Positions 1 through 44,118 of a stretch of DNA of 44,118 nt are shown one piece after another (positions within the stretch are counted from its first letter, which is position 1; each line of letters starts with the position of its first letter). The stretch comes from an uncultured Planctomycetaceae bacterium (GTDB lineage: Bacteria; Planctomycetota; Phycisphaerae; UBA1845; UTPLA1): positions 1 to 44,118 of the forward strand of contig CAZERK010000001.1 of NCBI GenBank assembly GCA_964514515.1, read 5' to 3'. The position numbers and the translations under genes were made by a program. The notes beneath the pieces were generated by a model. The model was given only the letters and a program-made list of their open reading frames with translations, was not told the origin of the DNA and made no database searches.

Positions 1-685
1 CACCGCCGCCACCACCGCCGCCGCCCCCACCGCCGGAGTCGCCGATCATGACGGTCGCGCAACCCACCGCGATGGGGTCCGATCCGCCGCAGGCTTCCAT
101 GACCTTGTCGTTCTGGCGGCAGGCCGGCAGGTTGTCGATCAGGACGCCGCTGCTACCTTTGGTGACGAAGCCGGGACCATGCGGGATCGGCCCTGAAACC
201 ATGGCGCAAATGTGCATGTCTGCGATGCCCGCCATGGCGGACACGGTGGCGGACGCGGCCGCAGCGGCGGCGGCTTTGATGCCCTCGGTGTAGGCGGTGT
301 TGGCGGCGGGCTGCCCGCCCGGCGCGGCCGACGCCGAGGTCCAGGCGGTAGTCAGGGAGACATTGGTAGCCGTCAGCGTGCCAACCCCGCCGGCCGCGGC
401 CCCGGCCGCCGCCGGAGCGCCGGCGCCGGCGGCCATCGTACCCCCCATGACGAGGTTGGCGGAAATCTGCGCGAGATCTGCGGCCGCATCGGCCGGTGTA
501 AGCACCGGCTTGTCCAGGAAGGACTTCATGGAGTTGGCGATGCTGTCGATCGCGGAGGCCACGGACGACGGCACGGCGCGCCACGCGGGCATGTACCCGA
601 TCATCACGGTCAAGCTGCCCGGCCCCGGAGTCAGGGGCGGGCTTCCGTGTTGAGTCGGATCGTTGGTCCGTGCAGCCGCGGGCAT
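1..685 (-). CDS. PAAR-domain spike-tip protein with an internal Ala/Gly-rich insertion and a C-terminal poly-Gly linker; the 3' end runs off the window (partial)
   Basis: Absent from the ORF track because no stop codon lies in the window. Minus-strand ATG at 683-685, preceded by AGGAGA (695-700). My translation: MPAAARTNDPTQHGSPPLTPGPGSLTVMIGYMPAWRAV...(about 125 aa, A/G-rich)...ADMHICAMVSGPIPHGPGFVTKGSSGVLIDNLPACRQNDKVMEACGGSDPIAVGCATVMIGDSGGGGGGGGGG. The MPAAAR start, the V-x-IG-x-x-PA-x-R strand, the H-x-C...GP-x-PHG block and the GS-x-x-VLI-x-N-x-PA-x-R-x-ND block match the PAAR repeat signature. It is the last gene of the vgrG-cargo string. Confidence 0.8.
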   Translation of the reverse strand, partial: MPAAARTNDPTQHGSPPLTPGPGSLTVMIGYMPAWRAVPSSVASAIDSIANSMKSFLDKPVLTPADAAADLAQISANLVMGGTMAAGAGAPAAAGAAAGGVGTLTATNVSLTTAWTSASAAPGGQPAANTAYTEGIKAAAAAAASATVSAMAGIADMHICAMVSGPIPHGPGFVTKGSSGVLIDNLPACRQNDKVMEACGGSDPIAVGCATVMIGDSGGGGGGGGGGG

Positions 686-716
686 CGCGAGAGTTCTCCT
701 TTGAGCGGTCGCGCGT

Positions 717-1613
717 CTAGACCAGCAGGTCTTCCTGGGAACGGCTGTGATCGCGCTCGTCCTCTTCCTGTTCCTCGTTGAGGGGCTGCAGGAAGAACTG
801 GCGGGCGCGGTAGCCGCGCGTCTTGCGGAACTTGGTCACCTCCACGTCGTCTTTCTTCGGGTCGATCTTGCCCATCGCAGCGGCAACGGCCTGGGCGCCG
901 GCGGGGTCGCCCTGGTCGCGAGCATCCTGGACGAGGCCGAAGCCGGCATGGCGGTCCCACGCGAAGGGGGTCGTGTTCTCGTAGGCCAGGTACGCTTCGG
1001 CCCAGCGCTGCAGGCGCGGCGGGCCGGGCGGCATGACGAGAATCGAATCCTTGCGGGTCTTGGCCGAGATCGCCCAGGGCAGCAGGCGGGCGTCGCACTC
1101 CAGGAAGCGGCCGAGCTTGTCTTCGGGGCCCTTGCGCTCGCACTCGGTGTAGAGGTCGCTCACGCGTTTCTGGATGCCGGCGGACGGCGTCTTGGGCGGC
1201 AGCGTAAAGAACGCTTCGATGAGCGCTTCGAGCCCTTCGGCGGCCGCAGGCGAGGCGACGAGGCGGTCGAATTCCTTCACCGCAGCGGACTGCTGCGCGG
1301 ACGTACCGAGCTCGCTGACGAGCGTGATGAGATTGCCGGTGCGTTCGACGTCGGTCTGGGTCTTCTCGCCGCCGGTGATGAAGGCGACGAACTGATCAAC
1401 GCGGTCGCGCAGCGCATAGAAGCGGACGATCTCGGTCGCGCGACGCATGGTGCGGCCGGTGTGTTTGCTCTTGACGATGTCGCGCACGCCTTCGGACACC
1501 CAGTCCGGACGCAGGTCGGTCGGGAAGGGATCGGCGGCGCATTCCTTGGGCACGATGTACTGCTCCAGGACGGCGCGGGTTTCCTTGTCGGTATAGTTGC
1601 CGATGCGAGGCAT
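717..1613 (-). CDS. Hypothetical cytoplasmic protein (298 aa); candidate immunity protein or effector adaptor/chaperone
   Basis: ORF track 717..1613. ATG at 1611-1613 with GGGAG about 7 nt upstream (reverse complement aaagggagccgcagATG). GC3-rich codons. No signal peptide or TM segment. Acidic tail EEQEEDERDHSRSQEDLLV. I recognise no family motif. It lies between the metallopeptidase-like gene and the PAAR gene. Confidence 0.7.
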   Translation of the reverse strand: MPRIGNYTDKETRAVLEQYIVPKECAADPFPTDLRPDWVSEGVRDIVKSKHTGRTMRRATEIVRFYALRDRVDQFVAFITGGEKTQTDVERTGNLITLVSELGTSAQQSAAVKEFDRLVASPAAAEGLEALIEAFFTLPPKTPSAGIQKRVSDLYTECERKGPEDKLGRFLECDARLLPWAISAKTRKDSILVMPPGPPRLQRWAEAYLAYENTTPFAWDRHAGFGLVQDARDQGDPAGAQAVAAAMGKIDPKKDDVEVTKFRKTRGYRARQFFLQPLNEEQEEDERDHSRSQEDLLV

Positions 1614-1735
1614 CTGCGGCTCCCTTTAGGTTCGGCGGCCGGCACGGTTGCGGCGGCTTGCGAAGCGCGCGGCGGGCCGCGGCAACGAGGCACCGGAGTG
1701 GCACAGGAACGGGGTCATCGCGGCACTCCCAAGAC

Positions 1736-3739
1736 TCACCATTCCGTGGCCGGTTCGCGGTCCGTGGGCGCCCCGCCCGAATCGCCCGTGACATACCGCA
1801 CGACGCGCGTGGCAGCGGTACCGTGCGGGCTGGTCCGACCGAGCTCCTGCAAGCCCTTATAAGCACCGCCGGCCTCGAACACCTGGTATTTGATCTTCAT
1901 GGGCGCATCCATGATCCGGCGGCGTCCGGGCATGTCGTAGGCATTGCCGGAGGCATGGGAACCCATGACCATAAGCTGCTCTTTCTCCTTGGCGGTGATG
2001 CAGTGGCCGCTATACACGAGACAGTGGCCCATTTCGTGCGAGAATGTATAGCGCTCGTCCTGGGCGGGCTTCATCCGCGCGCTCTCGACGATGATGCACG
2101 GGCCGAACGGCAGGTGGATCCAGGTCGCGATGCCGAAGAGGATCGCGTCGTCCTCGACGGCGAACGACTTGATGATGATGGAATCGAACCACTTGGTGTC
2201 GCAGCAGGCCTTGAGGACGCGGTGCTCGTGGCGGTTGTCGTCCTGTGGGAACGCACCGAGCAACGTCGAGGTCAGCGGCGTGAACGTCGCCGACATCCGC
2301 GTATCGTCGCAGGTCACCGAGGTGATCTCCGCGAATTGCGTGTGATCCGCATCGCGGAAGATGAGGATGTCGCGAGCGGCCTGAATCGGCGGCACGGGCG
2401 GCGGATTGGGCGTGTGCTCGAGCACGCGGCCGTGCAAGCCCTGCGCCTGGATAGCGGCGAGCACGCCGGCCGTCGCGTTGGCGATGGTCGCGTCGCGCGG
2501 CAGGTTGTAGATGATCTTCTTGCCGTCGACCTTCACGGTGATTTTCGAGTTCCCCATCGCCGTGCGAATCGAACGGATGAGGCCGCTGGCACTGAACCCG
2601 GTACCGCTACGGGCACCGATGGTGAGGACGTTCTTGGCGGCCGGGTGCTGATAGATCGCCTTGAGGTGCGGGCGCAGTCCGGTCTGGGCGTAGGCCCGCC
2701 GGACCTGCTTGTAGACGACGCGTCGGACGTCCTCGAGCGAGCAGGCGTTGTCCATAATATGGACCGCCAGGCGCGCTTCGTATTTCATCTCGCCGACATC
2801 GGCGATGACCTCGGCGCGGCACTTACCCGGGTCGCACATCATCGGTTTGTAGCGGGCCCGCACCTTCTGCTCGAGGATCTCGGTGTAGCGCTTCTCGTCG
2901 TTGTTCGCACCATCGTCGTAGTAGTCTCCCACGAAAAGCGTGTGCTCGTAAATGTCGTCCTCTTCGTGCGTGACGAGACGCATATAGCGCGAGCGGAAGA
3001 CATTGGGTTTGCTCGGAAAGGAATGGCACTCGACTTCCAGCTTGCGCTTGGCATTGGTCGGGATCTTGAAGCCCGGTGGACAATCCGGGTCGGGCCGGGA
3101 GGTCAGGTCACGGACGATCTTCGTCTTGCCGCCGACGGTCTCCCGCTTGTACAGCGGCTGGAGGACCTGGAGCTCGACCGTCACGCTCAGCTCGCCCTGC
3201 TCCCCGGCCACGACATCGTGAACCTCAATGCGAAAGTGGTCGGGATCGGCGTGGGTCCGCCCCTCGTCCTCACCCATGGTATCGAGGTTACTGGTGCCTT
3301 TGCCCTTGTATAGGGAGTGCTCGGTGCCGTGGTCCTTCTTGTTGGCCTTATTCGTGACGAAGTTGCTGATGCCCAAGCGCGTCAGCCCCGGGGAGCGCGG
3401 CTCCGCGAGAGGCTGGCCGAAACCCAGAAACTTGATCGAAGCAGGCCGGTACTCCACACGTTTGCACTTGACGACGGTCTTGTCCTGCCCCTCGGTTTCC
3501 TTCTCCTGCTTCTCGGGGATGGTGACGACCTCGTCCTGGTCGAGGACGGCCTTGTTGGCGAGGGCGCTATTGGCCGGCTCCGCGCGGAAGTCTTTGCAGT
3601 CGCGGAAGCCCTGGTTCGCGGCGAACCGGCAGAGATAGTCTCCGGCCCGGGCTTTGACGGTCTTCTTCGCGGTCGGCGTCGTGGGCGTCGACGACCCGGA
3701 CGTGACCGGAGGAACGGTCGGTTTGGGTATGCTGGCCAT
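1736..3739 (-). CDS. VgrG-linked putative T6SS cargo effector (667 aa): LysM-like N-terminal segment, large unknown middle, C-terminal HExxH zinc-metallopeptidase motif
   Basis: The ORF track gives 1736..3997, but its first 86 codons overlap vgrG and are Arg/Gly junk. The internal ATG at 3737-3739 has AAGGAG (3745-3750) and lies 26 nt after the vgrG stop. The protein starts MASIPKPTVPPVTSGSS. Residues about 30-75 (ARAGDYLCRFAANQGFRDCKDFRAEPANSALANKAVLDQDEVVTIPE) fit a LysM-like GD-x-L-x-x-(F/I)A...N...L...IP pattern. YTFSHEMGHCLVYSGH (HEMGH = 2024-2038) is an HExxH motif with a further His 7 residues on and LMVMGSH downstream. The protein is Lys-rich and visibly less GC-rich than its neighbours. 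Confidence 0.75.
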   Translation of the reverse strand: MASIPKPTVPPVTSGSSTPTTPTAKKTVKARAGDYLCRFAANQGFRDCKDFRAEPANSALANKAVLDQDEVVTIPEKQEKETEGQDKTVVKCKRVEYRPASIKFLGFGQPLAEPRSPGLTRLGISNFVTNKANKKDHGTEHSLYKGKGTSNLDTMGEDEGRTHADPDHFRIEVHDVVAGEQGELSVTVELQVLQPLYKRETVGGKTKIVRDLTSRPDPDCPPGFKIPTNAKRKLEVECHSFPSKPNVFRSRYMRLVTHEEDDIYEHTLFVGDYYDDGANNDEKRYTEILEQKVRARYKPMMCDPGKCRAEVIADVGEMKYEARLAVHIMDNACSLEDVRRVVYKQVRRAYAQTGLRPHLKAIYQHPAAKNVLTIGARSGTGFSASGLIRSIRTAMGNSKITVKVDGKKIIYNLPRDATIANATAGVLAAIQAQGLHGRVLEHTPNPPPVPPIQAARDILIFRDADHTQFAEITSVTCDDTRMSATFTPLTSTLLGAFPQDDNRHEHRVLKACCDTKWFDSIIIKSFAVEDDAILFGIATWIHLPFGPCIIVESARMKPAQDERYTFSHEMGHCLVYSGHCITAKEKEQLMVMGSHASGNAYDMPGRRRIMDAPMKIKYQVFEAGGAYKGLQELGRTSPHGTAATRVVRYVTGDSGGAPTDREPATEW

Positions 3740-3765
3740 GCGGACTCCTTTGATCCTCCAGACGT

Positions 3766-6387
3766 CTAGGTGCGATCCCAGGCGTCGTCGTCCAGGCGCG
3801 GGAAGGTCACTTCGCAGTTGCCCTTGGGCACGACCACGCGGGCCTTGCCGTTGGCGTCGAGCGCGCCTTCGTGAATTTGGCCCTTCGAATCCTTCACGCG
3901 GTACTGCTCGCCGGGGACCGGCTCGCCTTCCTCGTCGACAAGCTCGATGTCGATATAGCTCGGCTCTTCCTCGGGCGGCGGCTCCTCGCCCTCCCATTCA
4001 TGTCCGGATACTTCCTCCGGCGGCGTGATCTTGGGCGGCGGGGCACCGGGGGCGGTGTAGACCGTGTCCTTGCCGGGCTTGGAGCTGTCGGCGGCGGTCG
4101 CGTCCTCGGCGTCCACCGGGGCCGCGGGCGAGCAGCTCGGCGACGAGACCGCCGGTCCCGAGCCGCTGTTGATATAGACCATGCTGCCGGTGATGTAGAC
4201 GCCGGCGCCGCAGAGGGTGATCGTGCTGCCGCCGGCCTTCAGCTCAAGGGTGGCGTCGGCCTGCAGCGAGATATTGGCGGCCTTGCACACGTACGTGGCC
4301 GCCACCTCGTGCTTGTGGTTGGTGGAGTATTTCTGCGCCACGTCGCCGTCGATGCTCTCCGAGAGCGTGCCTTTGACCTTCACGGAGCGGTTCTGGTCCA
4401 CGCGCAGCGAATCATCCTTCTCGATCCATGCGCGACGCTCGCCCTTCACGTGCGTCTGCTTGAGCTTGAAGATCTTCTGGCGATACTCGCCGGAAAGCTG
4501 GCCATCCTTCTCGCCGCCGACGAGTAGGTGATAGCTGCCGCCGGTGGTGTGGAAGTGGTCGGCCTTGACGCGGGTGTCCATCTGCCGCTGCGCCTGCAGG
4601 AAGAGCTGCTCGGAATCCTTGAGGTCCTCGAAGCGGATTTCGTTGCAGCCGCCGCCCCCCTTGCTGGAGTGCGTCTTGATGACGCTCTTGGTCTTCTCGT
4701 CCGGCAAGGCGTAGGGCGGCATGTGGTCGGCGTTGAACACGCGGCCGATGATGATGGGCTGGTCCGGATCGCCTTCGAGGAAGTCGACGATGACTTCCTG
4801 GCCGACGCGTGGCAGGAACATCATGCCGTAGCTGCCACCGGCCATGCCCTGAGCGACGCGAATCCAACAGGAGGACTTCTCGTCGAACTTGCCCTCGCGA
4901 TCCCAGTTGAACTGAACGCGCACGCGGCCGTATTCGTCGGTGTAGATTTCCTCGCCGGACGGGCCGACGACGCGGGCGGTCTGCGTGCCGCGCATGACGG
5001 GCCACGGCGTGGCCCGGGGCGGGCGATACGGCACGACCGCCGGAATGCACTCGAAGCTGCACTCGTAGACGGGGGCGTCGAATTCGATCAGCCCGCTGGT
5101 GGTCACGTCGTCGAGCAAATTGCGCAGCGAAACGGCCTCCAGGGCGCTGGCGCCGCTGGCGGCCGCGACGTTGCCGAGATCGCGCGAGACCTGGCCGGCG
5201 TGGTAGACCCAGTTGGTCAGGGCGCGGTGGGCGGTGCCGTCGCCGGCGTGAAAGCGCGAAGCGATCTGCAGCAGGGCCTCGGCGAGTTGGCGCACGTTTT
5301 CGTCGTTGGCCTGGCGCGCGGTCATGAGGGACTGATGCGCGCGGGCGTCGAGCAGGCTGCCGCGGGCGGCGGTGCCGGTCGTAGTGCGCAGGATGGCCTG
5401 CTTGCCCTGATGCGTCAGCGACGTGAGCACGTAGCTGCCGTTGACGGAATCGAGCGGGTGCTCGGCGAGCTCGAACGTGCGGGCAATCGCCAGGCGGTAG
5501 GAGTTGCTCTGGCCGACGCCGAGGACGCGTCCGGACTCGAACTCCTCCATGCGCACCTTGGCGAGCGACGTACCGACGCTCTGTTCCTTGTATTCGCCGG
5601 GATAGTCGAAAAACTGTAGGCCGGTGTCGCGGCCCGCATCGGACTTGGAGTCAAGTTTGAGCTTGGGGTTCTCGAAGCTGAAGTCGTTCAAAGCGACGGC
5701 GCCGGGGCGAACGATCTGCCCGAGCCGGAAGCGATAGATGTGCTCGGTCTCGTGGCTCATGCCGGACGGCGGTACGTAGGGCAGCGTCGCGGTGCCGGTG
5801 ATCGGCTGGTACGCGGCCGTGGCGTCCGCGAGCATGAGCGTGTGCTTGTCCTTGGTCTGCTCGAAGTACCACCAGATGCCCTCTTCCTCGAGCAGGCGGG
5901 CGATGAAGTTGTAGTCGCTCTCGCGGTACTGGACGCAGTACTCGCGGGGTTGATAGGTGCCGGACAACGAGAAGGAGAGATGGTCAGACGAGAAGCCGGC
6001 CTGCGTCAGCACGGCGGTGACGATGTCCTTGGTCGTCTGGTTCTGGAAGATGCGCGAGTTGTAGCGGTGCGTGAGCAGCCAGATGCCCGGGACGAGTTCG
6101 GCGCGGAAATACGCCTGGCTCTCGCTCTGCCCGGTCAGCTCAAAGCGGCTGACGATGCCGTGGAACCAGCGCTCCTCGGTGACCGTGTTGATGCTGAGGA
6201 CGGCGGCTTTGCCGACGATCTCGTTGAGATCCACGGCCAGATCGTCGGTGGCCAGCTCGATCTCGAAGCGGTAGAGCTGGCAGAGACCTTCGTTGCCGCG
6301 GTACCGGATGACCTGGAAGCGGTCCAGGGCGCCCCCGGCCATCTGGAACGCCAGTTGCGATTCGCTGCGATCGTATACGAGCGCCAT
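3766..6387 (-). CDS. vgrG: Type VI secretion spike protein VgrG (TssI), 873 aa, with a C-terminal acidic/Pro-rich linker and a small beta-sandwich-like extension
   Basis: The N-terminus MALVYDRSESQLAFQMAGGALDRFQVIRYRGNEGLCQLYRFEIELATDD is the classic VgrG gp27-like start. Also present: FENPKLKLDS, a gp5 OB-like block (RGTQTARVVGPSGEEIYTDEYGRVRVQFNWDR...WIRVAQGMAGGSYGMMFLPRVGQEVIVDFLEGDPDQPIIIGRVFN) and beta-helix repeats. It directly follows clpV. Confidence 0.97.
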   Translation of the reverse strand: MALVYDRSESQLAFQMAGGALDRFQVIRYRGNEGLCQLYRFEIELATDDLAVDLNEIVGKAAVLSINTVTEERWFHGIVSRFELTGQSESQAYFRAELVPGIWLLTHRYNSRIFQNQTTKDIVTAVLTQAGFSSDHLSFSLSGTYQPREYCVQYRESDYNFIARLLEEEGIWWYFEQTKDKHTLMLADATAAYQPITGTATLPYVPPSGMSHETEHIYRFRLGQIVRPGAVALNDFSFENPKLKLDSKSDAGRDTGLQFFDYPGEYKEQSVGTSLAKVRMEEFESGRVLGVGQSNSYRLAIARTFELAEHPLDSVNGSYVLTSLTHQGKQAILRTTTGTAARGSLLDARAHQSLMTARQANDENVRQLAEALLQIASRFHAGDGTAHRALTNWVYHAGQVSRDLGNVAAASGASALEAVSLRNLLDDVTTSGLIEFDAPVYECSFECIPAVVPYRPPRATPWPVMRGTQTARVVGPSGEEIYTDEYGRVRVQFNWDREGKFDEKSSCWIRVAQGMAGGSYGMMFLPRVGQEVIVDFLEGDPDQPIIIGRVFNADHMPPYALPDEKTKSVIKTHSSKGGGGCNEIRFEDLKDSEQLFLQAQRQMDTRVKADHFHTTGGSYHLLVGGEKDGQLSGEYRQKIFKLKQTHVKGERRAWIEKDDSLRVDQNRSVKVKGTLSESIDGDVAQKYSTNHKHEVAATYVCKAANISLQADATLELKAGGSTITLCGAGVYITGSMVYINSGSGPAVSSPSCSPAAPVDAEDATAADSSKPGKDTVYTAPGAPPPKITPPEEVSGHEWEGEEPPPEEEPSYIDIELVDEEGEPVPGEQYRVKDSKGQIHEGALDANGKARVVVPKGNCEVTFPRLDDDAWDRT

Positions 6388-6470
6388 AGGCCGTCACCTC
6401 GCCTTCCCTACACCTCGCGACCCCGTCGTGCACCGGCGCGGCCCGTGCGCCGACGACGCGGACCAAGTCG

Positions 6471-9221
6471 TCAGGCCTCCGTGAACTCGTACACAAACTC
6501 GTTTTCGGCCACGCTCATGTGGATGACCGGCGGCATCTTCTCGGCCGCGAGTTGCTCGAGCAGCCGGCGCGACAGAACGGGGAGCACTTCGCGGTCGATC
6601 ACGTGGTCGATCTGGCGGGCGCCGAGATCGACCTGCTGGCAGCGTGCCGCGATCGCATCGTAGACCGGCTCGTCGGCCCGCAGCGTCACCTTGTGGGCGG
6701 CACCGAGACGCTTGCCGACCTTGCCGAGCTTCATCCGCGCGATGTTCTTGAGCACCTCGTTACTGAGCGTGAAGAACGGGATCACCGTCATCCGCGCGAC
6801 GAGCGCCGGCTTGAAATGCTCGCGCAGGTGCGGATAGATCGACTCGCGCAGCTCCTGCCAATCCACCTCGTTGCCCGACTCGCACATCTGCTGAATCACG
6901 TCCGTGCCCAGATTGCTCGTCAGGAACACGACCGTGTTCTTGAAGTCGATCACGCGGCCTTCGCCGTCGGCGAGATTGCCCTTGTCGAAGACCTGGTAGA
7001 ACAGGTTCATCACGTCGGGGTGGGCCTTCTCGACTTCGTCGAGCAGCACGACCGAGTACGGATTCTGCCGCACCGCCTCGGTGAGCACGCCGCCCTCGCC
7101 GTAGCCGACGTAACCGGGCGGCGAGCCCTTGAGCTGCGAGACGGTGTGCTTCTCCATGAACTCCGACATATTGATCGTGGTCAGGAAGCGCTCCCCTCCG
7201 AAGAGCAAGTCCGCGACCGACAGCGCGAGCTCCGTCTTGCCCGTGCCGCTGGGGCCCACGCAGAGGAACACGCCCATCGGCTGCGTCGGGTTGCCGATGC
7301 CGGCCTTCGATGAACGCAGCTTCTCGGCAACGATCTTGAGGGCGTGATCCTGGCCGACGACGCGGCCGCGGAGCCGATCTTCCATCTGCAGGATCACGCT
7401 GACTTCATCCTTCACGACGCGGCCGACCGGGATGCCGGTCCAGTCGGAGACGACAGCCGCGACGGCGGCGGCGTCCACCTGGGGATATAGCAGCGCGTGC
7501 TCGCCCTGGATGCGCTGCAACTCGGCCATGGCCTCCGTGATCTCGCGACGGAGGGCGGCTTGGTCGACCGGGGCGGCCTTTTCGGGGGCCTTCTCCGGCG
7601 TCTTTTCCGGAACCTTCTCCGGAGCCTTCTCGCCGGCCGGCTTCGTCGGCTGCGCCGCGGCGGCTTCCGCCTGGCGGGCGATGGCGTCCGGGCTGTCCGC
7701 ACCCTGCAGCTTGGCGCGCAGGTCGCGAATGCGGTTCACGGCCGCCAGTTCGGTCTGCCAGCGCTTCTCGGTCTCTTCGCGCTGCGCGAGCAGCTTGGTG
7801 CGCTGCTCCTGCATCTCCTGGAGCATCGCCGTCTCGATCGTCAGCCCGGCCGATTCGTCGCGCTGCAGCGCGGCCACGGCGGTGTCGAGGCTGCTGATCT
7901 GGCGGTCGATGTCCTCCAGTGCCGCGGGACGCGTGGTGAGTGCGACGGCGACGCGCGCGGAGGCGGTATCGAGCAGGTCGACGGCCTTGTCGGGCAGATA
8001 GCGTCCGGAGATGTAGCGTTTGGAGATTTCGGCCGCCGCGGTCACGGCTTCGTCGAGCACGACGACCTTGTGGTGCTTCTCGTACTTGTCCTTCAGGCCG
8101 CGGAGCATGACGACGGTGGCGTCGGTGGTCGGCTCGTTGCAGCGGACGACTTGGAAGCGGCGTTCGAGCGCGGCGTCCTTCTCAAAGTACTTCTTGTATT
8201 CGGCCCAGGTGGTGGCCGCGACGGTGCGCAGCTCGCCGCGGGCGAGGGCCGGCTTGAGCAGGTTGGACGCATCGCCGCCGCCCGACCCGCCGGCACCGAT
8301 GAGCGTGTGCGCTTCGTCGATGAACGTGATCATCGGCTGCGCGCTGTCCTTGATCTCGCGAATCACGTTCTTGAGGCGGTTTTCGAACTCGCCCTTCACG
8401 CCGGCGCCGGCCTGCAGCAGGCCGAGGTCGAGGCAGACGAGCTTCACCCCGCGCAGGAACGGCGGCACGTCGTTCTGCACGATGCGCAGGGCGAGGCCTT
8501 CGACAATCGCGGTTTTGCCCGTACCGGGCTCGCCGACGATGATCGGGTTGTTCTTGCGGCGCCGCCCGAGGATGTCGATCATCTGGCGGATTTCGGCGTC
8601 GCGGCCGAAGACGGGGTCGATGCCGCCGGCCTGCGCCTTGGCGGTGAGATCGACGCAGAACTGCTCCAGCGCGGTGCCGCCGCCCGGCGCACCGGGAGCG
8701 CCTTTGCCCCGCCCTTCCGGCGCGCCACCCGCGGACGGGCCGAGCACGATCTCCTGGAAGTGATCGCGGAGCTGGTCAATATCGATGCGCTCGAGCTCGG
8801 TGGCGAACTCACCGAGGTTCACGTGCGCGGGGTTCAGCGCCAGGGCCAGGATGAGCAGGCCCGGACGGATCTGCTCGATGCCGAACTCGTCGGCCATCAC
8901 GCCGGCGGACTGGAAGAGCTCGACGAGCTTGGGCGAGAGCGCGGGCCGGCCGCGGTGCTGCGCGGGCATCTGGTCGAGGGCCCGCTGCACGGCGCGGCGG
9001 AGGCGCGTGCGGTCGACCTTGAAGGTGCCGAAGATCTGGTTGACGTCGCTGACGTTCTCGTCAAGCAGACGCAAGAGCAGGTGCTCGGGCGTGACCTCGT
9101 AGTGTGTGCGCGAGGCGCAGACACTCGTGGCCCCCTGGAAGGCCTGAATGCACTGGGCGTCACTGCGCCGCAGCAGGTTACGAAGCTGTTCCGCGGTGGA
9201 TGCGGAGGGTGTCTCGCTCAT
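6471..9221 (-). CDS. clpV: Type VI secretion AAA+ ATPase ClpV (TssH), 916 aa
   Basis: Clp N-domain-like start. Two Walker A boxes (GEPGTGKTAIVEGLA and GPSGTGKTELA). ClpB-like blocks: LLKPALARGELRTVAATTW, RRFQVVRCNEPT, GARQIDHVI. Located between tssG and vgrG. Confidence 0.97.
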   Translation of the reverse strand: MSETPSASTAEQLRNLLRRSDAQCIQAFQGATSVCASRTHYEVTPEHLLLRLLDENVSDVNQIFGTFKVDRTRLRRAVQRALDQMPAQHRGRPALSPKLVELFQSAGVMADEFGIEQIRPGLLILALALNPAHVNLGEFATELERIDIDQLRDHFQEIVLGPSAGGAPEGRGKGAPGAPGGGTALEQFCVDLTAKAQAGGIDPVFGRDAEIRQMIDILGRRRKNNPIIVGEPGTGKTAIVEGLALRIVQNDVPPFLRGVKLVCLDLGLLQAGAGVKGEFENRLKNVIREIKDSAQPMITFIDEAHTLIGAGGSGGGDASNLLKPALARGELRTVAATTWAEYKKYFEKDAALERRFQVVRCNEPTTDATVVMLRGLKDKYEKHHKVVVLDEAVTAAAEISKRYISGRYLPDKAVDLLDTASARVAVALTTRPAALEDIDRQISSLDTAVAALQRDESAGLTIETAMLQEMQEQRTKLLAQREETEKRWQTELAAVNRIRDLRAKLQGADSPDAIARQAEAAAAQPTKPAGEKAPEKVPEKTPEKAPEKAAPVDQAALRREITEAMAELQRIQGEHALLYPQVDAAAVAAVVSDWTGIPVGRVVKDEVSVILQMEDRLRGRVVGQDHALKIVAEKLRSSKAGIGNPTQPMGVFLCVGPSGTGKTELALSVADLLFGGERFLTTINMSEFMEKHTVSQLKGSPPGYVGYGEGGVLTEAVRQNPYSVVLLDEVEKAHPDVMNLFYQVFDKGNLADGEGRVIDFKNTVVFLTSNLGTDVIQQMCESGNEVDWQELRESIYPHLREHFKPALVARMTVIPFFTLSNEVLKNIARMKLGKVGKRLGAAHKVTLRADEPVYDAIAARCQQVDLGARQIDHVIDREVLPVLSRRLLEQLAAEKMPPVIHMSVAENEFVYEFTEA
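7577..7636 (-). repeat. Five tandem 12-nt units encoding (x-P-E-K)n inside clpV
   Basis: The minus strand reads GAG AAG GCT CCG GAG AAG GTT CCG GAA AAG ACG CCG GAG AAG GCC CCC GAA AAG = EKAPEKVPEKTPEKAPEK. Confidence 0.8.
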
Positions 9222-9308
9222 GTCCCTGCACTCTCCTTCACTCTGTCACGACGGTCGATCACGCACATGCGCCGGACAATCAGGTCCGGCGTCGCCCGCA
9301 CACGGGCC

Positions 9309-10406
9309 TTAGCTCGCGGCAAAGGTCACCGCGGTTTCGCCGAGTTCGCCGGCCCGCACCCAGCTCGTCCAGCCGAGGCGGCCGGCCTGTTCATCCGAAC
9401 TCAGTTGCGTCATGGGCACCTCGCCGGCGCGCAGCACGATTTCGAGCGCGAACGCCAGCGGGTCCGCGCAGTACAGCCGCGTCAGGGCCCGAGTTTGCTC
9501 GTAGCGCGTCCCGCCGGGGAGGAACGTCTCGTACGTCGCCAGGTCGACGGGCCCCAGACGGATCGTAAACGCGCCGCCGAGGTCGTAGACCTGGTCCCCC
9601 ACCGTGAGGTTTACACCGAGGCCGCAATTGACGGCGCCGAGGCGGTTCAAATCGCCCGGCTCCAGCGGCACCCATTGCCCGACGAACTGCTGCACCTGCA
9701 CGGGAATGTCGCCCCAATAGTCGAAGAGCAGGCCCTGCAGGCTCGTCGCGGAGCGCGGGCGCTGCGTCAGCAAACCGGCGTAGCGCAGCAGCCGCAACGG
9801 CGGCACGCCGAGCGTTTCGGCGTCGTACTCCGGCGGACAACCGATGAGCATTTTCAGATAGTCGGTCACCACGTCGCGCTGCGGGGCGGCGAAGGCGCGC
9901 TCGTAGTGATATTTCATCCACGCGCGATAGAACAGCGAGATCACGCGGTGATGCAGGACGTCAACAAAGTCGCGCATCGGGCTCGACCCCGGCAACACGT
10001 CCTTGCCCGGCTCGTGCCCGAGGGATCTGCGGTCCAGGGCGCGCTCGGGGTCGCTCGCTCGCAGGATGTCCACGGCGTAGTGCAGCGGCAGCGGAGTCGA
10101 GCCGCCGTATAGACCGAGGAACGCGACCTCCAGTAGCTGGCACAGGGCGCCATCGGCGCCGGGGAACTCGGTCAGGCTGCACACGTCGGTCGCGGGGAAG
10201 CTCAGCGACAGGTCGGGGCGGAAGCGAATTCGTTCCTGCGCGACGGGGCCGCGCTGGCCGACGGGCGTGCCGCCGGCACTGGCACGTTCGAGCAACCACA
10301 CGGCCTGGAAGAAGTCGAACTCCCAGGGCCGGGCGCGCAGCCGGTCCAGGCCATCCGCCGGAGCGGACGCCGGGGCCGGGTTCGGGCTGGCGCTGATCGC
10401 GGTCAT
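9309..10406 (-). CDS. tssG: Type VI secretion baseplate protein TssG
   Basis: RARPWEFDFFQAVWLLER...ERIRFRPDLSLSFPATDV is the conserved TssG N-terminal signature. 4-nt ATGA overlap with tssF (10403-10406). Confidence 0.93.
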   Translation of the reverse strand: MTAISASPNPAPASAPADGLDRLRARPWEFDFFQAVWLLERASAGGTPVGQRGPVAQERIRFRPDLSLSFPATDVCSLTEFPGADGALCQLLEVAFLGLYGGSTPLPLHYAVDILRASDPERALDRRSLGHEPGKDVLPGSSPMRDFVDVLHHRVISLFYRAWMKYHYERAFAAPQRDVVTDYLKMLIGCPPEYDAETLGVPPLRLLRYAGLLTQRPRSATSLQGLLFDYWGDIPVQVQQFVGQWVPLEPGDLNRLGAVNCGLGVNLTVGDQVYDLGGAFTIRLGPVDLATYETFLPGGTRYEQTRALTRLYCADPLAFALEIVLRAGEVPMTQLSSDEQAGRLGWTSWVRAGELGETAVTFAAS

Positions 10407-12208
10407 GGCAAGCTCTCCGCCGGTGTGCCCTGCTCGCCGGCGCGCGGCGGGAAGGCGTGAATCTGTCCGCTGCGCGTGAAGCGCACCGTCAACTGGCTGA
10501 AGGCGTTGACGGTGACGTAGGCCCCGAAGAAGCGGTCGAGGAGGGCGGCGAAGAGGAACGCGTCGCCCTCGCCCGCAAAGTTTTCCTCGTTGAGCTCCAA
10601 CTCCAGATGCGTGCCGCGGATCGGCGCACCGCGCACCATGCGTTCGCGATACGACGCGCGCAGGGTCACGATGCCGTCGAGCAGACGCTGGTGGACCAAC
10701 GCCCGCTGCGCGTCGTGCGCGGCCTGGTAGTCGTAGACGCGCAACAGCTCGCGCAGATGCTCGATCTTGGCGAGCGAGACGTAGTTCAGCGACAGGTGCG
10801 AGATCAGCCGCCAGTGCAGCCCGCGCCCCAGCGGCGGGCGAACGGTCGGCGTCGGCTTGAGCAGATTGCGGAAGCGGATGCCCGACGGCGACGCGTCGGT
10901 CGGCTCGCTGATATCGCCCGCGCGCAATTCGCCGGGCAGGTCGCGGTTCGTGCAGGTCAGGTCGATGGAGATGGTCTCTTCCGACGGCACGGTCTCCGTT
11001 CCCCCACCCACGACAAACGAGACGAACGTGTCGGTGCCCCAGCGGGCCTCCTTGCCGATCATGCTCGGGGCGACCTGCAACTGGTAGTACGTCGCCGCGC
11101 GCGGGTCATTCGTAGCCACGTGGGCGAACGAGTAGAACGGCATGAACTCGTGCGATTCGAGGTCCTGCGCCCGTACGAGCCCCAGCACACGATCGACCGA
11201 ATAGACCTCGGCGTGGCGACGATCGGCGATGCCCGCACGGGCCGGCTGCACGAGGTAGCGCACGCGATCCTGGCTCAGGCGGATCGGTTCGGCGCTGTGC
11301 GCGAAGAGGTTCACGATCGGCACGCAGTGGAGACGGATGTTCTCCGGGGCGACGAGCGGGTACGACTCCAGCCGCCGATTGAAATAGAACGTCAGCTCCA
11401 GGCTGCCCTCCAGCTCCAGGGCGTTGACGGCGCGGTCGAGCCCGCCCACATCCACGAACAGGAAGCGCTCCTTGAGCGTGAAGTACTCCTGGATATGGCA
11501 GTAGCCGCTGAAAACATACGGCGGGTACGGCAGGATGTGCTCGGACGGATCGAGGCCCGCAGCGCGGACGTCCTGCGGCTGAAGCGTGAACTCGCGCCGC
11601 GCGCTGCCGCCGGCGCCGTTGCTCACCGTGACGCGATCCACGTGGGCGGCCAGGAGCAGATAAAGTGCGAACGACGTGCGCGCGTCCCCTGCAAGGTGCA
11701 GCCGCACGCGATCCAGTTCCATGTCCGCCAGCTTCGCCTTGGCGGCCGCGCGGAGCTGCAGCGTGAGGCGCGCGGGCTCCGCGGGTGGCGTTTCCAGCCG
11801 AACGCCCGCCAGTCCCCACGGGCGGAGCTTCGTCGGCCAGGCGGAGCGATAGCGGCAACTGGTGCCGTCGATCGGGCGGCTCGCGAATTCGGCCCCGGCC
11901 GGCACTTCGACCGGCGCCTGCATGGCTTCGATTTCGGGGACGAATTCGAGGACCGACATCGACGGAACGGGCCGCAGGTAATGCGGCCAGAGGAGCGACA
12001 TGAGGCTGCCGGTCAGCTCGGGCAGCTCGTCGTCGAGTTTCTGGCGGATGCGTCCGCAGAGGAAGGCAACGCCTTCGAGCAAACGATCGACGTCGGGGTC
12101 GGCGCCGGGATCGGCAAGATGGCGCGCGATCTCCGGGTTGGCCCGGGCGAACTCGGGCCCGACTTCGCGGAGATAGCGTAACTCGTCCTGGTAGTACGTA
12201 TTGCTCAC
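10403..12208 (-). CDS. tssF: Type VI secretion baseplate protein TssF
   Basis: MSNTYYQDELRYLREVGPEFARANPEIARHLADPGADPDVDRLLEGVAFLCGRIRQKLDDELPE is the canonical TssF N-terminus. 601 aa. Confidence 0.95.
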   Translation of the reverse strand: MSNTYYQDELRYLREVGPEFARANPEIARHLADPGADPDVDRLLEGVAFLCGRIRQKLDDELPELTGSLMSLLWPHYLRPVPSMSVLEFVPEIEAMQAPVEVPAGAEFASRPIDGTSCRYRSAWPTKLRPWGLAGVRLETPPAEPARLTLQLRAAAKAKLADMELDRVRLHLAGDARTSFALYLLLAAHVDRVTVSNGAGGSARREFTLQPQDVRAAGLDPSEHILPYPPYVFSGYCHIQEYFTLKERFLFVDVGGLDRAVNALELEGSLELTFYFNRRLESYPLVAPENIRLHCVPIVNLFAHSAEPIRLSQDRVRYLVQPARAGIADRRHAEVYSVDRVLGLVRAQDLESHEFMPFYSFAHVATNDPRAATYYQLQVAPSMIGKEARWGTDTFVSFVVGGGTETVPSEETISIDLTCTNRDLPGELRAGDISEPTDASPSGIRFRNLLKPTPTVRPPLGRGLHWRLISHLSLNYVSLAKIEHLRELLRVYDYQAAHDAQRALVHQRLLDGIVTLRASYRERMVRGAPIRGTHLELELNEENFAGEGDAFLFAALLDRFFGAYVTVNAFSQLTVRFTRSGQIHAFPPRAGEQGTPAESLP

Positions 12209-12300
12209 AGGCGGTTCCGATCCTCTGACCCAAGTCCATGAGGCGCGCGCATTCGTCCGGCACGGAGGCCTGACGCTATGCGTGCAGCGCGGTGCAGCGC

Positions 12301-12738
12301 CTAACCCGACACGCTGAAGCGGCCCGCGGGCGACACGGCGGTTTCGTACCAGACGCGGTGTTCGCCGCCGCGGCCGACCATGACGGCATCGACGCGGAAC
12401 ACGAGGTTGCGCTGGTCGCCCTCACCGGCCTGGTGGGACACGCGGACGCGTTTGAGACGCGGCTCGTACTTTTCGATGGCCGTCCGGATCGCCTCCTGCA
12501 CGCGCAGGAGGTAGGCCTGACTGCCGGCGACCATGTCGGTCAGGGCGGGCAGGCCGTAATCCGGAGCGGTCTCGCTCATGCCATGCCGGGAGTTGAGCAG
12601 CCGATTGAGGTTCCGCTGGACCGACTGCATGAGGGCCTCGGGGTCCTCGGCAGCCGTGGTCTGATAGCGGCCCGCAATAGGCGTTTCACCGGCGGCAAGT
12701 CGATCGAGCAGCGACTGTTCGCGCGCCACGCACTCCAC
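12301..12738 (-). CDS. tssE: Type VI secretion baseplate protein TssE (gp25-like)
   Basis: SLLDRL...LMQSVQRNLNRLLNSRHG...DYGLP...IRTAIEKYEPRLKRVRV matches the gp25/GPW-like pattern. GTG start at 12736-12738; an alternative GTG lies at 12727-12729. Positioned between hcp and tssF. Confidence 0.85.
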   Translation of the reverse strand: MECVAREQSLLDRLAAGETPIAGRYQTTAAEDPEALMQSVQRNLNRLLNSRHGMSETAPDYGLPALTDMVAGSQAYLLRVQEAIRTAIEKYEPRLKRVRVSHQAGEGDQRNLVFRVDAVMVGRGGEHRVWYETAVSPAGRFSVSG

Positions 12739-12815
12739 CTCGTCGGGCTCGCGGCCGACCGGCGACGGGGGTTACGCCGCCCGCCGCCGATCGCCGCGGA
12801 TGCGCGAGAAGCCGC

Positions 12816-13295
12816 TTAGGCGGCACCGGGCTGCCGCCACTCGTCCATTTCGACCACGCTGTCGGGCAGCCAGTTCCACTCGATGATCTCGTAGACGAAA
12901 CTGACCTGCTCCATGTGGCGGTAGGACTCGTTCTGCGGCACGAACGACATGGGCATGTACGGCCGCATGTCGACGATGCGCGCGTTTTTCAGGGTGATGG
13001 TGTAGTACTTCGACTCGGACCGGGTCGTGGGGTCGATCCGGTAGAAGTCGAGGACGACCTCCTTGAGGTTCTGGCCGGTGCAGAGGGCCTTGTGGAAGCC
13101 GGGGGTGGCCTTATCGATGATCTTCACCACCCGCATGGGGCTGTGCACGCGCACGCCGGTCGCCTGGCCCGTGGTGGGGTCCAGGGGCTGGTGGATGTGA
13201 TGTTCGATCTCGAAGACGTCGGACGTGCCTTCGCGGCCCTTCTTCTCGGAAGAACCCGGATACTCGCCCACTTTCAGATTGCACGGGGTTGGCAT
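12816..13295 (-). CDS. hcp: Type VI secretion tube protein Hcp (TssD)
   Basis: 159 aa. ATG at 13293-13295 with AAGGAG (13303-13308). Hcp-like blocks: REGTSDVFEIEHHIHQPLDPTTGQATG-RVHSPMRVVKIIDKATP...EVVLDFYRIDP...YYTITLKNARIVDM. Canonical slot after tssC. Confidence 0.9.
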   Translation of the reverse strand: MPTPCNLKVGEYPGSSEKKGREGTSDVFEIEHHIHQPLDPTTGQATGVRVHSPMRVVKIIDKATPGFHKALCTGQNLKEVVLDFYRIDPTTRSESKYYTITLKNARIVDMRPYMPMSFVPQNESYRHMEQVSFVYEIIEWNWLPDSVVEMDEWRQPGAA

Positions 13296-13397
13296 ACTCG
13301 ATCTCCTTGCCTCTGGATTTGCGATCCTGTCCTACGAACACCTTGCAAAAATCACACCGTCGGGCGCGGCAGCGCGGGCCGCCGGCGGCCGAGTCAC

Positions 13398-13419
13398 CCC
13401 GCCGCGTGCGCGCGGCGGG
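13398..13419 (-). promoter_or_regulatory. Perfect 9-bp GC hairpin between tssC and hcp
   Basis: CCCGCCGCG (13398-13406), loop TGCG, CGCGGCGGG (13411-13419). It starts 7 nt downstream of the tssC stop on the transcript and has no U-tract. Confidence 0.5.
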
Positions 13420-13425
13420 CCGGGT

Positions 13426-14907
13426 TCATTGCGGCGGCGGGTCGAACTGGCCCACCATGGAGAGCTGCACTTCGACGCCCTTGAGGCGGAAGTGCGGGAT
13501 CATCTGGATCTCGGACTTGAACATGCCGGGCTTGCCGGGGACCGGCGTCGCGGTGACCTGGATCTCCTTGATGGGGTACTTGGAGGCCAGTTCGTCGTCG
13601 AGGGTGCCCTGGCGGCAGTACTGCTTGAGCCAGGTGTTGATCTCGTTGACCATCTTCTCGGCGTCCATGACGCGGCCCATGTTTTCGCGCCAGATCACCT
13701 TCAGGTAGTGGGCGATGCGGCACTGGATCATGAGGTACGGCAGAGACATGCCGAGCCGCGCGCGGGTCTCGTCTTCCTTGCCCTCGGGCGTATCGGCGAA
13801 CTTGCCGACGCGCTTGCACGAGGGGGCGTCGAAGAAGGCGGCGTTGTCGCTGCCCTTGCGCATGACCAGCGGCACGAAGCCGAAGTTGCACAGGTCGACG
13901 TCCATGTCTTCGGAGATCAGCGTTTCGGTCGGGATCTTGGTGTGGTACTGGCCGGTCGCCTCGTACTGGTGCAGCGGGAGGTTCGGCACCGTGCCGCCGC
14001 TGTTGGGGCCGACGATGGCATTGTACCAGCCGTACCTGGCGAAGCTCTCGGTCATGCGCCCGGCAAGGGCGAACGAGGCATTGCCCCACAGATAGCGGCT
14101 GTGGTCCTGGACGCGGACGTCTTCTTCGAAGACGAAGTCCTTCACGTCCTGGTTCGCCACGGTGTACGGCGAGCGGAGCAGGAAGCGCGGCATCGCCAGC
14201 GCGACGTAGCGGGCGTCGTCCGACTGGCGGAACGAGTTCCACTTCGTGTACATGGGCTGCTCGAAGATCTCGTACATTTCCGAGAGCTTGGGCAGCTTGC
14301 TGTAGTCGCCCATGTTCTTGTCGAACATCTTCGGGCTGGCGCCGGCGATGAACGGGCACTTGGCAACGGCGGCGACACGGGCGATTTCGCTGAGCAGCTC
14401 GACCTCGGGGTTGCGGTAGTCGAAGTCGTAATTGCTGACCATCATGCCGTAGGGGTTGCCGCCGAACGTGTTGTACTGGTCGCGATAGACCGTCTTGAAC
14501 AGGCCCGATTTCTGCCAGTCCTTACAGTCCTGGAAGTCTTCGAGCAGGTCCTGCTTCGAGGCGTTGAGCATCTCGATGCGGATGTTCTGTCGGAACTCGG
14601 TGTTGTCGATCAGGTACCAGAGGCTGCGCCACGAGGACTCGAGCTTCTGGAACTGCTCGTTGTGCAGTACCTCGTTGACCTGGGCGCTGATCTGCTGGTC
14701 GATTTCGGCGATGAAGTCGTCGACGACCTGCTTGTTGATCGTCACCTTGTTGAGGTCCAGACCGGCGGCCTTCTGCACGAGGCCCGCCAAGCCCTTGCGA
14801 TAGAGATCCATGTACTCGTGATCGAGATCGAGCTGATCGATCAGCGAGTCTACCGCCGTCGTGTCGGAAGCGCCGGCCGCAGCGGCTTGCTGGGGTTGTC
14901 CTGCCAT
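13426..14907 (-). CDS. tssC: Type VI secretion contractile sheath large subunit TssC
   Basis: 493 aa. QISAQVNEVLHNEQFQKLESSWRSLWYLI, CPFIAGASPKMF and GPNSGGTVPNLPLHQYE are typical TssC/VipB blocks. Confidence 0.97.
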   Translation of the reverse strand: MAGQPQQAAAAGASDTTAVDSLIDQLDLDHEYMDLYRKGLAGLVQKAAGLDLNKVTINKQVVDDFIAEIDQQISAQVNEVLHNEQFQKLESSWRSLWYLIDNTEFRQNIRIEMLNASKQDLLEDFQDCKDWQKSGLFKTVYRDQYNTFGGNPYGMMVSNYDFDYRNPEVELLSEIARVAAVAKCPFIAGASPKMFDKNMGDYSKLPKLSEMYEIFEQPMYTKWNSFRQSDDARYVALAMPRFLLRSPYTVANQDVKDFVFEEDVRVQDHSRYLWGNASFALAGRMTESFARYGWYNAIVGPNSGGTVPNLPLHQYEATGQYHTKIPTETLISEDMDVDLCNFGFVPLVMRKGSDNAAFFDAPSCKRVGKFADTPEGKEDETRARLGMSLPYLMIQCRIAHYLKVIWRENMGRVMDAEKMVNEINTWLKQYCRQGTLDDELASKYPIKEIQVTATPVPGKPGMFKSEIQMIPHFRLKGVEVQLSMVGQFDPPPQ

Positions 14908-14966
14908 GCGTAAGTCTCCCTGAGTAGTTCGTAACTCGACTGGTCATGCCTCGCTGCGAGCGGGCG

Positions 14967-15473
14967 TTACTGCTGAGGCGGCGCTTCGCCGCCGGCGGCT
15001 TCCTCCGGTTGCGAGATGAGCGCCAGGATCTTGTCGCGGACTTCGGGGTCCTTGATGGCGGCGAGCAGCTTCTGCTGCGCGTTCTTGTCGCCCATCTTGG
15101 GGCGCAGCGCCTTGAGGGCGTCGCGCAGATCGAGCAGGTTCTTGAGCTGCGGGACCTGACGAGCGACCGCTTCGGGGCGGAAGTCCTTGAGCGTGCCGAA
15201 CTTCAGCGAGACCGGCATTTCGCCGGCGCCGGCAATGCGGTTGGCCACGGAGGTCTCGAGCGACAGGTTGAAGCTCTGCATCACCGAGTCGAAGTTGGTC
15301 TTGTTGATGTCGACCGGCGCGCGGTCTTCGACGGGGCGCTTGTCATCCTTGAGCGTGTAATCGCCCATCACCAGCAGCCGGAACGGCAATTCCGGTTCGG
15401 CGCCGCCGCGCAGGCGGTCCGAGATCGCGATGTTCACCCGTGATTCACGAGCCTTCGACGGTCCTTTGGCCAT
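14967..15473 (-). CDS. tssB: Type VI secretion contractile sheath small subunit TssB
   Basis: 168 aa. ELPFRLLVMGDYT...INKTNFDSVMQSFNLSL...LKFGTLKDFRPEAVARQVPQLKNLLDLRDAL is the TssB/VipA signature. Confidence 0.95.
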   Translation of the reverse strand: MAKGPSKARESRVNIAISDRLRGGAEPELPFRLLVMGDYTLKDDKRPVEDRAPVDINKTNFDSVMQSFNLSLETSVANRIAGAGEMPVSLKFGTLKDFRPEAVARQVPQLKNLLDLRDALKALRPKMGDKNAQQKLLAAIKDPEVRDKILALISQPEEAAGGEAPPQQ

Positions 15474-15497
15474 AGCCGCACTCCTCGATTAGAACGG

Positions 15498-17063
15498 TCA
15501 ACCTTTATTGCCCGCTGGGTCGGCGGCCAGCGCCGCCAGAGGATCCAGTTGACAGAGCCACGCAAACGAATCGCGGACGCGCCCGAGCTCCTCGGGCGTC
15601 GGTTCCTTGTCCGTAGTCAGCAGCGCCTTGCGGCAGCGGTAGAGCGTCTGGGCCGCTTCGACCGCCAGGGCGGGCTCCCACTCGTCGATGTGGTAGCGCC
15701 GCAGTTCCTCGAAGCATTCCTCCAGGAGCGGCGCTGCCAGCGCCAGGCGCTGCGCGTCGTAGCAGAGCTGCGCGATGCGCAGCCGCCACAGGAAGCGGTC
15801 GCGCCGCTGCGCGCAGGTGCTCAGGCCGTCCTGCAAGATCTTGACCGCCTCCGCCAGCTTGCCCGTCCCCGCGAGCTTGCGGGCACCGTCCCAGGCTTCC
15901 ATGAGCTTGCCGTCGCCGGCCGCCCCCCCACCGCCGCCCGCGGACTGCGGCGGCGTGACGTCCGACTCGATCCACATCTTCGTCTCACCGCTGCACAGCG
16001 GCATGCCGTTGCGGAAGCGGAGATCGAACAGGCCGTTGCCGAGGCGGCGCACCAGTGCCCCCGTCAGATCCAGAATCGCGCGCCGCGCCAGTTCGAACTG
16101 CGGCCCGCGCGCCTGCAAAGCCGCACAGACGTAACGCTGTAGATCGAGCCACAAGGGGTCGCTCGAACGGAACGCATCCTCGGCGTTATTCAGCAGGTGA
16201 TCCCACAACCCGCCGGCAAACTGGAATTGCAGTGCTTCGGCCAGCGTCTTGTCCGGAGGTTCGACCTGCGTCATGACCTCGGGCGAGGGCAGTTCGATGC
16301 GGGCCCACTTCACGAGCCGCGCGAGCGCGTACGGCAGCGGATTCGCGAGGTCGGATTTCGCCAGGAAATTGGCCGCACTGAGCACGGCCTGGATCGCGCC
16401 GGACGCGTCGGCCACGGCCGCGATCGCGACGGCGCCTTCCGGCAGAACCGCGGCGGCACCACCTTCACCCACGGCGGGCGCCGCTACGGCCGGCTCGGCG
16501 GGCTTGGGCCGTTCGTTGGCGAGATCCCGGAGACGGCGCTGCAGTTTGGCGAAGTCCGGCGCGTCGTCCGGCATCTTCTCGGTGAGCAGCGTGTTCAGTT
16601 CTGCGAGGCGCTGCACGCAAGTGTCGACGGCGTCGAACTCGCTCGGACGCGGCTTGCCGTCGCCGCTGAGCCAGCCGGCGTCCACCAGATGCTCGCATAG
16701 GGATTCCATGCGGGCTTTGCGGCGGCGCGGCCGCGCGGGGAAACCGTTGTCCCAGAAGTTGCGGGACAGCTCGATGAACAGGCCGAGCGTGGCCGCGAGT
16801 CCGGCGTAGCGCTCCTTCTTGACCAGGCCGAAGCCGAGGGCGGTGGCGATGTGCGTGTCCTTGGACTTGCTGCGCAGGATGTTGCGAGCAGACTGATCGA
16901 CTTTGAACCAGTCGACCTCGCCCAGATCGATGCGATCGAGCTTCGAGAGCTCGGCCTCGATGAGCAGGTAGTCTTCGTCGTCGGCAACTTCCTGCCCAGC
17001 GGGCGCAGCATCGCTGATCGGGTTCCTGCCGAGGTCCAGAACTGCAGCTTCGTCGAGCGCCAT
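15498..17063 (-). CDS. tssA: Type VI secretion protein TssA (ImpA N-terminal domain family)
   Basis: 521 aa. ImpA_N-like N-terminus (LGRNPISDAAPAGQEVADDEDYLLIEAELSKLD...VDWFKVDQSARNILRSKSKDTHIATAL) and a helical C-terminal half. Located immediately upstream of tssB. Confidence 0.85.
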   Translation of the reverse strand: MALDEAAVLDLGRNPISDAAPAGQEVADDEDYLLIEAELSKLDRIDLGEVDWFKVDQSARNILRSKSKDTHIATALGFGLVKKERYAGLAATLGLFIELSRNFWDNGFPARPRRRKARMESLCEHLVDAGWLSGDGKPRPSEFDAVDTCVQRLAELNTLLTEKMPDDAPDFAKLQRRLRDLANERPKPAEPAVAAPAVGEGGAAAVLPEGAVAIAAVADASGAIQAVLSAANFLAKSDLANPLPYALARLVKWARIELPSPEVMTQVEPPDKTLAEALQFQFAGGLWDHLLNNAEDAFRSSDPLWLDLQRYVCAALQARGPQFELARRAILDLTGALVRRLGNGLFDLRFRNGMPLCSGETKMWIESDVTPPQSAGGGGGAAGDGKLMEAWDGARKLAGTGKLAEAVKILQDGLSTCAQRRDRFLWRLRIAQLCYDAQRLALAAPLLEECFEELRRYHIDEWEPALAVEAAQTLYRCRKALLTTDKEPTPEELGRVRDSFAWLCQLDPLAALAADPAGNKG

Positions 17064-17285
17064 TCGCCTTATCCATCCGCTGTTGCGGCGTCAGGCTGCC
17101 TGACCAGGTGACAACCATCCGCAGCGCGCACAAAAAGACAGGACGCCATTACGACCTCCGCGAGAGGCCGGAAGCGATCCCGGTTAGCACACATGATCCG
17201 TTGCGCCGCGGCCCGAAGCCGTCGGCGGTTACTTTCTGAACTCGGCCCTGAGTCCATATCAATCTTGTCCCGTCGAGAGGCCAAG

Positions 17286-18278
17286 TCAAGCTTTCACCGT
17301 TGAATCCACGAATCCAAACCACGTTTCGGGAGCGATCCCAGGCTCCACATCCTGACCATCGGCAGCATCGCCTATTGAACACAAGTCGTCTGCATACGGC
17401 ACTTTGTCGGCGAGGCCCGTCAGGAGCAAAAAGTCCTCGGGCAGAATCTCGTCGCGCGCGATTACGGTCAGGCGCCCCGTGGCGCCGCCGGCATCCTTCG
17501 TCAACAGAAGGCTCGCACAGCGACGATGCAGGTCCATGCGCTGACCGAGCCAGTGCAGCCAACCCGGCACCTGCACCTCGAACGGAACGCCCATGACCAA
17601 CGGAAAACGCAGCGTCGGTGCGAAGTCCTCCGCCTCGAGCGTCACAATGTTCTGCCCCCACGCCGTCACCTGCCCAGACCATGCGTCCAGCGCGGCGACC
17701 TTCAGGCAGGGCTGCGCACGTTGGAACCAGTCGCTCATGGAAAGCGCCTGCGCCGGCGCACGCCACGAGCCGTCGTGGGTCGCACCATCGAGGCCGGACA
17801 GGTCGATTTCGCGTCCGCCGAAGGTATCCTCGAAGCGCCCGGGCGAGTTGACGAAGCGCCCCACGTGCTCGCGCAGGTGCGTCAACTCGAGCAGCGCTCG
17901 GAGCACCGGCAGCACGGTCTCGCTGGTCGGCCCGGCCCAACCCTCCGTCGGCGTGGCGACGTAGAAGCTGAGGGGAAACGGACGCCCGCGCATATCGCCG
18001 CCGTAGTCCTGGAACGAGGCCAGGACGGAGACCTGCGACTTGGGCAGGCGCAGCAGGCACGCCGAGGACGGCACGCGCAGCTCGCCGCCGCTCTCGCGCT
18101 GACGACTGAAGTAGAGCTCGCAACCCTTCAGAATCCACTCGTTGAACTCGACTGCCCAATCCTCATCGGTGGGCGAACAATAGTAATCCGCATACGTCGG
18201 CAGTTTGCCGAACCAACGCACGCGCGGATCGGGTTTGATCCGCGGGGCCTTCGCCTTGAACAGGTTCTTCCAGCCCAT
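17286..18278 (-). CDS. tagF: Type VI secretion-associated protein TagF (ImpM/DUF2094 family)
   Basis: 330 aa. VRWFGKLPTYADYY matches the TagF hallmark G-x-x-GKLP-x-x-(G/A)D(F/Y) near the N-terminus. Canonical position directly after tssM. Confidence 0.75.
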   Translation of the reverse strand: MGWKNLFKAKAPRIKPDPRVRWFGKLPTYADYYCSPTDEDWAVEFNEWILKGCELYFSRQRESGGELRVPSSACLLRLPKSQVSVLASFQDYGGDMRGRPFPLSFYVATPTEGWAGPTSETVLPVLRALLELTHLREHVGRFVNSPGRFEDTFGGREIDLSGLDGATHDGSWRAPAQALSMSDWFQRAQPCLKVAALDAWSGQVTAWGQNIVTLEAEDFAPTLRFPLVMGVPFEVQVPGWLHWLGQRMDLHRRCASLLLTKDAGGATGRLTVIARDEILPEDFLLLTGLADKVPYADDLCSIGDAADGQDVEPGIAPETWFGFVDSTVKA

Positions 18279-18501
18279 ATGGCGCGCGCCTAGTCGTCGA
18301 TCACAGCAACCTGTACTGCCCTACCTACCCATCGCCGTACGCACCGCGCGTGCGGCGATCCTACTCCTCAGATACGACCTTCGGGCACATCCCACGTCGG
18401 CCACGGGGGCCGACGCTACGTACGGTACGTCATCTCCGCTTCACTCGTCGGTCGCGCTTCGCGTTCGCCGCAGACCGGGCTCCGACCGACGTCGCCTCAC
18501 T

Positions 18502-21500
18502 CTACTTTCCGCTCGCGGCCGTCAGCGGGGCGATCGGCCCCGGCAGGGCCCGGCCCGGTGCGAGTTGGAAGATGAACTTCTCGCCGACGGTCTTCTCCAC
18601 GGCCGGAAGCTGCGTCGCCAGCTCCGGGCGACCGGCGTCCTTGAACTTGTCCGCCAGCGACACGCCGTGCGAGACGACCCAATTGCCGTCGGCGAACACG
18701 CCGTAGCGGTGCAGGTACGCACACAGCGCCAGCGGCGACGGGCGACCCAGCACCTCCGGCTTGATCGTCGGGTACGTATAGTTCTTGCCCTCGGGCGTGA
18801 CACCGTCCATGAGGGCGAAGGTCAACTCCTGCAGGTCCGGAGCGCGCGTCCATTCCCACACGGCCGGCATGCTCTTCGCCTTGCCGCGCTCGGTGGTCTG
18901 GAAGCACAGCGGACGCATGGCCGCGTCGCCGCCCTGCGACGGGCGCAGGCCGATGCTCAGGCAGACTTGCTTGTAGTAATGCTGGGCGGAGTCGTCGACC
19001 TTGACCAAGCCGAGCGGTGTGCCAAGCGGGTCCTCAGTCCAGAGCGTCACTTCGAGCCGCGTGGCCTCACCCTGCGCATTGAGCTTGAGGAAGTCGCGCC
19101 ACTGTCCGCAGGACTGCAGGAACGTCTGCCGCGCCTTGCGAACCGGCTCGTCGGGCAAGCCCTGATCGAGGGCACTGAACGCGGCCTCGGCCCGCTGCAT
19201 GGCGAGCAGGAACTTGCTGAACTGGTCGTAGGCGACGGTCTCCAGCGCGGTCAGACCGGTGCCGGCCGCGTTGACGTATGGCCAGCCGTCGTACGCGGAC
19301 TGATCGGCGAAGATGTCGGACTGCACGCCGACGAGGATCGCGGTCAATTCCGCACTGAGCAGCGTCTGCGCATTCTGCTGGAACTCGAAGAGCTGGCCGG
19401 TGAGGCGCTCATCGGACAGCCCGGTATCGCCGCGCAGGTCGGGGATGTCGGGCCAGGGAATCGGTGCGGCCTTGGCGGAAGGATCGTCGGTATCAAAGCG
19501 ACGCGCCAGCCTGGAGGCCTTGCCGACGGCGTTGCACCAATCGACCCAACGCGTCGCAAAGTTGCCGGCCACCGTCTCCCACGGCTTCGGGTCATTCGCG
19601 GTGCCGGTCGAATTCTTCGCACTGCGGGCGAATGCGCCGCCGGTCCACTGCTCCTGCAGGGCGGCATCGAACGCGCTGGCGGTCTTCGATTTGGCGGAGC
19701 CGTAGAAGTCGTCCTTTTGCTCCAGCCACCAGCCGCCGAGTTCGGCCGAGTACAGCGCCCAACGCGTGGCGTGCAGAATCTCGGCTAGGGCGGGCTGGAA
19801 TTCCTGCTGCACGGCATTGCGGGCTTCGTTGTCCGCAGCGCCGGCACTGAGCTTGAACTGCTCGGCGAACGTACCCCAACGCTGATCGAAGCGTCCGACG
19901 CGCTTGAGTTCGGGCGTGGCCTTCCCCTTGTAGGCCGTGGCCCACGACTCAGCATAGGTGCCGCAGTAGGTGCGCCAGGCCTGGTCGAGCAGGTCGCCGC
20001 AACGGCTGTGCAGCGGCGTCGCATCGCCGGTGCGCGAGAAGTAGTACTCGGGACCGAACTTGCTCAGGAAGCTGGCGAGTTCGACGTACTCCATCGCCCG
20101 CGCGTTGAGATAGTCGGGACTGGCGTAGGCCGGAATCTGGCCGGCGGCGGTGGCGCGCTCGGCCGGCGGCGGCGGAGCCGCGGGACCGGGCGTCGGCGCA
20201 CCGACGGGCGGCGGGGCCGTCGGTTTGGAGATCAAGGGCGGCGGACCACCGGCCGGCGGCTTCGTCACCGGCGGCGGTGCGGCGTCCGTCTTCTTCGGTT
20301 CCGGCGCCGGCGTCGCGGCAGCCGGAATCGGGATGTAGTAGTTCGACTTCAGTGCGGCCCGCGGGTCGGCGGCGAATTCGCCCAGGCCCAAAGGACCGGC
20401 GGCCTGCAGGCGCGCCTCGATCGTCCGCAGCAGGACGGTGCCGGCACCCTTGCGCACCAGGCCCTGGTACGCGTCGTTGAGCTTCTGCAGCTTCGCGCCC
20501 TCCCAGCGGGCATCGAGGGCCGTGAACGTCGCGGCGGGCGTATCGCTCTCCGCATCGCCCGGGTAGAGCAGGGCCTTGATTGCGGCGCTCCACTCGGCGG
20601 TCGTGGCGGCCTTCGCATCACCGCTGTCGAGCGTGGCGAGCTTGTCGGCCACCTTCTTGAGCACGGGGGCGATGGTGCCGTCGAGCTGCGTCGCGAGCTC
20701 GAGCTTGTCGTCGCGGGCGGCATCGGCGCCGCGCTTCAGCGTGATGATGTGCTTGTACGCCTCGTCGACTTCCTGCACAAGTTTGTCGAACGAGTCGCCG
20801 TAGTACTCGGGGAAGTACTCGCGGTCGGACAGGCCGGCCTGCTTGATGCTGTCGGCCAGGACGCGGTCGAGGCCGCGCAGGTCGGCACCGTTGCCGGCGA
20901 TGAGGGCGTTGATGGCCGCGGGCACCGGGTCCTTCGAGACTTCGCGCCCGCCGCAGGCTTCGTAGGCCGTCTGGAGCGCCTTCTGGCGATCGAGCCAGGC
21001 CTGCCGCTGAGCGCGGATGGCCTCGCGCAGCGACGGAATGCGCAGGAAGCCGGACTTGGCCGGCACTTGCCACGCGCACTCCTTCATCGCCGTGCTGAAC
21101 TTCCCGTAGTTCTCGTCGAAGGTCGCGCGGAAGGCCTTGAGCTGCTCGTCAGTCGTGACCGTCGCGTCGGCGGCGGCCAGGAGCGCCCCGTACGACTTCT
21201 CGATCTGGTCGCAGCGGTTGCGAATGCGCATCCACTCGGCGATCACCGGATCGAGCGCGTCCTCGCTGAGGGCGGCCGAGCGTTCGGCGTACTTGTGCAC
21301 GTGCCCCATCGCGAGCGTGATCGTCTCGCCGGGCTTGAACTCCGGCTCCGACAGCGGGTGCGCGGGGTTGCCGGCCTCCTTCATGCCGCGGATCGTGAGG
21401 AAGTAGTCCTTGGCCTGCTTGAGGATCTCGTCCTTCTGCTGGTTCAGCACGGTGTTGCCGGGTGAGATCAGCGCGGCGAGCTGCTCGAAGCTGTCGTAGT

Positions 21501-23280
21501 CGACCTGCTCGGGCAAGCCGTCGTGATCGGCGCAACCCAGCCATGCGACGTAGGCCAGCAGCGCGGCCTCATAGTCGTCAAAGCTCAACCCCGTCTTGGC
21601 GCCGGCGGCGATGTTGCCCGCACGCAAGGCGGCGTCAGCCTCCAGGAGAATCGGCTTGAGCACGCTGTGCGCGAACAGGCCGACCTGAATCTGCGTGAGG
21701 TCGTCGACAGGCTCGCGCGAACCGATGCCCAGCGACAGAATGCTCGGCCAGACACTGGCCTTGAGCGTCTGCACGTCCTGTCCAAGTTGGAGCGTGAGCT
21801 TGAGCGACTCGGTCGGTTTGCCGACGACGGCGGCCGCCTGCTCAGCGCGGGCGTGCGGCTCCTTGATGAGCGTGCCGAACTTCAGCGAGCTGATGATCAG
21901 GATGGCGACGAGCGCCACGCCGAGCACGCCGCTGCCGATCAGCAGGAAGCGGGCGAGCTGGCGGTTGCGCATGACCTCCTGCTCGTTGCGGAAAACGAGG
22001 CCCTGCTCGGGGAAGACTTTACGGAACAGGAGTTCCTTGACGAAGTGCGGCCGCGGGCGGGGATACAGGCTTTCCAGCGGCTGGAAGGTATTGGCGGCGG
22101 CGGCGCCGAGGCGCTCGGTCAGGTGGCGCAGGATGAGGCCGCCCTGCTGCGTGGCGCTGGTGAAGTACACGCCGCGGAAGATCAGGTTTTTGACCGCACG
22201 CGGGTTCTTGATGGCGGGGAAGAGCGTGCGGACATAGGTGTGCAGCGGTTCCTTGAGCTGGCGGAACTCCTCAGGGAAGCTGTAAGCGAGGCCGAGTTCC
22301 GCCTCGTCCACGTCGTCCTGCAGGCGGCGCAGGCGCAAGTCGCCGAGCCGGCCATACAGGGCGCCGAAGTCGTCGCCGAAGCGTTCGGGGTCGTACAGCT
22401 CGTTGAAGTCGCCGCTGCGCGAGAAGCCGAAGATCTGGTTCTTGATGGTGATGTCGCGCTCGGCGCGGTCGAAGAACGGCATGAAGCCGACGATCTTGTC
22501 GCACTTGGTGATGACGAGGTAGGTCGCGAACGTGACGCCGAGCTTGCTCTGCAGGTCGCGCAGGCGCTCGAGCATCGTGTTGGCATCCTGCTCGTGCTTC
22601 TCGGGCGGGTCCTGCAGCAGGTGCTCGGCCGACACGCACAAGAGCACGCCGTTGATCGGGTAGCCGCGGCGGCCCTGGCCGACGGTCTTAAGAAACGCGT
22701 CCCACTCGCGGTAGTCGGCGTCGTCCTGGGGATTGCACAGGCGGCCGGCCATGTCGACGAAGATGGCGTCCTCGGTGAACCACCAGTTGTAGTTCAGGGT
22801 GCCGAGCTGGTAGCCCTCGGGCTTGCCGGTGGAGAAGGTCAGGCCGCCCTCGTTGATCAGCTTGGTCTTGCCGCAGCCGGAGTCACCGATCGTCACGTAC
22901 CACGGCAGGTCGTAGACGCTGATCCCGAGCTTCTTCATCTCCTTGATTGCGGTGAAGAACTTCTCGTTGTTGCTCTTCACGGCCGCGCGCAGGCTCATCG
23001 AGACGGTGCCGCCCTCGGCGCTCGTCGCCAGCTCCGATTCCATGCGGCGCTGCCGGGCGCGCGAGGCCCGACCGAAGAGCTTCGGAACCAGCCAGCCGGC
23101 GACGGTGACGAGGCCCACCACGGCCGCCACGCCCAGAATCAGCACGAAGAGGCTCACGCCGGGAAAGACGTATTCGCGCAGGACGTAGATGATGCCGAAA
23201 GGCGTGCCCAGGCCCGCCATGGCGATGAGCATCTGGACTTCTTTGGGCAAGCTCCGGTAGGTCGCGAGCAGTTTCTTCAT
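18502..23280 (-). CDS. tssM: Type VI secretion membrane-complex protein TssM (IcmF family), unusually long at 1592 aa
   Basis: Two N-terminal TM helices. Walker A GDSGCGKT (22864-22887). A third TM (LARFLLIGSGVLGVALVAILIISSL). Then a periplasmic part of about 1100 aa containing a Pro-rich insert (about 20155-20330). ATG at 23278-23280 with GAGG upstream. Confidence 0.93.
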   Translation of the reverse strand: MKKLLATYRSLPKEVQMLIAMAGLGTPFGIIYVLREYVFPGVSLFVLILGVAAVVGLVTVAGWLVPKLFGRASRARQRRMESELATSAEGGTVSMSLRAAVKSNNEKFFTAIKEMKKLGISVYDLPWYVTIGDSGCGKTKLINEGGLTFSTGKPEGYQLGTLNYNWWFTEDAIFVDMAGRLCNPQDDADYREWDAFLKTVGQGRRGYPINGVLLCVSAEHLLQDPPEKHEQDANTMLERLRDLQSKLGVTFATYLVITKCDKIVGFMPFFDRAERDITIKNQIFGFSRSGDFNELYDPERFGDDFGALYGRLGDLRLRRLQDDVDEAELGLAYSFPEEFRQLKEPLHTYVRTLFPAIKNPRAVKNLIFRGVYFTSATQQGGLILRHLTERLGAAAANTFQPLESLYPRPRPHFVKELLFRKVFPEQGLVFRNEQEVMRNRQLARFLLIGSGVLGVALVAILIISSLKFGTLIKEPHARAEQAAAVVGKPTESLKLTLQLGQDVQTLKASVWPSILSLGIGSREPVDDLTQIQVGLFAHSVLKPILLEADAALRAGNIAAGAKTGLSFDDYEAALLAYVAWLGCADHDGLPEQVDYDSFEQLAALISPGNTVLNQQKDEILKQAKDYFLTIRGMKEAGNPAHPLSEPEFKPGETITLAMGHVHKYAERSAALSEDALDPVIAEWMRIRNRCDQIEKSYGALLAAADATVTTDEQLKAFRATFDENYGKFSTAMKECAWQVPAKSGFLRIPSLREAIRAQRQAWLDRQKALQTAYEACGGREVSKDPVPAAINALIAGNGADLRGLDRVLADSIKQAGLSDREYFPEYYGDSFDKLVQEVDEAYKHIITLKRGADAARDDKLELATQLDGTIAPVLKKVADKLATLDSGDAKAATTAEWSAAIKALLYPGDAESDTPAATFTALDARWEGAKLQKLNDAYQGLVRKGAGTVLLRTIEARLQAAGPLGLGEFAADPRAALKSNYYIPIPAAATPAPEPKKTDAAPPPVTKPPAGGPPPLISKPTAPPPVGAPTPGPAAPPPPAERATAAGQIPAYASPDYLNARAMEYVELASFLSKFGPEYYFSRTGDATPLHSRCGDLLDQAWRTYCGTYAESWATAYKGKATPELKRVGRFDQRWGTFAEQFKLSAGAADNEARNAVQQEFQPALAEILHATRWALYSAELGGWWLEQKDDFYGSAKSKTASAFDAALQEQWTGGAFARSAKNSTGTANDPKPWETVAGNFATRWVDWCNAVGKASRLARRFDTDDPSAKAAPIPWPDIPDLRGDTGLSDERLTGQLFEFQQNAQTLLSAELTAILVGVQSDIFADQSAYDGWPYVNAAGTGLTALETVAYDQFSKFLLAMQRAEAAFSALDQGLPDEPVRKARQTFLQSCGQWRDFLKLNAQGEATRLEVTLWTEDPLGTPLGLVKVDDSAQHYYKQVCLSIGLRPSQGGDAAMRPLCFQTTERGKAKSMPAVWEWTRAPDLQELTFALMDGVTPEGKNYTYPTIKPEVLGRPSPLALCAYLHRYGVFADGNWVVSHGVSLADKFKDAGRPELATQLPAVEKTVGEKFIFQLAPGRALPGPIAPLTAASGK

Positions 23281-23368
23281 ACCAACCTCATCGGGCGCCG
23301 GGCGGTTACTGCACCGGCGCGATCGCTACCGAACGAACTGCGTGGAAACGCGGCCGGCGGCGGCGTTC

Positions 23369-24190
23369 CTACTTCTTCTTCTTCTCGTTCTTGTCGCCCG
23401 CGTCGTCGCTCTTGGCGACCGCGGCGGGCACGTTGCCGCCGCTCCAGGCCTCCGCGGCCCTGGAGATGCCGGCGGTTTCGCGGCTCCAAGCGAGCCGGAA
23501 CGTGACCAACGACACGCCGACCACGAGGGCAAGAATCACGAGCACCAGCGCCAGGCTCATGCCCAGCTTGTAGTCGACCTTGAGTTCCTGGTTGTGCTTG
23601 TACGCGTCGGGGAACATCTCTTTGCCGCGCGTGGTGGCATAAGCCGGCAGCCGCGTGAACAGCCGCCGCGTGTAGTCGCCGAGTTCCTGCGGGCGGTCGT
23701 GGAACTGGCCCTTAAAACCCAGCCGCAGGCAGATGAAGTACAGGTTGAGCTTTTCGGCGAGTTCGTACTTGTCGCGGCGGTCGCGGCGTTCGGCCAGCTC
23801 GTAGTCCTTCTGCAGCGTGTCGCAGTCCTCGAAGAACTTCTCGCCGCCGAGGGCCTCGATGTGGTTGAGCACGTCGGGGTCGGTCTCGAAGCGGTTGTCG
23901 AACCAGAAGTCGCGCCCGTCCCAGTCGGTGTTGAGCATCTTGTAGTCGAGGAAGTAGACCATCATCGCTTTGAGATGGTCCTCCCAGGCGCGCTGCGCGA
24001 GGGGATCGCGGCCGGCGATGTCGTCCGCGTCGCGCAGGGCGTTGAGCGCTTCGTAGCGCACCTGGTCCGGCGGCGGCAGCGTGCCCATCTTGGCCTGCCG
24101 CGCGAAGTTGATGGCGAAGTCGAAGATCGGCCAGCAGACCTCGGTGAGGCGCAGCCCGGCACCTTCATGGGGCTCGACGGCGGTCGTCAT
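23369..24190 (-). CDS. tssL: Type VI secretion membrane-complex protein TssL (DotU family), without a peptidoglycan-binding extension
   Basis: 273 aa. The DotU signature LNLYFICLRLGFKGQF is followed by one TM helix (LALVLVILALVVGVSLV) and a short Lys-rich tail. ATGA overlap with tssK (24187-24190). Confidence 0.85.
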   Translation of the reverse strand: MTTAVEPHEGAGLRLTEVCWPIFDFAINFARQAKMGTLPPPDQVRYEALNALRDADDIAGRDPLAQRAWEDHLKAMMVYFLDYKMLNTDWDGRDFWFDNRFETDPDVLNHIEALGGEKFFEDCDTLQKDYELAERRDRRDKYELAEKLNLYFICLRLGFKGQFHDRPQELGDYTRRLFTRLPAYATTRGKEMFPDAYKHNQELKVDYKLGMSLALVLVILALVVGVSLVTFRLAWSRETAGISRAAEAWSGGNVPAAVAKSDDAGDKNEKKKK

Positions 24191-25608
24191 CGGCTGGATC
24201 CCTTCAAGCAGACATACAGAGTCGGGCGGAACTGCTCCATCGCGGCGAGCTGTCCTTCGCGGATGCTCATGCGGATGCCGCGCTCCTGCTCACACTCCTG
24301 CCAGTAGTCGGTCCGGTCCGGACCAATCGTCTTGTCCACGCGGAAATAGTGCAGGCCCTGGCGGCGCGGCAGCGTGCCCGCAGGCGGGGCCTTCACCTGC
24401 AGCCGCAAGCCGCGCACCGCGATGTTGTGAATGCGCGGGGCGCGCTTGGGCGAAGCGAGCTTCATATCGAGCTTGCCGTAGACGTGCTGGTAGACCTCCT
24501 CGGTCTCCTGGTCGTCCACCCGCAGGCCCACGTACATGTCGAGGTTCTCGTCGATCCAGGCCCGGTCGAGCTCGACCTCCAGACCGTCTTGGCCGCGCTC
24601 GTCCTTCTTGCGGGCAAAGGGACGTTCGATGAAGGCCATCGGACGCATCGCGTCGAGCAGGACGAGCAGGCGGCGGCGCACGCGATCCAGGCCGTCCGCG
24701 GGTCGGTCGTGGTCGTAACTCGGCAGCGGCCCGGGCACGAGTTCGTCATGAAAGACGGAGAGCTGCCCCACCATGCGTGCGAGCACGACGAACATGTCGT
24801 ACGGGTGCAGCAGCGGGCTTTGCAGCAGGGCCCGCAGCTCGGCGCGCCCGGCGTTGAGGGCGTGCAGCTTGAGCAAGTGCTCGCTGTTGGCGGCCACGCC
24901 GTCCGTGAAGTTCATCCGCTGCTCGCGCGCCTCGCGGGCGAGGACCTCGTCCTTCGCCTCGACCTGGTCGGCGAGCGAGGTCACCAGCGCACTGAGGCCG
25001 CGATCGGCCTGCAGCGCGAGGAGCGGCCCGGCGCCGACTTCGTCCAGTTCGGGCGTCGCCCCGGGGCGGTCGGTGCGCTTCACGCGGCACAGGCGGACGA
25101 CCTCGAAGCCGGTCATGTCGTCGCCTTCAACGAAGAGCTTGCCGCGCATGCGCCGCACATAGAGCGTCTGCGGGTTCTCGCCGGTGTTCTCATCGCGGCG
25201 GGTCAGCGCCTGCGGCTCGTAGCGCGGGTTGCCGGGCGTGGCTTCCGGGCGTTCGAGCGAAACCGCGTTCGCCCGCACGTCCTGCATCTGCGGAATGCCG
25301 AGGTACAGATCGACGGCCCCCCCGCCGGTGCCGAGCGCCTTCTCGAAATTCAGCGGCGGGACCTCGGTGTTCTCCGGCACGCACAGCCAGGTGCCGTCCT
25401 TGAGCCGCGCCTGGCAGCGATCGACGCGCAGCGTGAAGTTCTCGAGCGGCTCCTTGGCGATCTGCAGTTCCAGAAAGCCCCACGCCAGCGGACGGGCGGC
25501 ATCGAGCGTCGTGCGCACGAGCGTTTCCACTTGGCGCTGGGCCGTCTGCAAGTGATGCGGCCGCAGGAACACGCCCTCGTACCAGTGGATTTCGTTCCAA
25601 AAGGTCAT
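24187..25608 (-). CDS. tssK: Type VI secretion baseplate protein TssK
   Basis: The ORF track gives 24187..25797. The internal ATG at 25606-25608 (GGAGAC upstream) yields MTFWNEIHWYEGVFLRPHHLQTAQRQ, the conserved TssK N-terminus (W-x-EG-x-FL-x-P-x-H-x-Q). The 63 upstream codons are Arg/Pro junk. Confidence 0.9.
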   Translation of the reverse strand: MTFWNEIHWYEGVFLRPHHLQTAQRQVETLVRTTLDAARPLAWGFLELQIAKEPLENFTLRVDRCQARLKDGTWLCVPENTEVPPLNFEKALGTGGGAVDLYLGIPQMQDVRANAVSLERPEATPGNPRYEPQALTRRDENTGENPQTLYVRRMRGKLFVEGDDMTGFEVVRLCRVKRTDRPGATPELDEVGAGPLLALQADRGLSALVTSLADQVEAKDEVLAREAREQRMNFTDGVAANSEHLLKLHALNAGRAELRALLQSPLLHPYDMFVVLARMVGQLSVFHDELVPGPLPSYDHDRPADGLDRVRRRLLVLLDAMRPMAFIERPFARKKDERGQDGLEVELDRAWIDENLDMYVGLRVDDQETEEVYQHVYGKLDMKLASPKRAPRIHNIAVRGLRLQVKAPPAGTLPRRQGLHYFRVDKTIGPDRTDYWQECEQERGIRMSIREGQLAAMEQFRPTLYVCLKGSSR

Positions 25609-25827
25609 ACGGCGAGGTCTCCACCGGGCGAGGCCGGGACACAAGGAGTGATACAGCGTGACCGGACGGGCGTGCGGCACCGACGTGCCGACACCGCGTC
25701 GCGCGTTACGCTGCCGCGGAACAAAACCAGAACTGAAACCGCACGGTCCACGGGCTTCCTTTCCCGGATACGAAGTCGCCGCACGGGGCGACGTCACGAA
25801 CGCGTGCGCTGCACACCGGGCGGAGCG

Positions 25828-26508
25828 TTACTCCGTCCCGTGCATCTTCCGCTCGGAAAGCACCTGAATGTATTGCGCCGCCTCGACGGGCTTGCTGTCG
25901 TCGACGCCGATCTTCACTTCGGTATCTGCAGCATACGCGCCCGGAGGATGGAACTTCGCCGGCGGCAGCGGCAGGACGCCCCCATCCTTGCCGATGAATT
26001 TCGGGAACACGTAGATCACGCCCCGCAGGTCGTGCAGGTCGCCCCACTTGTAGTCGAACGGGCCCTTCTTGATCGGCGTATCGCCGTCGAGGGCCGAGCC
26101 GCGGATCGCGTTGCCGATCTTGCGACCGTAGTAGGTCGAGTCGTTGGTGAGCACGAAGATCTGATTCTGCGGCAGGTTGAACTTGCCCGGATCGGTCGTG
26201 CCGGTCGTCGGGCGGCGATCGTACCAGTCCTTCACCGTGATCTTCGAATCCGGCTTGAGCAGCTCATTGCCGGGCTTGTCGAGATCCGGCGGATACACGC
26301 AGACGATCGTGAGTTCCAGCGGCTCGCCGGTGCGCTTCTCCGGCGGACGGTTGCCCTGCGCCCCCGTGTTGATGAAGCGATCCTGACGAATCGTGAGCGT
26401 GCGGCCGCAACCGGTCGCCGCGAGCGCGGCGGTCGCGAGAAGAAGGACGCTACCGGCGCGGAGGGTGGTAATGAGCTGGCGCGATAGACGCAGAGAAGGC
26501 AGATTCAT
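25828..26508 (-). CDS. tssJ: Outer-membrane lipoprotein in the tssJ slot (TssJ-like), 226 aa
   Basis: Internal ATG at 26506-26508, 2 nt after the stop of the upstream gene. MNLPSLRLSRQLITTLRAGSVLLLATAALAATGC is a signal peptide plus a lipobox-like A-T-G-C. The mature protein is beta-rich and lies directly upstream of tssK-tssL-tssM. The call rests on position and lipoprotein character, not on a motif I can verify. Confidence 0.55.
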   Translation of the reverse strand: MNLPSLRLSRQLITTLRAGSVLLLATAALAATGCGRTLTIRQDRFINTGAQGNRPPEKRTGEPLELTIVCVYPPDLDKPGNELLKPDSKITVKDWYDRRPTTGTTDPGKFNLPQNQIFVLTNDSTYYGRKIGNAIRGSALDGDTPIKKGPFDYKWGDLHDLRGVIYVFPKFIGKDGGVLPLPPAKFHPPGAYAADTEVKIGVDDSKPVEAAQYIQVLSERKMHGTE

Positions 26509-26510
26509 AG

Positions 26511-27689
26511 TCACACTCCGTGGGCGTAGGCTTCCGCAAGCTTCTGACTGCGCAGCTCGCGGATGTGCTGATGGAAGAGTTGATGCCCGTCGTCGCGAAT
26601 GAAATCCTTGACCTTGCGGTTCGGGTCGTTGCCCATCCCGACCGGGCCGCGCAGGTGCGTCTCGAGCTCCTGGGCGATGGACTCCAGCGCGCTGTCGCTG
26701 CCGAGAATGGCGGCCATGATCCAGCGCTTGAGACCGAGCAGGCGCATCTTGCACACGCCGGCCGGCTTGCCGTGCTCAGCATCGATGATCTCGCGGATCA
26801 CCTGGTTGAGATCCGGAGAGTGCGCGTAGACGTCCCAGGGCTTCGCGACCGTCTGGTTGTGCTTGGTAAAGCTGCCGAGGAACGGCGCAACCGCCTGGTC
26901 CAAATCGGCGACGAAACGCGTGAGTTCGATGACCGTATCGACGAGGCGTTCGGCTGCGGGCACGGGCGGGTTCTGGTTGCCCGGCGCGAGCGGCGGCTTG
27001 GCGCGTGCGAGGCGTTCCCACAACTCGCGCAGCACGATTTCGACGCCGCCGCCGGCGCCCTCCCGCGCGACGACAAGTTCGTTCTTGAGCCCCTCGATGA
27101 CCGCGTCTTTGTCCTTGCGCAACTGCTCGATATCGCCGCGCAGACGCTCGATCTCGACATTCTGCTCGCGGGAGCTTTCCGCCATGGCGTCGGTCCGCGA
27201 GGTATCGGCGGCGGCGCGCTCGGCACGCTGCAGCTTGATCGTGAGCGATTCGGCCTTGCTCTCCGCTTCGTGCAGCAGCGCATTCTTGGCGACGAGTTGT
27301 TCCTCGTATTCCGCGACCTGCTGTTGAGCGGTCTGCAAACGCGTGCGCTGATCGGCGACGATGCGGTCGAGTTCGGTCGCGCGCTGCTGCTCGGCTTCGA
27401 GTTGCTTGGCGCGGAGCGACAGATCCGCCTTGGTCGCGGCCAGCGTATCTTCGAGCGAGGCCTTCTCTTCCCCCAACCGCGTGGCCTTCTTGGAAAGGGC
27501 GTCGAGACGCTCGCGGTCGGCGCCGTCCCCCTTGGCGGCGGCTTGGTCGGCGAGCTCCGTCAGCAGCGCTGCGAGCACGCGGTAGCGCTGGGCTTCGGGC
27601 GCCTGCGCAAGCGCAGCGCGCACCGGCTCCAAGAGCGTAAGCGCGCCCGTGTCTGGTGCACTGTCCCGACGTTGTTCCGTCACGGGCAC
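26511..27689 (-). CDS. Coiled-coil protein (392 aa) of unknown family occupying the position that Fha holds in related T6SS loci
   Basis: GTG at 27687-27689 with GAAAGG upstream. Residues about 45-215 are heptad-like and E/K/Q/A/L-rich (KASLEDTLAATKADLSLRAKQLEAEQQRATELDRIVADQRTRLQTAQQQVAEYEEQL...). A C-terminal globular part of about 175 aa follows. I find no FHA signature. The stop lies 2 nt before the tssJ ATG (TGA-ct-ATG). Confidence 0.75.
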   Translation of the reverse strand: MPVTEQRRDSAPDTGALTLLEPVRAALAQAPEAQRYRVLAALLTELADQAAAKGDGADRERLDALSKKATRLGEEKASLEDTLAATKADLSLRAKQLEAEQQRATELDRIVADQRTRLQTAQQQVAEYEEQLVAKNALLHEAESKAESLTIKLQRAERAAADTSRTDAMAESSREQNVEIERLRGDIEQLRKDKDAVIEGLKNELVVAREGAGGGVEIVLRELWERLARAKPPLAPGNQNPPVPAAERLVDTVIELTRFVADLDQAVAPFLGSFTKHNQTVAKPWDVYAHSPDLNQVIREIIDAEHGKPAGVCKMRLLGLKRWIMAAILGSDSALESIAQELETHLRGPVGMGNDPNRKVKDFIRDDGHQLFHQHIRELRSQKLAEAYAHGV

Positions 27690-27836
27690 TGCCAGCCTTT
27701 CTTTACATCAGTATTTGTGGCCCAATACGGCGCGACCTACCACACCCACGAGTCCAATGTGCGCCGGTCATCCGCCGCGCGCTTCGCGCCGCGGAGCGGT
27801 CGATACACGTCCGGTCTCGCCGCAATTGACACTCGA

Positions 27837-27865
27837 ACTATATCCACACTAATGGGACCCGGCAA
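27837..27865 (-). promoter_or_regulatory. Sigma70-like promoter candidate (minus strand) between the pseudokinase gene and the coiled-coil/tssJ genes
   Basis: Minus-strand reading: TTGCCG (27860-27865), 17-nt spacer, TATAGT (27837-27842). It lies in a locally AT-richer 232-nt spacer. Confidence 0.3.
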
Positions 27866-27921
27866 GCCCAGTATGGCCGCGCGGACACCGCGCCACAGTC
27901 CCCCGCAAGCGCCGCGCGCGA

Positions 27922-30900
27922 CTAGCGCGGCAGCACGCGCAGGACCGGACGGACTCCCGTCAGCTCGTCACCAAAACGAGCGTCACGAGCCTGCAACACG
28001 AGGGGGTTGCTCAGCCATTTCCACATTTCGGACGAATTTAGCGGCTTCTTGGGCGGTGGCGGCAGGATTGTCTCCTGCTCCCGAATCTTGCGCGTCACGC
28101 CGCCGCACGCGAGCGTCGCATCGGTACCCGCGCCGGTACACCACTCGCGCAGGCCGCCGAAGAGGTCGGCCGGTGCATTCGCCCCCCAGCGCAGCGCCGC
28201 CAACACCCACTCGTCAACGGTCGGCACGACTCGACCGAGTTGCGTCGCCGCCGCCGTCGCCTCCGCGAAAGCGCCGGATACGGATACTTCCTTCTCATCT
28301 ACGTAGTAGAGCGTCCACGGACGCTCCGGTGCGGCGGCCGTCTCCGTCAGGTGCGCAAGCGTCGCAGGCGGTGCGGCTTGGTCCGCCACGCTCTTCCACA
28401 ACCCGTCCTGAGGCGGAATCGACACGAGACGCAGACGGTTGCCCTGGCCGTCACGCAAGTTCGTCGGATAGCCGGAGACGGGATCGCGGTCGCTCTCTGC
28501 CGCGTAACCGCGCGTCGCCAGCGCCGCCTGCTGTTCGTCCCACGGCGGCGGCAGCAGCGTCGCCGACTTGAGCAGCGCGGTCGCATCGGCGTCATCGGGA
28601 AGGTTCGTCAGCAACGGCGTGACTTCGGCCAGACGCGGACGCCAGTCCGCCACCGCCTCGCCCCGCAGAGTCTTGTCTACGTCGCCACGCAGCACCTGCA
28701 CCACGGTCTTCAGCGACGCGCGAGCCGCATCCGCCAATTTCGCCAGCGCCGTCGCGTTGTCGGGCGACGGCCCCCAGCGCTCGCCACTGTGCTCCATGGT
28801 CAGGTCCTGGGCTACGGATTCGGCACCCGAGCGCAGGTTCACGCGGAGGGAGAAAGTCACGCGCTCGTCGCCGGCCGAACGTACGTTGGCGTACATCGCC
28901 GAGCCGGGAACCATCAGGTTGGCGACCACCGTCGAGGCTTGCGCCGCCAAGGGGTCTCCGCTCGGGCTCAACTCACGCAGCAGGTTCGCGTTGTCGGCTT
29001 TGGCACCGAAGCGCTCCGGCGCGGCCCCGATGTAGGCGGCGAATTGCTGAGTCCAATCGACCGTCTTCACTGGAGGCGGCTCGGGCGGAGGTTCCGGCTT
29101 GTCCGGCTCCTGCACGGCGACGGGCTCTGGCGGTGTCGGCGCCGTCGCAGTGGGTGGCGCAGAGTCGGCGGTGGTAGCGACGGGCGGGTTCACCGGCGGT
29201 GCGGGCTGCGGAGGCGGCGTGCCTCCACGCAGCGCGAAGAACAGGATCGCGGCCACTGCGGCGACCGCGGCAACACCTCCGCCAATGACGAACCCACGCC
29301 TGCTGCCCGCGGGACGCGGTTTCGCGGCCGCAGCTTTCTCTGTGGGCCGTTCTTCGGGCGTCGCGGCAGCCGGCTTCGGCGCCCGGACGGGCTTGGGCGG
29401 CGGCGGTGCGACCGGGGGCGGCGCGGCAGCCGACACGGCCGGCGCGCTGCCTGCAGCCGCTCCGAACTTCTGCTCCCACCCCGCGGGAAGCTCGTACACC
29501 AGCTTCGCGGGACTCCAGACCGCTCTGAGGACGAACGCCTCGCCGCTCTTGGGTTTGATATCGAAGCCAATCTCGGCGAGCGCGACCTTGCCCTGACGAG
29601 GAACCGTCACTTTTGCAGCGGATGGTGCGGCCTTGGCGACCGCCTTGATCTGCTCGCCCGCCGCTTCGCGCCAATGCGACTGCAGCTCGACGATGCGCTC
29701 GCGCAGATGCGTCTCGAACTCCGCGAGCGATTCGAGCGTCGCGCGGCCGGCGTCCTCGACGGTAACCGTCGTCGCGAAAATGACTTCGGGCTCGCCGCCG
29801 GCCGGATGCAGCGCGATTGCCACGTCGCCATCGAGCGTCGTCGGCAGTTCCGGCTCGGTGTGAACCGGCGTGAGCCGCACGCGAAGCACGTCCTTGTACG
29901 TCCGGGCTAGTTCGGAGCGGGCCACAAGGTCCTGCACGATGGCCGCGCCGGCCGCCTGCTTGGCCACGTCGGTGGCTTGCGCCACAAACGCCCGGCGATC
30001 GGCCGGCTCCCAGGTCAACGATTCCGGCAGCCACACCAACTCCAGCGGCCCGCGCCCCTCCGCCGCGTCCGGCCCCAGGAGCGCCAGCTCAGCGGTCACG
30101 CGCGGGCCCGGCTTTGCCATCTCCGCACGCACAGTCGCACGGGGGAACATGGTGCCCTGAAGCCACTTCTCGAACGTGCCAAGGCGGGATTTCTGCAGGT
30201 CCGGCAATTGCTCCAGCAGGCCAATCCCGATCTGTGTCGCGAAGGTCTCCTGCTCGCCGCAGAGCTGGACGCCGTCTTCGCGCACGCGGAAATCCAGTTC
30301 GCCGATCAGCGGCGGCGCGTCGAAACGCTCCCCTGCCGGCCGCAGGGCGACCCGCACGCGAGCCCGAGCGTCAGCGTCGATGTCCGGCGGCGCCCAGGTG
30401 ATGAATTCGACGGCCGTTTCGATGGCTTTCGACTGAACCAGCCCGGCCAGCTCGCCCTCCGCCAGCGGCTGGAGTACGCTGTCGGCCGCGACGCGCATGC
30501 TCTCGGTCAGCGCGTCGATGTTGGTGGCGGCGTCGTCGACGAGCCGGGTCCGGCAGATGAGCACGAGCGCGGCAGCCTCGTCTTTGAGCCCGGCGGGCCA
30601 GTGCTGCAGTTGCGGCTCCTGGTCGAGCACGTCCAGGGCCGCGTCCCAGCGCGTCTGCTCGATCAGTTCCTTGGCTTTGGCGACCCATGCCCGCGCCGCG
30701 GCGTGCTGGTCGGCCATCTCGCGACGGAGGCGGTCCTGCTGCTCCTGGTGGGCGGCGTACTCCTGCTCGACGGCCGTCACGGACGCCTGCAGGTCCTCCG
30801 GCCAACTCTCCAGAGGCGGCTTCTGCCCCAGCAGCTTGGCGACGCCGGACCAGTTGCGCGCGGCCGCCGTCTTCTGCAGGATCTTCAGCCACGACTGGGC

Positions 30901-32154
30901 CTTGCGCAGGCCCTGGCTCTGCGCGATCTTCGCCGCCAATGGTTCGAGCGCGGCCAGCACGTCCGGCGGCCAGGCGTCGACTTGCGGCTTTTCGCTGAGG
31001 AGGTTTTGGGCCTTCTCCCATTCGCCGGCGCTGACGGCGTTCTGCAGGCGGCCGAACCACTTGGCCACCGCCTGTAACTCCGCCTCAGCAGCGGCTTTGC
31101 GACCTTCCTCCGCCAGCCCCTCGCGGGCCCGAGTCTCGAGCGTGTGAGCCTGGGCACGCTGCTCGGCGGTCATGATCTCCAGCGGCGGGCGGAGATCGAG
31201 GACGGCATCAAGTTCGGCCCAGACGCGCCCGGCCAGCAGTTGTTCAACCTGGGCGAGCCAGCGCTGCACCTTTACGTTGTTCAGGTCGACAGCCGGCGCG
31301 ACGGCAAGCAAGCGCTGGGAGATCGCCGCGGCCGATGGGCGGTCACCGGGCAGGCGGGCCAGCATGGCCGTGACGAGTTCGAGCCACGCCCGGACCGAAG
31401 AATCGGACGATTGGGTCAGGGCATCCCGACTCGGCGCCGCGGGAATGCCGAACCCCATCATGCGGGCCATGTCGACGACGCGATGCGCCTCGGGCTCGAA
31501 GTACAGATACGGATGCACGTGCTCGGCGAACAGGGCCGCAACCATGCCCGCCGCGACGATGTCCGAGCCGGTCTCAAAGCTGGCGAGGGTTTCCGACCCG
31601 TACTTGTCCGGATCGATGTACGCGCACAGCCGATCGTCGCGGTCCACCACGCTCAGCGGCAGGACCTCCCAAGCCCCGGTGCCGGTGGCGTGCGGCCGAA
31701 CGGCCAGATTGAGGTACGGATCCACACCGAGGGTCTTGCAGACGGCCGGGGCAAAGCCGAAATCCGTCACGCGCGGCAGGCCGTCGACGCCCATCAGAAG
31801 AACGCCTGGGCACAGCCCGCCGTGGACGACCGTCCGCGCACCGCCGCCGCCATGGGCAGCGGCCAGGGCATCCGCCAGCGCCACGAGCAGGCGGACCAAC
31901 TCGGCCGGCTCCATGAGCGGCTTGGACGGATCAAACAGGTCGGCAGCATTCAGGGGCGTGGCCGGCTCGTGGGCGACCGACAACACTCCGTCTTGCTCTT
32001 CGAGTGGCCCGACAAAGCGCAGGATATAGGGTGAATTGGCCGCCAAGCGGTTCTGGGCGTGGACGGCATCCTGGAGCGCGTCCGCCAGGCGCGCCGTACG
32101 CTCGGCGTCGACTGTGGCGGGTGGCAGAATCAGGCGTCGAAATCCGTCAGACAT
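27922..32154 (-). CDS. Single-pass membrane protein (1410 aa): degenerate Ser/Thr-kinase-like (pseudokinase) domain, W-x12-W-x15-WP helical repeats, TM helix, Pro-rich linker, C-terminal FGE-sulfatase-like (TagR-like) domain
   Basis: The ORF track gives 27922..32358. I prefer the ATG at 32152-32154 (MSDGFRRLILPP), because the 68 upstream codons are Pro/Arg-rich; the start is uncertain (weak RBS). Kinase-like blocks: VVHGGLCPGVLL (in place of HRDLKPxN), RVTDFGFA, YIDPDKYG, DIVAAGMVAALF, LPGDRPSAAAISQRL. TM: GFVIGGGVAAVAAVAAILFFAL (29230-29295). C-terminus: YYVDEKEVS...GRVVPTVDEWVLAALRWG...LFGGLREWCTG...LACGG...TGVRPVLRV. Confidence 0.75.
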   Translation of the reverse strand: MSDGFRRLILPPATVDAERTARLADALQDAVHAQNRLAANSPYILRFVGPLEEQDGVLSVAHEPATPLNAADLFDPSKPLMEPAELVRLLVALADALAAAHGGGGARTVVHGGLCPGVLLMGVDGLPRVTDFGFAPAVCKTLGVDPYLNLAVRPHATGTGAWEVLPLSVVDRDDRLCAYIDPDKYGSETLASFETGSDIVAAGMVAALFAEHVHPYLYFEPEAHRVVDMARMMGFGIPAAPSRDALTQSSDSSVRAWLELVTAMLARLPGDRPSAAAISQRLLAVAPAVDLNNVKVQRWLAQVEQLLAGRVWAELDAVLDLRPPLEIMTAEQRAQAHTLETRAREGLAEEGRKAAAEAELQAVAKWFGRLQNAVSAGEWEKAQNLLSEKPQVDAWPPDVLAALEPLAAKIAQSQGLRKAQSWLKILQKTAAARNWSGVAKLLGQKPPLESWPEDLQASVTAVEQEYAAHQEQQDRLRREMADQHAAARAWVAKAKELIEQTRWDAALDVLDQEPQLQHWPAGLKDEAAALVLICRTRLVDDAATNIDALTESMRVAADSVLQPLAEGELAGLVQSKAIETAVEFITWAPPDIDADARARVRVALRPAGERFDAPPLIGELDFRVREDGVQLCGEQETFATQIGIGLLEQLPDLQKSRLGTFEKWLQGTMFPRATVRAEMAKPGPRVTAELALLGPDAAEGRGPLELVWLPESLTWEPADRRAFVAQATDVAKQAAGAAIVQDLVARSELARTYKDVLRVRLTPVHTEPELPTTLDGDVAIALHPAGGEPEVIFATTVTVEDAGRATLESLAEFETHLRERIVELQSHWREAAGEQIKAVAKAAPSAAKVTVPRQGKVALAEIGFDIKPKSGEAFVLRAVWSPAKLVYELPAGWEQKFGAAAGSAPAVSAAAPPPVAPPPPKPVRAPKPAAATPEERPTEKAAAAKPRPAGSRRGFVIGGGVAAVAAVAAILFFALRGGTPPPQPAPPVNPPVATTADSAPPTATAPTPPEPVAVQEPDKPEPPPEPPPVKTVDWTQQFAAYIGAAPERFGAKADNANLLRELSPSGDPLAAQASTVVANLMVPGSAMYANVRSAGDERVTFSLRVNLRSGAESVAQDLTMEHSGERWGPSPDNATALAKLADAARASLKTVVQVLRGDVDKTLRGEAVADWRPRLAEVTPLLTNLPDDADATALLKSATLLPPPWDEQQAALATRGYAAESDRDPVSGYPTNLRDGQGNRLRLVSIPPQDGLWKSVADQAAPPATLAHLTETAAAPERPWTLYYVDEKEVSVSGAFAEATAAATQLGRVVPTVDEWVLAALRWGANAPADLFGGLREWCTGAGTDATLACGGVTRKIREQETILPPPPKKPLNSSEMWKWLSNPLVLQARDARFGDELTGVRPVLRVLPR
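27925..28449 (-). other. FGE-sulfatase-like (SUMF1/TagR-like) periplasmic domain at the C-terminus of the 1410-aa protein
   Basis: The order and spacing of its blocks resemble the FGE-sulfatase family: (E)VS, LPT-x-(D/E)EW-x-x-AAR-x-G (here VPTVDEWVLAALRWG), G-x-x-(W)EW (here GGLREWCTG), a GG block, and a terminal G(F/V)R-x-V (here GVRPVLRV). Confidence 0.55.
31300..32037 (-). other. Pseudokinase domain of the 1410-aa protein (H-G-G replaces H-R-D at 31816-31824; DFG retained at 31756-31764)
   Basis: Direct reading of codons: GTC GTC CAC GGC GGG CTG TGC CCA GGC GTT = VVHGGLCPGV. No GxGxxG loop or VAIK-type Lys context is visible in the roughly 45 residues upstream. Confidence 0.65.
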
Positions 32155-32223
32155 CCGTAGCGACACTCGGTTTAGGTTACGGGCGGACCGGCCGGGTCCC
32201 CGCGGCGCGACAGTATCCCGTAA

Positions 32224-32239
32224 TTCGCGCGATCGCGAA
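32224..32239. promoter_or_regulatory. Palindromic element in the divergent T6SS / envelope-module intergenic region (candidate operator)
   Basis: TTCGCG-cgat-CGCGAA (32224-32239), containing the perfect 10-bp palindrome CGCGATCGCG (32228-32237). It lies about 70 nt upstream of the pseudokinase start. Confidence 0.35.
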
Positions 32240-32290
32240 AGGCGGTGCGGCGGAGGCGGCACGGCCGGGGGGGTGGCGGGCAGTTCACCC

Positions 32291-32319
32291 TTGACGCTAG
32301 GCAGGGGGTGGCGTAGCGT
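32291..32319 (+). promoter_or_regulatory. Sigma70-like promoter candidate for the plus-strand envelope module
   Basis: TTGACG (32291-32296), 17-nt spacer, TAGCGT (32314-32319), about 80 nt upstream of the ATG at 32400. Confidence 0.3.
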
Positions 32320-32399
32320 TAACGTGGGAAGGTTGGGCTTCGAGGACCAAACACACATCAGTACGGACCCCGGTAACTTCCCTAGCAGAGGAGTGTGCG

Positions 32400-32603
32400 A
32401 TGGGCCGAATGCGACTCCGATGGCGCTGGGTATATTCGCTGGCAGGTGCGGCGATCCTGCTGCAGACGACGACGTGTACGCTCAGCGACACGCAGACGCA
32501 GCAGCAGTTCGCCAGTCAGTTCCTGCTGCCACAGCTCGCCACCGCGTTTTCCGATCTGGTGTTCTTCGTGCTCGACAACGCGCTGGTACACATCACTACT
32601 TGA
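32400..32603 (+). CDS. Small exported protein (67 aa) with an N-terminal signal/anchor sequence followed by Cys
   Basis: ATG at 32400 with GAGGAG (32388-32393) 6 nt upstream. MGRMRLRWRWVYSLAGAAILLQTTTC, then 41 residues that are Q/T-rich followed by a hydrophobic/amphipathic stretch. GC3-rich codons. The lipobox is poor (T-T-T-C). Confidence 0.5.
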   Translation: MGRMRLRWRWVYSLAGAAILLQTTTCTLSDTQTQQQFASQFLLPQLATAFSDLVFFVLDNALVHITT

Positions 32604-32623
32604 GAGTGACCCCGGAGGACCTG

Positions 32624-32794
32624 ATGCGCAAGTTGCTTCGGATTCGGTGGCTTGTGTGCGGCGCGACTCTGCTCGCGCTCAGCAGTTGCGCCACCAGCCA
32701 GCAGTGGATGGACTTCGGTCGCACCGAGTTGGCCCGCGCCGTCGCGGACATTCTCGGGCGACTCTTCCAGCAGACCATCCAGGGCAGCACGTAG
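32624..32794 (+). CDS. Small lipoprotein (56 aa)
   Basis: ATG at 32624-32626 with GGAGGA (32614-32619). MRKLLRIRWLVCGATLLALSSC has a good lipobox (L-S-S-C). The mature peptide is 34 aa (ATSQQWMDFGRTELARAVADILGRLFQQTIQGST). This is the 3' end of track ORF 32036..32794, whose upstream part crosses the divergent intergenic region. Confidence 0.55.
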   Translation: MRKLLRIRWLVCGATLLALSSCATSQQWMDFGRTELARAVADILGRLFQQTIQGST

Positions 32795-32873
32795 GCACGC
32801 TCGCCCAGTCGACTAACCGAAGGGCGGCGACCTTGGCGAGTCTATCGCCGCGTTGCGCGGCGCGGGACGTGAC

Positions 32874-34850
32874 ATGAGCCCCAGCAAAACACTTCGCTTT
32901 GGCCTGTTCATCGCGATGACGGTCTTCGCCGGCGCCGCGCTCGCCCAAGAGCCCCCACCGCCCGAATCCGGCGCGGCGTTGGTCGAATTGAACCGGGCCA
33001 TTCGCGCCTACACGGCCGAAGACCGCGACACGGCGGCGCAGCTCCTCGAAGGTCTGCTCGCCCGCGAACCCACGGCCGAACTGCGTGTGAGCTGCTACTA
33101 CTACCTCGGCTTGATCGGTCTGGAGCGCGGCTTGGGCCATGCGGCCGCCGCCCAGATCGCCCGCACGCAGGAGAATCCGGAGCAGGCGACGGCGGAAGCC
33201 GGGCTCGCCCGTACGGAATTCGAGGCGGCACAAAAGCATTTCGAGGCGGTCGTGCAGCTCGCCGACCCGACCGCGGAAATCGTGTCCGCGGCGCTGATGC
33301 TGGGCATCTCCCAGCTCGCCAGCGACTTCCCGGAGGAAGCGTTGTCCGCCCGCAGCCTGTCAGAGCGCGCCGCCCAGACGCTGGCCCGCTACACCGGCGA
33401 AACGGACTACGGCGCGAAGGACCGTTACGGCTTTTTCTATCTCGCCGTGGCACGCTACCGCCTGGCCGACGACTACCGCGATCAGGCCAGTCGCCAGAAA
33501 GAGTACAAGGCGATGCTGGAGGGCGCGCAGGAAGCGCTCGATCGCGCCCAGACGTTGGCAGACGAAGACCTCGCGCTCGGCAAACTGACGCCCGTCGGCC
33601 TCGAGGCGTTCCGCACGGTCGTGGCCTACTACGAGGGGCTGCTGGCGATCGTGCGCAGCGACCATCCGGGGGCACGCAAGCTCTTCAGTGACGTCGCCAG
33701 CCGCGCCGAGGGCACGGACCTCGCCCGCAACGCCAGCGCCATCGTCAACCGCCTCGATGAAGTCGAAGCAACGAACCCGCCGCGCATCCAGTTGCCGGTG
33801 CCGGCGCCCATCGGGCCTTGGGAGTTCGACGCCCGCCTGCGCATCGGCAATGGCTACGACTCCAACGTCGTGCTGCTGGGCAAGGACACGACTCTACCGC
33901 GGAGCTATCGGCGGCAGGACGACTACTTCGCCGGCATTCACGCGGACTTCAATCTCAGCCGCTACATCCCGAAGTCGGAAGCCCCCTGGGTCGGCGAGAG
34001 CCTGACGGTCGGCATGGGCGGCGGCGTCAGCGCGACGTGGCAGCCGAACGTGACGCAGTTCGACGTCAACCGCTACCCGGGCCGCGCGTACGTGAACTGG
34101 CAGCCGATCCGCGACCTGTACTTCGGTCTGCAATACGAGTACTCGTACACGCAACTCGGACACGAACCGTACATCTCCAGCCAGCGGCTGTCGCCCGTCC
34201 TGTCGAAGATCTGGCGCACCAAGAGCACCAGCGGCACCGAGCTCGAGGCGGGGCGCACGGACGTGTACTACACGCACGACGAGCGCAACTATATGGATCG
34301 CCTAAGCGACGTCCGGCTGAACCGCGACGGCGTATACCAGGCGATCGGCGTGCAGCACACGTTCAACCTGTGGCGCAGCGAAGAACTGGCGTACATGCGG
34401 CCGTACTTCGATGCGCACGCCCGCGAGCGGACGCTATTCGGCAACGACTGGCTGAGCTTCACGCTGGGCTACGAGTACCGCGACGAGCAGACGGTCGGCA
34501 CGGAGTTCGACCTGTGCGGGCACGCCATGACGTGGGGGCTGAACGTGCCGCTGCCGTACCGGCTGGCGTTCCAGGCGCGCGGTGAGTTCTCGTGGGCGGA
34601 CTACCAGGCGGCGAGCCTGTTCGATTTCAGCCGCCAGGAACGCGCCGACTTTCTGCAGCGCTACGATCTGAGTGTGGTGTACTGGCTGATTCGCCGCGGC
34701 GAGGACGCGAACCTCCGCACGCTGGACGTCCGCTTGCGGACCGGCGTGGAATTCACGTTCCAGAACTCGAACATCTGGAACCGCCTCGGCGAGGACATCT
34801 ACGAATACGACCGGGCGATCTACGGCGTAACGCTGGAAGTGGACTTCTAG
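32874..34850 (+). CDS. Outer-membrane protein: signal peptide, roughly 300-aa TPR-like helical domain, C-terminal beta-barrel ending in Phe
   Basis: ATG at 32874 (the track start, TTG 32853, is also possible). MSPSKTLRFGLFIAMTVFAGAALA-QE is a signal peptide. The helical Ala/Leu/Glu-rich N-half has Y/L-spaced repeats. From PWEFDARLRIGNGYDSNVVLL onward there are alternating-hydrophobicity strands rich in Y/W/G/N. The terminal YGVTLEVDF is a typical OMP C-terminal signature. Confidence 0.75.
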   Translation: MSPSKTLRFGLFIAMTVFAGAALAQEPPPPESGAALVELNRAIRAYTAEDRDTAAQLLEGLLAREPTAELRVSCYYYLGLIGLERGLGHAAAAQIARTQENPEQATAEAGLARTEFEAAQKHFEAVVQLADPTAEIVSAALMLGISQLASDFPEEALSARSLSERAAQTLARYTGETDYGAKDRYGFFYLAVARYRLADDYRDQASRQKEYKAMLEGAQEALDRAQTLADEDLALGKLTPVGLEAFRTVVAYYEGLLAIVRSDHPGARKLFSDVASRAEGTDLARNASAIVNRLDEVEATNPPRIQLPVPAPIGPWEFDARLRIGNGYDSNVVLLGKDTTLPRSYRRQDDYFAGIHADFNLSRYIPKSEAPWVGESLTVGMGGGVSATWQPNVTQFDVNRYPGRAYVNWQPIRDLYFGLQYEYSYTQLGHEPYISSQRLSPVLSKIWRTKSTSGTELEAGRTDVYYTHDERNYMDRLSDVRLNRDGVYQAIGVQHTFNLWRSEELAYMRPYFDAHARERTLFGNDWLSFTLGYEYRDEQTVGTEFDLCGHAMTWGLNVPLPYRLAFQARGEFSWADYQAASLFDFSRQERADFLQRYDLSVVYWLIRRGEDANLRTLDVRLRTGVEFTFQNSNIWNRLGEDIYEYDRAIYGVTLEVDF

Positions 34851-34908
34851 CCGCCGCGCGGGCACCGGGGCGCTGCGCACGAGCAGGCGGTGCCGTCAGG
34901 AGCGGAGC

Positions 34909-35982
34909 ATGAACACGCGACAATCCTTGCGAACGGCGCTGGTGACCGGCATCTTGCTGGCCGGCGCGGGGGCCGCGGTCGCCCAGGAACTGCTCTCCGT
35001 GACCGGAGTCTCGCGCCGCGGAGCGGCTTTGTTCGAACCGGAAAGCGGCGAGGCCGTTCTGCTGTTGCCCGGCCGCGCTATCGCTCCGGGGTCGATCAAA
35101 GTCGAGGCGGATGCCCAACTCATGCTCTTCGAGCCGGCGGGAACGGTACTGGTGGCCATCGGCCCGGCTCAATTGGCAATCGCACGCGACGAGATCGGCG
35201 GCGGGGTCCAGATCGAACTCAAGCGCGGCCGCGTGGCCGTCGCAACGGACGACGCCGGGCGTGGCGTGACGCTGTTCGCCCAGTTGACCGATGCGGCCAA
35301 GACCGAAGTAGAACTGACGCCGGCGCCGGGGCACGTGTACGTGCAGCGCAGCGGCGAACGCGTCCGGATCGCGTATGCACCCGAAGGCGAAGGCAGCAGT
35401 CTCGACGTTCGCGTGAACGGCAACCCGGTCAATCTGGCTGCGGGGCAGGCACTGGTGGTCGCAGACGGCGGGCCGCAGCAGGAGGTCTTGGGCGACTGGT
35501 TGGGGCAGGAAGGCTTCACGCAGCCGTGGGGCCGCGAACTCGGCGTCGCCTCGGCGCAGGCCGCCCGGGCCGAGGTCGAGGCCAAGCTCTTCGACAACGT
35601 CATCACCTGGGATCGCTACGCGGGGGCCACGTACGTGGTGCAGCGCCTGCGCGAGCAGCGCTTCAACCTGGAGATTCGCGCCACGGTCCAGGCCGTCACG
35701 ACCGCCAACCGCTCCAGCCAGCGCGGCGGCGAAGTACAGACGGCGCCGTTCCCGGGCGCGAACGCGGTGCCGGTCATTTCGCCGGCAGCCGCCAGCGTGC
35801 AGGACCCGCACAACGTGGGGCAGAACTTGACGGCCATTCAGCTCAACAGCAATGCCGCTCGCCTGCTGGAGGCGACTGGCAGCCGCGGCCTGGGGTTCCA
35901 GGGTCTGCGGCTGTTGTCGGTGCCCGGCGTAACGAGCACAGGCACCCGGACGATCGGGCCAGCCGGTCTGGGTGCGCAGTAG
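34909..35982 (+). CDS. Secreted FecR-domain-like protein (357 aa)
   Basis: Signal peptide MNTRQSLRTALVTGILLAGAGAAVA-QE. The beta-rich pattern GSIKVEADAQLMLFEPAGTVLVAIGPAQLAI...IELKRGRVAV...VTLFAQL...VELTPAPGHVYVQRSGERVRIAY...VRVNGNPVNLAAGQALVV resembles the FecR sensor fold. No cytoplasmic anti-sigma segment or TM helix. Confidence 0.6.
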   Translation: MNTRQSLRTALVTGILLAGAGAAVAQELLSVTGVSRRGAALFEPESGEAVLLLPGRAIAPGSIKVEADAQLMLFEPAGTVLVAIGPAQLAIARDEIGGGVQIELKRGRVAVATDDAGRGVTLFAQLTDAAKTEVELTPAPGHVYVQRSGERVRIAYAPEGEGSSLDVRVNGNPVNLAAGQALVVADGGPQQEVLGDWLGQEGFTQPWGRELGVASAQAARAEVEAKLFDNVITWDRYAGATYVVQRLREQRFNLEIRATVQAVTTANRSSQRGGEVQTAPFPGANAVPVISPAAASVQDPHNVGQNLTAIQLNSNAARLLEATGSRGLGFQGLRLLSVPGVTSTGTRTIGPAGLGAQ

Positions 35983-36138
35983 CGTCCAACGAAATCGATC
36001 GCAGGGTCGCGCCAAACAGGCGCGGCGGTGCGGTCCGCAAGTGAGGATGGTCTGAGGCCGCAAGGGAGTGCGGACCGGCGGGGTTGGTGCACGTGGCTGC
36101 GCCCGCTCTCGGCCGCAATCCGTCGTGGAGGTCTGGTC

Positions 36139-39100
36139 ATGCGTAACCGCGGGAACATCGTGGAACTTCGGCGCCGGGCTCTGCAGGCGCTCGCCTTGGG
36201 CGCGGCACTCTTCGGCGTCACGAGCGCGCTGGGACAGGCGCACCACCTGGCCTTCACGGTCGAGCCGGTGACGAGCACGGCCGGCGTGACGCTGGTCCCG
36301 GAGATCACGATTCAGGACGCGGGCAACCTGACCGTGGCCGGCGACGACCGCCTGATCACGCTGACGCTGCTCAATCCGAACGGCGCGACGCTGGCAGGCA
36401 CCGTCAGCCTGACGACCGTGAACGGCGTCGCGACCTGGACCGGCGTGGAGGCCCTGCACATCAACAAGACGGGCACCGGCTACCAATTGCAGGCGTCGCA
36501 CGACGGGGCGGCCTTCGCCGGCACGGACACGGTCGACAGCGCCCTGTTCAACATCACACCCGATGTGGCCGACCACCTCGCCTTTACGGTGGAGCCGGTC
36601 ACCAGCACGGCCGGCGTCAATCTCGTCCCCGCGGTCACGATTCAGGACCAGTTCAACAACACCGTCACCGGCGACAACCGGACGGTCTCGTTCACCTTGC
36701 TCAATGCGGCCGGCGCGAGCTTGGCGGGCACGACGAGCATGCTGACCTCCAGCGGCGTGGCCACATGGGGCGCCCTGCAGGCCATGCACATTGACAAGAC
36801 CGGCACGGGCTACCAGTTGCGCGTGGCGCATGACGGGGCCGGATTTACCGGCACCGACACGACGGACAGCGCCGCCTTCAACATTACTGCCGACGTCGCC
36901 CACCACCTCGCCTTCTCCGTACAACCCAGCACCAGCACGGCCGGCACGAACCTCGTTCCCGCCGTGACCATCCAGGATCAGTTCAACAACACAGTGACCG
37001 GCGACGACCGCACGATTTCGTTCACCCTGCTCAACGCGGGCGGCGCGACGCTGGCGGGCACGACGTCACTGCTGTCCACCAGCGGCGTGGCCACGTGGAC
37101 CGGCGTGCAGGCGATGCACATCGACAAGACCGGCCTCGCGTACCAGTTGCGCGCCGCCCACGACGGCGGCGCATTCGCCGGCAGCGATACGGTCGACAGC
37201 AGCGCGTTCAACATCACCGCCGGCGCCGCCGACCACTTGTCCATCACGACCATTTCCACTCCGCAGGATGCGGGCGTCGCATTTCCGGTCATCGTCAACG
37301 TGCTGGACTCGCTCAACAATGCGGCCGGCGTGGCGGCACCGACAACGGTGCAGCTCAGTCTGGCAACCGGCACGGGGACGCTGTCAGGCACATTGACGCG
37401 CATCATCGGCGTGGGTGAGACATCGGCATCGTTCGCCGTCAGTTACGACACCGCCGAAGCCGGCGTGAGCATCCTCGCCCAGCGCACGGCCGGCGACGTA
37501 TTGACGCAAGCGACGTCCAACGCGTTCGCCGTGAGCCCGAGTCCACCGGTGGCGCTGAGCATCTCGAACATTGCCGCGCAGACCGCCGGCACCGCCTTCA
37601 ACGTCACCGTGCGATCGGTGGACAGTGTCGGCAACGCGGCCAATGTGTCCGGAAACACGGGCGTGACGCTGTCGCTGAATACGGGCTCGGGAACGCTGGG
37701 CGGCACGGTCAGCGGCACGATTTCGGCCGGAACCAGCAGCGTGACGATCGTCGGCGTGACGTACAACAAGGCCGAAAGCGGCGTCAGCCTCACGGCGACG
37801 CGCACGAGCGGTGACGTGCTCACCGCAGGCAACTCGAATCAGTTCGTGGTCAATGCGGGCACCGCCGTGGGGTTGCTCTTCGTGGCCCAACCGACCAACA
37901 CGGACCCGGCCACGGCCATTCTCGTTTCGGTCGAGATTGTCGATGCCCTGAACAACCGCGTTACGTCGGCCACCGACAACGTGACCATGTCGCTGGTCAA
38001 TCCCGGCGGGTGCGCCGGCGTACTGACGGGCACCACGACCGTCGCGGCAGCCGCGGGCCTGGCGGAGTTCACCGGCGTGGAGAACCTTCGCATCGCGCAG
38101 GTCTGCAGCGGCTATCGTCTGCGGGCGTCGGCCGGCGGGTTGGGGACGGTGGACTCGAACCTGTTCAGTGTGACGGCCGGCACGGATTTAACGGGCGCCA
38201 CGCTGACGCTCACGCCGGCGGGCTCCGCCACGAATCTGTCGGTCACCTACACAATCGCGGGCTCGCAGACCGTCAACGCCTTCACGATCGAGTATGGCCT
38301 GAAGTTCGAGGCGGACGCGGACCCGATCGACACGGTGTTCGGGTCGCAGGTCATCAACGACGCCAGCCTCCGCGCTCCCGGCGTGCACACCGTCGCACTG
38401 GGCGACATTCGCCCGTCGCTCAACGGGCTGGTGCGCGACGGCGATCGCGTGGCGGTCAATCTGGATTCGACGAACGCGGTGGCTGAGTCGGATGAGACCA
38501 ACAACGTCGGCGAAAGCACGCTGACGGTCGACCTGTCGATGGACGCCCTGCTGGCCACCATCGACGGGGCCAGCTCCAACGTGCAGGTCACCTACTTCGT
38601 AAACAGCGTCGCCAACGTCCCGGCCTTCGTCGTCCGCGTCGGTCTGGACAACAACAACGACGGCACGATCGACGACGTGCTGCGCGACGTGCCCTGCGGT
38701 GCCGGCGGCGTCACACCCGGGGCCCACGTACTGCCGATCGACATTGGGGCCGAACTGGCGACGCGCTCGATCGCGACCGGCGCAAACGTCATCTTGCGAG
38801 CGGTACTGGATATCACCGGCACGGTGGTCGAGTCGGACGAGACCAACAACAGCCTCAGCGCGAGCCAGCAATACCGCGTCGACCTCGTGCTCACGCGCAT
38901 CGCGTTCCCCGGCACCGGTCTGGACAACGACTTCGTCGCCACCGTGAACTACTCCGTCGCGGCCAACCAGGTCAGCGAGAACTTCACGATCGGCTTCTAC
39001 GTGTCCGACAACTCCGCCGTCGACAGCGTCGCCGGCGATATTCGCATCGGCGAACTGCAGATCACCGCCGCCGCCGACAAGACGGTCGGCCCGCACTCCA

Positions 39101-40815
39101 AGCAGATCACGCTGCAAGTCGCGTCGGCCGTGTTCAACAGCTTCAACTTCTTCATCAAGGCGCGCATCGACGACCTCGCCACGGTCACCGAGACCGACGA
39201 GACCAACAACATCGCCGCCAGCCCGAACTCCACGGCCGATCCGAACGCCGACGTGGACGGCGACGGGCTGACCCGTGTGCAGGAGGAGGCGGGCTTCACG
39301 ATCCCGGCCGGCGCAGTCACGCGGATTGACACCTTCAGCTCCGCCGAGATTCCGCCCGAGCGCACCCGCACCTTTGACAGCGCCACGGACTCGGACGAGG
39401 ACGGCTTGCGCGACGATGTCGAACGCAACACGAACACCAACCCGGCCGATCCGGATACGGACGGTGACGGGCTGGCGGACGGCACCGAAGACGCCAATCA
39501 GAATGGCGTGGTCGACGCCGGCGAAACCGATCCGCGCAATTGGGACACCGACGGCGACGGACTCAGCGACGCCGAGGAGCGGGCCGGGTTCCTGGTCACG
39601 CGCTTCGCGGCCGGCTCGACGAGCGGGCGCTTCGTGGCCGCCACGGTCGTGCGGGTCTTCACCGACCCCACCATGGCCGACACCGACGGCGACGGCATCA
39701 GCGACTGGGACGAGGTCATGACCTTCGCCCGCTTTGCGGCCGGACTCGCCGACCTGACGCTGAACGCCGGCGGCGACGTCGCGGACGGCACGGTCGTCGG
39801 CACGGGAACCGAGCTCGACGGACTGCGCTGGACCGCACTGTCGGCCGCCCAGCAGGCCAGCGTGCGAGCCCAGTTCGGCGCGGTGTCGAGTATCGGCTTG
39901 CAGACGGCCGCGGCCCGCATCGGCCGGCGCACTTTCGGGCCGGGCATGGCCCTCACGGATCTACCGGCCGGCGACGTACGCCGCACGCTTGGCCTGCGGG
40001 GCAAACCCGTCTGGGGCGTGCGAACGGACCCGACGCTGGCCGACACGGACGAGGATGGTTTGGCCGACCCGGTCGATCCGGCGCCGCAGATCAACCCCGC
40101 CCGTTGGGGCTATGACACGAACGCGGACGGCGCGTTCAACCAGACGGACATCGACGCGATCCGCACGCAAGCTCCTGCGGATCAGCAGGCCACAATCCCC
40201 ACGACGAACGAAGGCTTCCAGCGCCAACTGCTGAACTTCGACCAGGACGGCGACGGCTTCCTCGAGGCACCGGACGCCAACGGCGACGGCTTCCCCGATT
40301 TCACGCGGTGGAACGAGCCCACCATCGAGCAGGCCTTCGGCATCGACTTCAGCAACGACGGCACGCTCACCGACGGTTTCGACGTCGGCGGGCTCAACCA
40401 GGGCGCGTCCGGCCCGTTCGACGATCGCTGCGGCAGCGCTAACGAAGGCCAAGCCCTCTACGGCACCTACCGCATCATCCGCACCGCGGACGGCGGCACC
40501 GAGGGCGACGGCCAGCTCGACACCCTCGACGCAGCCACGCAGCAACTGATGACCACGGACAACTGCCCGACCACCACCAATGCCGACCAGCTCGACTATG
40601 ACGGCGACGGTCTGGGCGACGCGTGCGATGCCGACCTCGACAACGACGGTGTCGCCAACGAACTGGACCCGGTCACGCAACCGCTCGGCGGCCGCTGCAG
40701 CACGCCGAACGCGAAGTATCGGCCGGTCGTGCCGTGCGGGCTGATCCTGATGCCGCTATTCGCGGTCTACGTCCTGATGCTCCATCGCCGCCGCGCCGCG
40801 CGACGAATCGGTTAG
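36139..40815 (+). CDS. Giant surface/adhesin-like protein (about 1558 aa): signal peptide, 6 Ig-like repeats, 3 CARDB-like domains, Asp-rich calcium-binding (thrombospondin type 3-like) repeats, C-terminal Cys-TM-Arg sorting signal
   Basis: ATG at 36139 with GGAGG (36128-36132); the track starts at 36028. Signal peptide ...GVTSALG-QA. Units of about 110 aa: HLAFTVEPVTSTAGVNLVPAVTIQDQFNNTVTGD...GVATW...IDKTGTGYQL...FNIT. Three domains end in E(S/T)DETNN (about 38484, 38830, 39190). Asp-rich repeats: DTDGDGLADGTEDANQNGVVDAGETDPRNWDTDGDGLSDAEE, DTDGDGISDWDE, DTDEDGLADPVDP, DYDGDGLGDACDADLDNDG. Tail: YRPVVPCGLILMPLFAVYVLMLHRRRAARRIG. Confidence 0.9.
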   Translation: MRNRGNIVELRRRALQALALGAALFGVTSALGQAHHLAFTVEPVTSTAGVTLVPEITIQDAGNLTVAGDDRLITLTLLNPNGATLAGTVSLTTVNGVATWTGVEALHINKTGTGYQLQASHDGAAFAGTDTVDSALFNITPDVADHLAFTVEPVTSTAGVNLVPAVTIQDQFNNTVTGDNRTVSFTLLNAAGASLAGTTSMLTSSGVATWGALQAMHIDKTGTGYQLRVAHDGAGFTGTDTTDSAAFNITADVAHHLAFSVQPSTSTAGTNLVPAVTIQDQFNNTVTGDDRTISFTLLNAGGATLAGTTSLLSTSGVATWTGVQAMHIDKTGLAYQLRAAHDGGAFAGSDTVDSSAFNITAGAADHLSITTISTPQDAGVAFPVIVNVLDSLNNAAGVAAPTTVQLSLATGTGTLSGTLTRIIGVGETSASFAVSYDTAEAGVSILAQRTAGDVLTQATSNAFAVSPSPPVALSISNIAAQTAGTAFNVTVRSVDSVGNAANVSGNTGVTLSLNTGSGTLGGTVSGTISAGTSSVTIVGVTYNKAESGVSLTATRTSGDVLTAGNSNQFVVNAGTAVGLLFVAQPTNTDPATAILVSVEIVDALNNRVTSATDNVTMSLVNPGGCAGVLTGTTTVAAAAGLAEFTGVENLRIAQVCSGYRLRASAGGLGTVDSNLFSVTAGTDLTGATLTLTPAGSATNLSVTYTIAGSQTVNAFTIEYGLKFEADADPIDTVFGSQVINDASLRAPGVHTVALGDIRPSLNGLVRDGDRVAVNLDSTNAVAESDETNNVGESTLTVDLSMDALLATIDGASSNVQVTYFVNSVANVPAFVVRVGLDNNNDGTIDDVLRDVPCGAGGVTPGAHVLPIDIGAELATRSIATGANVILRAVLDITGTVVESDETNNSLSASQQYRVDLVLTRIAFPGTGLDNDFVATVNYSVAANQVSENFTIGFYVSDNSAVDSVAGDIRIGELQITAAADKTVGPHSKQITLQVASAVFNSFNFFIKARIDDLATVTETDETNNIAASPNSTADPNADVDGDGLTRVQEEAGFTIPAGAVTRIDTFSSAEIPPERTRTFDSATDSDEDGLRDDVERNTNTNPADPDTDGDGLADGTEDANQNGVVDAGETDPRNWDTDGDGLSDAEERAGFLVTRFAAGSTSGRFVAATVVRVFTDPTMADTDGDGISDWDEVMTFARFAAGLADLTLNAGGDVADGTVVGTGTELDGLRWTALSAAQQASVRAQFGAVSSIGLQTAAARIGRRTFGPGMALTDLPAGDVRRTLGLRGKPVWGVRTDPTLADTDEDGLADPVDPAPQINPARWGYDTNADGAFNQTDIDAIRTQAPADQQATIPTTNEGFQRQLLNFDQDGDGFLEAPDANGDGFPDFTRWNEPTIEQAFGIDFSNDGTLTDGFDVGGLNQGASGPFDDRCGSANEGQALYGTYRIIRTADGGTEGDGQLDTLDAATQQLMTTDNCPTTTNADQLDYDGDGLGDACDADLDNDGVANELDPVTQPLGGRCSTPNAKYRPVVPCGLILMPLFAVYVLMLHRRRAARRIG
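36244..37233 (+). repeat. Three tandem 330-bp (110-codon) highly similar repeats encoding the first Ig-like domains of the adhesin
   Basis: The CAC-CTC/CTG-GCC-TT(C/T) unit starts recur at 36244, 36574 and 36904, and the next (more diverged) unit begins at 37234. The period is exactly 330 nt. Confidence 0.85.
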
Positions 40816-40872
40816 AATGCCGCCACCCCGGCCGTACCGCGCCGCACCGGATCGCGCGCGGACGGACCGGTC

Positions 40873-42786
40873 GTGCCGGTGCCCATGGGAGCGCTCCGAC
40901 CACAGTTCGCTTCGCACACTTGGCTGCTCGTGATCCTGTGCGCGCTCTTCACCACCGGGGTTGCCCACGCGCAGACGCCGTCGTACGCCCGCCCTGAAGA
41001 AGTCGCGAGCCTGGACGCGCTGCTCGTCAACTTGGGCGACGTACAGAATCCGCCGCCGTACAGCCCCGCGGACTACATCGAGCTGAGTCGCCTGCTGTCC
41101 ACGCCGTGCGACCAACTCGAGTGGCTCGCCGTCCAGGCCCGCACACTGCTCAATCAAGCCCCCCGCCGCGCCGACGCCGGGCGCCTCGCCCAGGCCGCCC
41201 TCGCCCGCGGGCAAACGCTGACCCAACGCGGCCTGCTCGACCAATGCGCTGCGCTCGCCGCCCTGACCGAGATCGCCGGGCAATTCGAATCGCTCGAGGG
41301 CGTCACCGATCCGGATGCCCTGCGCGGACGGCTGGAGAAGGCGGCCAACCTCATGGAACTGCCGGCGGCGACGAAGTTCCTGCTCCTCGCGCGCGGAGCC
41401 GGCGCGCGGCAGCTCTTCGGGCGCGGCGCCTCCGAACCGTGGGACGTGCCGCGTCAGATCGTCGATCGCCTGGCGGCCCGCCCTGAACTGCCGCCCTTCG
41501 CCGAATTGCTGGACGCGCAGCAGCGCCTCAGCGCCGCCGCACAGCAGTGGACCAAGACTGCCACCACCGACTTCCCCGACGCAGCCCAGCAGCAACTGGT
41601 CGCGAATTCGTTCCGGATCGCGTCGGCCCTGCTCGATCGCGCGCTGGGCGTGGACGACGTGACCGCCCGCTCGGATCAAACGCTCGCCTATCCCACGGAC
41701 GCGGCCGACTGGACGAAATTGGCTACCGACTGCGCCACGCCCGTCGCCCGTACCTGGGCCGCCCTCGCGCATCTGCTGGCAGGATGTGCTTCGGACGACC
41801 CCGCGAGCAGCGTCAGCGCGGCCCAGACGTTGTGGGCGGATGTGCGCAAGGTCTCGCCGAATACTTGGCCGGCGCTGGACGACGTGACCGCCGGCTGGCT
41901 CGGCCGGTGCGCCGCCGCCGACCGTCAACTCGTGGCACGACAACTCCCCTTGGCACGCAACTATGTCGGCGCCGGGCGCGCGGCACGGGCCCCGCTCGAG
42001 GCCCGCGTCCGCGCACTCGCGAGCGACAGCGGCACCAATCCCGACGAGTTGTTGCGGACCATTCAGCAGGCCAAGGCGGCGGAACTGGGACTGGGCAGTG
42101 TTACGGCCAGCCTGGATGACCTGAAGCGCGAATTCGAGACGCAACTCGTCTACCTGTTTGTGGAAATGTGCGAGCTGCAGCCGGCACAGTCCGGCCAGCC
42201 GTCGAACTATTGCGGCGTGGCCCTGTACCGCACGCGCTACGAAGAGAAGATGGCCGGCGTCGAGTACAAGGACGAATGGGCCACCAAGATCCTGCGGCCG
42301 GCAGGTAGCATGCAGGCCGTCCTCGCCGATGCGCTGGCAGCGCCGGGACCGCCCCTGCGTGAAGGCGGCCAGATTCGCAAGGACGCCCGCATCCTGCTGG
42401 CGCTGGATGGCCCCCCGCCGGTCGAGTGGTTCGACTACGAGAACACGACTCTCATGCAGGCCACCGAGTGGAGTGTCACGCCGAGTTGGGTCGTGTACCT
42501 GCCCAGCGCGGCCGCGCTGAAGTCGAACGAGTGGAACCTCGACGCGGCCCTGCGCGGGTGGTACCGCGCGGCGTTGCGGCGCGGGACCGCCCCACCGACG
42601 GTGAGCGCCCCGCCGCAGACGCTGGCGACAGGTCTGGGGGGCGCCCCGCTGACCCGTACGGACATGCAGCTTTACTCGGTGGGCTTCGCCGGGGCGTCCG
42701 GCGGCAACGCGACGAAAATCGCCGATTTCATGACCACCAAGCGGCGCGGCAAACTGACGGCCCTGGCACTGTGGGTCGACAAGTAG
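40873..42786 (+). CDS. Secreted hypothetical protein (637 aa; Ala/Leu-rich helical, several Cys)
   Basis: GTG at 40873 (alternative ATG at 40885). Signal peptide ...WLLVILCALFTTGVAHA-QT. No family recognised. Same strand as the adhesin gene, 57 nt downstream of it. Followed by a hairpin plus T-tract. Confidence 0.7.
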   Translation: MPVPMGALRPQFASHTWLLVILCALFTTGVAHAQTPSYARPEEVASLDALLVNLGDVQNPPPYSPADYIELSRLLSTPCDQLEWLAVQARTLLNQAPRRADAGRLAQAALARGQTLTQRGLLDQCAALAALTEIAGQFESLEGVTDPDALRGRLEKAANLMELPAATKFLLLARGAGARQLFGRGASEPWDVPRQIVDRLAARPELPPFAELLDAQQRLSAAAQQWTKTATTDFPDAAQQQLVANSFRIASALLDRALGVDDVTARSDQTLAYPTDAADWTKLATDCATPVARTWAALAHLLAGCASDDPASSVSAAQTLWADVRKVSPNTWPALDDVTAGWLGRCAAADRQLVARQLPLARNYVGAGRAARAPLEARVRALASDSGTNPDELLRTIQQAKAAELGLGSVTASLDDLKREFETQLVYLFVEMCELQPAQSGQPSNYCGVALYRTRYEEKMAGVEYKDEWATKILRPAGSMQAVLADALAAPGPPLREGGQIRKDARILLALDGPPPVEWFDYENTTLMQATEWSVTPSWVVYLPSAAALKSNEWNLDAALRGWYRAALRRGTAPPTVSAPPQTLATGLGGAPLTRTDMQLYSVGFAGASGGNATKIADFMTTKRRGKLTALALWVDK

Positions 42787-42789
42787 GCC

Positions 42790-42809
42790 CGGGTCGGACC
42801 CGACTTTTT
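42790..42809 (+). terminator. Candidate intrinsic terminator after the 637-aa gene
   Basis: CGGGT (42790-42794), loop CGG, ACCCG (42798-42802), then AC-TTTTT (42805-42809). It starts 4 nt after the TAG stop. The stem is short (5 bp). Confidence 0.4.
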
Positions 42810-42832
42810 GCCGCCCCGGAGCGGCGAATTCT

Positions 42833-42861
42833 TTGACGACGGACGCCCGGCGGGGGATACT
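42833..42861 (+). promoter_or_regulatory. Sigma70-like promoter candidate upstream of the cold-shock-domain gene
   Basis: TTGACG (42833-42838), 17-nt spacer, GATACT (42856-42861). This would give a 5' UTR of about 85 nt before the ATG at 42953. Confidence 0.4.
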
Positions 42862-42952
42862 GAAGACCCGCTCCGGGTTGGAGCGGTCCCGGCTATCGGC
42901 CATCCACGGGTGATGCCGCGTTGGGCTGGACCGCAGCCGAGGTCACGGCGCC

Positions 42953-43129
42953 ATGGCCGAGGGCACGGTGCCGTGGTTCAATGACACCAAGGGCTTCGGC
43001 TTCATCGAGTCCGATGACGGCCAGGACGCGCTGGTTCAGAACACCGCCATCGTCGGCGAGGGACGCAAGCCCCTGAAGGAAGGCGACCGCGTGCAGCTCG
43101 ACCTCCAATGCAGCGACCAAGGCCCCTAG
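42953..43129 (+). CDS. Short divergent cold-shock-domain protein (58 aa)
   Basis: Below the ORF-track size cut-off. My translation: MAEGTVPWFNDTKGFGFIESDDGQDALVQNTAIVGEGRKPLKEGDRVQLDLQCSDQGP, with TAG at 43127-43129. GTV-x-WFN-x-x-KGFGFI (RNP1) is present. The RNP2 position reads ALVQN instead of VFVHF. GAGG lies 10 nt upstream. Confidence 0.75.
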   Translation: MAEGTVPWFNDTKGFGFIESDDGQDALVQNTAIVGEGRKPLKEGDRVQLDLQCSDQGP

Positions 43130-43306
43130 GCCGTGAACGTAAAGGTCAAACGCTAGTGCCGCCCCGCCGCACGCGTCCTACAATCCCCGTACGACGTCAG
43201 GCGCGGTTCACACTGGCGCGCGGCCTGCTGTGCCCGGCCTCACGCGTCCCCGGTCGTTTCACGCAGAGCGCTGTCCGTCAGCGCCCCCGCACGGAAAGGA
43301 TACATT

Positions 43307-44118
43307 GTGCGTATTGCACTGGTTAACCCCATCACTCGCCGCTCGCAGGGCTACCACACCATTGGCAGCTTCCTGCCGCAACTCGGCCTGCAGGTCCTGG
43401 CCGACCTGGTGCCCGCCGGCCACCAGGTCGACATCTACGATGAGGTCTTCGGCCCTGAAGCCACGGAAACCAACCTCACGCCCGAGCGTTACGACCTCGT
43501 CGGCGTGACCGGCTATACCAGCGGCGCTACCCGGGCCTACGAAATCGCGACCCTCTGCCGCCAGCGCGGCCTGCCCACGATCATGGGCGGCCCGCACGCC
43601 TCCGCCTGCCCCGACGAGGCCGCCAAGTACTTCGACTCCATCGCCGTCGGCGAATGCGATGAGATCTGGCCGCGCATCATAGCCGACGCCGCCGCCGGAC
43701 ACCTGCAGCCGCGCTACCAGGGCACACTCTCCGACCTGGAGACCTCCGGCCTGGGCCGCGGTCGCCAGACCATCCAGCCGGTCAACGGCCAATACGACGT
43801 GGCGGCCCTGCAGACCTCGCGCGGCTGCCCGGTTGGCTGCGAGTACTGCTCGGTGACGCGCTTCAACGGCCCGAACATCCGCCGCCGCCGCATCGCGGAC
43901 ATCCTGGAGGAGTGGAACGCCACGAGCAAGAACTTCATCTTCGTCGTGGATGACAACTTCTTCGGCGTGGGCCCCAAGCATGCCGCATGGGCCAAGGAGC
44001 TGCTGCGCGAGATCATCAAGAAGGGCCGCAAGCGGCTGTGGTTCAGTCAGACCACGATCAACATGGGCGACGATCCGGAGGGGCTGGCACTGGCGTACAA
44101 GGCCGGCTGCCGCGGGAT
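43307..44118 (+). CDS. B12-binding-domain radical SAM protein, 5' part (runs off the right edge)
   Basis: Absent from the ORF track (no stop in the window). GTG at 43307-43309 with GGAAAGGA (43293-43300). My translation: VRIALVNPITRRSQGYHTIGSFLPQLGLQVLADLVPAGHQVDIYDE...DLVGVTGYTSGATRAYEIATLCRQRGLPTIMGGPHASACPDEA...LQTSRGCPVGCEYCSVTRF... This is a B12-binding-like Rossmann part followed by the CxxxCxxC radical SAM cluster motif. Confidence 0.85.
   Translation, partial: MRIALVNPITRRSQGYHTIGSFLPQLGLQVLADLVPAGHQVDIYDEVFGPEATETNLTPERYDLVGVTGYTSGATRAYEIATLCRQRGLPTIMGGPHASACPDEAAKYFDSIAVGECDEIWPRIIADAAAGHLQPRYQGTLSDLETSGLGRGRQTIQPVNGQYDVAALQTSRGCPVGCEYCSVTRFNGPNIRRRRIADILEEWNATSKNFIFVVDDNFFGVGPKHAAWAKELLREIIKKGRKRLWFSQTTINMGDDPEGLALAYKAGCRG

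Follow-up and report, generated by a model that had tools for sequence, protein, structure and literature searches.

The window, that is, the whole stretch of 44,118 nt that we analysed, contains a full tss cluster. On its minus strand, a vgrG gene (3766..6387) encoding the would-be carrier spike of 873 AA, with matches to Phage_GPD, Phage_base_V, Gp5_trimer_C and TIGR03361, is followed by the gene under study (1736..3739, minus strand; 667 AA plus stop codon). The product of the latter comprises LysM-like, beta-rich and metzincin-like peptidase domains and is referred to below as the effector. A 26-nt spacer separates the vgrG stop codon TAG (3766-3768) from the effector ATG (3737-3739), and a Shine-Dalgarno sequence, AAGGAG (3745..3750, minus strand), lies 5 nt ahead of this ATG; both were read directly from the sequence and agree with the 26-nt distance and strong ribosome-binding site given in an earlier note on this DNA. 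Database homologs share this Met as their first residue (P0001, for instance, has 667 AA), and because their start coincides with the ATG at 3737-3739 we rejected a 753-AA maximal ORF as an over-extension. Past the effector gene lie a gene for a 298-AA protein, the partner (717..1613, minus strand), which is probably a cognate immunity or inhibitor protein, and directly beyond it the 5′ part of a PAAR-domain gene (1..685, minus strand; translation beginning MPAARTNDPTQHG; PF05488 PAAR_motif, E 5e-6), which runs off the window. Neither the strictly linked partner gene nor the PAAR gene had been mentioned in the earlier note.

The first 25 residues of the effector form a Pro/Thr-rich tail (3665..3739, minus strand) predicted to be disordered, with pLDDT <50 for residues 1-23. 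By inspection, the N-terminus, MASIPKPTVPPVTSGSSTPTTPTAKK, is devoid of the hydrophobic core of a signal sequence. The tail precedes a LysM-like domain (residues 26-76; 3512..3664, minus strand), which holds a conserved Cys pair, C37/C48 (C37 in 140 of 145 and C48 in 144 of 149 family members). In the AlphaFold model, a beta-alpha-alpha-beta unit spans residues 27-73 with pLDDT of about 85-91. A profile of the segment aligned to a canonical LysM, a sequence taken as that of E. coli YgaU, with an hhalign probability of 82% (E 1e-5), and to the LysM-like domain found in the full-length ortholog of the neighbouring PAAR protein with a probability of 96%. Kinship with the gpX-type LysM of phage baseplates is not supported, the probability being 2% against a sequence taken as that of phage P2 gpX. 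The window effector gave no match to Pfam LysM (PF01476 / clan) at E <= 1, isolated N-terminal domains of relatives reached only E 0.02-0.09, below threshold, and a search of PDB sequences with the N-terminal domain profile found no LysM structure. Pfam LysM matches do occur in 6 of 70 family members; these were downgraded as support for the N-terminal domain because the two above-threshold matches that were located (P0121 and P0087) fall on a second, inserted LysM. The earlier description of a LysM-like N-terminus (3515-3652, residues 30-75) is nevertheless upheld by fold unit and hhalign together, with the absence of a Pfam match at E <= 1 noted above.

Stand-alone or fused at the N-terminus of an effector, LysM was shown experimentally in 2023 to mediate VgrG binding, and docking onto VgrG is its published role in vgrG loci, peptidoglycan binding not being required (PMC10673891). 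By analogy, the LysM-like domain described here is probably a VgrG-docking module, and possibly binds peptidoglycan too; the family is a natural test case for the recently proposed docking role. The LysM effectors and adaptors of that study (Burkholderia sp. RPE67 BRPE_05220, a LysM-NlpC/P60 protein, and Ketobacter alkanivorans Kalk_10460; Commun Biol 2023, PMC10673891) share with the present protein the vgrG adjacency and the order of LysM followed by an enzymatic domain. In loci related to ours, the module likewise occurs as a small separate protein, joined to C-termini of other kinds or on the PAAR protein, the same ‘stand-alone or fused’ arrangement. The present family differs in that its LysM is divergent, without a Pfam match in the window protein, and bears the two conserved Cys residues; its toxin part would be a peptidase of the zinc type, and VgrG binding is predicted.

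The beta-rich middle domain (residues 99-310; 2810..3445, minus strand) gave no database match by which a fold could be assigned. It carries a second Cys pair, C302/C307 (2834-2836 and 2819-2821), and both pairs, C37/C48 and C302/C307, are conserved at >93%. It also holds D165 (3245-3247), within DPDxF(K/R)VEV, which is present in 153 of 154 members and is one of only five invariant residues in the 121-sequence alignment A3. One could imagine the effector as a self-inhibited zymogen with the strongly conserved middle domain as an intramolecular prodomain and D165 capping the zinc, much like the aspartate switch known from profragilysin, and we regard this as rather improbable. Much the same low probability is given to the accompanying idea that LysM plus linker is the dedicated spike-docking device of an old T6SS lineage, shared by the effector, the PAAR protein and small LysM/PG_binding_1 proteins. 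If true, the module would be a functional analogue of the LysM hub proteins in the baseplates of phages and eCIS, a component that T6SSs are presumed to lack.

The metzincin-like zinc peptidase domain, proposed from Foldseek and profile comparison, extends over residues 311-611 (1907..2809, minus strand) and is interrupted by an inserted domain. Its zinc-binding motif is HEMGHCLVYSGH (2003..2038, minus strand; H568, E569, H572 and H579). We located both stretches pointed out earlier, HEMGH (2024-2038, residues 568-572), within YTFSHEMGHCLVYSGH (residues 564-579), and LMVMGSH downstream (residues 589-595). As had also been noticed, the third His stands one residue beyond the metzincin spacing, H579 being at +7 from H572 instead of +6. 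The extended metzincin pattern HExxHxxGxxH/D is accordingly absent, with the third His at +7 and no Gly at +3, and the majority of the family reads HExGHxLxDxxH. Of 170 members aligned to the family profile, all 150 that cover the site have H568, E569, H572 and H579. Eleven residues past H579 there is a candidate Met-turn methionine, M590 (1970..1972, minus strand), which is kept in 135 of 149 members and aligns to the Met of the snapalysin ‘ELM’ in a profile-versus-PDB search.

The full-length AlphaFold model had a pLDDT of 81 and a pTM of 0.80. As the full-length Foldseek search was diluted by the multi-domain query, residues 308-667 were also modelled alone (pLDDT 75). The peptidase matches obtained with Foldseek were all metzincins: MPII (4on1), profragilysin (3p24), the snake-venom metalloproteinases 2w12 and 1iag, ADAM8/33 and PAPP-A. 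Individually they are weak, with E 0.14-0.5 and TM of 0.37-0.42 on targets of roughly 200 AA, or about 0.25 on the query; profile-versus-PDB matches over the HExxH...LM stretch, to snapalysin and MPII, had E of about 1, and in this search, too, metzincins were the sole peptidase folds. What the domain has in common with the metzincin clan (fragilysin/MPII of M10C, adamalysins/ADAMs of M12B, snapalysin of M7, pappalysin of M43) is the HExxH helix, a third His and a Met 11 residues further on. It departs from the clan in having HExxHxxxxxxH (+7), without the Gly, instead of HExxHxxGxxH (+6), in matches that all stay below significance, and in an extra domain, about 130 residues long, that interrupts the catalytic fold in its N-terminal half. 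This alpha/beta insertion (residues about 372-500; 2240..2626, minus strand) was placed from the secondary structure of the models. Weak Foldseek matches to the Mu sheath (9ki1_1, E 2e-4), the A-1(L) and Milano sheaths and the FliC D2/D3 domains (TM 0.14-0.23) may arise from it; given the very low TM, we do not take these matches as evidence of kinship with sheaths and read them as a likeness of the inserted domain to tail-sheath and flagellin outer domains. A weak Ribosomal_S5_C match falls at residues 370-413. The C-terminal tail (residues 612-667; 1739..1906, minus strand), which ends in TEW, is confined to the window's own clade, and R661, E666 and W667 are reached by just 16 of the 170 aligned members.

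Invariant ligands and Glu, a conserved Met behind them and peptidase fold neighbours that are all metzincins support a catalytic context of the HExxH, over the non-catalytic one that the earlier note had named as the alternative. These data also bear on whether the protein might be a non-enzymatic structural element or adaptor that bridges VgrG to other cargo, with the HExxH as a relic. LysM proteins can indeed be pure adaptors in vgrG loci, as for Kalk_10460 (PMC10673891), and the gene position is conserved. Yet a relic would hardly keep all four catalytic-site residues without exception when overall identity is about 25%, and most related clusters lack the family, so that we hold this explanation to be highly improbable.

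The effector family comprises 479 representative clusters at 50% identity. For the window copy, searches of Pfam, NCBIfam, PADLOC and PDB sequences gave chance-level matches only (Ribosomal_S5_C, capP and uS5). The family is large and unannotated and lies outside every Pfam, NCBIfam and PADLOC model, those for Tox-MPTase included, which bears out the earlier proposal that it stands apart from the classic effector groups. Mean identity in the family alignments is 13-16%, and the catalytic residues are among the only invariant columns. Scattered sub-threshold Pfam matches to M7, M10, M43 and Reprolysin_5 occur in family members. Among the variants, a few proteins of 1600-2000 AA bear the peptidase domain at the C-terminus; neither their N-terminal parts nor the variants that lack the N-terminal LysM contain a Pfam trafficking domain, and the long proteins have no Pfam domain of any kind in those parts. 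In P0119, a lipoprotein signal peptide replaces the LysM domain.

Zincin domains of polymorphic toxins include Tox-MPTase1-5, HopH1/NleD (M91) and PVC-metallopeptidase/DUF4157 (Zhang et al. 2012, PMC3482391). Like the present domain, they are HExxH toxin modules tied to T6SS or related delivery systems; unlike it, they are small and usually located behind RHS repeats. The corresponding Pfam models (Tox-MPTase1-5/M91/DUF4157) did not match the window effector at E <= 1, and in a set of 70 members, searched at E <= 0.1, they gave a single eCIS_core match (E 0.04) and none to Tox-MPTase. Literature searches for metzincin T6SS effectors returned nothing relevant.

The genomic context of the family was followed in 41 genome loci from Planctomycetota, Acidobacteriota, Verrucomicrobiota, Myxococcota, Desulfobacterota and Proteobacteria. 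In 36 of these, vgrG is directly upstream or one gene off, and metagenome loci behave likewise. When loci were instead seeded from VgrG, the full family was present in 8 of the 57 with enough downstream DNA, namely in 7 of the 11 loci whose VgrG has an identity of 54% or more and in 1 of the 46 whose VgrG is more distant; in 7 others, a different protein has only the LysM-plus-linker module in common with it. Since only closely related VgrGs carry the family, it is very probably cargo and not part of the apparatus, and the earlier view of a VgrG-associated cargo is borne out by both the adjacency and this distribution. The last ~65 residues of the window VgrG (about 3769-3975) look like a transthyretin-type beta-sandwich, and its C-terminal 144 AA gave a weak CarboxypepD_reg match (E 0.035).

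At the same time, the place of the gene after vgrG is fixed across phyla, usually in the order tssF-tssG-clpV-vgrG, a constancy that cargo genes do not normally show. This could indicate a spike-borne penetration enzyme, not a toxin, which, in the manner of phage tail-associated lysins, rides on VgrG, locally cuts the wall or an envelope protein of the target and opens the way for the spike and for other cargo, for example the payload of the PAAR protein. Its LysM would then bind peptidoglycan, and the partner would do nothing more than keep the enzyme inactive in the producer. Besides the fixed position right behind vgrG in many phyla, usually within the tssF-tssG-clpV-vgrG block, such a role would suit the ortholog of the PAAR protein, which also has LysM-like and PG_binding_1 domains, and the small LysM / beta-sandwich / PG_binding_1 proteins that related clusters put at the position of the effector. 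Still, HExxH metzincin-like enzymes are not known as a class of peptidoglycan hydrolases, most related T6SS clusters are without the family, and a non-toxic enzyme would need no strictly linked, fast-evolving partner with lipoprotein leaders. We consider both the penetration role itself and the corresponding parts for LysM and partner quite unlikely.

A partner homolog adjoins the family member in 45 of 48 loci, and the 298-AA protein itself matches nothing in Pfam or NCBIfam. Divergence is faster in effector and partner than in ClpV and VgrG, with median pairwise identities of 39% and 26%, respectively, vs. 56% for ClpV and 45% for VgrG. Their divergences correlate with each other (Pearson 0.82) more closely than with those of the apparatus (0.45-0.53). 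A hydrophobic leader is present in 18 of 38 non-redundant partner copies, and at least 7 have a lipobox; the window partner and its whole clade have no export signal. An upstream in-frame ATG (1716-1718) that would give the window partner a leader was rejected, as its frame meets a TAA stop before the annotated start. For an immunity protein of the periplasm, the leaderless partner of the window clade is a poor fit. The partner family alternates between leaderless and lipoprotein forms, which can help to trace the site at which such toxins are neutralised.

A further reading is that the effector acts in the cytoplasm of the target cell, or against eukaryotic prey, protists for instance, with the partner as a cytoplasmic immunity protein or a dedicated chaperone or adaptor; the partner is leaderless in the window clade and in roughly half of the loci. 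T6EC12 of Methylocaldum szegediense, recently reported as a new HExxH cargo effector that is built on two domains and paired with a cognate immunity protein, is described as toxic when expressed in either E. coli or yeast (bioRxiv 10.64898/2026.09.28.754971). Compared by description only, it resembles the present effector in that a residue at +7, counted from the second His, is conserved (D312), and differs in its motif, HELSH, and in the Asp and Glu that are conserved besides it. Against a cytoplasmic or eukaryotic target speak the lipobox or signal leaders in the 18 of 38 partner copies, the two Cys pairs and the lipoprotein-signal variant, which suit an oxidising extracytoplasmic site, and the immunity-like partner at every locus, for which a purely anti-eukaryotic effector has no need. 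Overall this location of action appears unlikely, and the conserved Cys pairs and P0119 rather point to action outside the cytoplasm, as far as can be judged from sequence features.

Taken together, we propose that the effector is probably a T6SS cargo toxin with LysM docking, a metzincin-like peptidase and a paired partner. It would be made without a signal peptide, as its N-terminal sequence indicates, and the LysM-like module with the linker that follows may dock it onto the VgrG spike encoded upstream, in line with published experiments on other LysM effectors. Launched with the spike into a neighbouring cell, it would reach the envelope or periplasm, where the two conserved Cys pairs may form disulfides. 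There the C-terminal zinc endopeptidase, with H568, H572 and H579 as presumed ligands, E569 in the role of general base and the Met-turn at M590, would cut its target, for which an envelope protein is a likelier candidate than peptidoglycan. Since metzincin-like enzymes are endopeptidases that act on proteins, and the published role of LysM in vgrG loci is VgrG docking, a peptidase directed at peptidoglycan, one of the two options in the earlier note, is not favoured. The co-occurring 298-AA partner would bind and neutralise the effector as an immunity protein, presumably exported or lipid-anchored in about half of the lineages; the leaderless form of the window clade may instead stay in the cytoplasm and serve there as inhibitor or as a chaperone for loading.

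The proposed arrangement can be compared with the Tpe/Tpi pairs, i.e., the C-terminal metallopeptidase of P. aeruginosa VgrG2b with PA0261 and A. baylyi Tpe1/Tpi1, which act in the periplasm (Cell Rep 2019, PMC6899460). Tpi immunity proteins reach the periplasm by signal peptide, lipoprotein or TM helix, depending on the lineage (PMC6899460). What they have in common with the present family is an HExxH zinc peptidase that travels, in our case presumably, on the VgrG spike. The peptidase described here is separate LysM cargo, not fused to VgrG, with the third ligand His at +7 and a conserved Met, and about half of our partners, unlike Tpi, are leaderless. The VgrG2b C-terminal domain was found neither in the PDB sequence/profile search at E <= 10 nor among the top 50 Foldseek matches. 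What we describe is a new family of a familiar weapon type, not a new kind of system. Few metallopeptidase toxins of T6SSs are known so far, and this one would join them with a zinc motif that is unusual in having its third His at +7. The effector-partner family is large and unannotated, and accompanies VgrG in Planctomycetota, Acidobacteriota, Verrucomicrobiota, Myxococcota and others; almost nothing is known of T6SS cargo in those phyla, effector catalogues having been drawn mostly from Proteobacteria.

A horizontal origin of the effector had earlier been argued from composition. The gene is less GC-rich than the window as a whole (63.5% vs. 67.1%), as claimed, but so are the apparatus genes for TssC (62.1%) and Hcp (62.3%), which are lower still. 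Likewise, the protein is rich in Lys (6.7%), though to a degree similar to TssL (6.6%) and below TssB (8.3%). The GC3 of the effector gene (85.3%) and its codon adaptation index (0.657) lie within the ranges of the tss genes (84-92% and 0.635-0.806); thus a recent horizontal acquisition is not supported, such agreement with the rest of the locus being the outcome that the earlier note had named as speaking against it, and the lower GC of the gene stems from amino-acid content. On longer time scales, the effector-partner pair has been swapped between apparatus lineages, with one clear case at locus L030.

A full T6SS cluster is encoded on the minus strand of the window, comprising TssK (24187-25797), TssL (23369-24190), TssM (18502-23280), TssA (15498-17063), TssB (14967-15473), TssC (13426-14907), Hcp (12816-13295), TssF (10403-12208), TssG (9309-10406), ClpV (6471-9221), VgrG (3766-6387), the putative effector (1736-3739), its 298-aa partner (717-1613) and the 5′ part of a PAAR gene (1-685). 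In the TssM candidate (1592 aa) Pfam recognises the IcmF-related N-terminal domain only. ORFs without a Pfam match lie in or beside the cluster at 27922-32358, 17286-18278, 25828-26754 and 26798-27283 (all minus strand; 1478, 330, 308 and 161 aa, respectively), and the 308-aa one stands out for its unusually low GC3 of 71.5%, its codon adaptation index (0.449) being low as well.

Re-reading of the sequence placed the TAG stop codon of vgrG at 3766-3768, followed by a 26-nt spacer with AAGGAG at 3745-3750 (minus strand) and the effector ATG at 3737-3739, from which a 667-aa frame extends to 1736. A longer, 753-aa ORF was rejected, as it overlaps vgrG and the homologs begin at the same Met as the 667-aa frame. 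The HEMGH motif (2024-2038; residues 568-572) lies inside YTFSHEMGHCLVYSGH, LMVMGSH occupies residues 589-595, and the third His (H579) is located 7 residues past H572, vs. 6 in the metzincin pattern. What the earlier note had read from the sequence here was correct. It had also proposed that the gene was horizontally acquired. The GC content of the gene is 63.5% vs. 67.1% for the window, with TssC (62.1%) and Hcp (62.3%) lower still; its GC3 (85.3%) and codon adaptation index (0.657, with the tss genes as reference) are inside the ranges of the apparatus genes (84-92% and 0.635-0.806), and at 6.7% Lys the product resembles TssL and is less Lys-rich than TssB. Since the lower GC stems from amino-acid content rather than from foreign codon usage, the proposed acquisition fails the earlier note's own test.

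The window effector gave no significant match to Pfam, NCBIfam, PADLOC or PDB sequences. A word-indexed search retrieved 24 relatives, every one labelled ‘hypothetical’, and a profile run against 1.84 billion representatives returned 479 clusters at E ≤ 1e-3, 166 of them at E ≤ 1e-30. For conservation counts, 170 family members were aligned to the family profile, with denominators varying by residue. H568, E569, H572 and H579 (numbering of the window effector) are each present in 150/150 members, D165 in 153/154 and M590 in 135/149, and two Cys pairs are conserved: C37 (140/145) with C48 (144/149), and C302 (147/157) with C307 (145/154). The most common motif is HExGHxLxDxxH. Alignments with a mean column identity of only 13-16% retain very few invariant columns, and these include the four zinc-site residues and D165; no other evidence speaks as strongly for a catalytic rather than an incidental HExxH.

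The AlphaFold2 model of the full-length effector is confident (pLDDT 81, pTM 0.80). In it, disorder is confined to the N-terminus (residues 1-23) and a linker (80-96), on either side of a beta-alpha-alpha-beta unit (27-73); a beta-rich region (about 99-310) comes next, and then a C-terminal alpha/beta region with the HExxH on helix 565-575. Because the full-length Foldseek search was diluted by the multi-domain query, residues 308-667 were modelled alone (pLDDT 75) and compared with the PDB. One group of matches was made up of tail-sheath proteins from phages and of outer domains of flagellin (TM 0.14-0.23, best E 2e-4); as the Foldseek output came without aligned positions, we can attribute these only presumptively to a domain of ~130 residues inserted at about 372-500. 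In the second group all the peptidases matched were metzincins (B. fragilis MPII, profragilysin, snake-venom metalloproteinases, ADAM8/33, PAPP-A and MMP-11), with weak scores (E 0.14-0.5, TM about 0.4 on 200-aa targets). An independent profile-versus-PDB search aligned snapalysin and MPII over the HExxH...LM stretch (E about 1), and single family members gave sub-threshold Pfam matches to M7, M10, M43 and Reprolysin_5. These results are consistent with a metzincin fold but do not prove it; the effector motif differs from the strict metzincin one by its +7 spacing and the missing Gly.

Some family members depart from this layout. P0012-P0014 have an insertion of ~100 residues in the beta-rich domain (columns about 400-500 of alignment A1), Gly/Ala-rich, hydrophobic and glycine-zipper-like, which may be a membrane-inserting element. 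In P0153, P0161, P0165 and P0168 (1617-2017 aa) the beta-rich and peptidase module is located at the C-terminus, and their N-terminal parts contain no Pfam domain at E ≤ 1e-3.

The profile of the N-terminal domain aligned with the canonical LysM of E. coli YgaU at 82% probability (E 1e-5). In the closest genome, the PAAR protein encoded two genes further downstream also has a LysM-like domain, to which the probability was 96%, vs. 2% and no alignment for phage P2 gpX. The domain stays below the Pfam LysM threshold, and its profile found no LysM among PDB sequences. Hence the LysM-like N-terminus named in the earlier note holds as a fold-level statement. Pfam LysM matches do occur in 6/70 family members; we did not credit them to the N-terminal domain, as in P0121 and P0087 the match is to an additional LysM, of canonical type, that is inserted into the beta-rich domain. 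In a survey of 130,825 vgrG loci, LysM was one of six domain families that stand alone or are fused to the VgrG C-terminus or to toxin N-termini, and co-immunoprecipitation showed that LysM mediates effector-VgrG binding (PMC10673891). By analogy, the LysM-like domain of the effector likely serves in VgrG docking.

With the family profile we recovered 41 genome loci, from MAGs of Phycisphaerae, Planctomycetes, Acidobacteriota/Bryobacterales, Verrucomicrobiota, Myxococcaceae, Desulfobacterota, Paraglaciecola and Burkholderiaceae. A vgrG was found directly upstream of the family member or one gene away in 36/41, and the order clpV-vgrG-family in 25/41, usually preceded by tssF-tssG. The 5 loci without vgrG include 2 cut by contig ends and 3 orphan effector-partner pairs (L017, L031 and L035, from Paraglaciecola, Bryobacterales and Burkholderiaceae MAGs) with no vgrG within 8 kb; the Burkholderiaceae ORF (838 aa) has a Cys-rich N-terminal extension replacing the usual start. 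To remove the bias of family-seeded loci, the window VgrG was used as seed, and we considered the 57 loci in which 2.2 kb or more of downstream sequence followed vgrG. Loci with a VgrG at least 54% identical contained a family member in 7/11 cases vs. 1/46 for more distant ones. Full members were present in 8/57 loci, and 7/57 encoded instead a ~205-aa protein sharing only profile positions 16-97 (LysM and linker), followed, as judged by eye, by a beta-sandwich and a peptidoglycan-binding-domain-like C-terminus. This distribution marks the family as cargo of particular lineages, joined to a docking module that can be reused, rather than as a core component of the apparatus.

In related T6SS clusters without the peptidase, post-vgrG proteins of ~205-290 aa with the LysM-plus-linker module and an end resembling PG_binding_1 (by eye) are encoded at L065:9276-9902, L071:9424-10047, L091:7219-7854, L104:2872-3519 and L056:9969-10838 and 12255-13055. 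The PAAR protein shows this same architecture in its C-terminal half. The full-length ortholog of the partial window PAAR gene, which follows the partner, is located at L008:7586-9289 (567 aa). It starts with PAAR, a Gly run, a linker rich in Pro and a segment that looks transthyretin-like by eye; a LysM-like domain with homology to the effector N-terminus comes next (HMM positions 16-91, E 8e-11), and after one more segment the protein ends in PG_binding_1 (E 2e-9). Cell-wall-binding-type domains would thus be present at the spike tip as well.

Neither Pfam nor NCBIfam recognised the 298-aa partner, and all of its relatives are labelled ‘hypothetical’. By its profile, a homolog adjoins the family member in 45/48 loci, the 3 exceptions being contig ends; in 4 loci it lies between vgrG and the effector. 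Over 20 loci, effector identity tracks partner identity (Pearson 0.82) more closely than either tracks ClpV or VgrG (0.45-0.53), and effector and partner both diverge faster than the apparatus. The L030 apparatus belongs to the window's clade, with ClpV and VgrG 72% and 60% identical between the two vs. 30% for the effector and 25% for the partner, which indicates that the pair is exchanged between clusters. Such behaviour fits an effector-immunity pair. Using longest-ORF starts and a simple hydropathy and lipobox rule, we detected a hydrophobic N-terminal leader in 18/38 non-redundant partner copies, at least 7 of them with a lipobox. Copies of the window's clade have no leader; an upstream in-frame ATG was considered as leader start for the window partner and rejected, as a stop codon is met before the annotated start. 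The leaderless copies leave room for a role as cytoplasmic inhibitor or chaperone.

Read from sequence, the effector has no signal peptide, directly follows vgrG, and combines an invariant HExxH+H site with a conserved Met, conserved Cys pairs and an obligate partner. We infer all functions of the family members from such features. The effector would dock on VgrG via its LysM-linker module, conceivably against the putatively transthyretin-like C-terminal end of VgrG, and would be delivered into the envelope of a neighbouring cell. Its Cys pairs would form disulfides, it would cleave in a zinc-dependent manner a target, more probably protein than peptidoglycan, and the partner would neutralise it. 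An extracytoplasmic site of action gains further support from family variant P0119, in which a lipoprotein signal replaces the LysM domain.

In this the effector would work like LysM-fused cargo effectors and Tpe metallopeptidase toxins. The closest precedent for the pair is Tpe/Tpi (the VgrG2b C-terminal domain and PA0261): these metallopeptidases act in the periplasm, and Tpi immunity proteins occur in the envelope as soluble periplasmic, lipoprotein or TM forms, depending on lineage (PMC6899460). No test run placed the effector in Tpe, Tox-MPTase, M91 or DUF4157. A 2026 preprint (bioRxiv 10.64898/2026.09.28.754971) describes T6EC12, a further new effector with an HExxH. We rate the effector as a new family within a known kind of system, of note for its broad, phylum-spanning distribution, unusual zinc motif and odd partner topology rather than for any new principle.

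Two further features were seen in related loci. A separate ~135-aa ORF, located in many loci between vgrG and the effector (L012:7631-8035, L028:2937-3347, L041:7593-7997, L046:7482-7886, L071:9023-9412 and others), is homologous to part of the window VgrG, by position probably its C-terminal end, and may stem from splitting or frameshifting of the VgrG C-terminal domain. A few kb past the effector island, a single gene of ~540-615 aa carries both VipA (TssB) and VipB (TssC) Pfam domains (L003:17517-18139, L005:16625-18448, L006:12926-14545 and L008:11960-13798); the window has separate TssB and TssC, and this gene may be a fused second sheath gene.

Follow-up and report, generated by a model that had tools for sequence, protein, structure and literature searches.

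Gene organisation of the locus

The window, the whole 44,118-nucleotide stretch of Phycisphaerae DNA analysed here, contains all 13 type VI secretion system (T6SS) core genes, distinct from the gene under study. That gene (the target) encodes a 392-residue protein and stands between a membrane pseudokinase gene and a string of co-directional T6SS genes:

15498–17063, minus strand: TssA, long form, with a Pfam/NCBIfam match
17286–18278, minus strand: TagF-like protein, 330 aa, without a PP2C fusion; orthologues match PF09867 (TagF_N)
18502–23280, minus strand: TssM, 1592 aa, transmembrane (TM) at about residues 15–60 and at 445–463, cytoplasmic part 61–444, periplasmic part of about 1130 aa
23369–24190, minus strand: TssL (DotU), one C-terminal TM segment
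24187–25611, minus strand: TssK, 473 aa (length from homologues), Pfam T6SS_VasE 3e-66, TIGR03353 2e-69
25828–26508, minus strand: lipoprotein in the TssJ position, 226 aa, conserved lipobox; divergent TssJ candidate
26506–26519, minus strand: gene junction, with GGAG at 26516–26519, TGA at 26511–26513, a 2-nt spacer and the next ATG at 26506–26508
26511–27689, minus strand: target, 392 aa, GTG start, TGA stop
27837–27865, minus strand: sigma-70-like promoter match, the only one in the 232-bp gap between pseudokinase and target; weak evidence
27922–32358, minus strand: membrane pseudokinase, 1478 aa, PpkA-like fold, one TM segment (1023–1041), periplasmic C-terminus

The target is a genuine gene. 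Its homologues begin at the same position (MPV...), which supports the GTG start, and GC3 in its frame is 0.83, against 0.87–0.92 in the adjacent T6SS genes. The antisense reading frame at 26520–28571 (683 aa) is longer than the target and displays the mirrored pattern (GC1 0.83, GC3 0.74), as expected of a shadow ORF; codon-position GC together with the homologues of the target rules it out as a true gene. The single sigma-70-like match in the gap upstream compares with 0.2 expected.

Read directly on the minus strand, the junction with the lipoprotein gene is CAC GGA GTG TGA CT ATG, with the GGAG lying 7 nt ahead of the ATG at 26508, so the first-pass annotation was right that the 392-residue frame stops 2 nt before the gene in the tssJ slot. 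The translational coupling it proposed holds in part: the 2-nt spacing in the window has counterparts elsewhere, with a 4-nt overlap of the two genes in loci L001, L004, L042 and L044, but tight spacing, though common, is not universal, the gap being 55–82 nt in loci L002, L003, L040 and L041. It also read the downstream gene as tssJ. The signal peptide and lipobox (..ATGC|G) are kept in 30 orthologues, but Pfam TssJ matches none of 11 members, and hhalign finds weak similarity to two TssJ sequences, in 59 columns immediately past the lipobox (probability 7%, E 0.005). The lipoprotein is plausibly TssJ, judged from its position.

The gene order is conserved. In all loci with enough downstream sequence the target comes first, followed by the TssJ-like lipoprotein gene, tssK, tssL, tssM, a tagF-like gene and tssA, and the lipoprotein gene and tssK-tssL-tssM lie downstream even for the most divergent members (21–25% identity). 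In the reverse direction, three of three look-ups anchored on TssK recovered a target homologue upstream. No complete locus lacks the TagF-like gene, though Pfam finds no match in the copy in the window. The co-occurrence survey that had been suggested at first pass therefore finds homologues linked to T6SS genes (tssJ-like/K/L/M downstream) wherever they were found, and the target, conserved within T6SS clusters without being core, is a T6SS-associated gene (TAG) in the operational sense, agreeing with the earlier description of it as an uncharacterised T6SS accessory component.

The pseudokinase is a less constant neighbour. Of 27 loci that could be assessed, about 21 have it directly next to the target, in the same or the divergent orientation; it is missing from the 4.6–10 kb upstream in six loci (L005, L006, L010–L012 and L025) and from the 6 kb upstream in L040. 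A link to the sensor is therefore not obligatory in cis, and the invariant association of the target is with tssJ-like/K/L/M.

Architecture and relatives of the target protein

The target is predicted to be a soluble, all-helical protein with neither a TM segment nor a signal peptide, and Tat/Sec export is ruled out by the absence of a hydrophobic segment and by an N-terminal RR that is not conserved. Its sequence divides into four parts, here given in the order of the protein:

27537–27650, minus strand: N-terminal helical region, residues 14–51, with the conserved motif LLxPLRAAL...PExERYRLLAxLLxxLA in the alignment of homologues
27006–27521, minus strand: coiled coil, residues 57–228, modelled by AlphaFold2 (AF2) as helices 57–159 and 164–228
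26964–27005, minus strand: proline-rich hinge, residues 229–242, KPPLAPGxxxP, with P232 and P241 invariant
26514–26963, minus strand: orphan helical C-terminal domain, residues 243–392, about 150 aa, an AF2 helical bundle

In the N-terminal part AF2 places helices at residues 14–19, 21–28 and 32–51. The heptad-rich region of some 170 residues seen at first pass corresponds to the two long helices, with pLDDT above 90 for approximately residues 70–140. Manual reading finds hydrophobic core positions every 3–4 residues from 62 to 156, and the hydrophobic 3.5-residue periodicity of 57–159 beats all but 0.05% of shuffles (p=0.0005); the same test over 164–228 as a whole is not significant (p=0.3). 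The coiled-coil sequence is conserved along its length, and the helix break carries a moderately conserved GD(T/S)SRxD motif. The target probably oligomerises through this coiled coil. The C-terminal globular part was likewise read correctly, the sequence quoted for it being present and predicted to fold as a helical bundle; within it W285 is invariant family-wide, and Y288, W323 and D332 are nearly so.

Run exhaustively with HMMER against 1.84 billion representatives, a profile of the C-terminal domain places the target in a family of 62 clusters and finds no proteins beyond the family itself; a profile including the most divergent members adds no further relatives. Full-length members are all 360–410 aa with the C-terminal domain identically placed, that is, of one architecture, and 40 full-length homologues (45–99% identity) are conserved over their whole length. 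All 27 GTDB species matches are Phycisphaerae/Planctomycetota metagenome-assembled genomes, as is every named source in the family, and all members come from metagenome-assembled genomes of uncultured organisms.

Known families gave nothing beyond coiled-coil similarity. Searches of the full target against Pfam and NCBIfam return coiled-coil noise only (SMC, HmpF, CCDC93), those against PDB sequence profiles the same (best E 0.07 for the full length and 0.28 for the C-terminal domain), and Pfam at E<=10 finds no relative of the C-terminal domains of 26 family members. The SMC and SMC-related matches score 17–23 bits against cut-offs of 200–729 and are confined to the coiled coil, indicating compositional similarity; scores so far below the curated cut-offs rule out membership of the SMC family. 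Foldseek against the PDB, which the first-pass annotation had suggested for the C-terminal domain, recovered no known fold (best E 1.3 with the full-length model and 7 with that of the C-terminal domain), a negative whose weight is limited by the moderate confidence of the AF2 models (pLDDT about 75, pTM 0.33 and 0.56).

Comparison with TagH/Fha and the threonine phosphorylation pathway

The first-pass annotation placed the target in the slot that fha1 occupies in H1-type loci, and annotated clusters agree that the gene before tssJ can be of this type, the order being tagH-tssJ-tssK in a Rhodobacter cluster and kinase / tagH-tssJ-(tssK)-tssL-tssM-tagF-PP2C-tssA-tssB-tssC... on a Pseudoalteromonas plasmid. 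The whole locus in the window (pseudokinase / target-J-K-L-M-TagF-TssA-B-C...) is collinear with the latter, the target lying, like TagH, directly upstream of tssJ/tssK and beside a PpkA-type gene. TagH/Fha1 (PF00498 plus PF20232; TIGR03354) resembles the target further in being soluble, cytoplasmic and of similar size (346–441 aa against 392), and in having a C-terminal domain of about 150–180 aa behind a long non-globular middle. This middle is a conserved coiled coil in the target and a low-complexity linker in TagH.

There is no detectable FHA domain in the target. As noticed at first pass, the FHA motif could not be placed, and neither Pfam nor NCBIfam matches FHA (PF00498), T6SS_FHA_C or TIGR03354. 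Custom HMMs for FHA (at E<=10) and for T6SS_FHA_C find nothing in ORFs from all six frames of the window and of 37 related loci, while positive controls score 1e-33 to 1e-80, TagH itself reaching 1e-43 to 1e-49 on the FHA HMM. PF20232 matches none of 26 family members at E<=10 but does match four annotated TagH proteins (L036–L039) at 1e-42 to 1e-49; a Rhizobium FHA protein (L035) matched the FHA domain only. Alignment of the family profiles with a TagH alignment by hhalign gives a probability of 0.1%. With these Pfam/NCBIfam, HMM and hhalign negatives the target falls outside the detectable known Tag families, as had been anticipated. That it might be a highly diverged TagH/Fha with a lost or degraded FHA domain, as the shared slot, the similar length and a C-terminal domain sized like T6SS_FHA_C could suggest, is so improbable in the face of these negatives, and of 170 residues of coiled coil that TagH does not have, that we reject it. 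The position in the tagH slot is a positional equivalence, not a functional one.

The pathway in which Fha acts is also altered. The upstream protein is a pseudokinase, as had been proposed: it lacks the catalytic Asp, Lys and Asn, with HGGLCPGV in place of HxDLKPxN in 25 of 25 aligned homologues. No PP2C domain was found by Pfam in any window ORF scanned, so that relative to the H1-type pathway (TagQRST-PpkA-PppA-Fha1-TagF) the locus has a dead kinase motif, no PP2C and no FHA domain found, whereas in the Pseudoalteromonas cluster the kinase is active and a PP2C phosphatase is encoded. Kinase catalysis, PP2C phosphatase and FHA reader are thus all three altered together in the Phycisphaerae lineage. 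What is shared with the H1-type pathway is the layout of the module, a TagF and a kinase-fold membrane protein, at least one homologue of which carries a periplasmic, TagR-like FGE-sulfatase domain. COG1262 is the FGE-sulfatase family. A review lists TagR under COG1262 (PMC13584744). With its partner kinase catalytically dead and no PP2C found, reading of phosphothreonine cannot be the mechanism of the target. For a membrane-anchored pseudokinase central to a secretion machine there is a precedent in YukC/EssB of type VIIb systems, as put forward in bioRxiv 10.1101/2020.05.09.085852; this is another secretion system and an unrelated protein, and the analogy concerns the neighbouring gene, not the target.

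TagF is also found with other company. TagF-containing clusters without Fha use other partners (bioRxiv 10.64898/2025.12.08.692957), so the presence of tagF neither implies nor requires an Fha analogue. The Acinetobacter 'TSA' context (TagZ, TagX, TagN, TslA, TsmK) shares with the present locus a TagF without an FHA protein plus a lineage-specific accessory set (bioRxiv 10.64898/2025.12.08.692957). No trace of TagZ, TagX, TagN, TslA or TsmK appeared when the window ORFs were scanned with Pfam, and the Phycisphaerae locus differs from that context in retaining a PpkA-derived pseudokinase; TagZ is membrane-bound, the target soluble and coiled-coil.

Putative role of the target

The target represents an accessory family new to an otherwise familiar kind of system; literature on T6SS in Phycisphaerae, Planctomycetes or Planctomycetota, or on pseudokinases together with T6SS, yielded no description of the present one. 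Our preferred reading, which we hold at a little short of an even chance, is that it serves the Phycisphaerae T6SS as a cytoplasmic accessory subunit specific to this lineage, a phosphorylation-independent scaffold or adaptor at TssJLM. On this proposal it would probably sit on the cytoplasmic face of the TssJLM membrane complex and do the job of TagH, licensing or localising baseplate and sheath assembly, and where the pseudokinase is present the input would arrive by protein-protein contact, not by phosphothreonine binding. We infer that the target may in this way functionally replace Fha in linking the sensor to the membrane complex, as was suggested at first pass. A fuller version, which we consider rather unlikely, makes the module a phosphorylation-free descendant of the threonine-phosphorylation switch. 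The pseudokinase, which in at least one homologue carries the TagR-like periplasmic domain as a putative sensor, would change conformation or cluster upon an envelope signal and then recruit the coiled-coil target via direct contact, and nucleation of the membrane complex and baseplate there would fall to the target; such a scheme would amount to a non-orthologous replacement of the FHA reader, co-occurring with lost kinase catalysis and an absent phosphatase.

Mirror-tree analysis (partial Mantel on target distances, with TssK and TssL controlled) bears on the partners of the target. Its distances track those of TssM (r=0.68, p=2e-4) and the lipoprotein (r=0.58), the provisional positive control being lipoprotein-TssM (r=0.82), which are known partners if the lipoprotein is TssJ. 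At the level of domains, the C-terminal domain of the target tracks periplasmic TssM (r=0.61) and the lipoprotein (r=0.58) and does not track the TssM cytoplasmic domain (r=0.14), which among the parts of the target only the coiled coil follows (r=0.46). A simple contact in the cytoplasm would not be expected to give this pattern, so we take the result as a hint only; instead of contact, it may stem from an acceleration that the proteins share in this lineage.

The same correlations, strongest for TssM and the lipoprotein, would suit a target with a purely structural role, bracing the membrane complex or baseplate (compare TsmK and TagL), stabilising an unusually large TssM/TssJ-like complex and receiving no signal from the pseudokinase. 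We think this somewhat unlikely. It draws support from the invariant linkage to tssJ-like/K/L/M beside a pseudokinase that is not always adjacent, from the frequent tight spacing or overlap of the target and lipoprotein genes, and from a TssM of 1592 aa with a fast-evolving periplasmic part; yet the target, having neither a TM segment nor a signal peptide, cannot reach the periplasmic parts with which it co-varies best, and with all 13 core components present there is nothing obvious for it to replace.

The length and sequence conservation of the coiled coil could instead point to a tether or ruler, the target coordinating firing or the sheath with TssA or ClpV (compare TagA/TsmA, TagB/TsmB and TagJ). 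The co-directional string includes a gene for a long-form TssA, and no TagJ or TagA homologue occurs among the window ORFs scanned. This role is nevertheless improbable: the target has no TPR domain or membrane anchor and no Pfam match to ImpA_N (PF06812), which TssA at 15498–17063 matches at 2e-20, and its gene lies at the membrane-complex end of the cluster, five genes from tssA.

Equally doubtful is a role as partner or recruiter of TagF, functionally matching the surface with which Fha binds TagF, or Acinetobacter TagZ, and controlling a TagF checkpoint. Binding partners of TagF are Fha in Pseudomonas and Agrobacterium (PMC5995506) and TagZ in Acinetobacter (bioRxiv 10.64898/2025.12.08.692957), and these bindings, with the TagF-like gene in every complete locus, speak for the idea. 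Against it, target and TagF show no significant residual co-variation (r=0.09), the target has no membrane anchor, unlike TagZ, and it has no sequence similarity to TagH.

The control module, then, keeps the PpkA/PppA/Fha/TagF layout with a new coiled-coil protein in the place of the reader. Should the target be no more than a brace particular to this lineage, it adds one further entry to the many variable accessory genes. If it is an assembly scaffold, as we prefer, the core job of Fha would be achievable without phospho-signalling, and the Phycisphaerae locus would offer a natural comparison by which to tell apart what Fha does as a scaffold and what it does in signalling, which work in Pseudomonas and Agrobacterium has not settled (PMC5995506). 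T6SS biology rests almost wholly on Pseudomonadota and Bacteroidota, and a 2026 review still has T6SS-i confined to Pseudomonadota (PMC13584744); the locus described here is a complete T6SS-i-like machine in Phycisphaerae.

Gene order around the coiled-coil gene

The minus strand of the window carries a complete T6SS, in which a PpkA-like gene is followed by the gene for a coiled-coil protein and then by J-K-L-M-TagF-TssA-B-C-Hcp-E-F-G-ClpV-VgrG.

Features of the T6SS cluster
3766-6387, minus, VgrG
6471-9221, minus, ClpV
between ClpV and TssE, minus, TssG and TssF
12301-12738, minus, TssE
between TssE and TssA, minus, Hcp, TssC and TssB
15498-17063, minus, TssA
17286-18278, minus, TagF-like protein, 330 aa
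18502-23280, minus, TssM, 1592 aa
between TssM and the lipoprotein, minus, TssL and TssK
25828-26508, minus, lipoprotein in the TssJ slot, 226 aa, signal peptide and lipobox
26511-27689, minus, coiled-coil protein, 392 aa, GTG start
27922-32358, minus, PpkA-like protein, 1478 aa, one TM segment (1023-1041), weak kinase-fold match

The order in an annotated Pseudoalteromonas plasmid cluster is a divergent Ser/Thr kinase gene, then tagH-tssJ-(tssK)-tssL-tssM-tagF-PP2C-tssA-tssB-tssC-tssC-tagJ-tssE-tssF-tssG-clpV-hcp-vgrG, and a Rhodobacter plasmid cluster reads tagH-tssJ-tssK-tssL. Gene by gene, the window is collinear with the former except at three points: the coiled-coil gene stands in place of tagH, there is no PP2C gene, and the kinase is different. 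Both clusters bear out the proposal of the first-pass annotation that this protein occupies the Fha slot; its gene stands where tagH would be, next to that of a pseudokinase, and neither FHA nor PP2C is present. With tagH, PP2C and an active kinase all missing, this lineage has altered kinase, phosphatase and FHA reader alike, and no circumstantial argument for a module that persists without phosphorylation is stronger than this joint change.

The gene itself is real. Its GTG start, seen in the ORF listing and translation, is supported by the family alignment, in which homologues share this start position (MPV...). At the junction with the lipoprotein gene (minus strand, ...CAC GGA GTG TGA CT ATG) the stop lies 2 nt ahead of the ATG at 26508, as first noted, and a GGAG stands 7 nt ahead of that ATG. 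The window has a G+C content of 64-70% and many long shadow ORFs, among them a 683-aa ORF spanning the gene on the opposite strand, which is ruled out as coding by its mirrored codon-position GC pattern; GC3 is 0.83 in the gene's own frame versus 0.87-0.92 in neighbouring T6SS genes, and codon-position GC thus assigns the coding strand to the coiled-coil gene.

Linkage to the T6SS, anticipated for homologues elsewhere, is invariant. The order coiled-coil gene, lipoprotein, TssK, TssL, TssM, TagF-like, TssA recurs in all loci with enough downstream sequence, and look-ups anchored on TssK found a confirmed homologue (393-398 aa) two genes upstream in three of three cases. In the most divergent loci the homologue is followed by a 189-aa gene, TssK and TssL (L034) or by a 186-aa gene, TssK, TssL and TssM (L044). 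In a further related locus, L040, it stands at a divergent junction opposite hcp-tssE-F-G-clpV, and the intact unit is therefore the coiled-coil gene with J-K-L-M-TagF-TssA.

The 226-aa lipoprotein is plausibly a divergent TssJ candidate: its signal peptide and lipobox are conserved in 30 orthologues and hhalign gives a weak similarity to TssJ (probability 7%, E 0.005), while Pfam TssJ matched none of 11 orthologues. It is larger than TssJ proteins (roughly 150 aa) and has a conserved C-x-R-T-L-T-I-x-Q-D-x-Y-I-N-T motif directly after the lipobox. TssM is about 400 aa above the usual length, with a cytoplasmic domain (61-444) strongly conserved from locus to locus (mean distance 0.28) and a periplasmic part of about 1130 aa that evolves very fast (mean distance 1.52).

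At the edges of the cluster, a 753-aa ORF (1736-3997, minus) directly 3' of vgrG, overlapping its 3' end as listed, has no Pfam match and no homologue among the related loci fetched; it may encode a cargo protein or effector. Beyond the pseudokinase lies a divergent gene set, listed below, and gene calls in L001, L004, L041 and L042 show a pair of 56-72-aa ORFs next to the pseudokinase gene; these could form one more conserved companion module of the T6SS:

32853-34850, plus, 665 aa, no Pfam match, homologues in 16 related loci
34909-35982, plus, 357 aa, no Pfam match, homologues in 8 related loci
36028-40815, plus, 1595 aa, TSP3/CARDB repeats

An orphan family of one fixed architecture

Searching 5.8 billion proteins by word index returned 40 homologues, all about 390 aa and all annotated as hypothetical, the named sources being Phycisphaerae MAGs; they align over the full length at 45-89% identity, and each of the three parts, coiled coil included, contains conserved residues. 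With a C-terminal-domain profile, exhaustive HMMER of 1.84 billion cluster representatives found only 62 clusters, each full-length member being 360-410 aa with the domain equally placed; a second profile, into which the most divergent members (21-25% identity) were built, brought up no protein from outside the family, and a scan of 185,579 species genomes gave 27 loci, all in Phycisphaerae/Planctomycetota MAGs. As these searches returned the family only, the C-terminal domain is confined, as far as they could see, to one architecture and one lineage, and the protein defines an orphan family. Two subclades are distinguished by RPWDVYARSP...AYxHG(V/G) versus VPWDVYAKRDD...FGRGG (comparison of related loci L001-L031 and the window), a split that coincides with the orientation of the pseudokinase gene, co-directional in one and divergent in the other.

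Pfam and PDB sequence profiles gave no match to the protein, the NCBIfam matches were nothing but SMC-type coiled-coil noise well short of the cut-offs, and Pfam on 26 isolated C-terminal domains (E<=10) gave nothing consistent. An AF2 model from a 32-sequence alignment (mean pLDDT 75) is all-helical, and no TM segment was found.

Predicted parts of the coiled-coil protein (AF2)
residues 14-51, short helices
residues 57-159 and 164-228, long helices, pLDDT >90 over ~70-140
residues 229-242, proline-rich unstructured hinge
residues 243-390, helical C-terminal part

Hydrophobic periodicity of 3.5 residues over 57-159 beats all but 0.05% of shuffles; the second long helix as a whole reached no significance in this test. 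The ORF, junction, model and periodicity together confirm the coiled-coil protein first described. Foldseek against the PDB found no match to the full or C-domain models, whose moderate confidence limits the weight of this result. At the break between the long helices (about residues 161-168, window ~27186-27209, full-length family alignment) a moderately conserved GD(T/S)SRxD motif, which may serve as a hinge or be modified, interrupts a coiled coil that is otherwise continuous.

That the protein is a cryptic TagH is very improbable. Among TagH controls annotated on five proteobacterial plasmids, four carry FHA and T6SS_FHA_C (PF20232; 1e-42 to 1e-49) and the Rhizobium protein has FHA as its sole Pfam match. 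HMMs of the TagH FHA and C-terminal regions recovered five of five controls (1e-33 to 1e-80) and, with E<=10, had no match among the six-frame ORFs from the window or from 37 related loci, and hhalign of family profiles against the TagH alignment gave a probability of 0.1%. Since both approaches were negative, a detectable TagH is ruled out and no FHA protein is encoded nearby; the missing FHA motif of the first-pass annotation thus stood up to a profile search for a cryptic domain.

The pseudokinase neighbour

Of the 1478-aa protein, about 1000 residues lie in the cytoplasm; it crosses the membrane once and has its C-terminus in the periplasm. Aligned with two real PpkA kinases, all 25 homologues have HGGLCPGV for the catalytic-loop HxDLKPxN, with Asp, Lys and Asn gone; the glycine-rich loop and N-lobe start are absent, and DFG is kept. 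By these residues the protein is, as suspected, a conserved pseudokinase. One homologue has a C-terminal FGE-sulfatase domain (2e-13) and looks like a PpkA-TagR fusion that has lost catalysis; the FGE-sulfatase family is COG1262. TagR, the periplasmic activator of PpkA, is listed as COG1262 (PMC13584744).

Homologues occur among L001-L031 (e.g. L003:6827-9733), directly upstream of the coiled-coil gene in about 21 of 27 assessable loci. None was found in 4.6-10 kb upstream in L005, L006, L010, L011, L012 and L025, where L006 and L010 have housekeeping genes (e.g. PheS, oxidoreductases), nor within 6 kb in L040, which has a divergent hcp operon upstream. What the coiled-coil gene is invariably linked to are the genes of the membrane complex and baseplate.

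Proposed role and its alternatives

Kimura distance matrices from 20 loci were correlated with TssK and TssL regressed out as background.

Partial correlations
lipoprotein with TssM, r 0.82, p 2e-4 (a positive control provided that the lipoprotein is TssJ)
coiled-coil protein with TssM, r 0.68, p 2e-4
coiled-coil protein with lipoprotein, r 0.58, p 2e-4
coiled-coil protein with pseudokinase (14 loci), r 0.43, p 0.008
coiled-coil protein with TagF-like, r 0.09, not significant

By domain, the lipoprotein co-varies with the periplasmic part of TssM (0.87) rather than with the cytoplasmic part (0.25), as expected. The C-terminal domain of the coiled-coil protein likewise follows the periplasmic part (0.61) and not the cytoplasmic one (0.14); of its regions, only the coiled coil tracks the cytoplasmic domain (0.46). 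In a protein that has no export signal, such co-variation is explained by an acceleration shared within the lineage no less well than by physical contact.

Our preferred, still tentative reading is that the protein would oligomerise through its coiled coil and, on the cytoplasmic side of TssJLM, serve as a scaffold that does not depend on phosphorylation and by which assembly of baseplate and sheath is licensed or positioned, with the pseudokinase, where present, signalling to it by direct contact. Fha has been argued to have an additional phosphorylation-independent core role (Lin et al., PMC5995506), which a non-FHA protein could take over. A purely structural brace is rather unlikely, though the likeliest of the alternatives. 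A coordinator of the sheath or TssA is improbable. A partner of TagF holds equally little promise: the overall rate of the TagF-like protein resembles that of the coiled-coil protein, yet the two do not correlate, and the co-evolution hint is used solely to place a membrane-complex module ahead of a TagF partner. In clusters that have TagF but no Fha, TagF works through Hcp and TagZ (Engelin et al., bioRxiv 10.64898/2025.12.08.692957), so the presence of tagF does not call for an Fha analogue. The window's TagF-like copy has no Pfam match, though orthologues match TagF_N; on manual reading it keeps an N-terminal FGKLP motif and a D..GR.[FY]P motif, which resemble described Fha-binding loops of Pseudomonas TagF, yet Fha is absent here.

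In the literature we found neither a T6SS accessory set from Phycisphaerae or Planctomycetota nor a T6SS pseudokinase, and no soluble coiled-coil protein is described among the TAGs tabulated in a 2026 review (PMC13584744). Since T6SS accessory genes peculiar to one lineage are common, the protein is not categorically new; it represents a new accessory family in a system of known type, and the cluster is a variant of the threonine-phosphorylation module without its chemistry, which would gain in significance if a pseudokinase-adaptor switch were demonstrated.

What the first reader, a model, noticed from the sequence alone, without database searches (positions are those of the whole stretch)
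27922..32154. PpkA-like membrane pseudokinase fused to a TagR-like FGE-sulfatase domain
**Seen:**
- The catalytic loop reads VVHGGLCPGVLL (H-G-G at 31816-31824). Hanks kinases have H-R-D-L-K-P-x-N, so the catalytic Asp, the Lys and the Asn are all substituted.
- DFG is retained (31756-31764).
- Only about 45 residues precede the C-lobe-like part, and they contain no Gly-rich loop or VAIK Lys.
- There is one TM helix (29230-29295).
- The last roughly 175 aa (27925-28449) carry FGE-sulfatase-like blocks.

**Established:** in P. aeruginosa H1-T6SS the kinase PpkA (periplasmic vWA domain) phosphorylates Fha1. As I recall, a separate periplasmic FGE-sulfatase-family protein, TagR, acts upstream of PpkA together with TagQ/S/T.

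**Inference:** here the TagR-like sensor and the kinase scaffold form one polypeptide, and the kinase appears catalytically dead. That implies signalling by conformation or scaffolding rather than phosphotransfer. I am not aware of such an architecture being described for a T6SS.
Basis: partly seen in the sequence, partly recalled or inferred. Interest (0 to 1): 0.85.

Follow-up and report, generated by a model that had tools for sequence, protein, structure and literature searches.

The report
T6SS-linked membrane pseudokinase with FGE-like ectodomain
A 1410-residue single-pass membrane protein at the head of a type VI secretion gene cluster has a catalytically dead kinase domain inside the cell and a degenerate FGE-sulfatase-like domain outside. 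It belongs to an undescribed family, seen so far only in Phycisphaerae and related Planctomycetota, that probably controls or scaffolds the secretion machine without phosphorylation.

Summary
The gene at 27922-32154 (-) is real, and about 100 relatives were found, all from Phycisphaerae/Planctomycetota metagenome-assembled genomes (MAGs). A family profile aligns "VVHGGLCPGVLL" with "IVHRDLKPQNIL" of the kinase StkP (E 1.8e-6), so the catalytic Asp, Lys and Asn are replaced. DFG is kept and there is no Gly-rich loop. No relative has HRD in this domain, yet it is the most conserved part of the protein.

The FGE-sulfatase claim is only remotely supported. Pfam finds nothing in this protein. However, an AlphaFold model of the last 196 residues matches only FGE/EgtB-type structures, weak profile hits bridge to Pfam FGE-sulfatase, and sister proteins carry a clear FGE-sulfatase domain at the same position.

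Synteny ties the gene to T6SS. In 31 of 46 species-level loci it lies directly beside a coiled-coil protein, a lipoprotein in the TssJ position, TssK, TssL, TssM and a TagF-like protein. No active kinase, FHA or phosphatase was found among the window ORFs scanned.

Descent from an ordinary receptor kinase with an FGE-sulfatase ectodomain looks more likely than a TagR-PpkA fusion. Most likely it is a non-catalytic receptor or scaffold for T6SS assembly. I rate it a new variant of known kinds.

The parts
27922..32154 (-). Whole gene: 1410-aa single-pass membrane pseudokinase (stop codon 27922-27924)
   Evidence: ORF list. Identical 1410-aa database gene call and 51 homologs. Conserved N-terminal start.
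31285..32154 (-). Pseudokinase domain, residues ~1-290: beta3-like start, alphaC, beta4-5, and a full C-lobe to alphaI. It carries a ~25-aa conserved activation-loop insert (WEV...RDDR).
   Evidence: Pfam Pkinase E 0.051, below cut-off. NCBIfam MAD6 kinase 1e-5. Family profile vs StkP E 1.8e-6. hhalign vs a canonical kinase domain: prob 94.6, 217 columns. 15 of 26 relatives hit Pkinase. Most conserved region, 55% mean pairwise identity.
31816..31824 (-). H111-G112-G113 in place of the catalytic-loop H-R-D. The following LCPGV replaces LKPxN.
   Evidence: Coordinates. Residue-level alignment to StkP. Invariant in alignment A2. HGG, HGS or HAG in all relatives, never HRD.
31756..31764 (-). Retained D131-F132-G133 (DFG)
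   Evidence: D131 and F132 are invariant.
30460..31284 (-). Four ~65-residue helical repeats (residues ~291-565) with invariant W...W...P..WP
   Evidence: Consensus and invariant columns of A2: W299, W366, W395-P396, W422, W435, W490, W519. Fold not modelled.
29305..30459 (-). Cytoplasmic region, residues ~566-950, of unknown fold
   Evidence: No Pfam or PDB-sequence hit. Not a degenerate kinase (hhalign E 0.75).
29218..29298 (-). Single transmembrane helix (residues 953-979), preceded by RR and followed by a Pro-rich linker
   Evidence: Hydropathy scan. Homologs show a single TM at the equivalent place.
28765..29055 (-). Periplasmic NTF2-like domain (residues ~1034-1130)
   Evidence: AlphaFold model pLDDT 88.7. 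Foldseek hits to NTF2-like folds and the PBP2a N-terminal domain, E ~0.04.
28513..28758 (-). Periplasmic helical segment (residues ~1133-1214)
   Evidence: Secondary structure of the model.
27925..28512 (-). Degenerate FGE-sulfatase-like (C-type-lectin-like) domain, residues 1215-1410. Motifs: LVSxPP, RPWxLFYVD, LPTRDEW, GGLxEWC, WxCGG, FGDxLTGVR.
   Evidence: Model pLDDT 93.4. Foldseek top 50 are all EgtB, FGE, pFGE, SenA, OvsA or CalU17, best E 3.9e-4. Profile tail hits P0095 and P0100 overlap Pfam PF03781. 6 of 21 homolog ectodomains hit PF03781 weakly. No direct Pfam or PDB-sequence hit.
26511..27689 (-). 392-aa coiled-coil protein, the conserved immediate neighbour
   Evidence: No convincing Pfam hit. 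Homologs found only in Phycisphaerae-type MAGs. Adjacent to the pseudokinase gene in 31 of 46 loci.
25828..26508 (-). ~226-aa lipoprotein (lipobox LAATGC) in the TssJ position
   Evidence: Sequence and synteny. No Pfam hit. The TssJ role is inferred from position only.
17286..25797 (-). TssK (24187-25797), TssL/DotU (23369-24190), TssM (18502-23280) and a TagF-like protein (17286-18278)
   Evidence: Pfam. TagF_N hit is weak, E 0.021. Syntenic with the pseudokinase gene in distant relatives.
32400..42786 (+). Divergent operon: two tiny lipoprotein-like ORFs (32400-32603, 32624-32794), a 665-aa secreted TPR-like/barrel-like protein (32853-34850), a 357-aa protein, a 1595-aa TSP3/CARDB protein and a 637-aa protein
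   Evidence: ORFs. Pfam. Conserved next to the pseudokinase gene.

Best explanation
The gene encodes a T6SS-associated, receptor-like inner-membrane pseudokinase.

**Shown**
- It is a bitopic protein with a kinase-fold domain that lacks the catalytic Asp, Lys and Asn and the Gly-rich loop.
- It has about 650 further cytoplasmic residues and a periplasmic region made of an NTF2-like domain, a helical segment and a degenerate FGE-sulfatase-like domain.
- The gene is conserved beside the T6SS membrane-complex and baseplate genes across Phycisphaerae-type genomes.

**Inferred**
- The periplasmic domains bind an envelope-derived ligand or an outer-membrane partner, possibly products of the divergent lipoprotein/665-aa operon.
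- The signal crosses the membrane by a change in conformation or oligomeric state.
- The pseudokinase and W-repeat region then acts as a docking platform for the adjacent coiled-coil protein, TssK/L/M or the TagF-like protein. This licenses or positions T6SS assembly without phosphotransfer.
- In effect it would replace the TagR/PpkA/Fha threonine-phosphorylation pathway.
- It most likely descends from an ordinary kinase-TM-FGE-sulfatase receptor kinase that lost catalysis.
For: - **Dead active site.** Profile alignment places HGGLCPGV opposite HRDLKPQN. No relative has HRD in this domain.
- **Kinase fold retained.** The fold aligns from alphaC to alphaI (hhalign prob 94.6).
- **Selection on the dead domain.** The pseudokinase is the best-conserved region, at 55% identity against 26-43% elsewhere. 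That argues for a selected non-catalytic function.
- **Variable ectodomains on a constant module.** Relatives carry FGE-like, bona fide FGE-sulfatase, PKD/Big_9, CHB_HEX or Ig ectodomains. This is typical of receptors.
- **Synteny.** 31 of 46 species-level loci have the coiled-coil protein, the TssJ-position lipoprotein and TssK/L/M/TagF-like directly adjacent, either co-directional or divergent, down to 27-30% identity.
- **Sister with a clear FGE domain.** A pseudokinase with a Pfam-significant FGE-sulfatase domain also sits beside this module (L042).
- **No phosphorylation partners found.** The window's T6SS set is otherwise complete, and no FHA, PP2C or active kinase turned up among the ORFs scanned.
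- **Precedents.** TagR is an FGE-sulfatase domain protein acting on PpkA's periplasmic domain (PMC7253367; PMC6082577). The membrane pseudokinase YukC is central to T7SSb (bioRxiv 10.1101/2020.05.09.085852).
Against: - There are no experimental data, and no binding partner or ligand is known.
- I could not model the cytoplasmic part, so the state of the ATP pocket is inferred from sequence only.
- The invariant DFG Asp leaves room for nucleotide or metal binding.
- In some close relatives (L001, L003/L017, L015, L008) the gene is not next to T6SS genes, while the divergent operon is kept in the first four. L008's contig is too short to show it.
- The ORF scan for FHA, PP2C or a kinase covered only the large ORFs of a 44-kb window. 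A partner kinase could be encoded elsewhere.
- Tandem pseudokinase-plus-active-kinase relatives exist, so the module can work with a kinase.
Confidence: 0.5

Rival explanations
1. It is a constitutive structural subunit of the Phycisphaerae T6SS membrane complex. It would be analogous to the membrane pseudokinase EssB/YukC of T7SSb and would have no sensing or signalling role.
For: The gene is fixed next to the TssJ-position lipoprotein and TssK/L/M in most loci. The pseudokinase domain is strongly conserved. YukC provides a precedent. TssM here is atypically long and has only an IcmF_N Pfam hit, which hints at a modified membrane complex.
Against: Ectodomains differ widely between relatives while the cytoplasmic module stays constant. 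This fits receptors better than a fixed structural subunit. Some genomes keep the gene away from the T6SS cluster. All 13 core Tss functions appear to be present without it.
Confidence: 0.22
2. It is still an enzyme. A non-canonical active site would use the retained DFG Asp and invariant family-specific residues (H111; R172-D173-D174-R175 in the activation-loop insert). That site would carry out phosphotransfer or another nucleotide-dependent reaction on a T6SS component.
For: D131 and F132 are invariant, and the activation-loop insert is highly conserved and charged. From general knowledge, some proteins called pseudokinases retain activity (for example WNK, CASK, SelO).
Against: The Gly-rich loop and beta1-beta2 are physically absent. 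The candidate beta3 Lys is Pro in this protein and is not invariant. There is no conserved alphaC Glu. The catalytic Asp and the Mg-binding Asn are both replaced family-wide. No FHA-domain substrate or phosphatase was found in the locus.
Confidence: 0.1
3. Its primary partner is the divergent operon (small lipoproteins, the 665-aa outer-membrane-like protein and the giant TSP3/CARDB surface protein). It would regulate or anchor a cell-surface adhesin system, and the T6SS proximity would be secondary.
For: The divergent operon is kept next to the gene even where T6SS genes are not adjacent (L001, L003, L015, L017). A 665-aa-like gene also follows the pseudokinase gene in many distant loci.
Against: T6SS adjacency extends to the most distant T6SS-type relatives (27-33% identity), where most of the divergent operon is no longer detectable. 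The MAG behind L001 encodes the coiled-coil T6SS neighbour elsewhere in its genome (P0106 and P0002 share the same locus-tag prefix). The two links are not mutually exclusive.
Confidence: 0.13

Closest known systems
PpkA / TagR (TagQRST-PpkA-Fha1-PppA threonine phosphorylation pathway of the P. aeruginosa H1-T6SS)
   Same: Both are encoded in a T6SS locus and are bitopic inner-membrane proteins with an N-terminal cytoplasmic kinase-fold domain and a periplasmic sensor part. An FGE-sulfatase-type periplasmic module is involved, since TagR1 is annotated as an FGE-sulfatase domain protein (PMC7253367). A TagF-like gene is present.
   Different: The kinase domain here lacks the Gly-rich loop, the catalytic Asp, Lys and Asn. 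The FGE-like module is fused rather than a separate protein. No Fha or PppA was found in the window. There are ~650 extra cytoplasmic residues. Sequence relatedness to TagR or PpkA specifically was not tested.
Bacterial receptor Ser/Thr kinases with a C-terminal TM helix and FGE-sulfatase ectodomain (e.g. the 'Proteo1' family, bioRxiv 10.1101/2025.01.12.632604)
   Same: The domain order is the same: kinase fold, TM helix, FGE-sulfatase-type ectodomain. This is the likely ancestral architecture.
   Different: Those are canonical active kinases. This family has lost the catalytic residues and the first two beta strands, gained a long cytoplasmic insert, and in this subfamily the FGE domain has degenerated below Pfam detection. 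This family is T6SS-syntenic.
EssB/YukC, membrane pseudokinase of the type VIIb secretion system (bioRxiv 10.1101/2020.05.09.085852)
   Same: Both are single-pass membrane proteins with an N-terminal cytoplasmic pseudokinase fold that serve a protein secretion machine non-catalytically.
   Different: The secretion system differs (T7SSb, Firmicutes), as do the size and the ectodomain. No homology beyond the kinase fold was tested. YukC is a core structural subunit, whereas this protein looks accessory.
Seven bacterial pseudokinase families of the bSTK atlas (CP1, DYD, ActPs1-3 including M. tuberculosis MviN, DLHK, GLW)
   Same: All are conserved bacterial Hanks-type pseudokinases with substituted catalytic-triad residues and presumed scaffolding roles.
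   Different: As far as the text I read shows, none is described with an HGG catalytic loop plus retained DFG, a T6SS association or an FGE ectodomain. The present family is known only from MAGs and mostly falls below Pfam's Pkinase cut-off, so it was probably not sampled.
Tandem pseudokinase-kinase proteins (JAK JH2-JH1 type arrangement)
   Same: Class C relatives (P0046-49, P0052) carry this HGG pseudokinase N-terminal to a canonical kinase domain in one cytoplasmic chain.
   Different: The window protein and all T6SS-adjacent relatives examined lack the second, active kinase domain. The analogy is architectural only.

Membership tests
Hanks-type protein kinase fold (Pfam Pkinase PF00069) | Significant profile similarity over the catalytic domain | tested here: met
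   Family profile vs StkP E 1.8e-6. hhalign vs a canonical kinase domain: prob 94.6, E 6.5e-8, 217 columns. 15 of 26 relatives hit Pkinase at E<=0.01. The window protein alone scores only 13.4 bits against a cut-off of 31.7.
Hanks-type protein kinase (active enzyme) | Gly-rich loop (GxGxxG) and beta1-beta2 | tested here: not met
   The protein starts at about the beta3 position. The conserved start is shared by 50+ homologs, and the 68 upstream in-frame codons contain no GxGxxG.
Hanks-type protein kinase (active enzyme) | VAIK Lys paired with alphaC Glu | tested here: not met
   The window protein has ILPP where most homologs have ILKP, and the Lys is not invariant. The alphaC region has a conserved Gln34 and no conserved Glu.
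Hanks-type protein kinase (active enzyme) | Catalytic loop HRDxKxxN (Asp base, Lys, Asn) | tested here: not met
   HGGLCPGV aligns with HRDLKPQN. H111, G112 and G113 are invariant. No relative has HRD in this domain.
Hanks-type protein kinase (active enzyme) | DFG Asp | tested here: met
   D131-F132-G133 aligns with DFG of StkP, and D131 and F132 are invariant.
FGE-sulfatase domain (Pfam PF03781) | Match to the Pfam model above its cut-off | tested here: not met
   No hit for the window protein even at E<=10. Six of 21 close homologs hit weakly, best E 0.0027.
FGE-sulfatase domain (Pfam PF03781) | FGE-type (C-type-lectin-like) fold | tested here: met
   All top-50 Foldseek PDB hits of the domain model are EgtB, FGE, pFGE, SenA, OvsA or CalU17. 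Best E 3.9e-4, prob 0.98, but TM only 0.35-0.43.
FGE-sulfatase domain (Pfam PF03781) | Homology through intermediate sequences | tested here: met
   The domain profile hits P0095 (E 1.5e-5) and P0100 (E 6.6e-4) among 1.84 billion proteins. Their matched regions overlap Pfam PF03781 hits. Direct hhalign to four bona fide family FGE domains is weak (E 0.04, 38 columns).
Formylglycine-generating enzyme (active FGE) | Catalytic Cys pair C-terminal to the GGS motif | tested here: not met
   By inspection of alignment A3, the only conserved Cys are in EWC and WxCGG (C1339, C1350). No conserved Cys follows the CGG motif. The position of the FGE cysteines is from my own knowledge.
PpkA (T6SS threonine-phosphorylation-pathway kinase) | Active kinase, with Fha substrate and PppA phosphatase in the locus | tested here: not met
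   The catalytic residues are absent. No FHA or PP2C Pfam hit appeared among the window ORFs scanned. The scan was not exhaustive for small ORFs.
PpkA (T6SS threonine-phosphorylation-pathway kinase) | Encoded in a T6SS cluster as a bitopic protein with the kinase domain on the cytoplasmic side | tested here: met
TagR | Specific sequence relatedness to TagR; separate secreted periplasmic protein | not tested
   No TagR sequence was on hand. Only the shared FGE-sulfatase annotation is documented (PMC7253367). Here the module is fused to the membrane protein, not separate.
EssB/YukC (T7SSb membrane pseudokinase) | Homology beyond the generic kinase fold; T7SSb context | not tested
   Used only as a functional analogy. 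The context here is T6SS.

The most novel reading that the evidence does not exclude
Phycisphaerae T6SSs would be controlled by a phosphorylation-independent transmembrane pathway. An outer-membrane/lipoprotein module (the divergent operon) would report an envelope or contact cue to the FGE-like/NTF2-like ectodomain. The dead-kinase domain would then act as an allosteric switch that recruits the coiled-coil protein and the TssK/L/M baseplate-membrane complex. This would be a previously unrecognised class of T6SS trigger replacing PpkA/Fha/PppA, and the first pseudokinase receptor assigned to a contractile injection system.
Probability: 0.3. Interest if true: 0.8.

Novelty: new variant of a known kind. 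Interest (0 to 1): 0.6.

Why it matters
- **T6SS regulation.** Post-translational control of T6SS firing is understood mainly through the PpkA/Fha/PppA phosphorylation pathway and TagF in a few Proteobacteria. A class-wide, T6SS-syntenic receptor whose kinase domain is dead by design would show that the same receptor-kinase architecture can control or build the machine without phosphotransfer.
- **Bacterial pseudokinases.** It would add a well-defined family, with an HGG catalytic loop and a retained DFG, to the very short list of bacterial pseudokinases with an assignable cellular role.
- **Annotation.** It gives a handle for annotating the T6SS loci of Planctomycetota, which are essentially undescribed. 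The family members found here that carry a source name are mostly labelled hypothetical protein.

Tried and rejected
- **Direct FGE detection.** Pfam and NCBIfam scans of the whole protein and of the C-terminal 292 aa found no FGE-sulfatase hit.
- **Profiles against PDB sequences.** Profiles of the periplasmic region (A1) and of the last 196 aa (A3) found no FGE hit at E<=10.
- **jackhmmer and hhalign linking.** jackhmmer from a bona fide family FGE domain did not reach the window-type C-terminus. hhalign between the two aligned only the LPTxxEW motif (E 0.04).
- **Foldseek with the whole periplasmic model.** It returned only NTF2-like hits and hid the C-terminal domain. A domain-only model was needed.
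- **Residues 566-950 as a decayed second kinase domain.** Rejected (hhalign E 0.75).
- **A longer N-terminus with a hidden N-lobe.** Rejected. The 68 upstream codons have no kinase motifs, and homologs share the short start.
- **Hsu et al. 2009 (the TagR paper).** It is not held in the library.
- **The 392-aa neighbour.** A homolog search gave only hypothetical proteins.
- **Promoter and terminator scans.** They gave one weak promoter-like site at 27865-27837 (-) and nothing in the divergent intergenic region.
- **Cytoplasmic model.** Both structure-prediction jobs went on the periplasmic part, so the cytoplasmic 950 residues were not modelled.
Full report
**1.

The minus-strand ORF 27922..32358 has 1478 codons from its first ATG. 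The start at 32154 (MSDGFRRLILPP...) gives 1410 aa. That product is identical to a database gene call (P0001) and matches the conserved start 'M..RRVILKP' of 51 homologs. The 68 in-frame codons upstream contain no kinase motifs.

H111-G112-G113 maps to 31816-31824 and D131-F132-G133 to 31756-31764. The only strongly hydrophobic segment is residues 953-979, about nt 29218-29298. The plus-strand ORFs overlapping the gene are the usual by-product of 68-70% G+C.

**2. The N-terminal domain is a kinase fold with a dead active site**

Pfam Pkinase hits the window protein only weakly (E 0.051, 13.4 bits against a cut-off of 31.7). NCBIfam gives a kinase family at 1e-5. At the family level the signal is clear:

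- 15 of 26 full-length relatives hit Pkinase at E<=0.01.
- A profile of 26 relatives finds the solved kinase StkP at E 1.8e-6.
- hhalign against a canonical kinase domain aligns 217 columns from alphaC to alphaI (prob 94.6, E 6.5e-8).

The residue-level alignment places 'vvHGGLCPGvlL' opposite 'IVHRDLKPQNIL' and DFG opposite DFG. The catalytic Asp, the catalytic-loop Lys and the Mg-binding Asn are therefore all replaced.

The chain begins at about the beta3 position, so beta1, the Gly-rich loop and beta2 do not exist. Most relatives have 'ILKP' where the VAIK Lys would fall. This protein has 'ILPP', and that column is not invariant. No conserved alphaC Glu is present; Gln34 is conserved instead.

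'C(A/G)FIDPDKY' aligns with the 'GTPGYIAPE' P+1/APE segment. This reveals a ~25-residue conserved activation-loop insert carrying invariant W162-E163 and R172-D173-D174-R175.

Every one of about 100 relatives inspected has HGG, HGS or HAG in this domain, never HRD. The domain is nevertheless the most conserved part of the protein, at 55% mean pairwise identity against 26-43% elsewhere. That pattern marks a pseudokinase with a selected non-catalytic function.

**3. The rest of the protein**

- **Residues ~291-565.** Four ~65-residue helical repeats with invariant Trp and Pro (W...W...P..WP).
- **Residues ~566-950.** No detectable relatives of known function, and not a decayed kinase.
- **After the TM helix.** A Pro-rich linker leads into a confidently modelled periplasmic region (pLDDT 88.7).
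- **Periplasmic domains.** An NTF2-like domain (Foldseek E ~0.04 to NTF2-like folds and the PBP2a N-terminal domain), a helical segment, and a C-terminal alpha/beta domain.

**4. The FGE-sulfatase claim holds only as remote homology**

Direct sequence tests fail:

- No Pfam hit, even at E<=10.
- No PDB-sequence hit for the domain profile.
- No jackhmmer link to bona fide FGE domains, and only a marginal hhalign link (E 0.04).

Four independent lines nevertheless agree:

- A domain-only AlphaFold model (196 aa, pLDDT 93.4, pTM 0.90) returns, in its Foldseek top 50, only members of the FGE-sulfatase superfamily: EgtB, FGE, pFGE, SenA, OvsA and CalU17. The best E is 3.9e-4 and probability 0.98, although TM-scores are modest at 0.35-0.43.
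- The domain profile searched against 1.84 billion representatives finds only 59 proteins. The weak tail, P0095 (E 1.5e-5) and P0100 (E 6.6e-4), carries Pfam FGE-sulfatase over the matched region.
- Six of 21 close homologs hit PF03781 weakly.
- Sister proteins with the same N-terminal pseudokinase have a clear FGE-sulfatase domain at the C-terminus (E 1e-12 to 1e-18).

The conserved motifs LVSxPP, RPWxLFYVD, LPTRDEW, GGLxEWC, WxCGG and FGDxLTGVR correspond, from my knowledge of the family, to the FGE-sulfatase blocks. No conserved Cys pair follows the GGS-like motif, so the domain is a binding module rather than an FGE enzyme.

**5. Genomic context**

The window holds a complete T6SS on the minus strand:

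- VgrG, ClpV, TssG, TssF, TssE, Hcp, TssC, TssB and TssA.
- A weak TagF-like protein, then TssM, TssL and TssK.
- A lipoprotein in the TssJ position and a 392-aa coiled-coil protein.
- The pseudokinase gene as the first gene of the array.

No FHA, PP2C or active kinase was found among the ORFs scanned.

A scan of one genome per species found 46 loci, all from Phycisphaerae/Planctomycetota MAGs. By tblastn, 31 of them have the coiled-coil protein immediately adjacent, most of them with the TssJ-position lipoprotein and TssK/L/M/TagF-like alongside. The arrangement is either co-directional, as here, or divergent, and persists down to 27-30% identity (examples).

The 15 loci without adjacent T6SS genes break down as follows:

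- About six are uninformative because the contig ends at or near the gene.
- Six are a separate class (class C) in which the HGG pseudokinase is followed in the same chain by a fully canonical kinase (GRGGMGEV, VALK, H(R/G)D, DFG). This class, seven loci counting L007, is never next to T6SS.
- Three are close relatives that are informative negatives (L008, L015, L017; L001 and L003 from the protein look-ups behave the same way). L015, L017, L001 and L003 keep the divergent operon. The MAG behind L001 still encodes the coiled-coil neighbour elsewhere (same locus-tag prefix).

One T6SS-adjacent relative (L042, 1729 aa) combines the pseudokinase with a Pfam-significant FGE-sulfatase domain in a single ORF.

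On the other side of the gene lies a divergent operon. It encodes two tiny lipoprotein-like ORFs, a 665-aa secreted TPR-like/barrel-like protein, a 357-aa protein, a giant TSP3/CARDB protein and a 637-aa protein. This operon is also conserved.

**6. Mechanism**

Shown:

- A bitopic protein with a dead kinase fold.
- A large conserved cytoplasmic scaffold.
- A variable ectodomain, which in this subfamily is NTF2-like plus FGE-like.
- Tight synteny with T6SS membrane and baseplate genes.

Inferred: it is a receptor-like scaffold that couples a periplasmic or outer-membrane cue to T6SS assembly by conformation or recruitment rather than phosphotransfer (confidence about 0.5). Constant cytoplasmic modules with swapped ectodomains favour a receptor over a fixed structural subunit.

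Rivals:

- A structural role like EssB/YukC of T7SSb, at about 0.2.
- Residual non-canonical catalysis using the retained DFG Asp, at about 0.1.
- A primary role with the divergent surface-protein operon, at about 0.13.

**7. Comparison with known systems**

TagR1 is annotated as an FGE-sulfatase domain protein (PMC7253367). It is thought to activate PpkA through PpkA's periplasmic domain (PMC6082577).

However, kinase-TM-FGE-sulfatase is already a known receptor-kinase architecture (Proteo1 family, bioRxiv 10.1101/2025.01.12.632604). Descent from such a kinase with loss of catalysis is more parsimonious than a TagR-PpkA fusion. Specific relatedness to TagR or PpkA was not tested.

In the text I read, none of the seven bacterial pseudokinase families in that atlas is described with an HGG loop plus a retained DFG or with a T6SS link. 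Full-text searches for T6SS with pseudokinase, Phycisphaerae or Planctomycetes found no description of this protein.

**8. Verdict**

The finding is a new variant of known kinds: a receptor kinase with an FGE ectodomain, a T6SS accessory regulator, and a secretion-system pseudokinase. It defines an undescribed, lineage-wide family. I score interest at 0.6. The anatomy and synteny are solid and would surprise T6SS specialists moderately, but function rests on inference in uncultured organisms.

Noticed in passing
window 32400-42786 (+): A divergent operon encodes two tiny lipoprotein-like ORFs (32400-32603, 32624-32794), a 665-aa protein, a 357-aa protein, a 1595-aa TSP3/CARDB protein and a 637-aa protein. 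The 665-aa protein has a signal peptide, a TPR-like N-terminus and a barrel-like C-terminus ending in F. The operon is conserved next to the pseudokinase gene even where T6SS genes are not, so it may be an outer-membrane partner module.
   Followed up: partly
window 30460-31284 (-), residues ~291-565: Four ~65-residue helical repeats with invariant W...W...P..WP lie between the pseudokinase and the rest of the cytoplasmic region. No known family matched them.
   Followed up: partly
window 28765-29055 (-), residues ~1034-1130: A periplasmic NTF2-like domain (weak Foldseek hits to the PBP2a N-terminal domain, MTB12 and designed NTF2 folds) sits upstream of the FGE-like domain.
   Followed up: partly
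P0046-P0049, P0052; loci L007, L033-L035, L038, L046, L053: These relatives carry the HGG pseudokinase followed, in the same cytoplasmic chain, by a fully canonical Ser/Thr kinase domain, which is a JAK-like tandem. This class has other ectodomains (CHB_HEX, Ig, Calx-beta) and is never adjacent to T6SS genes.
   Followed up: partly
L042 9989-15178 (+): A 1729-aa ORF combines the HGG pseudokinase with a Pfam-significant FGE-sulfatase domain. It is divergently transcribed from the coiled-coil protein, the TssJ-position lipoprotein, TssK, TssL, TssM and the TagF-like protein.
   Followed up: yes
window 26511-27689 (-) and 25828-26508 (-): A 392-aa coiled-coil protein and a ~226-aa lipoprotein (lipobox LAATGC) always travel with the pseudokinase gene and TssK. 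Neither has a Pfam family. The lipoprotein occupies the TssJ position.
   Followed up: partly
window 18502-23280 (-): TssM is unusually long (1592 aa) and only its IcmF-related N-terminal domain is recognised by Pfam. The periplasmic part may be divergent in this lineage.
   Followed up: no
window 1736-3997 (-): A 753-aa ORF immediately downstream of VgrG has no Pfam hit and is a candidate effector or adaptor.
   Followed up: no
window 17286-18278 (-): A 330-aa protein after TssM has only a weak TagF_N match (E 0.021), but the gene is conserved at this position in related loci. It would be a TagF-like repressor in a locus without a recognisable Fha.
   Followed up: partly
window 27837-27865 (-): A sigma-70-like promoter match (TTGCCG-17-TATAGT) lies in the 232-bp gap between the pseudokinase stop codon and the coiled-coil gene. 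It suggests that the downstream T6SS genes may have their own promoter.
   Followed up: no

Follow-up and report, generated by a model that had tools for sequence, protein, structure and literature searches.

A conserved Planctomycetota gene cluster beside a type VI secretion system, with a remotely Slam-like barrel and a possible role in adhesin display

The window analysed here is a stretch of 44,118 nucleotides from an uncultured Planctomycetaceae bacterium, in which six co-oriented genes on the + strand span positions 32400–42786 next to a type VI secretion system (T6SS). Five of them, encoding two mini-lipoproteins (mini1 and mini2), a TPR-barrel protein, a FecR-like protein and a giant adhesin, form a unit that is conserved in 22 related Planctomycetota loci. 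This gene set next to a T6SS has not been described before. The reading preferred here, held tentatively although it could well be correct, is that the module is dedicated to surface display of the adhesin and is built on a very divergent barrel of the Slam, or type 11 secretion (T11SS), kind. The original prediction had proposed a possible new surface-display pathway. As the barrel appears from profile homology to be remotely related to Slam/DUF560 proteins, the route would be a divergent variant of a known principle and not a categorically new pathway.

The gene unit and its conservation

The six genes found by ORF analysis are separated, in order, by spacers of 20, 58–79, 58, 156 and 57 nt, as had been noted, and a terminator lies only at the end, giving an operon-like layout. 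Two terminator-like hairpins (42790–42802 and 42807–42828, + strand), both with a T-rich run behind them, directly adjoin the stop codon of the last gene; over the whole region such sites are not above chance, with 8 observed and 6.1 expected. All six products are conserved as proteins in related loci, so that they represent genes and not chance ORFs in DNA of 67% GC. Each product begins with a basic n-region and a hydrophobic core, followed by an AxA-type site or, in the minis, by a Cys. Taken directly from the sequence, these N-termini read as export signals on every product, as had been claimed.

Upstream of mini1 is a divergent gene on the opposite strand. The longest ORF at this place would leave a gap of just 41 nt; homologues of the upstream protein align from Met69, and the intergenic region, which would hold the promoters, is therefore probably 245 nt long (32155–32399). 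A scan with the sigma-70 consensus found no site within these limits. A promoter region shared with a T6SS sensor gene had been proposed: the divergent gap is likely, whereas the "sensor" is a conserved pseudokinase.

Mini1 (32400–32603, + strand) is a 67-residue precursor with a signal peptide and a Cys that follows an atypical lipobox (LLQTTTC; pattern LLQ-x-G-x-C). The C-terminal part carries the conserved motif SD-x-VFF-x-LDNALV-x-LTT. The protein has no family in Pfam or NCBIfam, occurs in related loci as 19 distinct, conserved sequences and is still recognisable at about 30% barrel identity (m53 in locus L028 and m54 in L032). Mini2 (32624–32794, + strand) is a 56-residue lipoprotein precursor whose lipobox is near-canonical, being LALSSC here and LALGGC in relatives, and whose mature form of about 35 residues contains the motif QQ-x-x-DF-x-RTE-x-AR. 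It is kept in 21 of 22 close loci and also in L024, L028 and L032. Its sole database match, to LptM (E 0.19), is confined to the signal peptide and the assignment was rejected.

The expectation that the genes would be conserved as a unit was confirmed, as they are syntenic across about 20 Planctomycetota genomes, and gene order and content are kept in many genomes as barrel identity falls from 83% to about 30%. Five of the six predicted members belong to this unit; the sixth, the secreted accessory protein or "helper" (40873–42786, + strand; 637 residues), is not core, being present in 10 of the 16 close loci with enough downstream DNA. It has no Pfam family and gives a weak TPR-like match in the PDB (E 6.5e-4), and BLASTP found no significant similarity (E 0.37) to the proteins of about 700 residues in the distant clusters L024 and L025. 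A CHAT-like motif seen by eye in this comparison could not be supported.

The invariant core is mini1, mini2, the barrel and the FecR-like protein. The large protein that stands beside it differs by clade and is either a C-tagged adhesin, an N-terminal lipoprotein together with a tagged protein containing thrombospondin type-3 (TSP3) repeats, or a helical protein of about 700 residues. The second arrangement is found in L028 and L032, where the giant protein has an N-terminal lipobox and the smaller TSP3 protein bears the same Cys tail as the adhesin. The third, with no giant adhesin, occurs in L024 and L025, which among the clusters with minis are the most distant. A search for minis beside the barrels of L030 and L033, the most distant of all, found none, and the barrel and FecR pairs there occupy unrelated gene contexts; the L033 cluster includes a 1523-residue Big_13 protein, and in L030 a PEP-CTERM-tailed protein adjoins the barrel.

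The barrel protein and its FecR-fold partner

The barrel protein (32874–34850, + strand) comprises 658 residues, or 665 from an alternative TTG start at 32853, has a signal peptide and ends in Phe. Its AlphaFold2 model (pLDDT 86) predicts two domains: a helical, TPR-like periplasmic arm at residues ~40–307 and a β-barrel at ~312–665, with 14 strands between residues 323 and 664. When the whole chain was compared using Foldseek, BcsC, which also has a TPR arm and a barrel, came top (E 5.8e-9), and the best superpositions of the barrel part were with the 14-stranded OmpG and CymA. A sequence search of the PDB returned nothing useful. No Pfam barrel model matched the window protein, while members of its family match Pfam TPR models and a few of them, weakly, TPR_Slam.

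The relationship to Slam is indirect and emerges through relatives. The Pfam model PF04575 (SlipAM/DUF560), with a gathering cut-off of 22 bits, is not matched at E≤10 by the window barrel, by 31 close homologues or by the family consensus. The family profile (A1) finds a relative, P0215, at E 1e-11, and both P0215 (32.8 bits) and P0213 (24.6 bits) pass PF04575. Comparison by hhalign matched the window family with the subgroup containing these two proteins over the full length (507 columns, E 3.1e-41), and with 32 distant relatives at E 1.8e-62. A homologue search with the barrel half of P0215 for bona fide DUF560 relatives returned nothing. Judging from the profile homology, the barrel is a very divergent, remote member of the Slam/DUF560 superfamily and not a wholly new fold. 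The predicted TPR arm and β-barrel are borne out by the model, and the protein is not an orphan. DUF560 proteins are known for a single function, the transport of lipoproteins or soluble proteins across the outer membrane, and the cargo gene is adjacent (PMC8406197). The Slam-like architecture and the homology to PF04575-positive relatives count for surface display, and the missing direct match of the window barrel and the family consensus to PF04575 counts against it.

The top match to BcsC also raises the idea of an export porin for a synthase-dependent exopolysaccharide, of the BcsC, PgaA or PelB type, whose neighbouring genes are unrelated to it. Consistent with this, some PgaA/HmsH proteins fall under PF04575 (PMC8406197). 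The idea is hardly credible, however, as the model has 14 strands instead of the 16 of PgaA-type barrels (PMC8406197), genes for a synthase, a glycosyltransferase or a c-di-GMP receptor are absent from all of ~25 loci, and the conserved partners are all proteins.

The partner encoded next to the barrel (34909–35982, + strand) is a secreted protein of 357 residues. AlphaFold2 predicts a β-sandwich (residues 29–193), a long helix (207–239) and a Gly-rich C-terminal region (240–357), which is highly conserved yet predicted to be disordered. Foldseek matched the protein to FecR-family periplasmic domains, namely 4m0n (E 2.9e-5) and PupR (6ovk_R, E 5.4e-4). The window protein has no match to the Pfam FecR model, PF04773, even at E≤10, a PDB sequence search with its profile gave nothing useful, and BLASTP against p325 of L024 was not significant. 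Its positional equivalent in L025 passes PF04773 at 27.9 bits (cut-off 24), the equivalents in L028 and L032 fall below threshold and the barrel partners in L030 and L033 are annotated as PF04773. These fold matches, together with the L025 protein, bear out the FecR-like identity proposed originally. The protein is found in 22 of 22 close loci, and a FecR-domain partner follows the barrel even in the most distant relatives. As FecR domains are known from signalling and not from secretion, this partner counts against surface display.

The giant adhesin, the pseudokinase and the T6SS

The adhesin (36139–40815, + strand; ORF open from 36028) is a putative surface protein of 1558 residues. The repeat map and Pfam matches to TSP_3 and CARDB divide it into a signal peptide, Ig-like repeats (40–679), CARDB-like repeats (700–1028), TSP3 calcium-binding repeats (1084–1510), which match COMP/thrombospondin at E 7.6e-17, and a C-terminal tag. 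It is present in all 19 close loci that have downstream DNA. An NCBIfam assignment as a gliding-motility protein (CglD/MtsC) was rejected, being far below cut-off and covering the TSP3 repeats alone. Apart from TSP3 and CARDB in the adhesin, scanning all six products against Pfam and NCBIfam gave nothing: there was no match to POTRA/TpsB (ShlB), autotransporter, T1SS, T9SS or LPXTG models, in agreement with the claim that no classical adhesin export route is evident, and no TbpBBD-type C-terminal domain in any cluster product. That the cluster encodes no other export route counts for surface display, as do its operon-like layout with a terminator only at the end and the constant presence of a large, secreted, membrane-anchorable protein near the barrel. 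Counting against it are the lack in the adhesin of any domain known to mark T11SS cargo, TbpBBD included, and the clusters L024 and L025, which indicate that the core can exist without this cargo.

The C-terminal tag (40696–40812, + strand) has three parts: the motif Pro-x-Cys-Gly, in which the Cys is Cys1533, then a hydrophobic helix, then Arg residues clustered as HRRRAARRIG. All 19 of 19 adhesin homologues keep this architecture, and the Cys never varies among them. The same kind of tail is found on differing proteins in L024 (p219), L028 (p517) and L032 (p540), and within the ~0.6 Mb of DNA sampled all such Cys tails are in or beside these clusters, one protein per cluster. The CTERM-sorted adhesin of the original prediction is retained in so far as this conserved tag is concerned; curated CTERM models (TIGR03901 and others) gave no NCBIfam match at E≤10 for nine tails. 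Neither a CPBP/Rce1-type nor any other sorting protease is encoded within 10 kb in any locus, which leaves processing of the tag unsupported and counts against surface display. These two results would also fit a plain inner-membrane anchor and an adhesin that is periplasmic or held at the inner membrane, with the genes being loosely related envelope genes brought together by chance or shared regulation. Such an arrangement is very doubtful in view of the gene order and content kept over so wide a range of barrel identity, and of a Cys-tail protein that recurs in each cluster type while the carrier protein changes.

The divergent upstream gene (27922–32154, − strand) encodes a transmembrane pseudokinase of ~1410 residues. 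Its kinase-like domain is N-terminal and is followed by helical repeats, a single transmembrane helix and a C-terminal domain outside the cytoplasm. Alignment with StkP shows that the catalytic loop reads HGGLCPGVLL in place of HRDLKPQNIL, while DFG is retained. The HGG motif recurs at 17 homologous loci and is altogether absent from the two homologues that are most distant. The gene adjoins the cluster in 12 of 14 close loci and, in L028 and L032, stands immediately upstream of the minis in the same orientation; it is probably part of the system. Beyond it lies the T6SS gene cluster (3766–27689, − strand), in which Pfam matches identify VgrG, ClpV, TssG, TssF, Hcp, TssC, TssB, TssA, TssM, TssL and TssK, plus unassigned genes. 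Of 14 informative close loci, 8 show the predicted association with a T6SS, as do three distant clusters (L025, L028 and L032) at 27–30% barrel identity; no T6SS gene is present within 10 kb in the other 6 close loci, and two close loci, L002 and L021, have neither kinase nor T6SS within that distance. What had been called a T6SS sensor is a more constant neighbour of the cluster than the T6SS (12 and 8 of 14 loci, respectively).

These neighbours make trans-envelope signalling a serious rival to surface display, albeit a somewhat unlikely one; the two are compatible and could coexist. Here, an event at the surface or in the envelope, such as engagement of the adhesin with another cell, would be detected by the barrel and the FecR-fold protein and passed on by them to the pseudokinase, which would scaffold or trigger the T6SS. 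The confirmed fold supports this, since the FecR-family domains of known structure (4m0n and 6ovk) come from the periplasmic side of anti-sigma regulators, which bind transducers in the outer membrane, and secreted FecR-domain proteins are encoded beside CHASE2 sensor kinases (PMC5192318). A functional analogy may be drawn with FecA-FecR and with TagQRST-PpkA. The constancy of the pseudokinase as a neighbour, the T6SS adjacency in distant clusters and the occurrence of the core without the giant adhesin in L024 and L025 point the same way. On the other side, the kinase-like domain is without catalytic Asp, Lys and Asn, making a classical phosphorelay unlikely, and no FHA or phosphatase (PP2C) partner was detected in the window T6SS cluster. 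In addition, the FecR-like protein lacks both an anti-sigma and a transmembrane part, and neither neighbour is near the cluster in L002 and L021.

A more direct part in the T6SS is very unlikely. The barrel, minis and FecR-like protein would then replace the TssJ lipoprotein, or anchor the unusually long TssM (1592 residues) in the outer membrane, which would suit the frequent adjacency and the fact that no TssJ was recognised by Pfam among the window T6SS genes. Yet 6 of the 14 close loci have no T6SS gene within 10 kb, distant barrel and FecR pairs stand in unrelated contexts, the cluster is a separate, divergent transcription unit and the minis are unlike TssJ, which has ~150–180 residues, in size.

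Surface display and its relation to known systems

For surface display, the following sequence of events is proposed. Sec would export all products of the module, and the barrel protein, in its 665-residue form, would place a 14-stranded barrel within the outer membrane and extend its TPR arm into the periplasm, as modelled. Co-conservation suggests that it works with its obligate FecR-fold partner and the two lipoprotein-like peptides of ~35–45 residues, possibly in physical contact. The cargo would be the adjoining giant adhesin, tethered first to the inner membrane by its tag. By analogy with MYXO-CTERM and similar Cys-containing sorting signals, the Cys of the tag may next become the site of cleavage and lipidation. 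The barrel would finally move the membrane-anchored adhesin to the cell surface, much as Slam delivers surface lipoproteins. The proximity of the pseudokinase and the T6SS further suggests, at lower confidence, that adhesin-mediated contact is coupled to T6SS use. In its most specific form, as a Planctomycetota-specific secretion and anchoring route in which a Slam-like barrel, a FecR adaptor and minis take giant adhesins with a new Cys-type sorting tag (Pro-x-Cys-Gly-CTERM) across the outer membrane, and the pseudokinase wires them to aim or trigger the T6SS where the adhesin makes contact with another cell, the proposal is improbable.

How proteins with C-terminal sorting tags cross the outer membrane is largely unknown. 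MYXO-CTERM proteins reportedly use the type II secretion system. A dedicated barrel beside tagged cargo is a directly testable candidate for an outer-membrane route, and, if this is correct, the Slam/T11SS superfamily reaches beyond Proteobacteria and has unexpected FecR-fold and mini-lipoprotein partners. T6SS biology in Planctomycetota is essentially unexplored, and the recurrent pseudokinase/T6SS linkage suggests a way into contact-dependent control of T6SS firing.

Several known systems share parts of this arrangement. The BcsC, PgaA, PelB and AlgK-AlgE porins likewise have a TPR arm fused to an outer-membrane barrel, whereas the module has 14 strands and no polysaccharide synthase genes. 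The FecR/PupR anti-sigma regulators (PF04773) resemble the partner protein in the fold of residues 29–193 and in genetic pairing with an outer-membrane barrel. Unlike them, the protein described here is secreted: its signal peptide leads directly into the β domain, it lacks both a transmembrane helix and an anti-sigma domain on the cytoplasmic side, and it is extended at the C-terminus by a conserved Gly-rich region. The loci contain neither an ECF sigma factor gene nor one for a TonB-dependent transducer. TagQRST-PpkA exerts threonine-phosphorylation control over the H1-T6SS of Pseudomonas aeruginosa and, like the present genes, has two envelope components, one an outer-membrane lipoprotein and the other periplasmic, encoded beside a T6SS together with a kinase-like protein that spans the membrane. 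No sequence relationship between the two was detected, and the kinase-like domain has HGG here and not HRD. The MYXO-CTERM class has the same order of invariant-Cys motif, hydrophobic helix and Arg cluster at the C-terminus of signal-peptide proteins (10.1101/2023.06.07.544157). The tail found here differs in its Pro-x-Cys-Gly motif and in having no CPBP protease in the loci; within the sampled DNA each cluster has it on a single protein, and it is not spread over many unrelated ones.

The closest likeness in overall design is to Slam/T11SS (PF04575; Neisseria Slam1/2, Xenorhabdus NilB and HrpB), which has an N-terminal periplasmic TPR domain and a C-terminal 14-stranded barrel (PMC8406197), and here too the gene adjoins one for a large secreted protein that could be anchored to lipid or membrane, a parallel in function only. 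The TPR arm of the present protein is ~270 residues long and that of Slam/T11SS ~140, and the adhesin is 3–5 times larger than T11SS cargo and has no TbpBBD. T11SS is described in Proteobacteria only (PMC8406197; 10.1101/2024.09.26.615229), whereas the present module is from Planctomycetota and adds an obligate FecR-fold partner and two mini-lipoproteins. These additions go unmentioned in the T11SS literature checked, DUF560 and FecR were not mentioned together in the literature searched, and the T11SS cargo survey makes no mention of FecR, anti-sigma, T6SS, kinase or Planctomycetes. Lastly, Slam/T11SS is linked to TonB-dependent receptors, whereas this module is linked to a pseudokinase and a T6SS.

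Layout and conservation of the gene set

The candidate envelope system is encoded by six plus-strand genes at 32400–42786 of the window (GC content 67%), an arrangement borne out by the ORF layout. These specify two small lipoprotein-like peptides (mini1 and mini2), a 665-aa TPR-barrel protein, a 357-aa FecR-like protein, a giant adhesin and a 637-aa "helper", and are separated by spacers of 20, 58–79, 58, 156 and 57 nt, which match the values first reported. Judged straight from sequence, each product has a signal-peptide-like N-terminus, in keeping with the original prediction of export signals on all six. The terminator placed at the end of the cluster corresponds to two terminator-like hairpins (42790–42802 and 42807–42828), 3' of the last stop codon; the count of such sites over the whole region is not above chance. 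The minus-strand, kinase-like gene upstream of mini1 (27922–32154) has its likely start at Met69 of the longest ORF, as homologues align from this residue, and the divergent intergenic region would therefore be 245 nt. The observation of the cluster itself is confirmed. On its 3' side, a cold-shock-domain protein gene (42953–43129, plus strand) is syntenic in three related loci (L005, L007 and L014).

A word-indexed search gives the barrel protein 35 homologues, none of which is named, and close relatives of the genes studied all come from Phycisphaerae/Planctomycetota metagenome-assembled genomes. A related locus on contig JBBIST010000043.1 (L020), binned as Burkholderiales, has barrel, FecR-like and adhesin genes at 52–69% identity; the label probably reflects mis-binning and not horizontal transfer.

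Synteny was assessed from gene neighbourhoods, 23 species-level genome loci and a tblastn synteny table, and the counts cover 22 non-redundant loci with barrel identities of 41–83%. The FecR-like gene is present at all 22 and mini2 at 21, while mini1 is found at 17 at the tblastn sensitivity used, several of the misses being contigs that end short upstream. The giant adhesin is present at all 19 loci with downstream DNA and the helper at 10 of 16. Because of these presence counts across 22 loci, the five-gene unit from mini1 to the adhesin is real; the helper is accessory. Chance association of the cluster genes is unlikely.

The barrel protein

An AlphaFold2 model built from a 32-sequence alignment is confident (pLDDT 86) and predicts a helical, TPR-like domain at residues 40–307, followed by a 14-stranded barrel with a terminal Phe. 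In Foldseek searches of the PDB, the overall architecture matches BcsC (TPR arm and barrel), and the barrel alone matches the 14-stranded OmpG and CymA. Polysaccharide export by the barrel is considered unlikely.

Against the Pfam and NCBIfam barrel families, neither the protein nor its close homologues nor the family consensus gave a match. When 1.84 billion representative proteins were searched with the profile, 383 relatives emerged; two distant ones, P0215 (32.8 bits) and P0213 (24.6 bits), exceed the 22-bit gathering cut-off of PF04575 (SlipAM/DUF560, the barrel of Slam or type 11 secretion), as does the consensus of their subgroup at 25.7 bits. Using hhalign, the window barrel family aligns to 32 distant relatives with an E-value of 1.8e-62 and to the five-member P0215/P0213 subgroup with an E-value of 3.1e-41, over 507 columns that take in the TPR arm as well as the entire barrel. 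We conclude that the window barrel is a remote member of the Slam/DUF560 superfamily; by the curated criterion, the protein lies outside the DUF560 family.

Putative cargo and accessory proteins

The adhesin (1558 aa) is built from three Ig-like repeats that are mutually ~67% identical (residues 40–370), another three Ig-like repeats (370–679), CARDB-like repeats (700–1028) and thrombospondin type-3 calcium-binding motifs (1084–1510; COMP match, E 7.6e-17). All 19 adhesin homologues terminate in Pro-x-Cys-Gly followed by a hydrophobic helix and then an Arg cluster, with the Cys (Cys1533 in the window protein) invariant. This is the tripartite layout of sorting signals that contain a Cys, MYXO-CTERM among them (10.1101/2023.06.07.544157). 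Curated sorting-signal models do not match the tag, and no sorting protease gene is encoded near the adhesin loci. At L030, which has one of the most distant barrels, a 207-aa protein with a PEP-CTERM-like tail (VVPEPDSISLLAMGLLLLRAGARS...; 5144–5767, minus strand) is encoded directly upstream of a DUF560-positive TPR-barrel and FecR pair. It is the second example of a protein with a C-terminal tag beside this barrel family.

In two more distant clusters (L028 and L032; ~30% barrel identity), a kinase-like gene on the same strand comes first, and two minis, the barrel and the FecR-like gene follow; next come a giant protein whose N-terminus has a lipobox and, last, a 517–540-aa TSP3 protein that bears the same Cys tail as the window adhesin. 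The cargo-like protein can thus be anchored to lipid or membrane in each clade, window-type and L028/L032, by differing means, a pattern to be expected if the system translocates membrane-anchored surface proteins. L024 and L025 (27–28% barrel identity) have a ~700-aa secreted helical protein in place of the giant adhesin, which weakens the claim that the core serves the adhesin alone. The C-terminus of this protein in L024 (12895–15003, plus strand), RVVVAVDGP...ILPNAAVL, resembles RILLALDGP...YLPSAAAL of the window helper; a BLAST comparison of the two is not significant (E 0.37). By eye, the stretch also resembles a CHAT-like motif. Two genes upstream in the L024 cluster, a 219-aa protein (7188–7847, minus strand) ends in a tail of Cys-Gly, helix and RRR.

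Both minis have a Cys directly after the hydrophobic core; the lipobox is near-canonical in mini2 and atypical in mini1 (LLQ-x-G-x-C). Conserved at the peptide level are the mini1 C-terminus, SD-x-VFF-x-LDNALV-x-LTT, and a mini2 motif, QQ-x-x-DF-x-RTE-x-AR, and both peptides are still detectable at ~30% barrel identity (L024, L028 and L032). They are absent beside DUF560-positive distant barrels. Likely roles would be plugging the barrel, serving as a co-factor or aiding assembly.

The FecR-like protein is confidently modelled as a beta-sandwich (residues 29–193) followed by a long helix. Its best structural matches, 4m0n (E 2.9e-5) and the cell-surface signalling domain of PupR (6ovk_R, E 5.4e-4), are both periplasmic domains of the FecR family. 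PF04773 (cut-off 24 bits) does not match the window protein; it matches the positional equivalent in L025 at 27.9 bits and those in L028 and L032 below threshold. Proteins adjoining the most distant barrels (L030 and L033) are annotated as PF04773 FecR, so that the barrel–FecR pairing is older than the Planctomycetota-specific additions. Residues 240–357, the C-terminal third of the product (gene 34909–35982), are Gly-rich, with many invariant Gly, Pro and Leu, and are among the most conserved parts of the protein, at pLDDT <50. This pattern is typical of a segment that folds only upon partner binding.

Functional statements throughout are inferred from sequence, predicted structure and synteny. 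The reading we tentatively prefer, with slightly less than even confidence, is Slam-like display of the anchored giant adhesin on the cell surface, in which the FecR-fold protein and the minis would be lineage-specific accessory parts.

The pseudokinase, the T6SS and comparison with known systems

No gene neighbours the cluster more constantly than the kinase-like gene (12 of the 14 loci for which 10 kb of upstream DNA is available). Aligned to StkP, its product has HGGLCPGVLL in place of HRDLKPQNIL and retains DFG. As HGG is kept in 17 homologous loci, the two most distant homologues being without such a motif, the product is a conserved pseudokinase or else a highly atypical kinase. A single transmembrane helix and a C-terminal extracytoplasmic domain are also present, and internal helical repeats carry a recurring W-P motif.

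The T6SS cluster (3766–27689, minus strand) has Pfam matches to VgrG, ClpV, TssG, TssF, Hcp, TssC, TssB, TssA, TssM, TssL and TssK. No TssJ lipoprotein is recognisable in it, and neither an FHA nor a PP2C partner was detected. TssM is unusually long (1592 aa). Four conserved minus-strand genes of the region are without a Pfam family (1736–3997, 17286–18278, 25828–26754 and 26511–27689), the last with a coiled-coil-like product. T6SS genes adjoin the L028 and L032 clusters, and are present at 8 of the 14 loci with 10 kb of upstream DNA; in GCA_028279405.1, for example, the cluster has no T6SS beside it. At the level of adjacency, linkage to the T6SS is thus common without being obligatory. A role as structural accessory of the T6SS, which such adjacency would suit and its inconstancy would not, is unlikely.

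The main rival to adhesin display is trans-envelope signalling, in which the barrel and FecR-like protein would act on the pseudokinase and T6SS. It is favoured by what FecR domains are known to do and by the tight linkage of the cluster to the pseudokinase, and weakened by the dead catalytic loop of the latter. We regard signalling as a serious but less probable reading than display; it could also be a second function beside display.

For surface display, the closest known system is the T11SS, whose Slam has been reconstituted in E. coli. DUF560 proteins have an N-terminal TPR domain and a 14-stranded barrel, both shared by the window barrel, and are reported from Proteobacteria only (PMC8406197). 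The literature searched does not mention DUF560 and FecR together, and a T11SS cargo survey (10.1101/2024.09.26.615229) mentions neither FecR, anti-sigma, T6SS or kinase nor Planctomycetes. We rate the phylum, the partners, the putative cargo type and the genomic association as all new for a barrel of the Slam superfamily.
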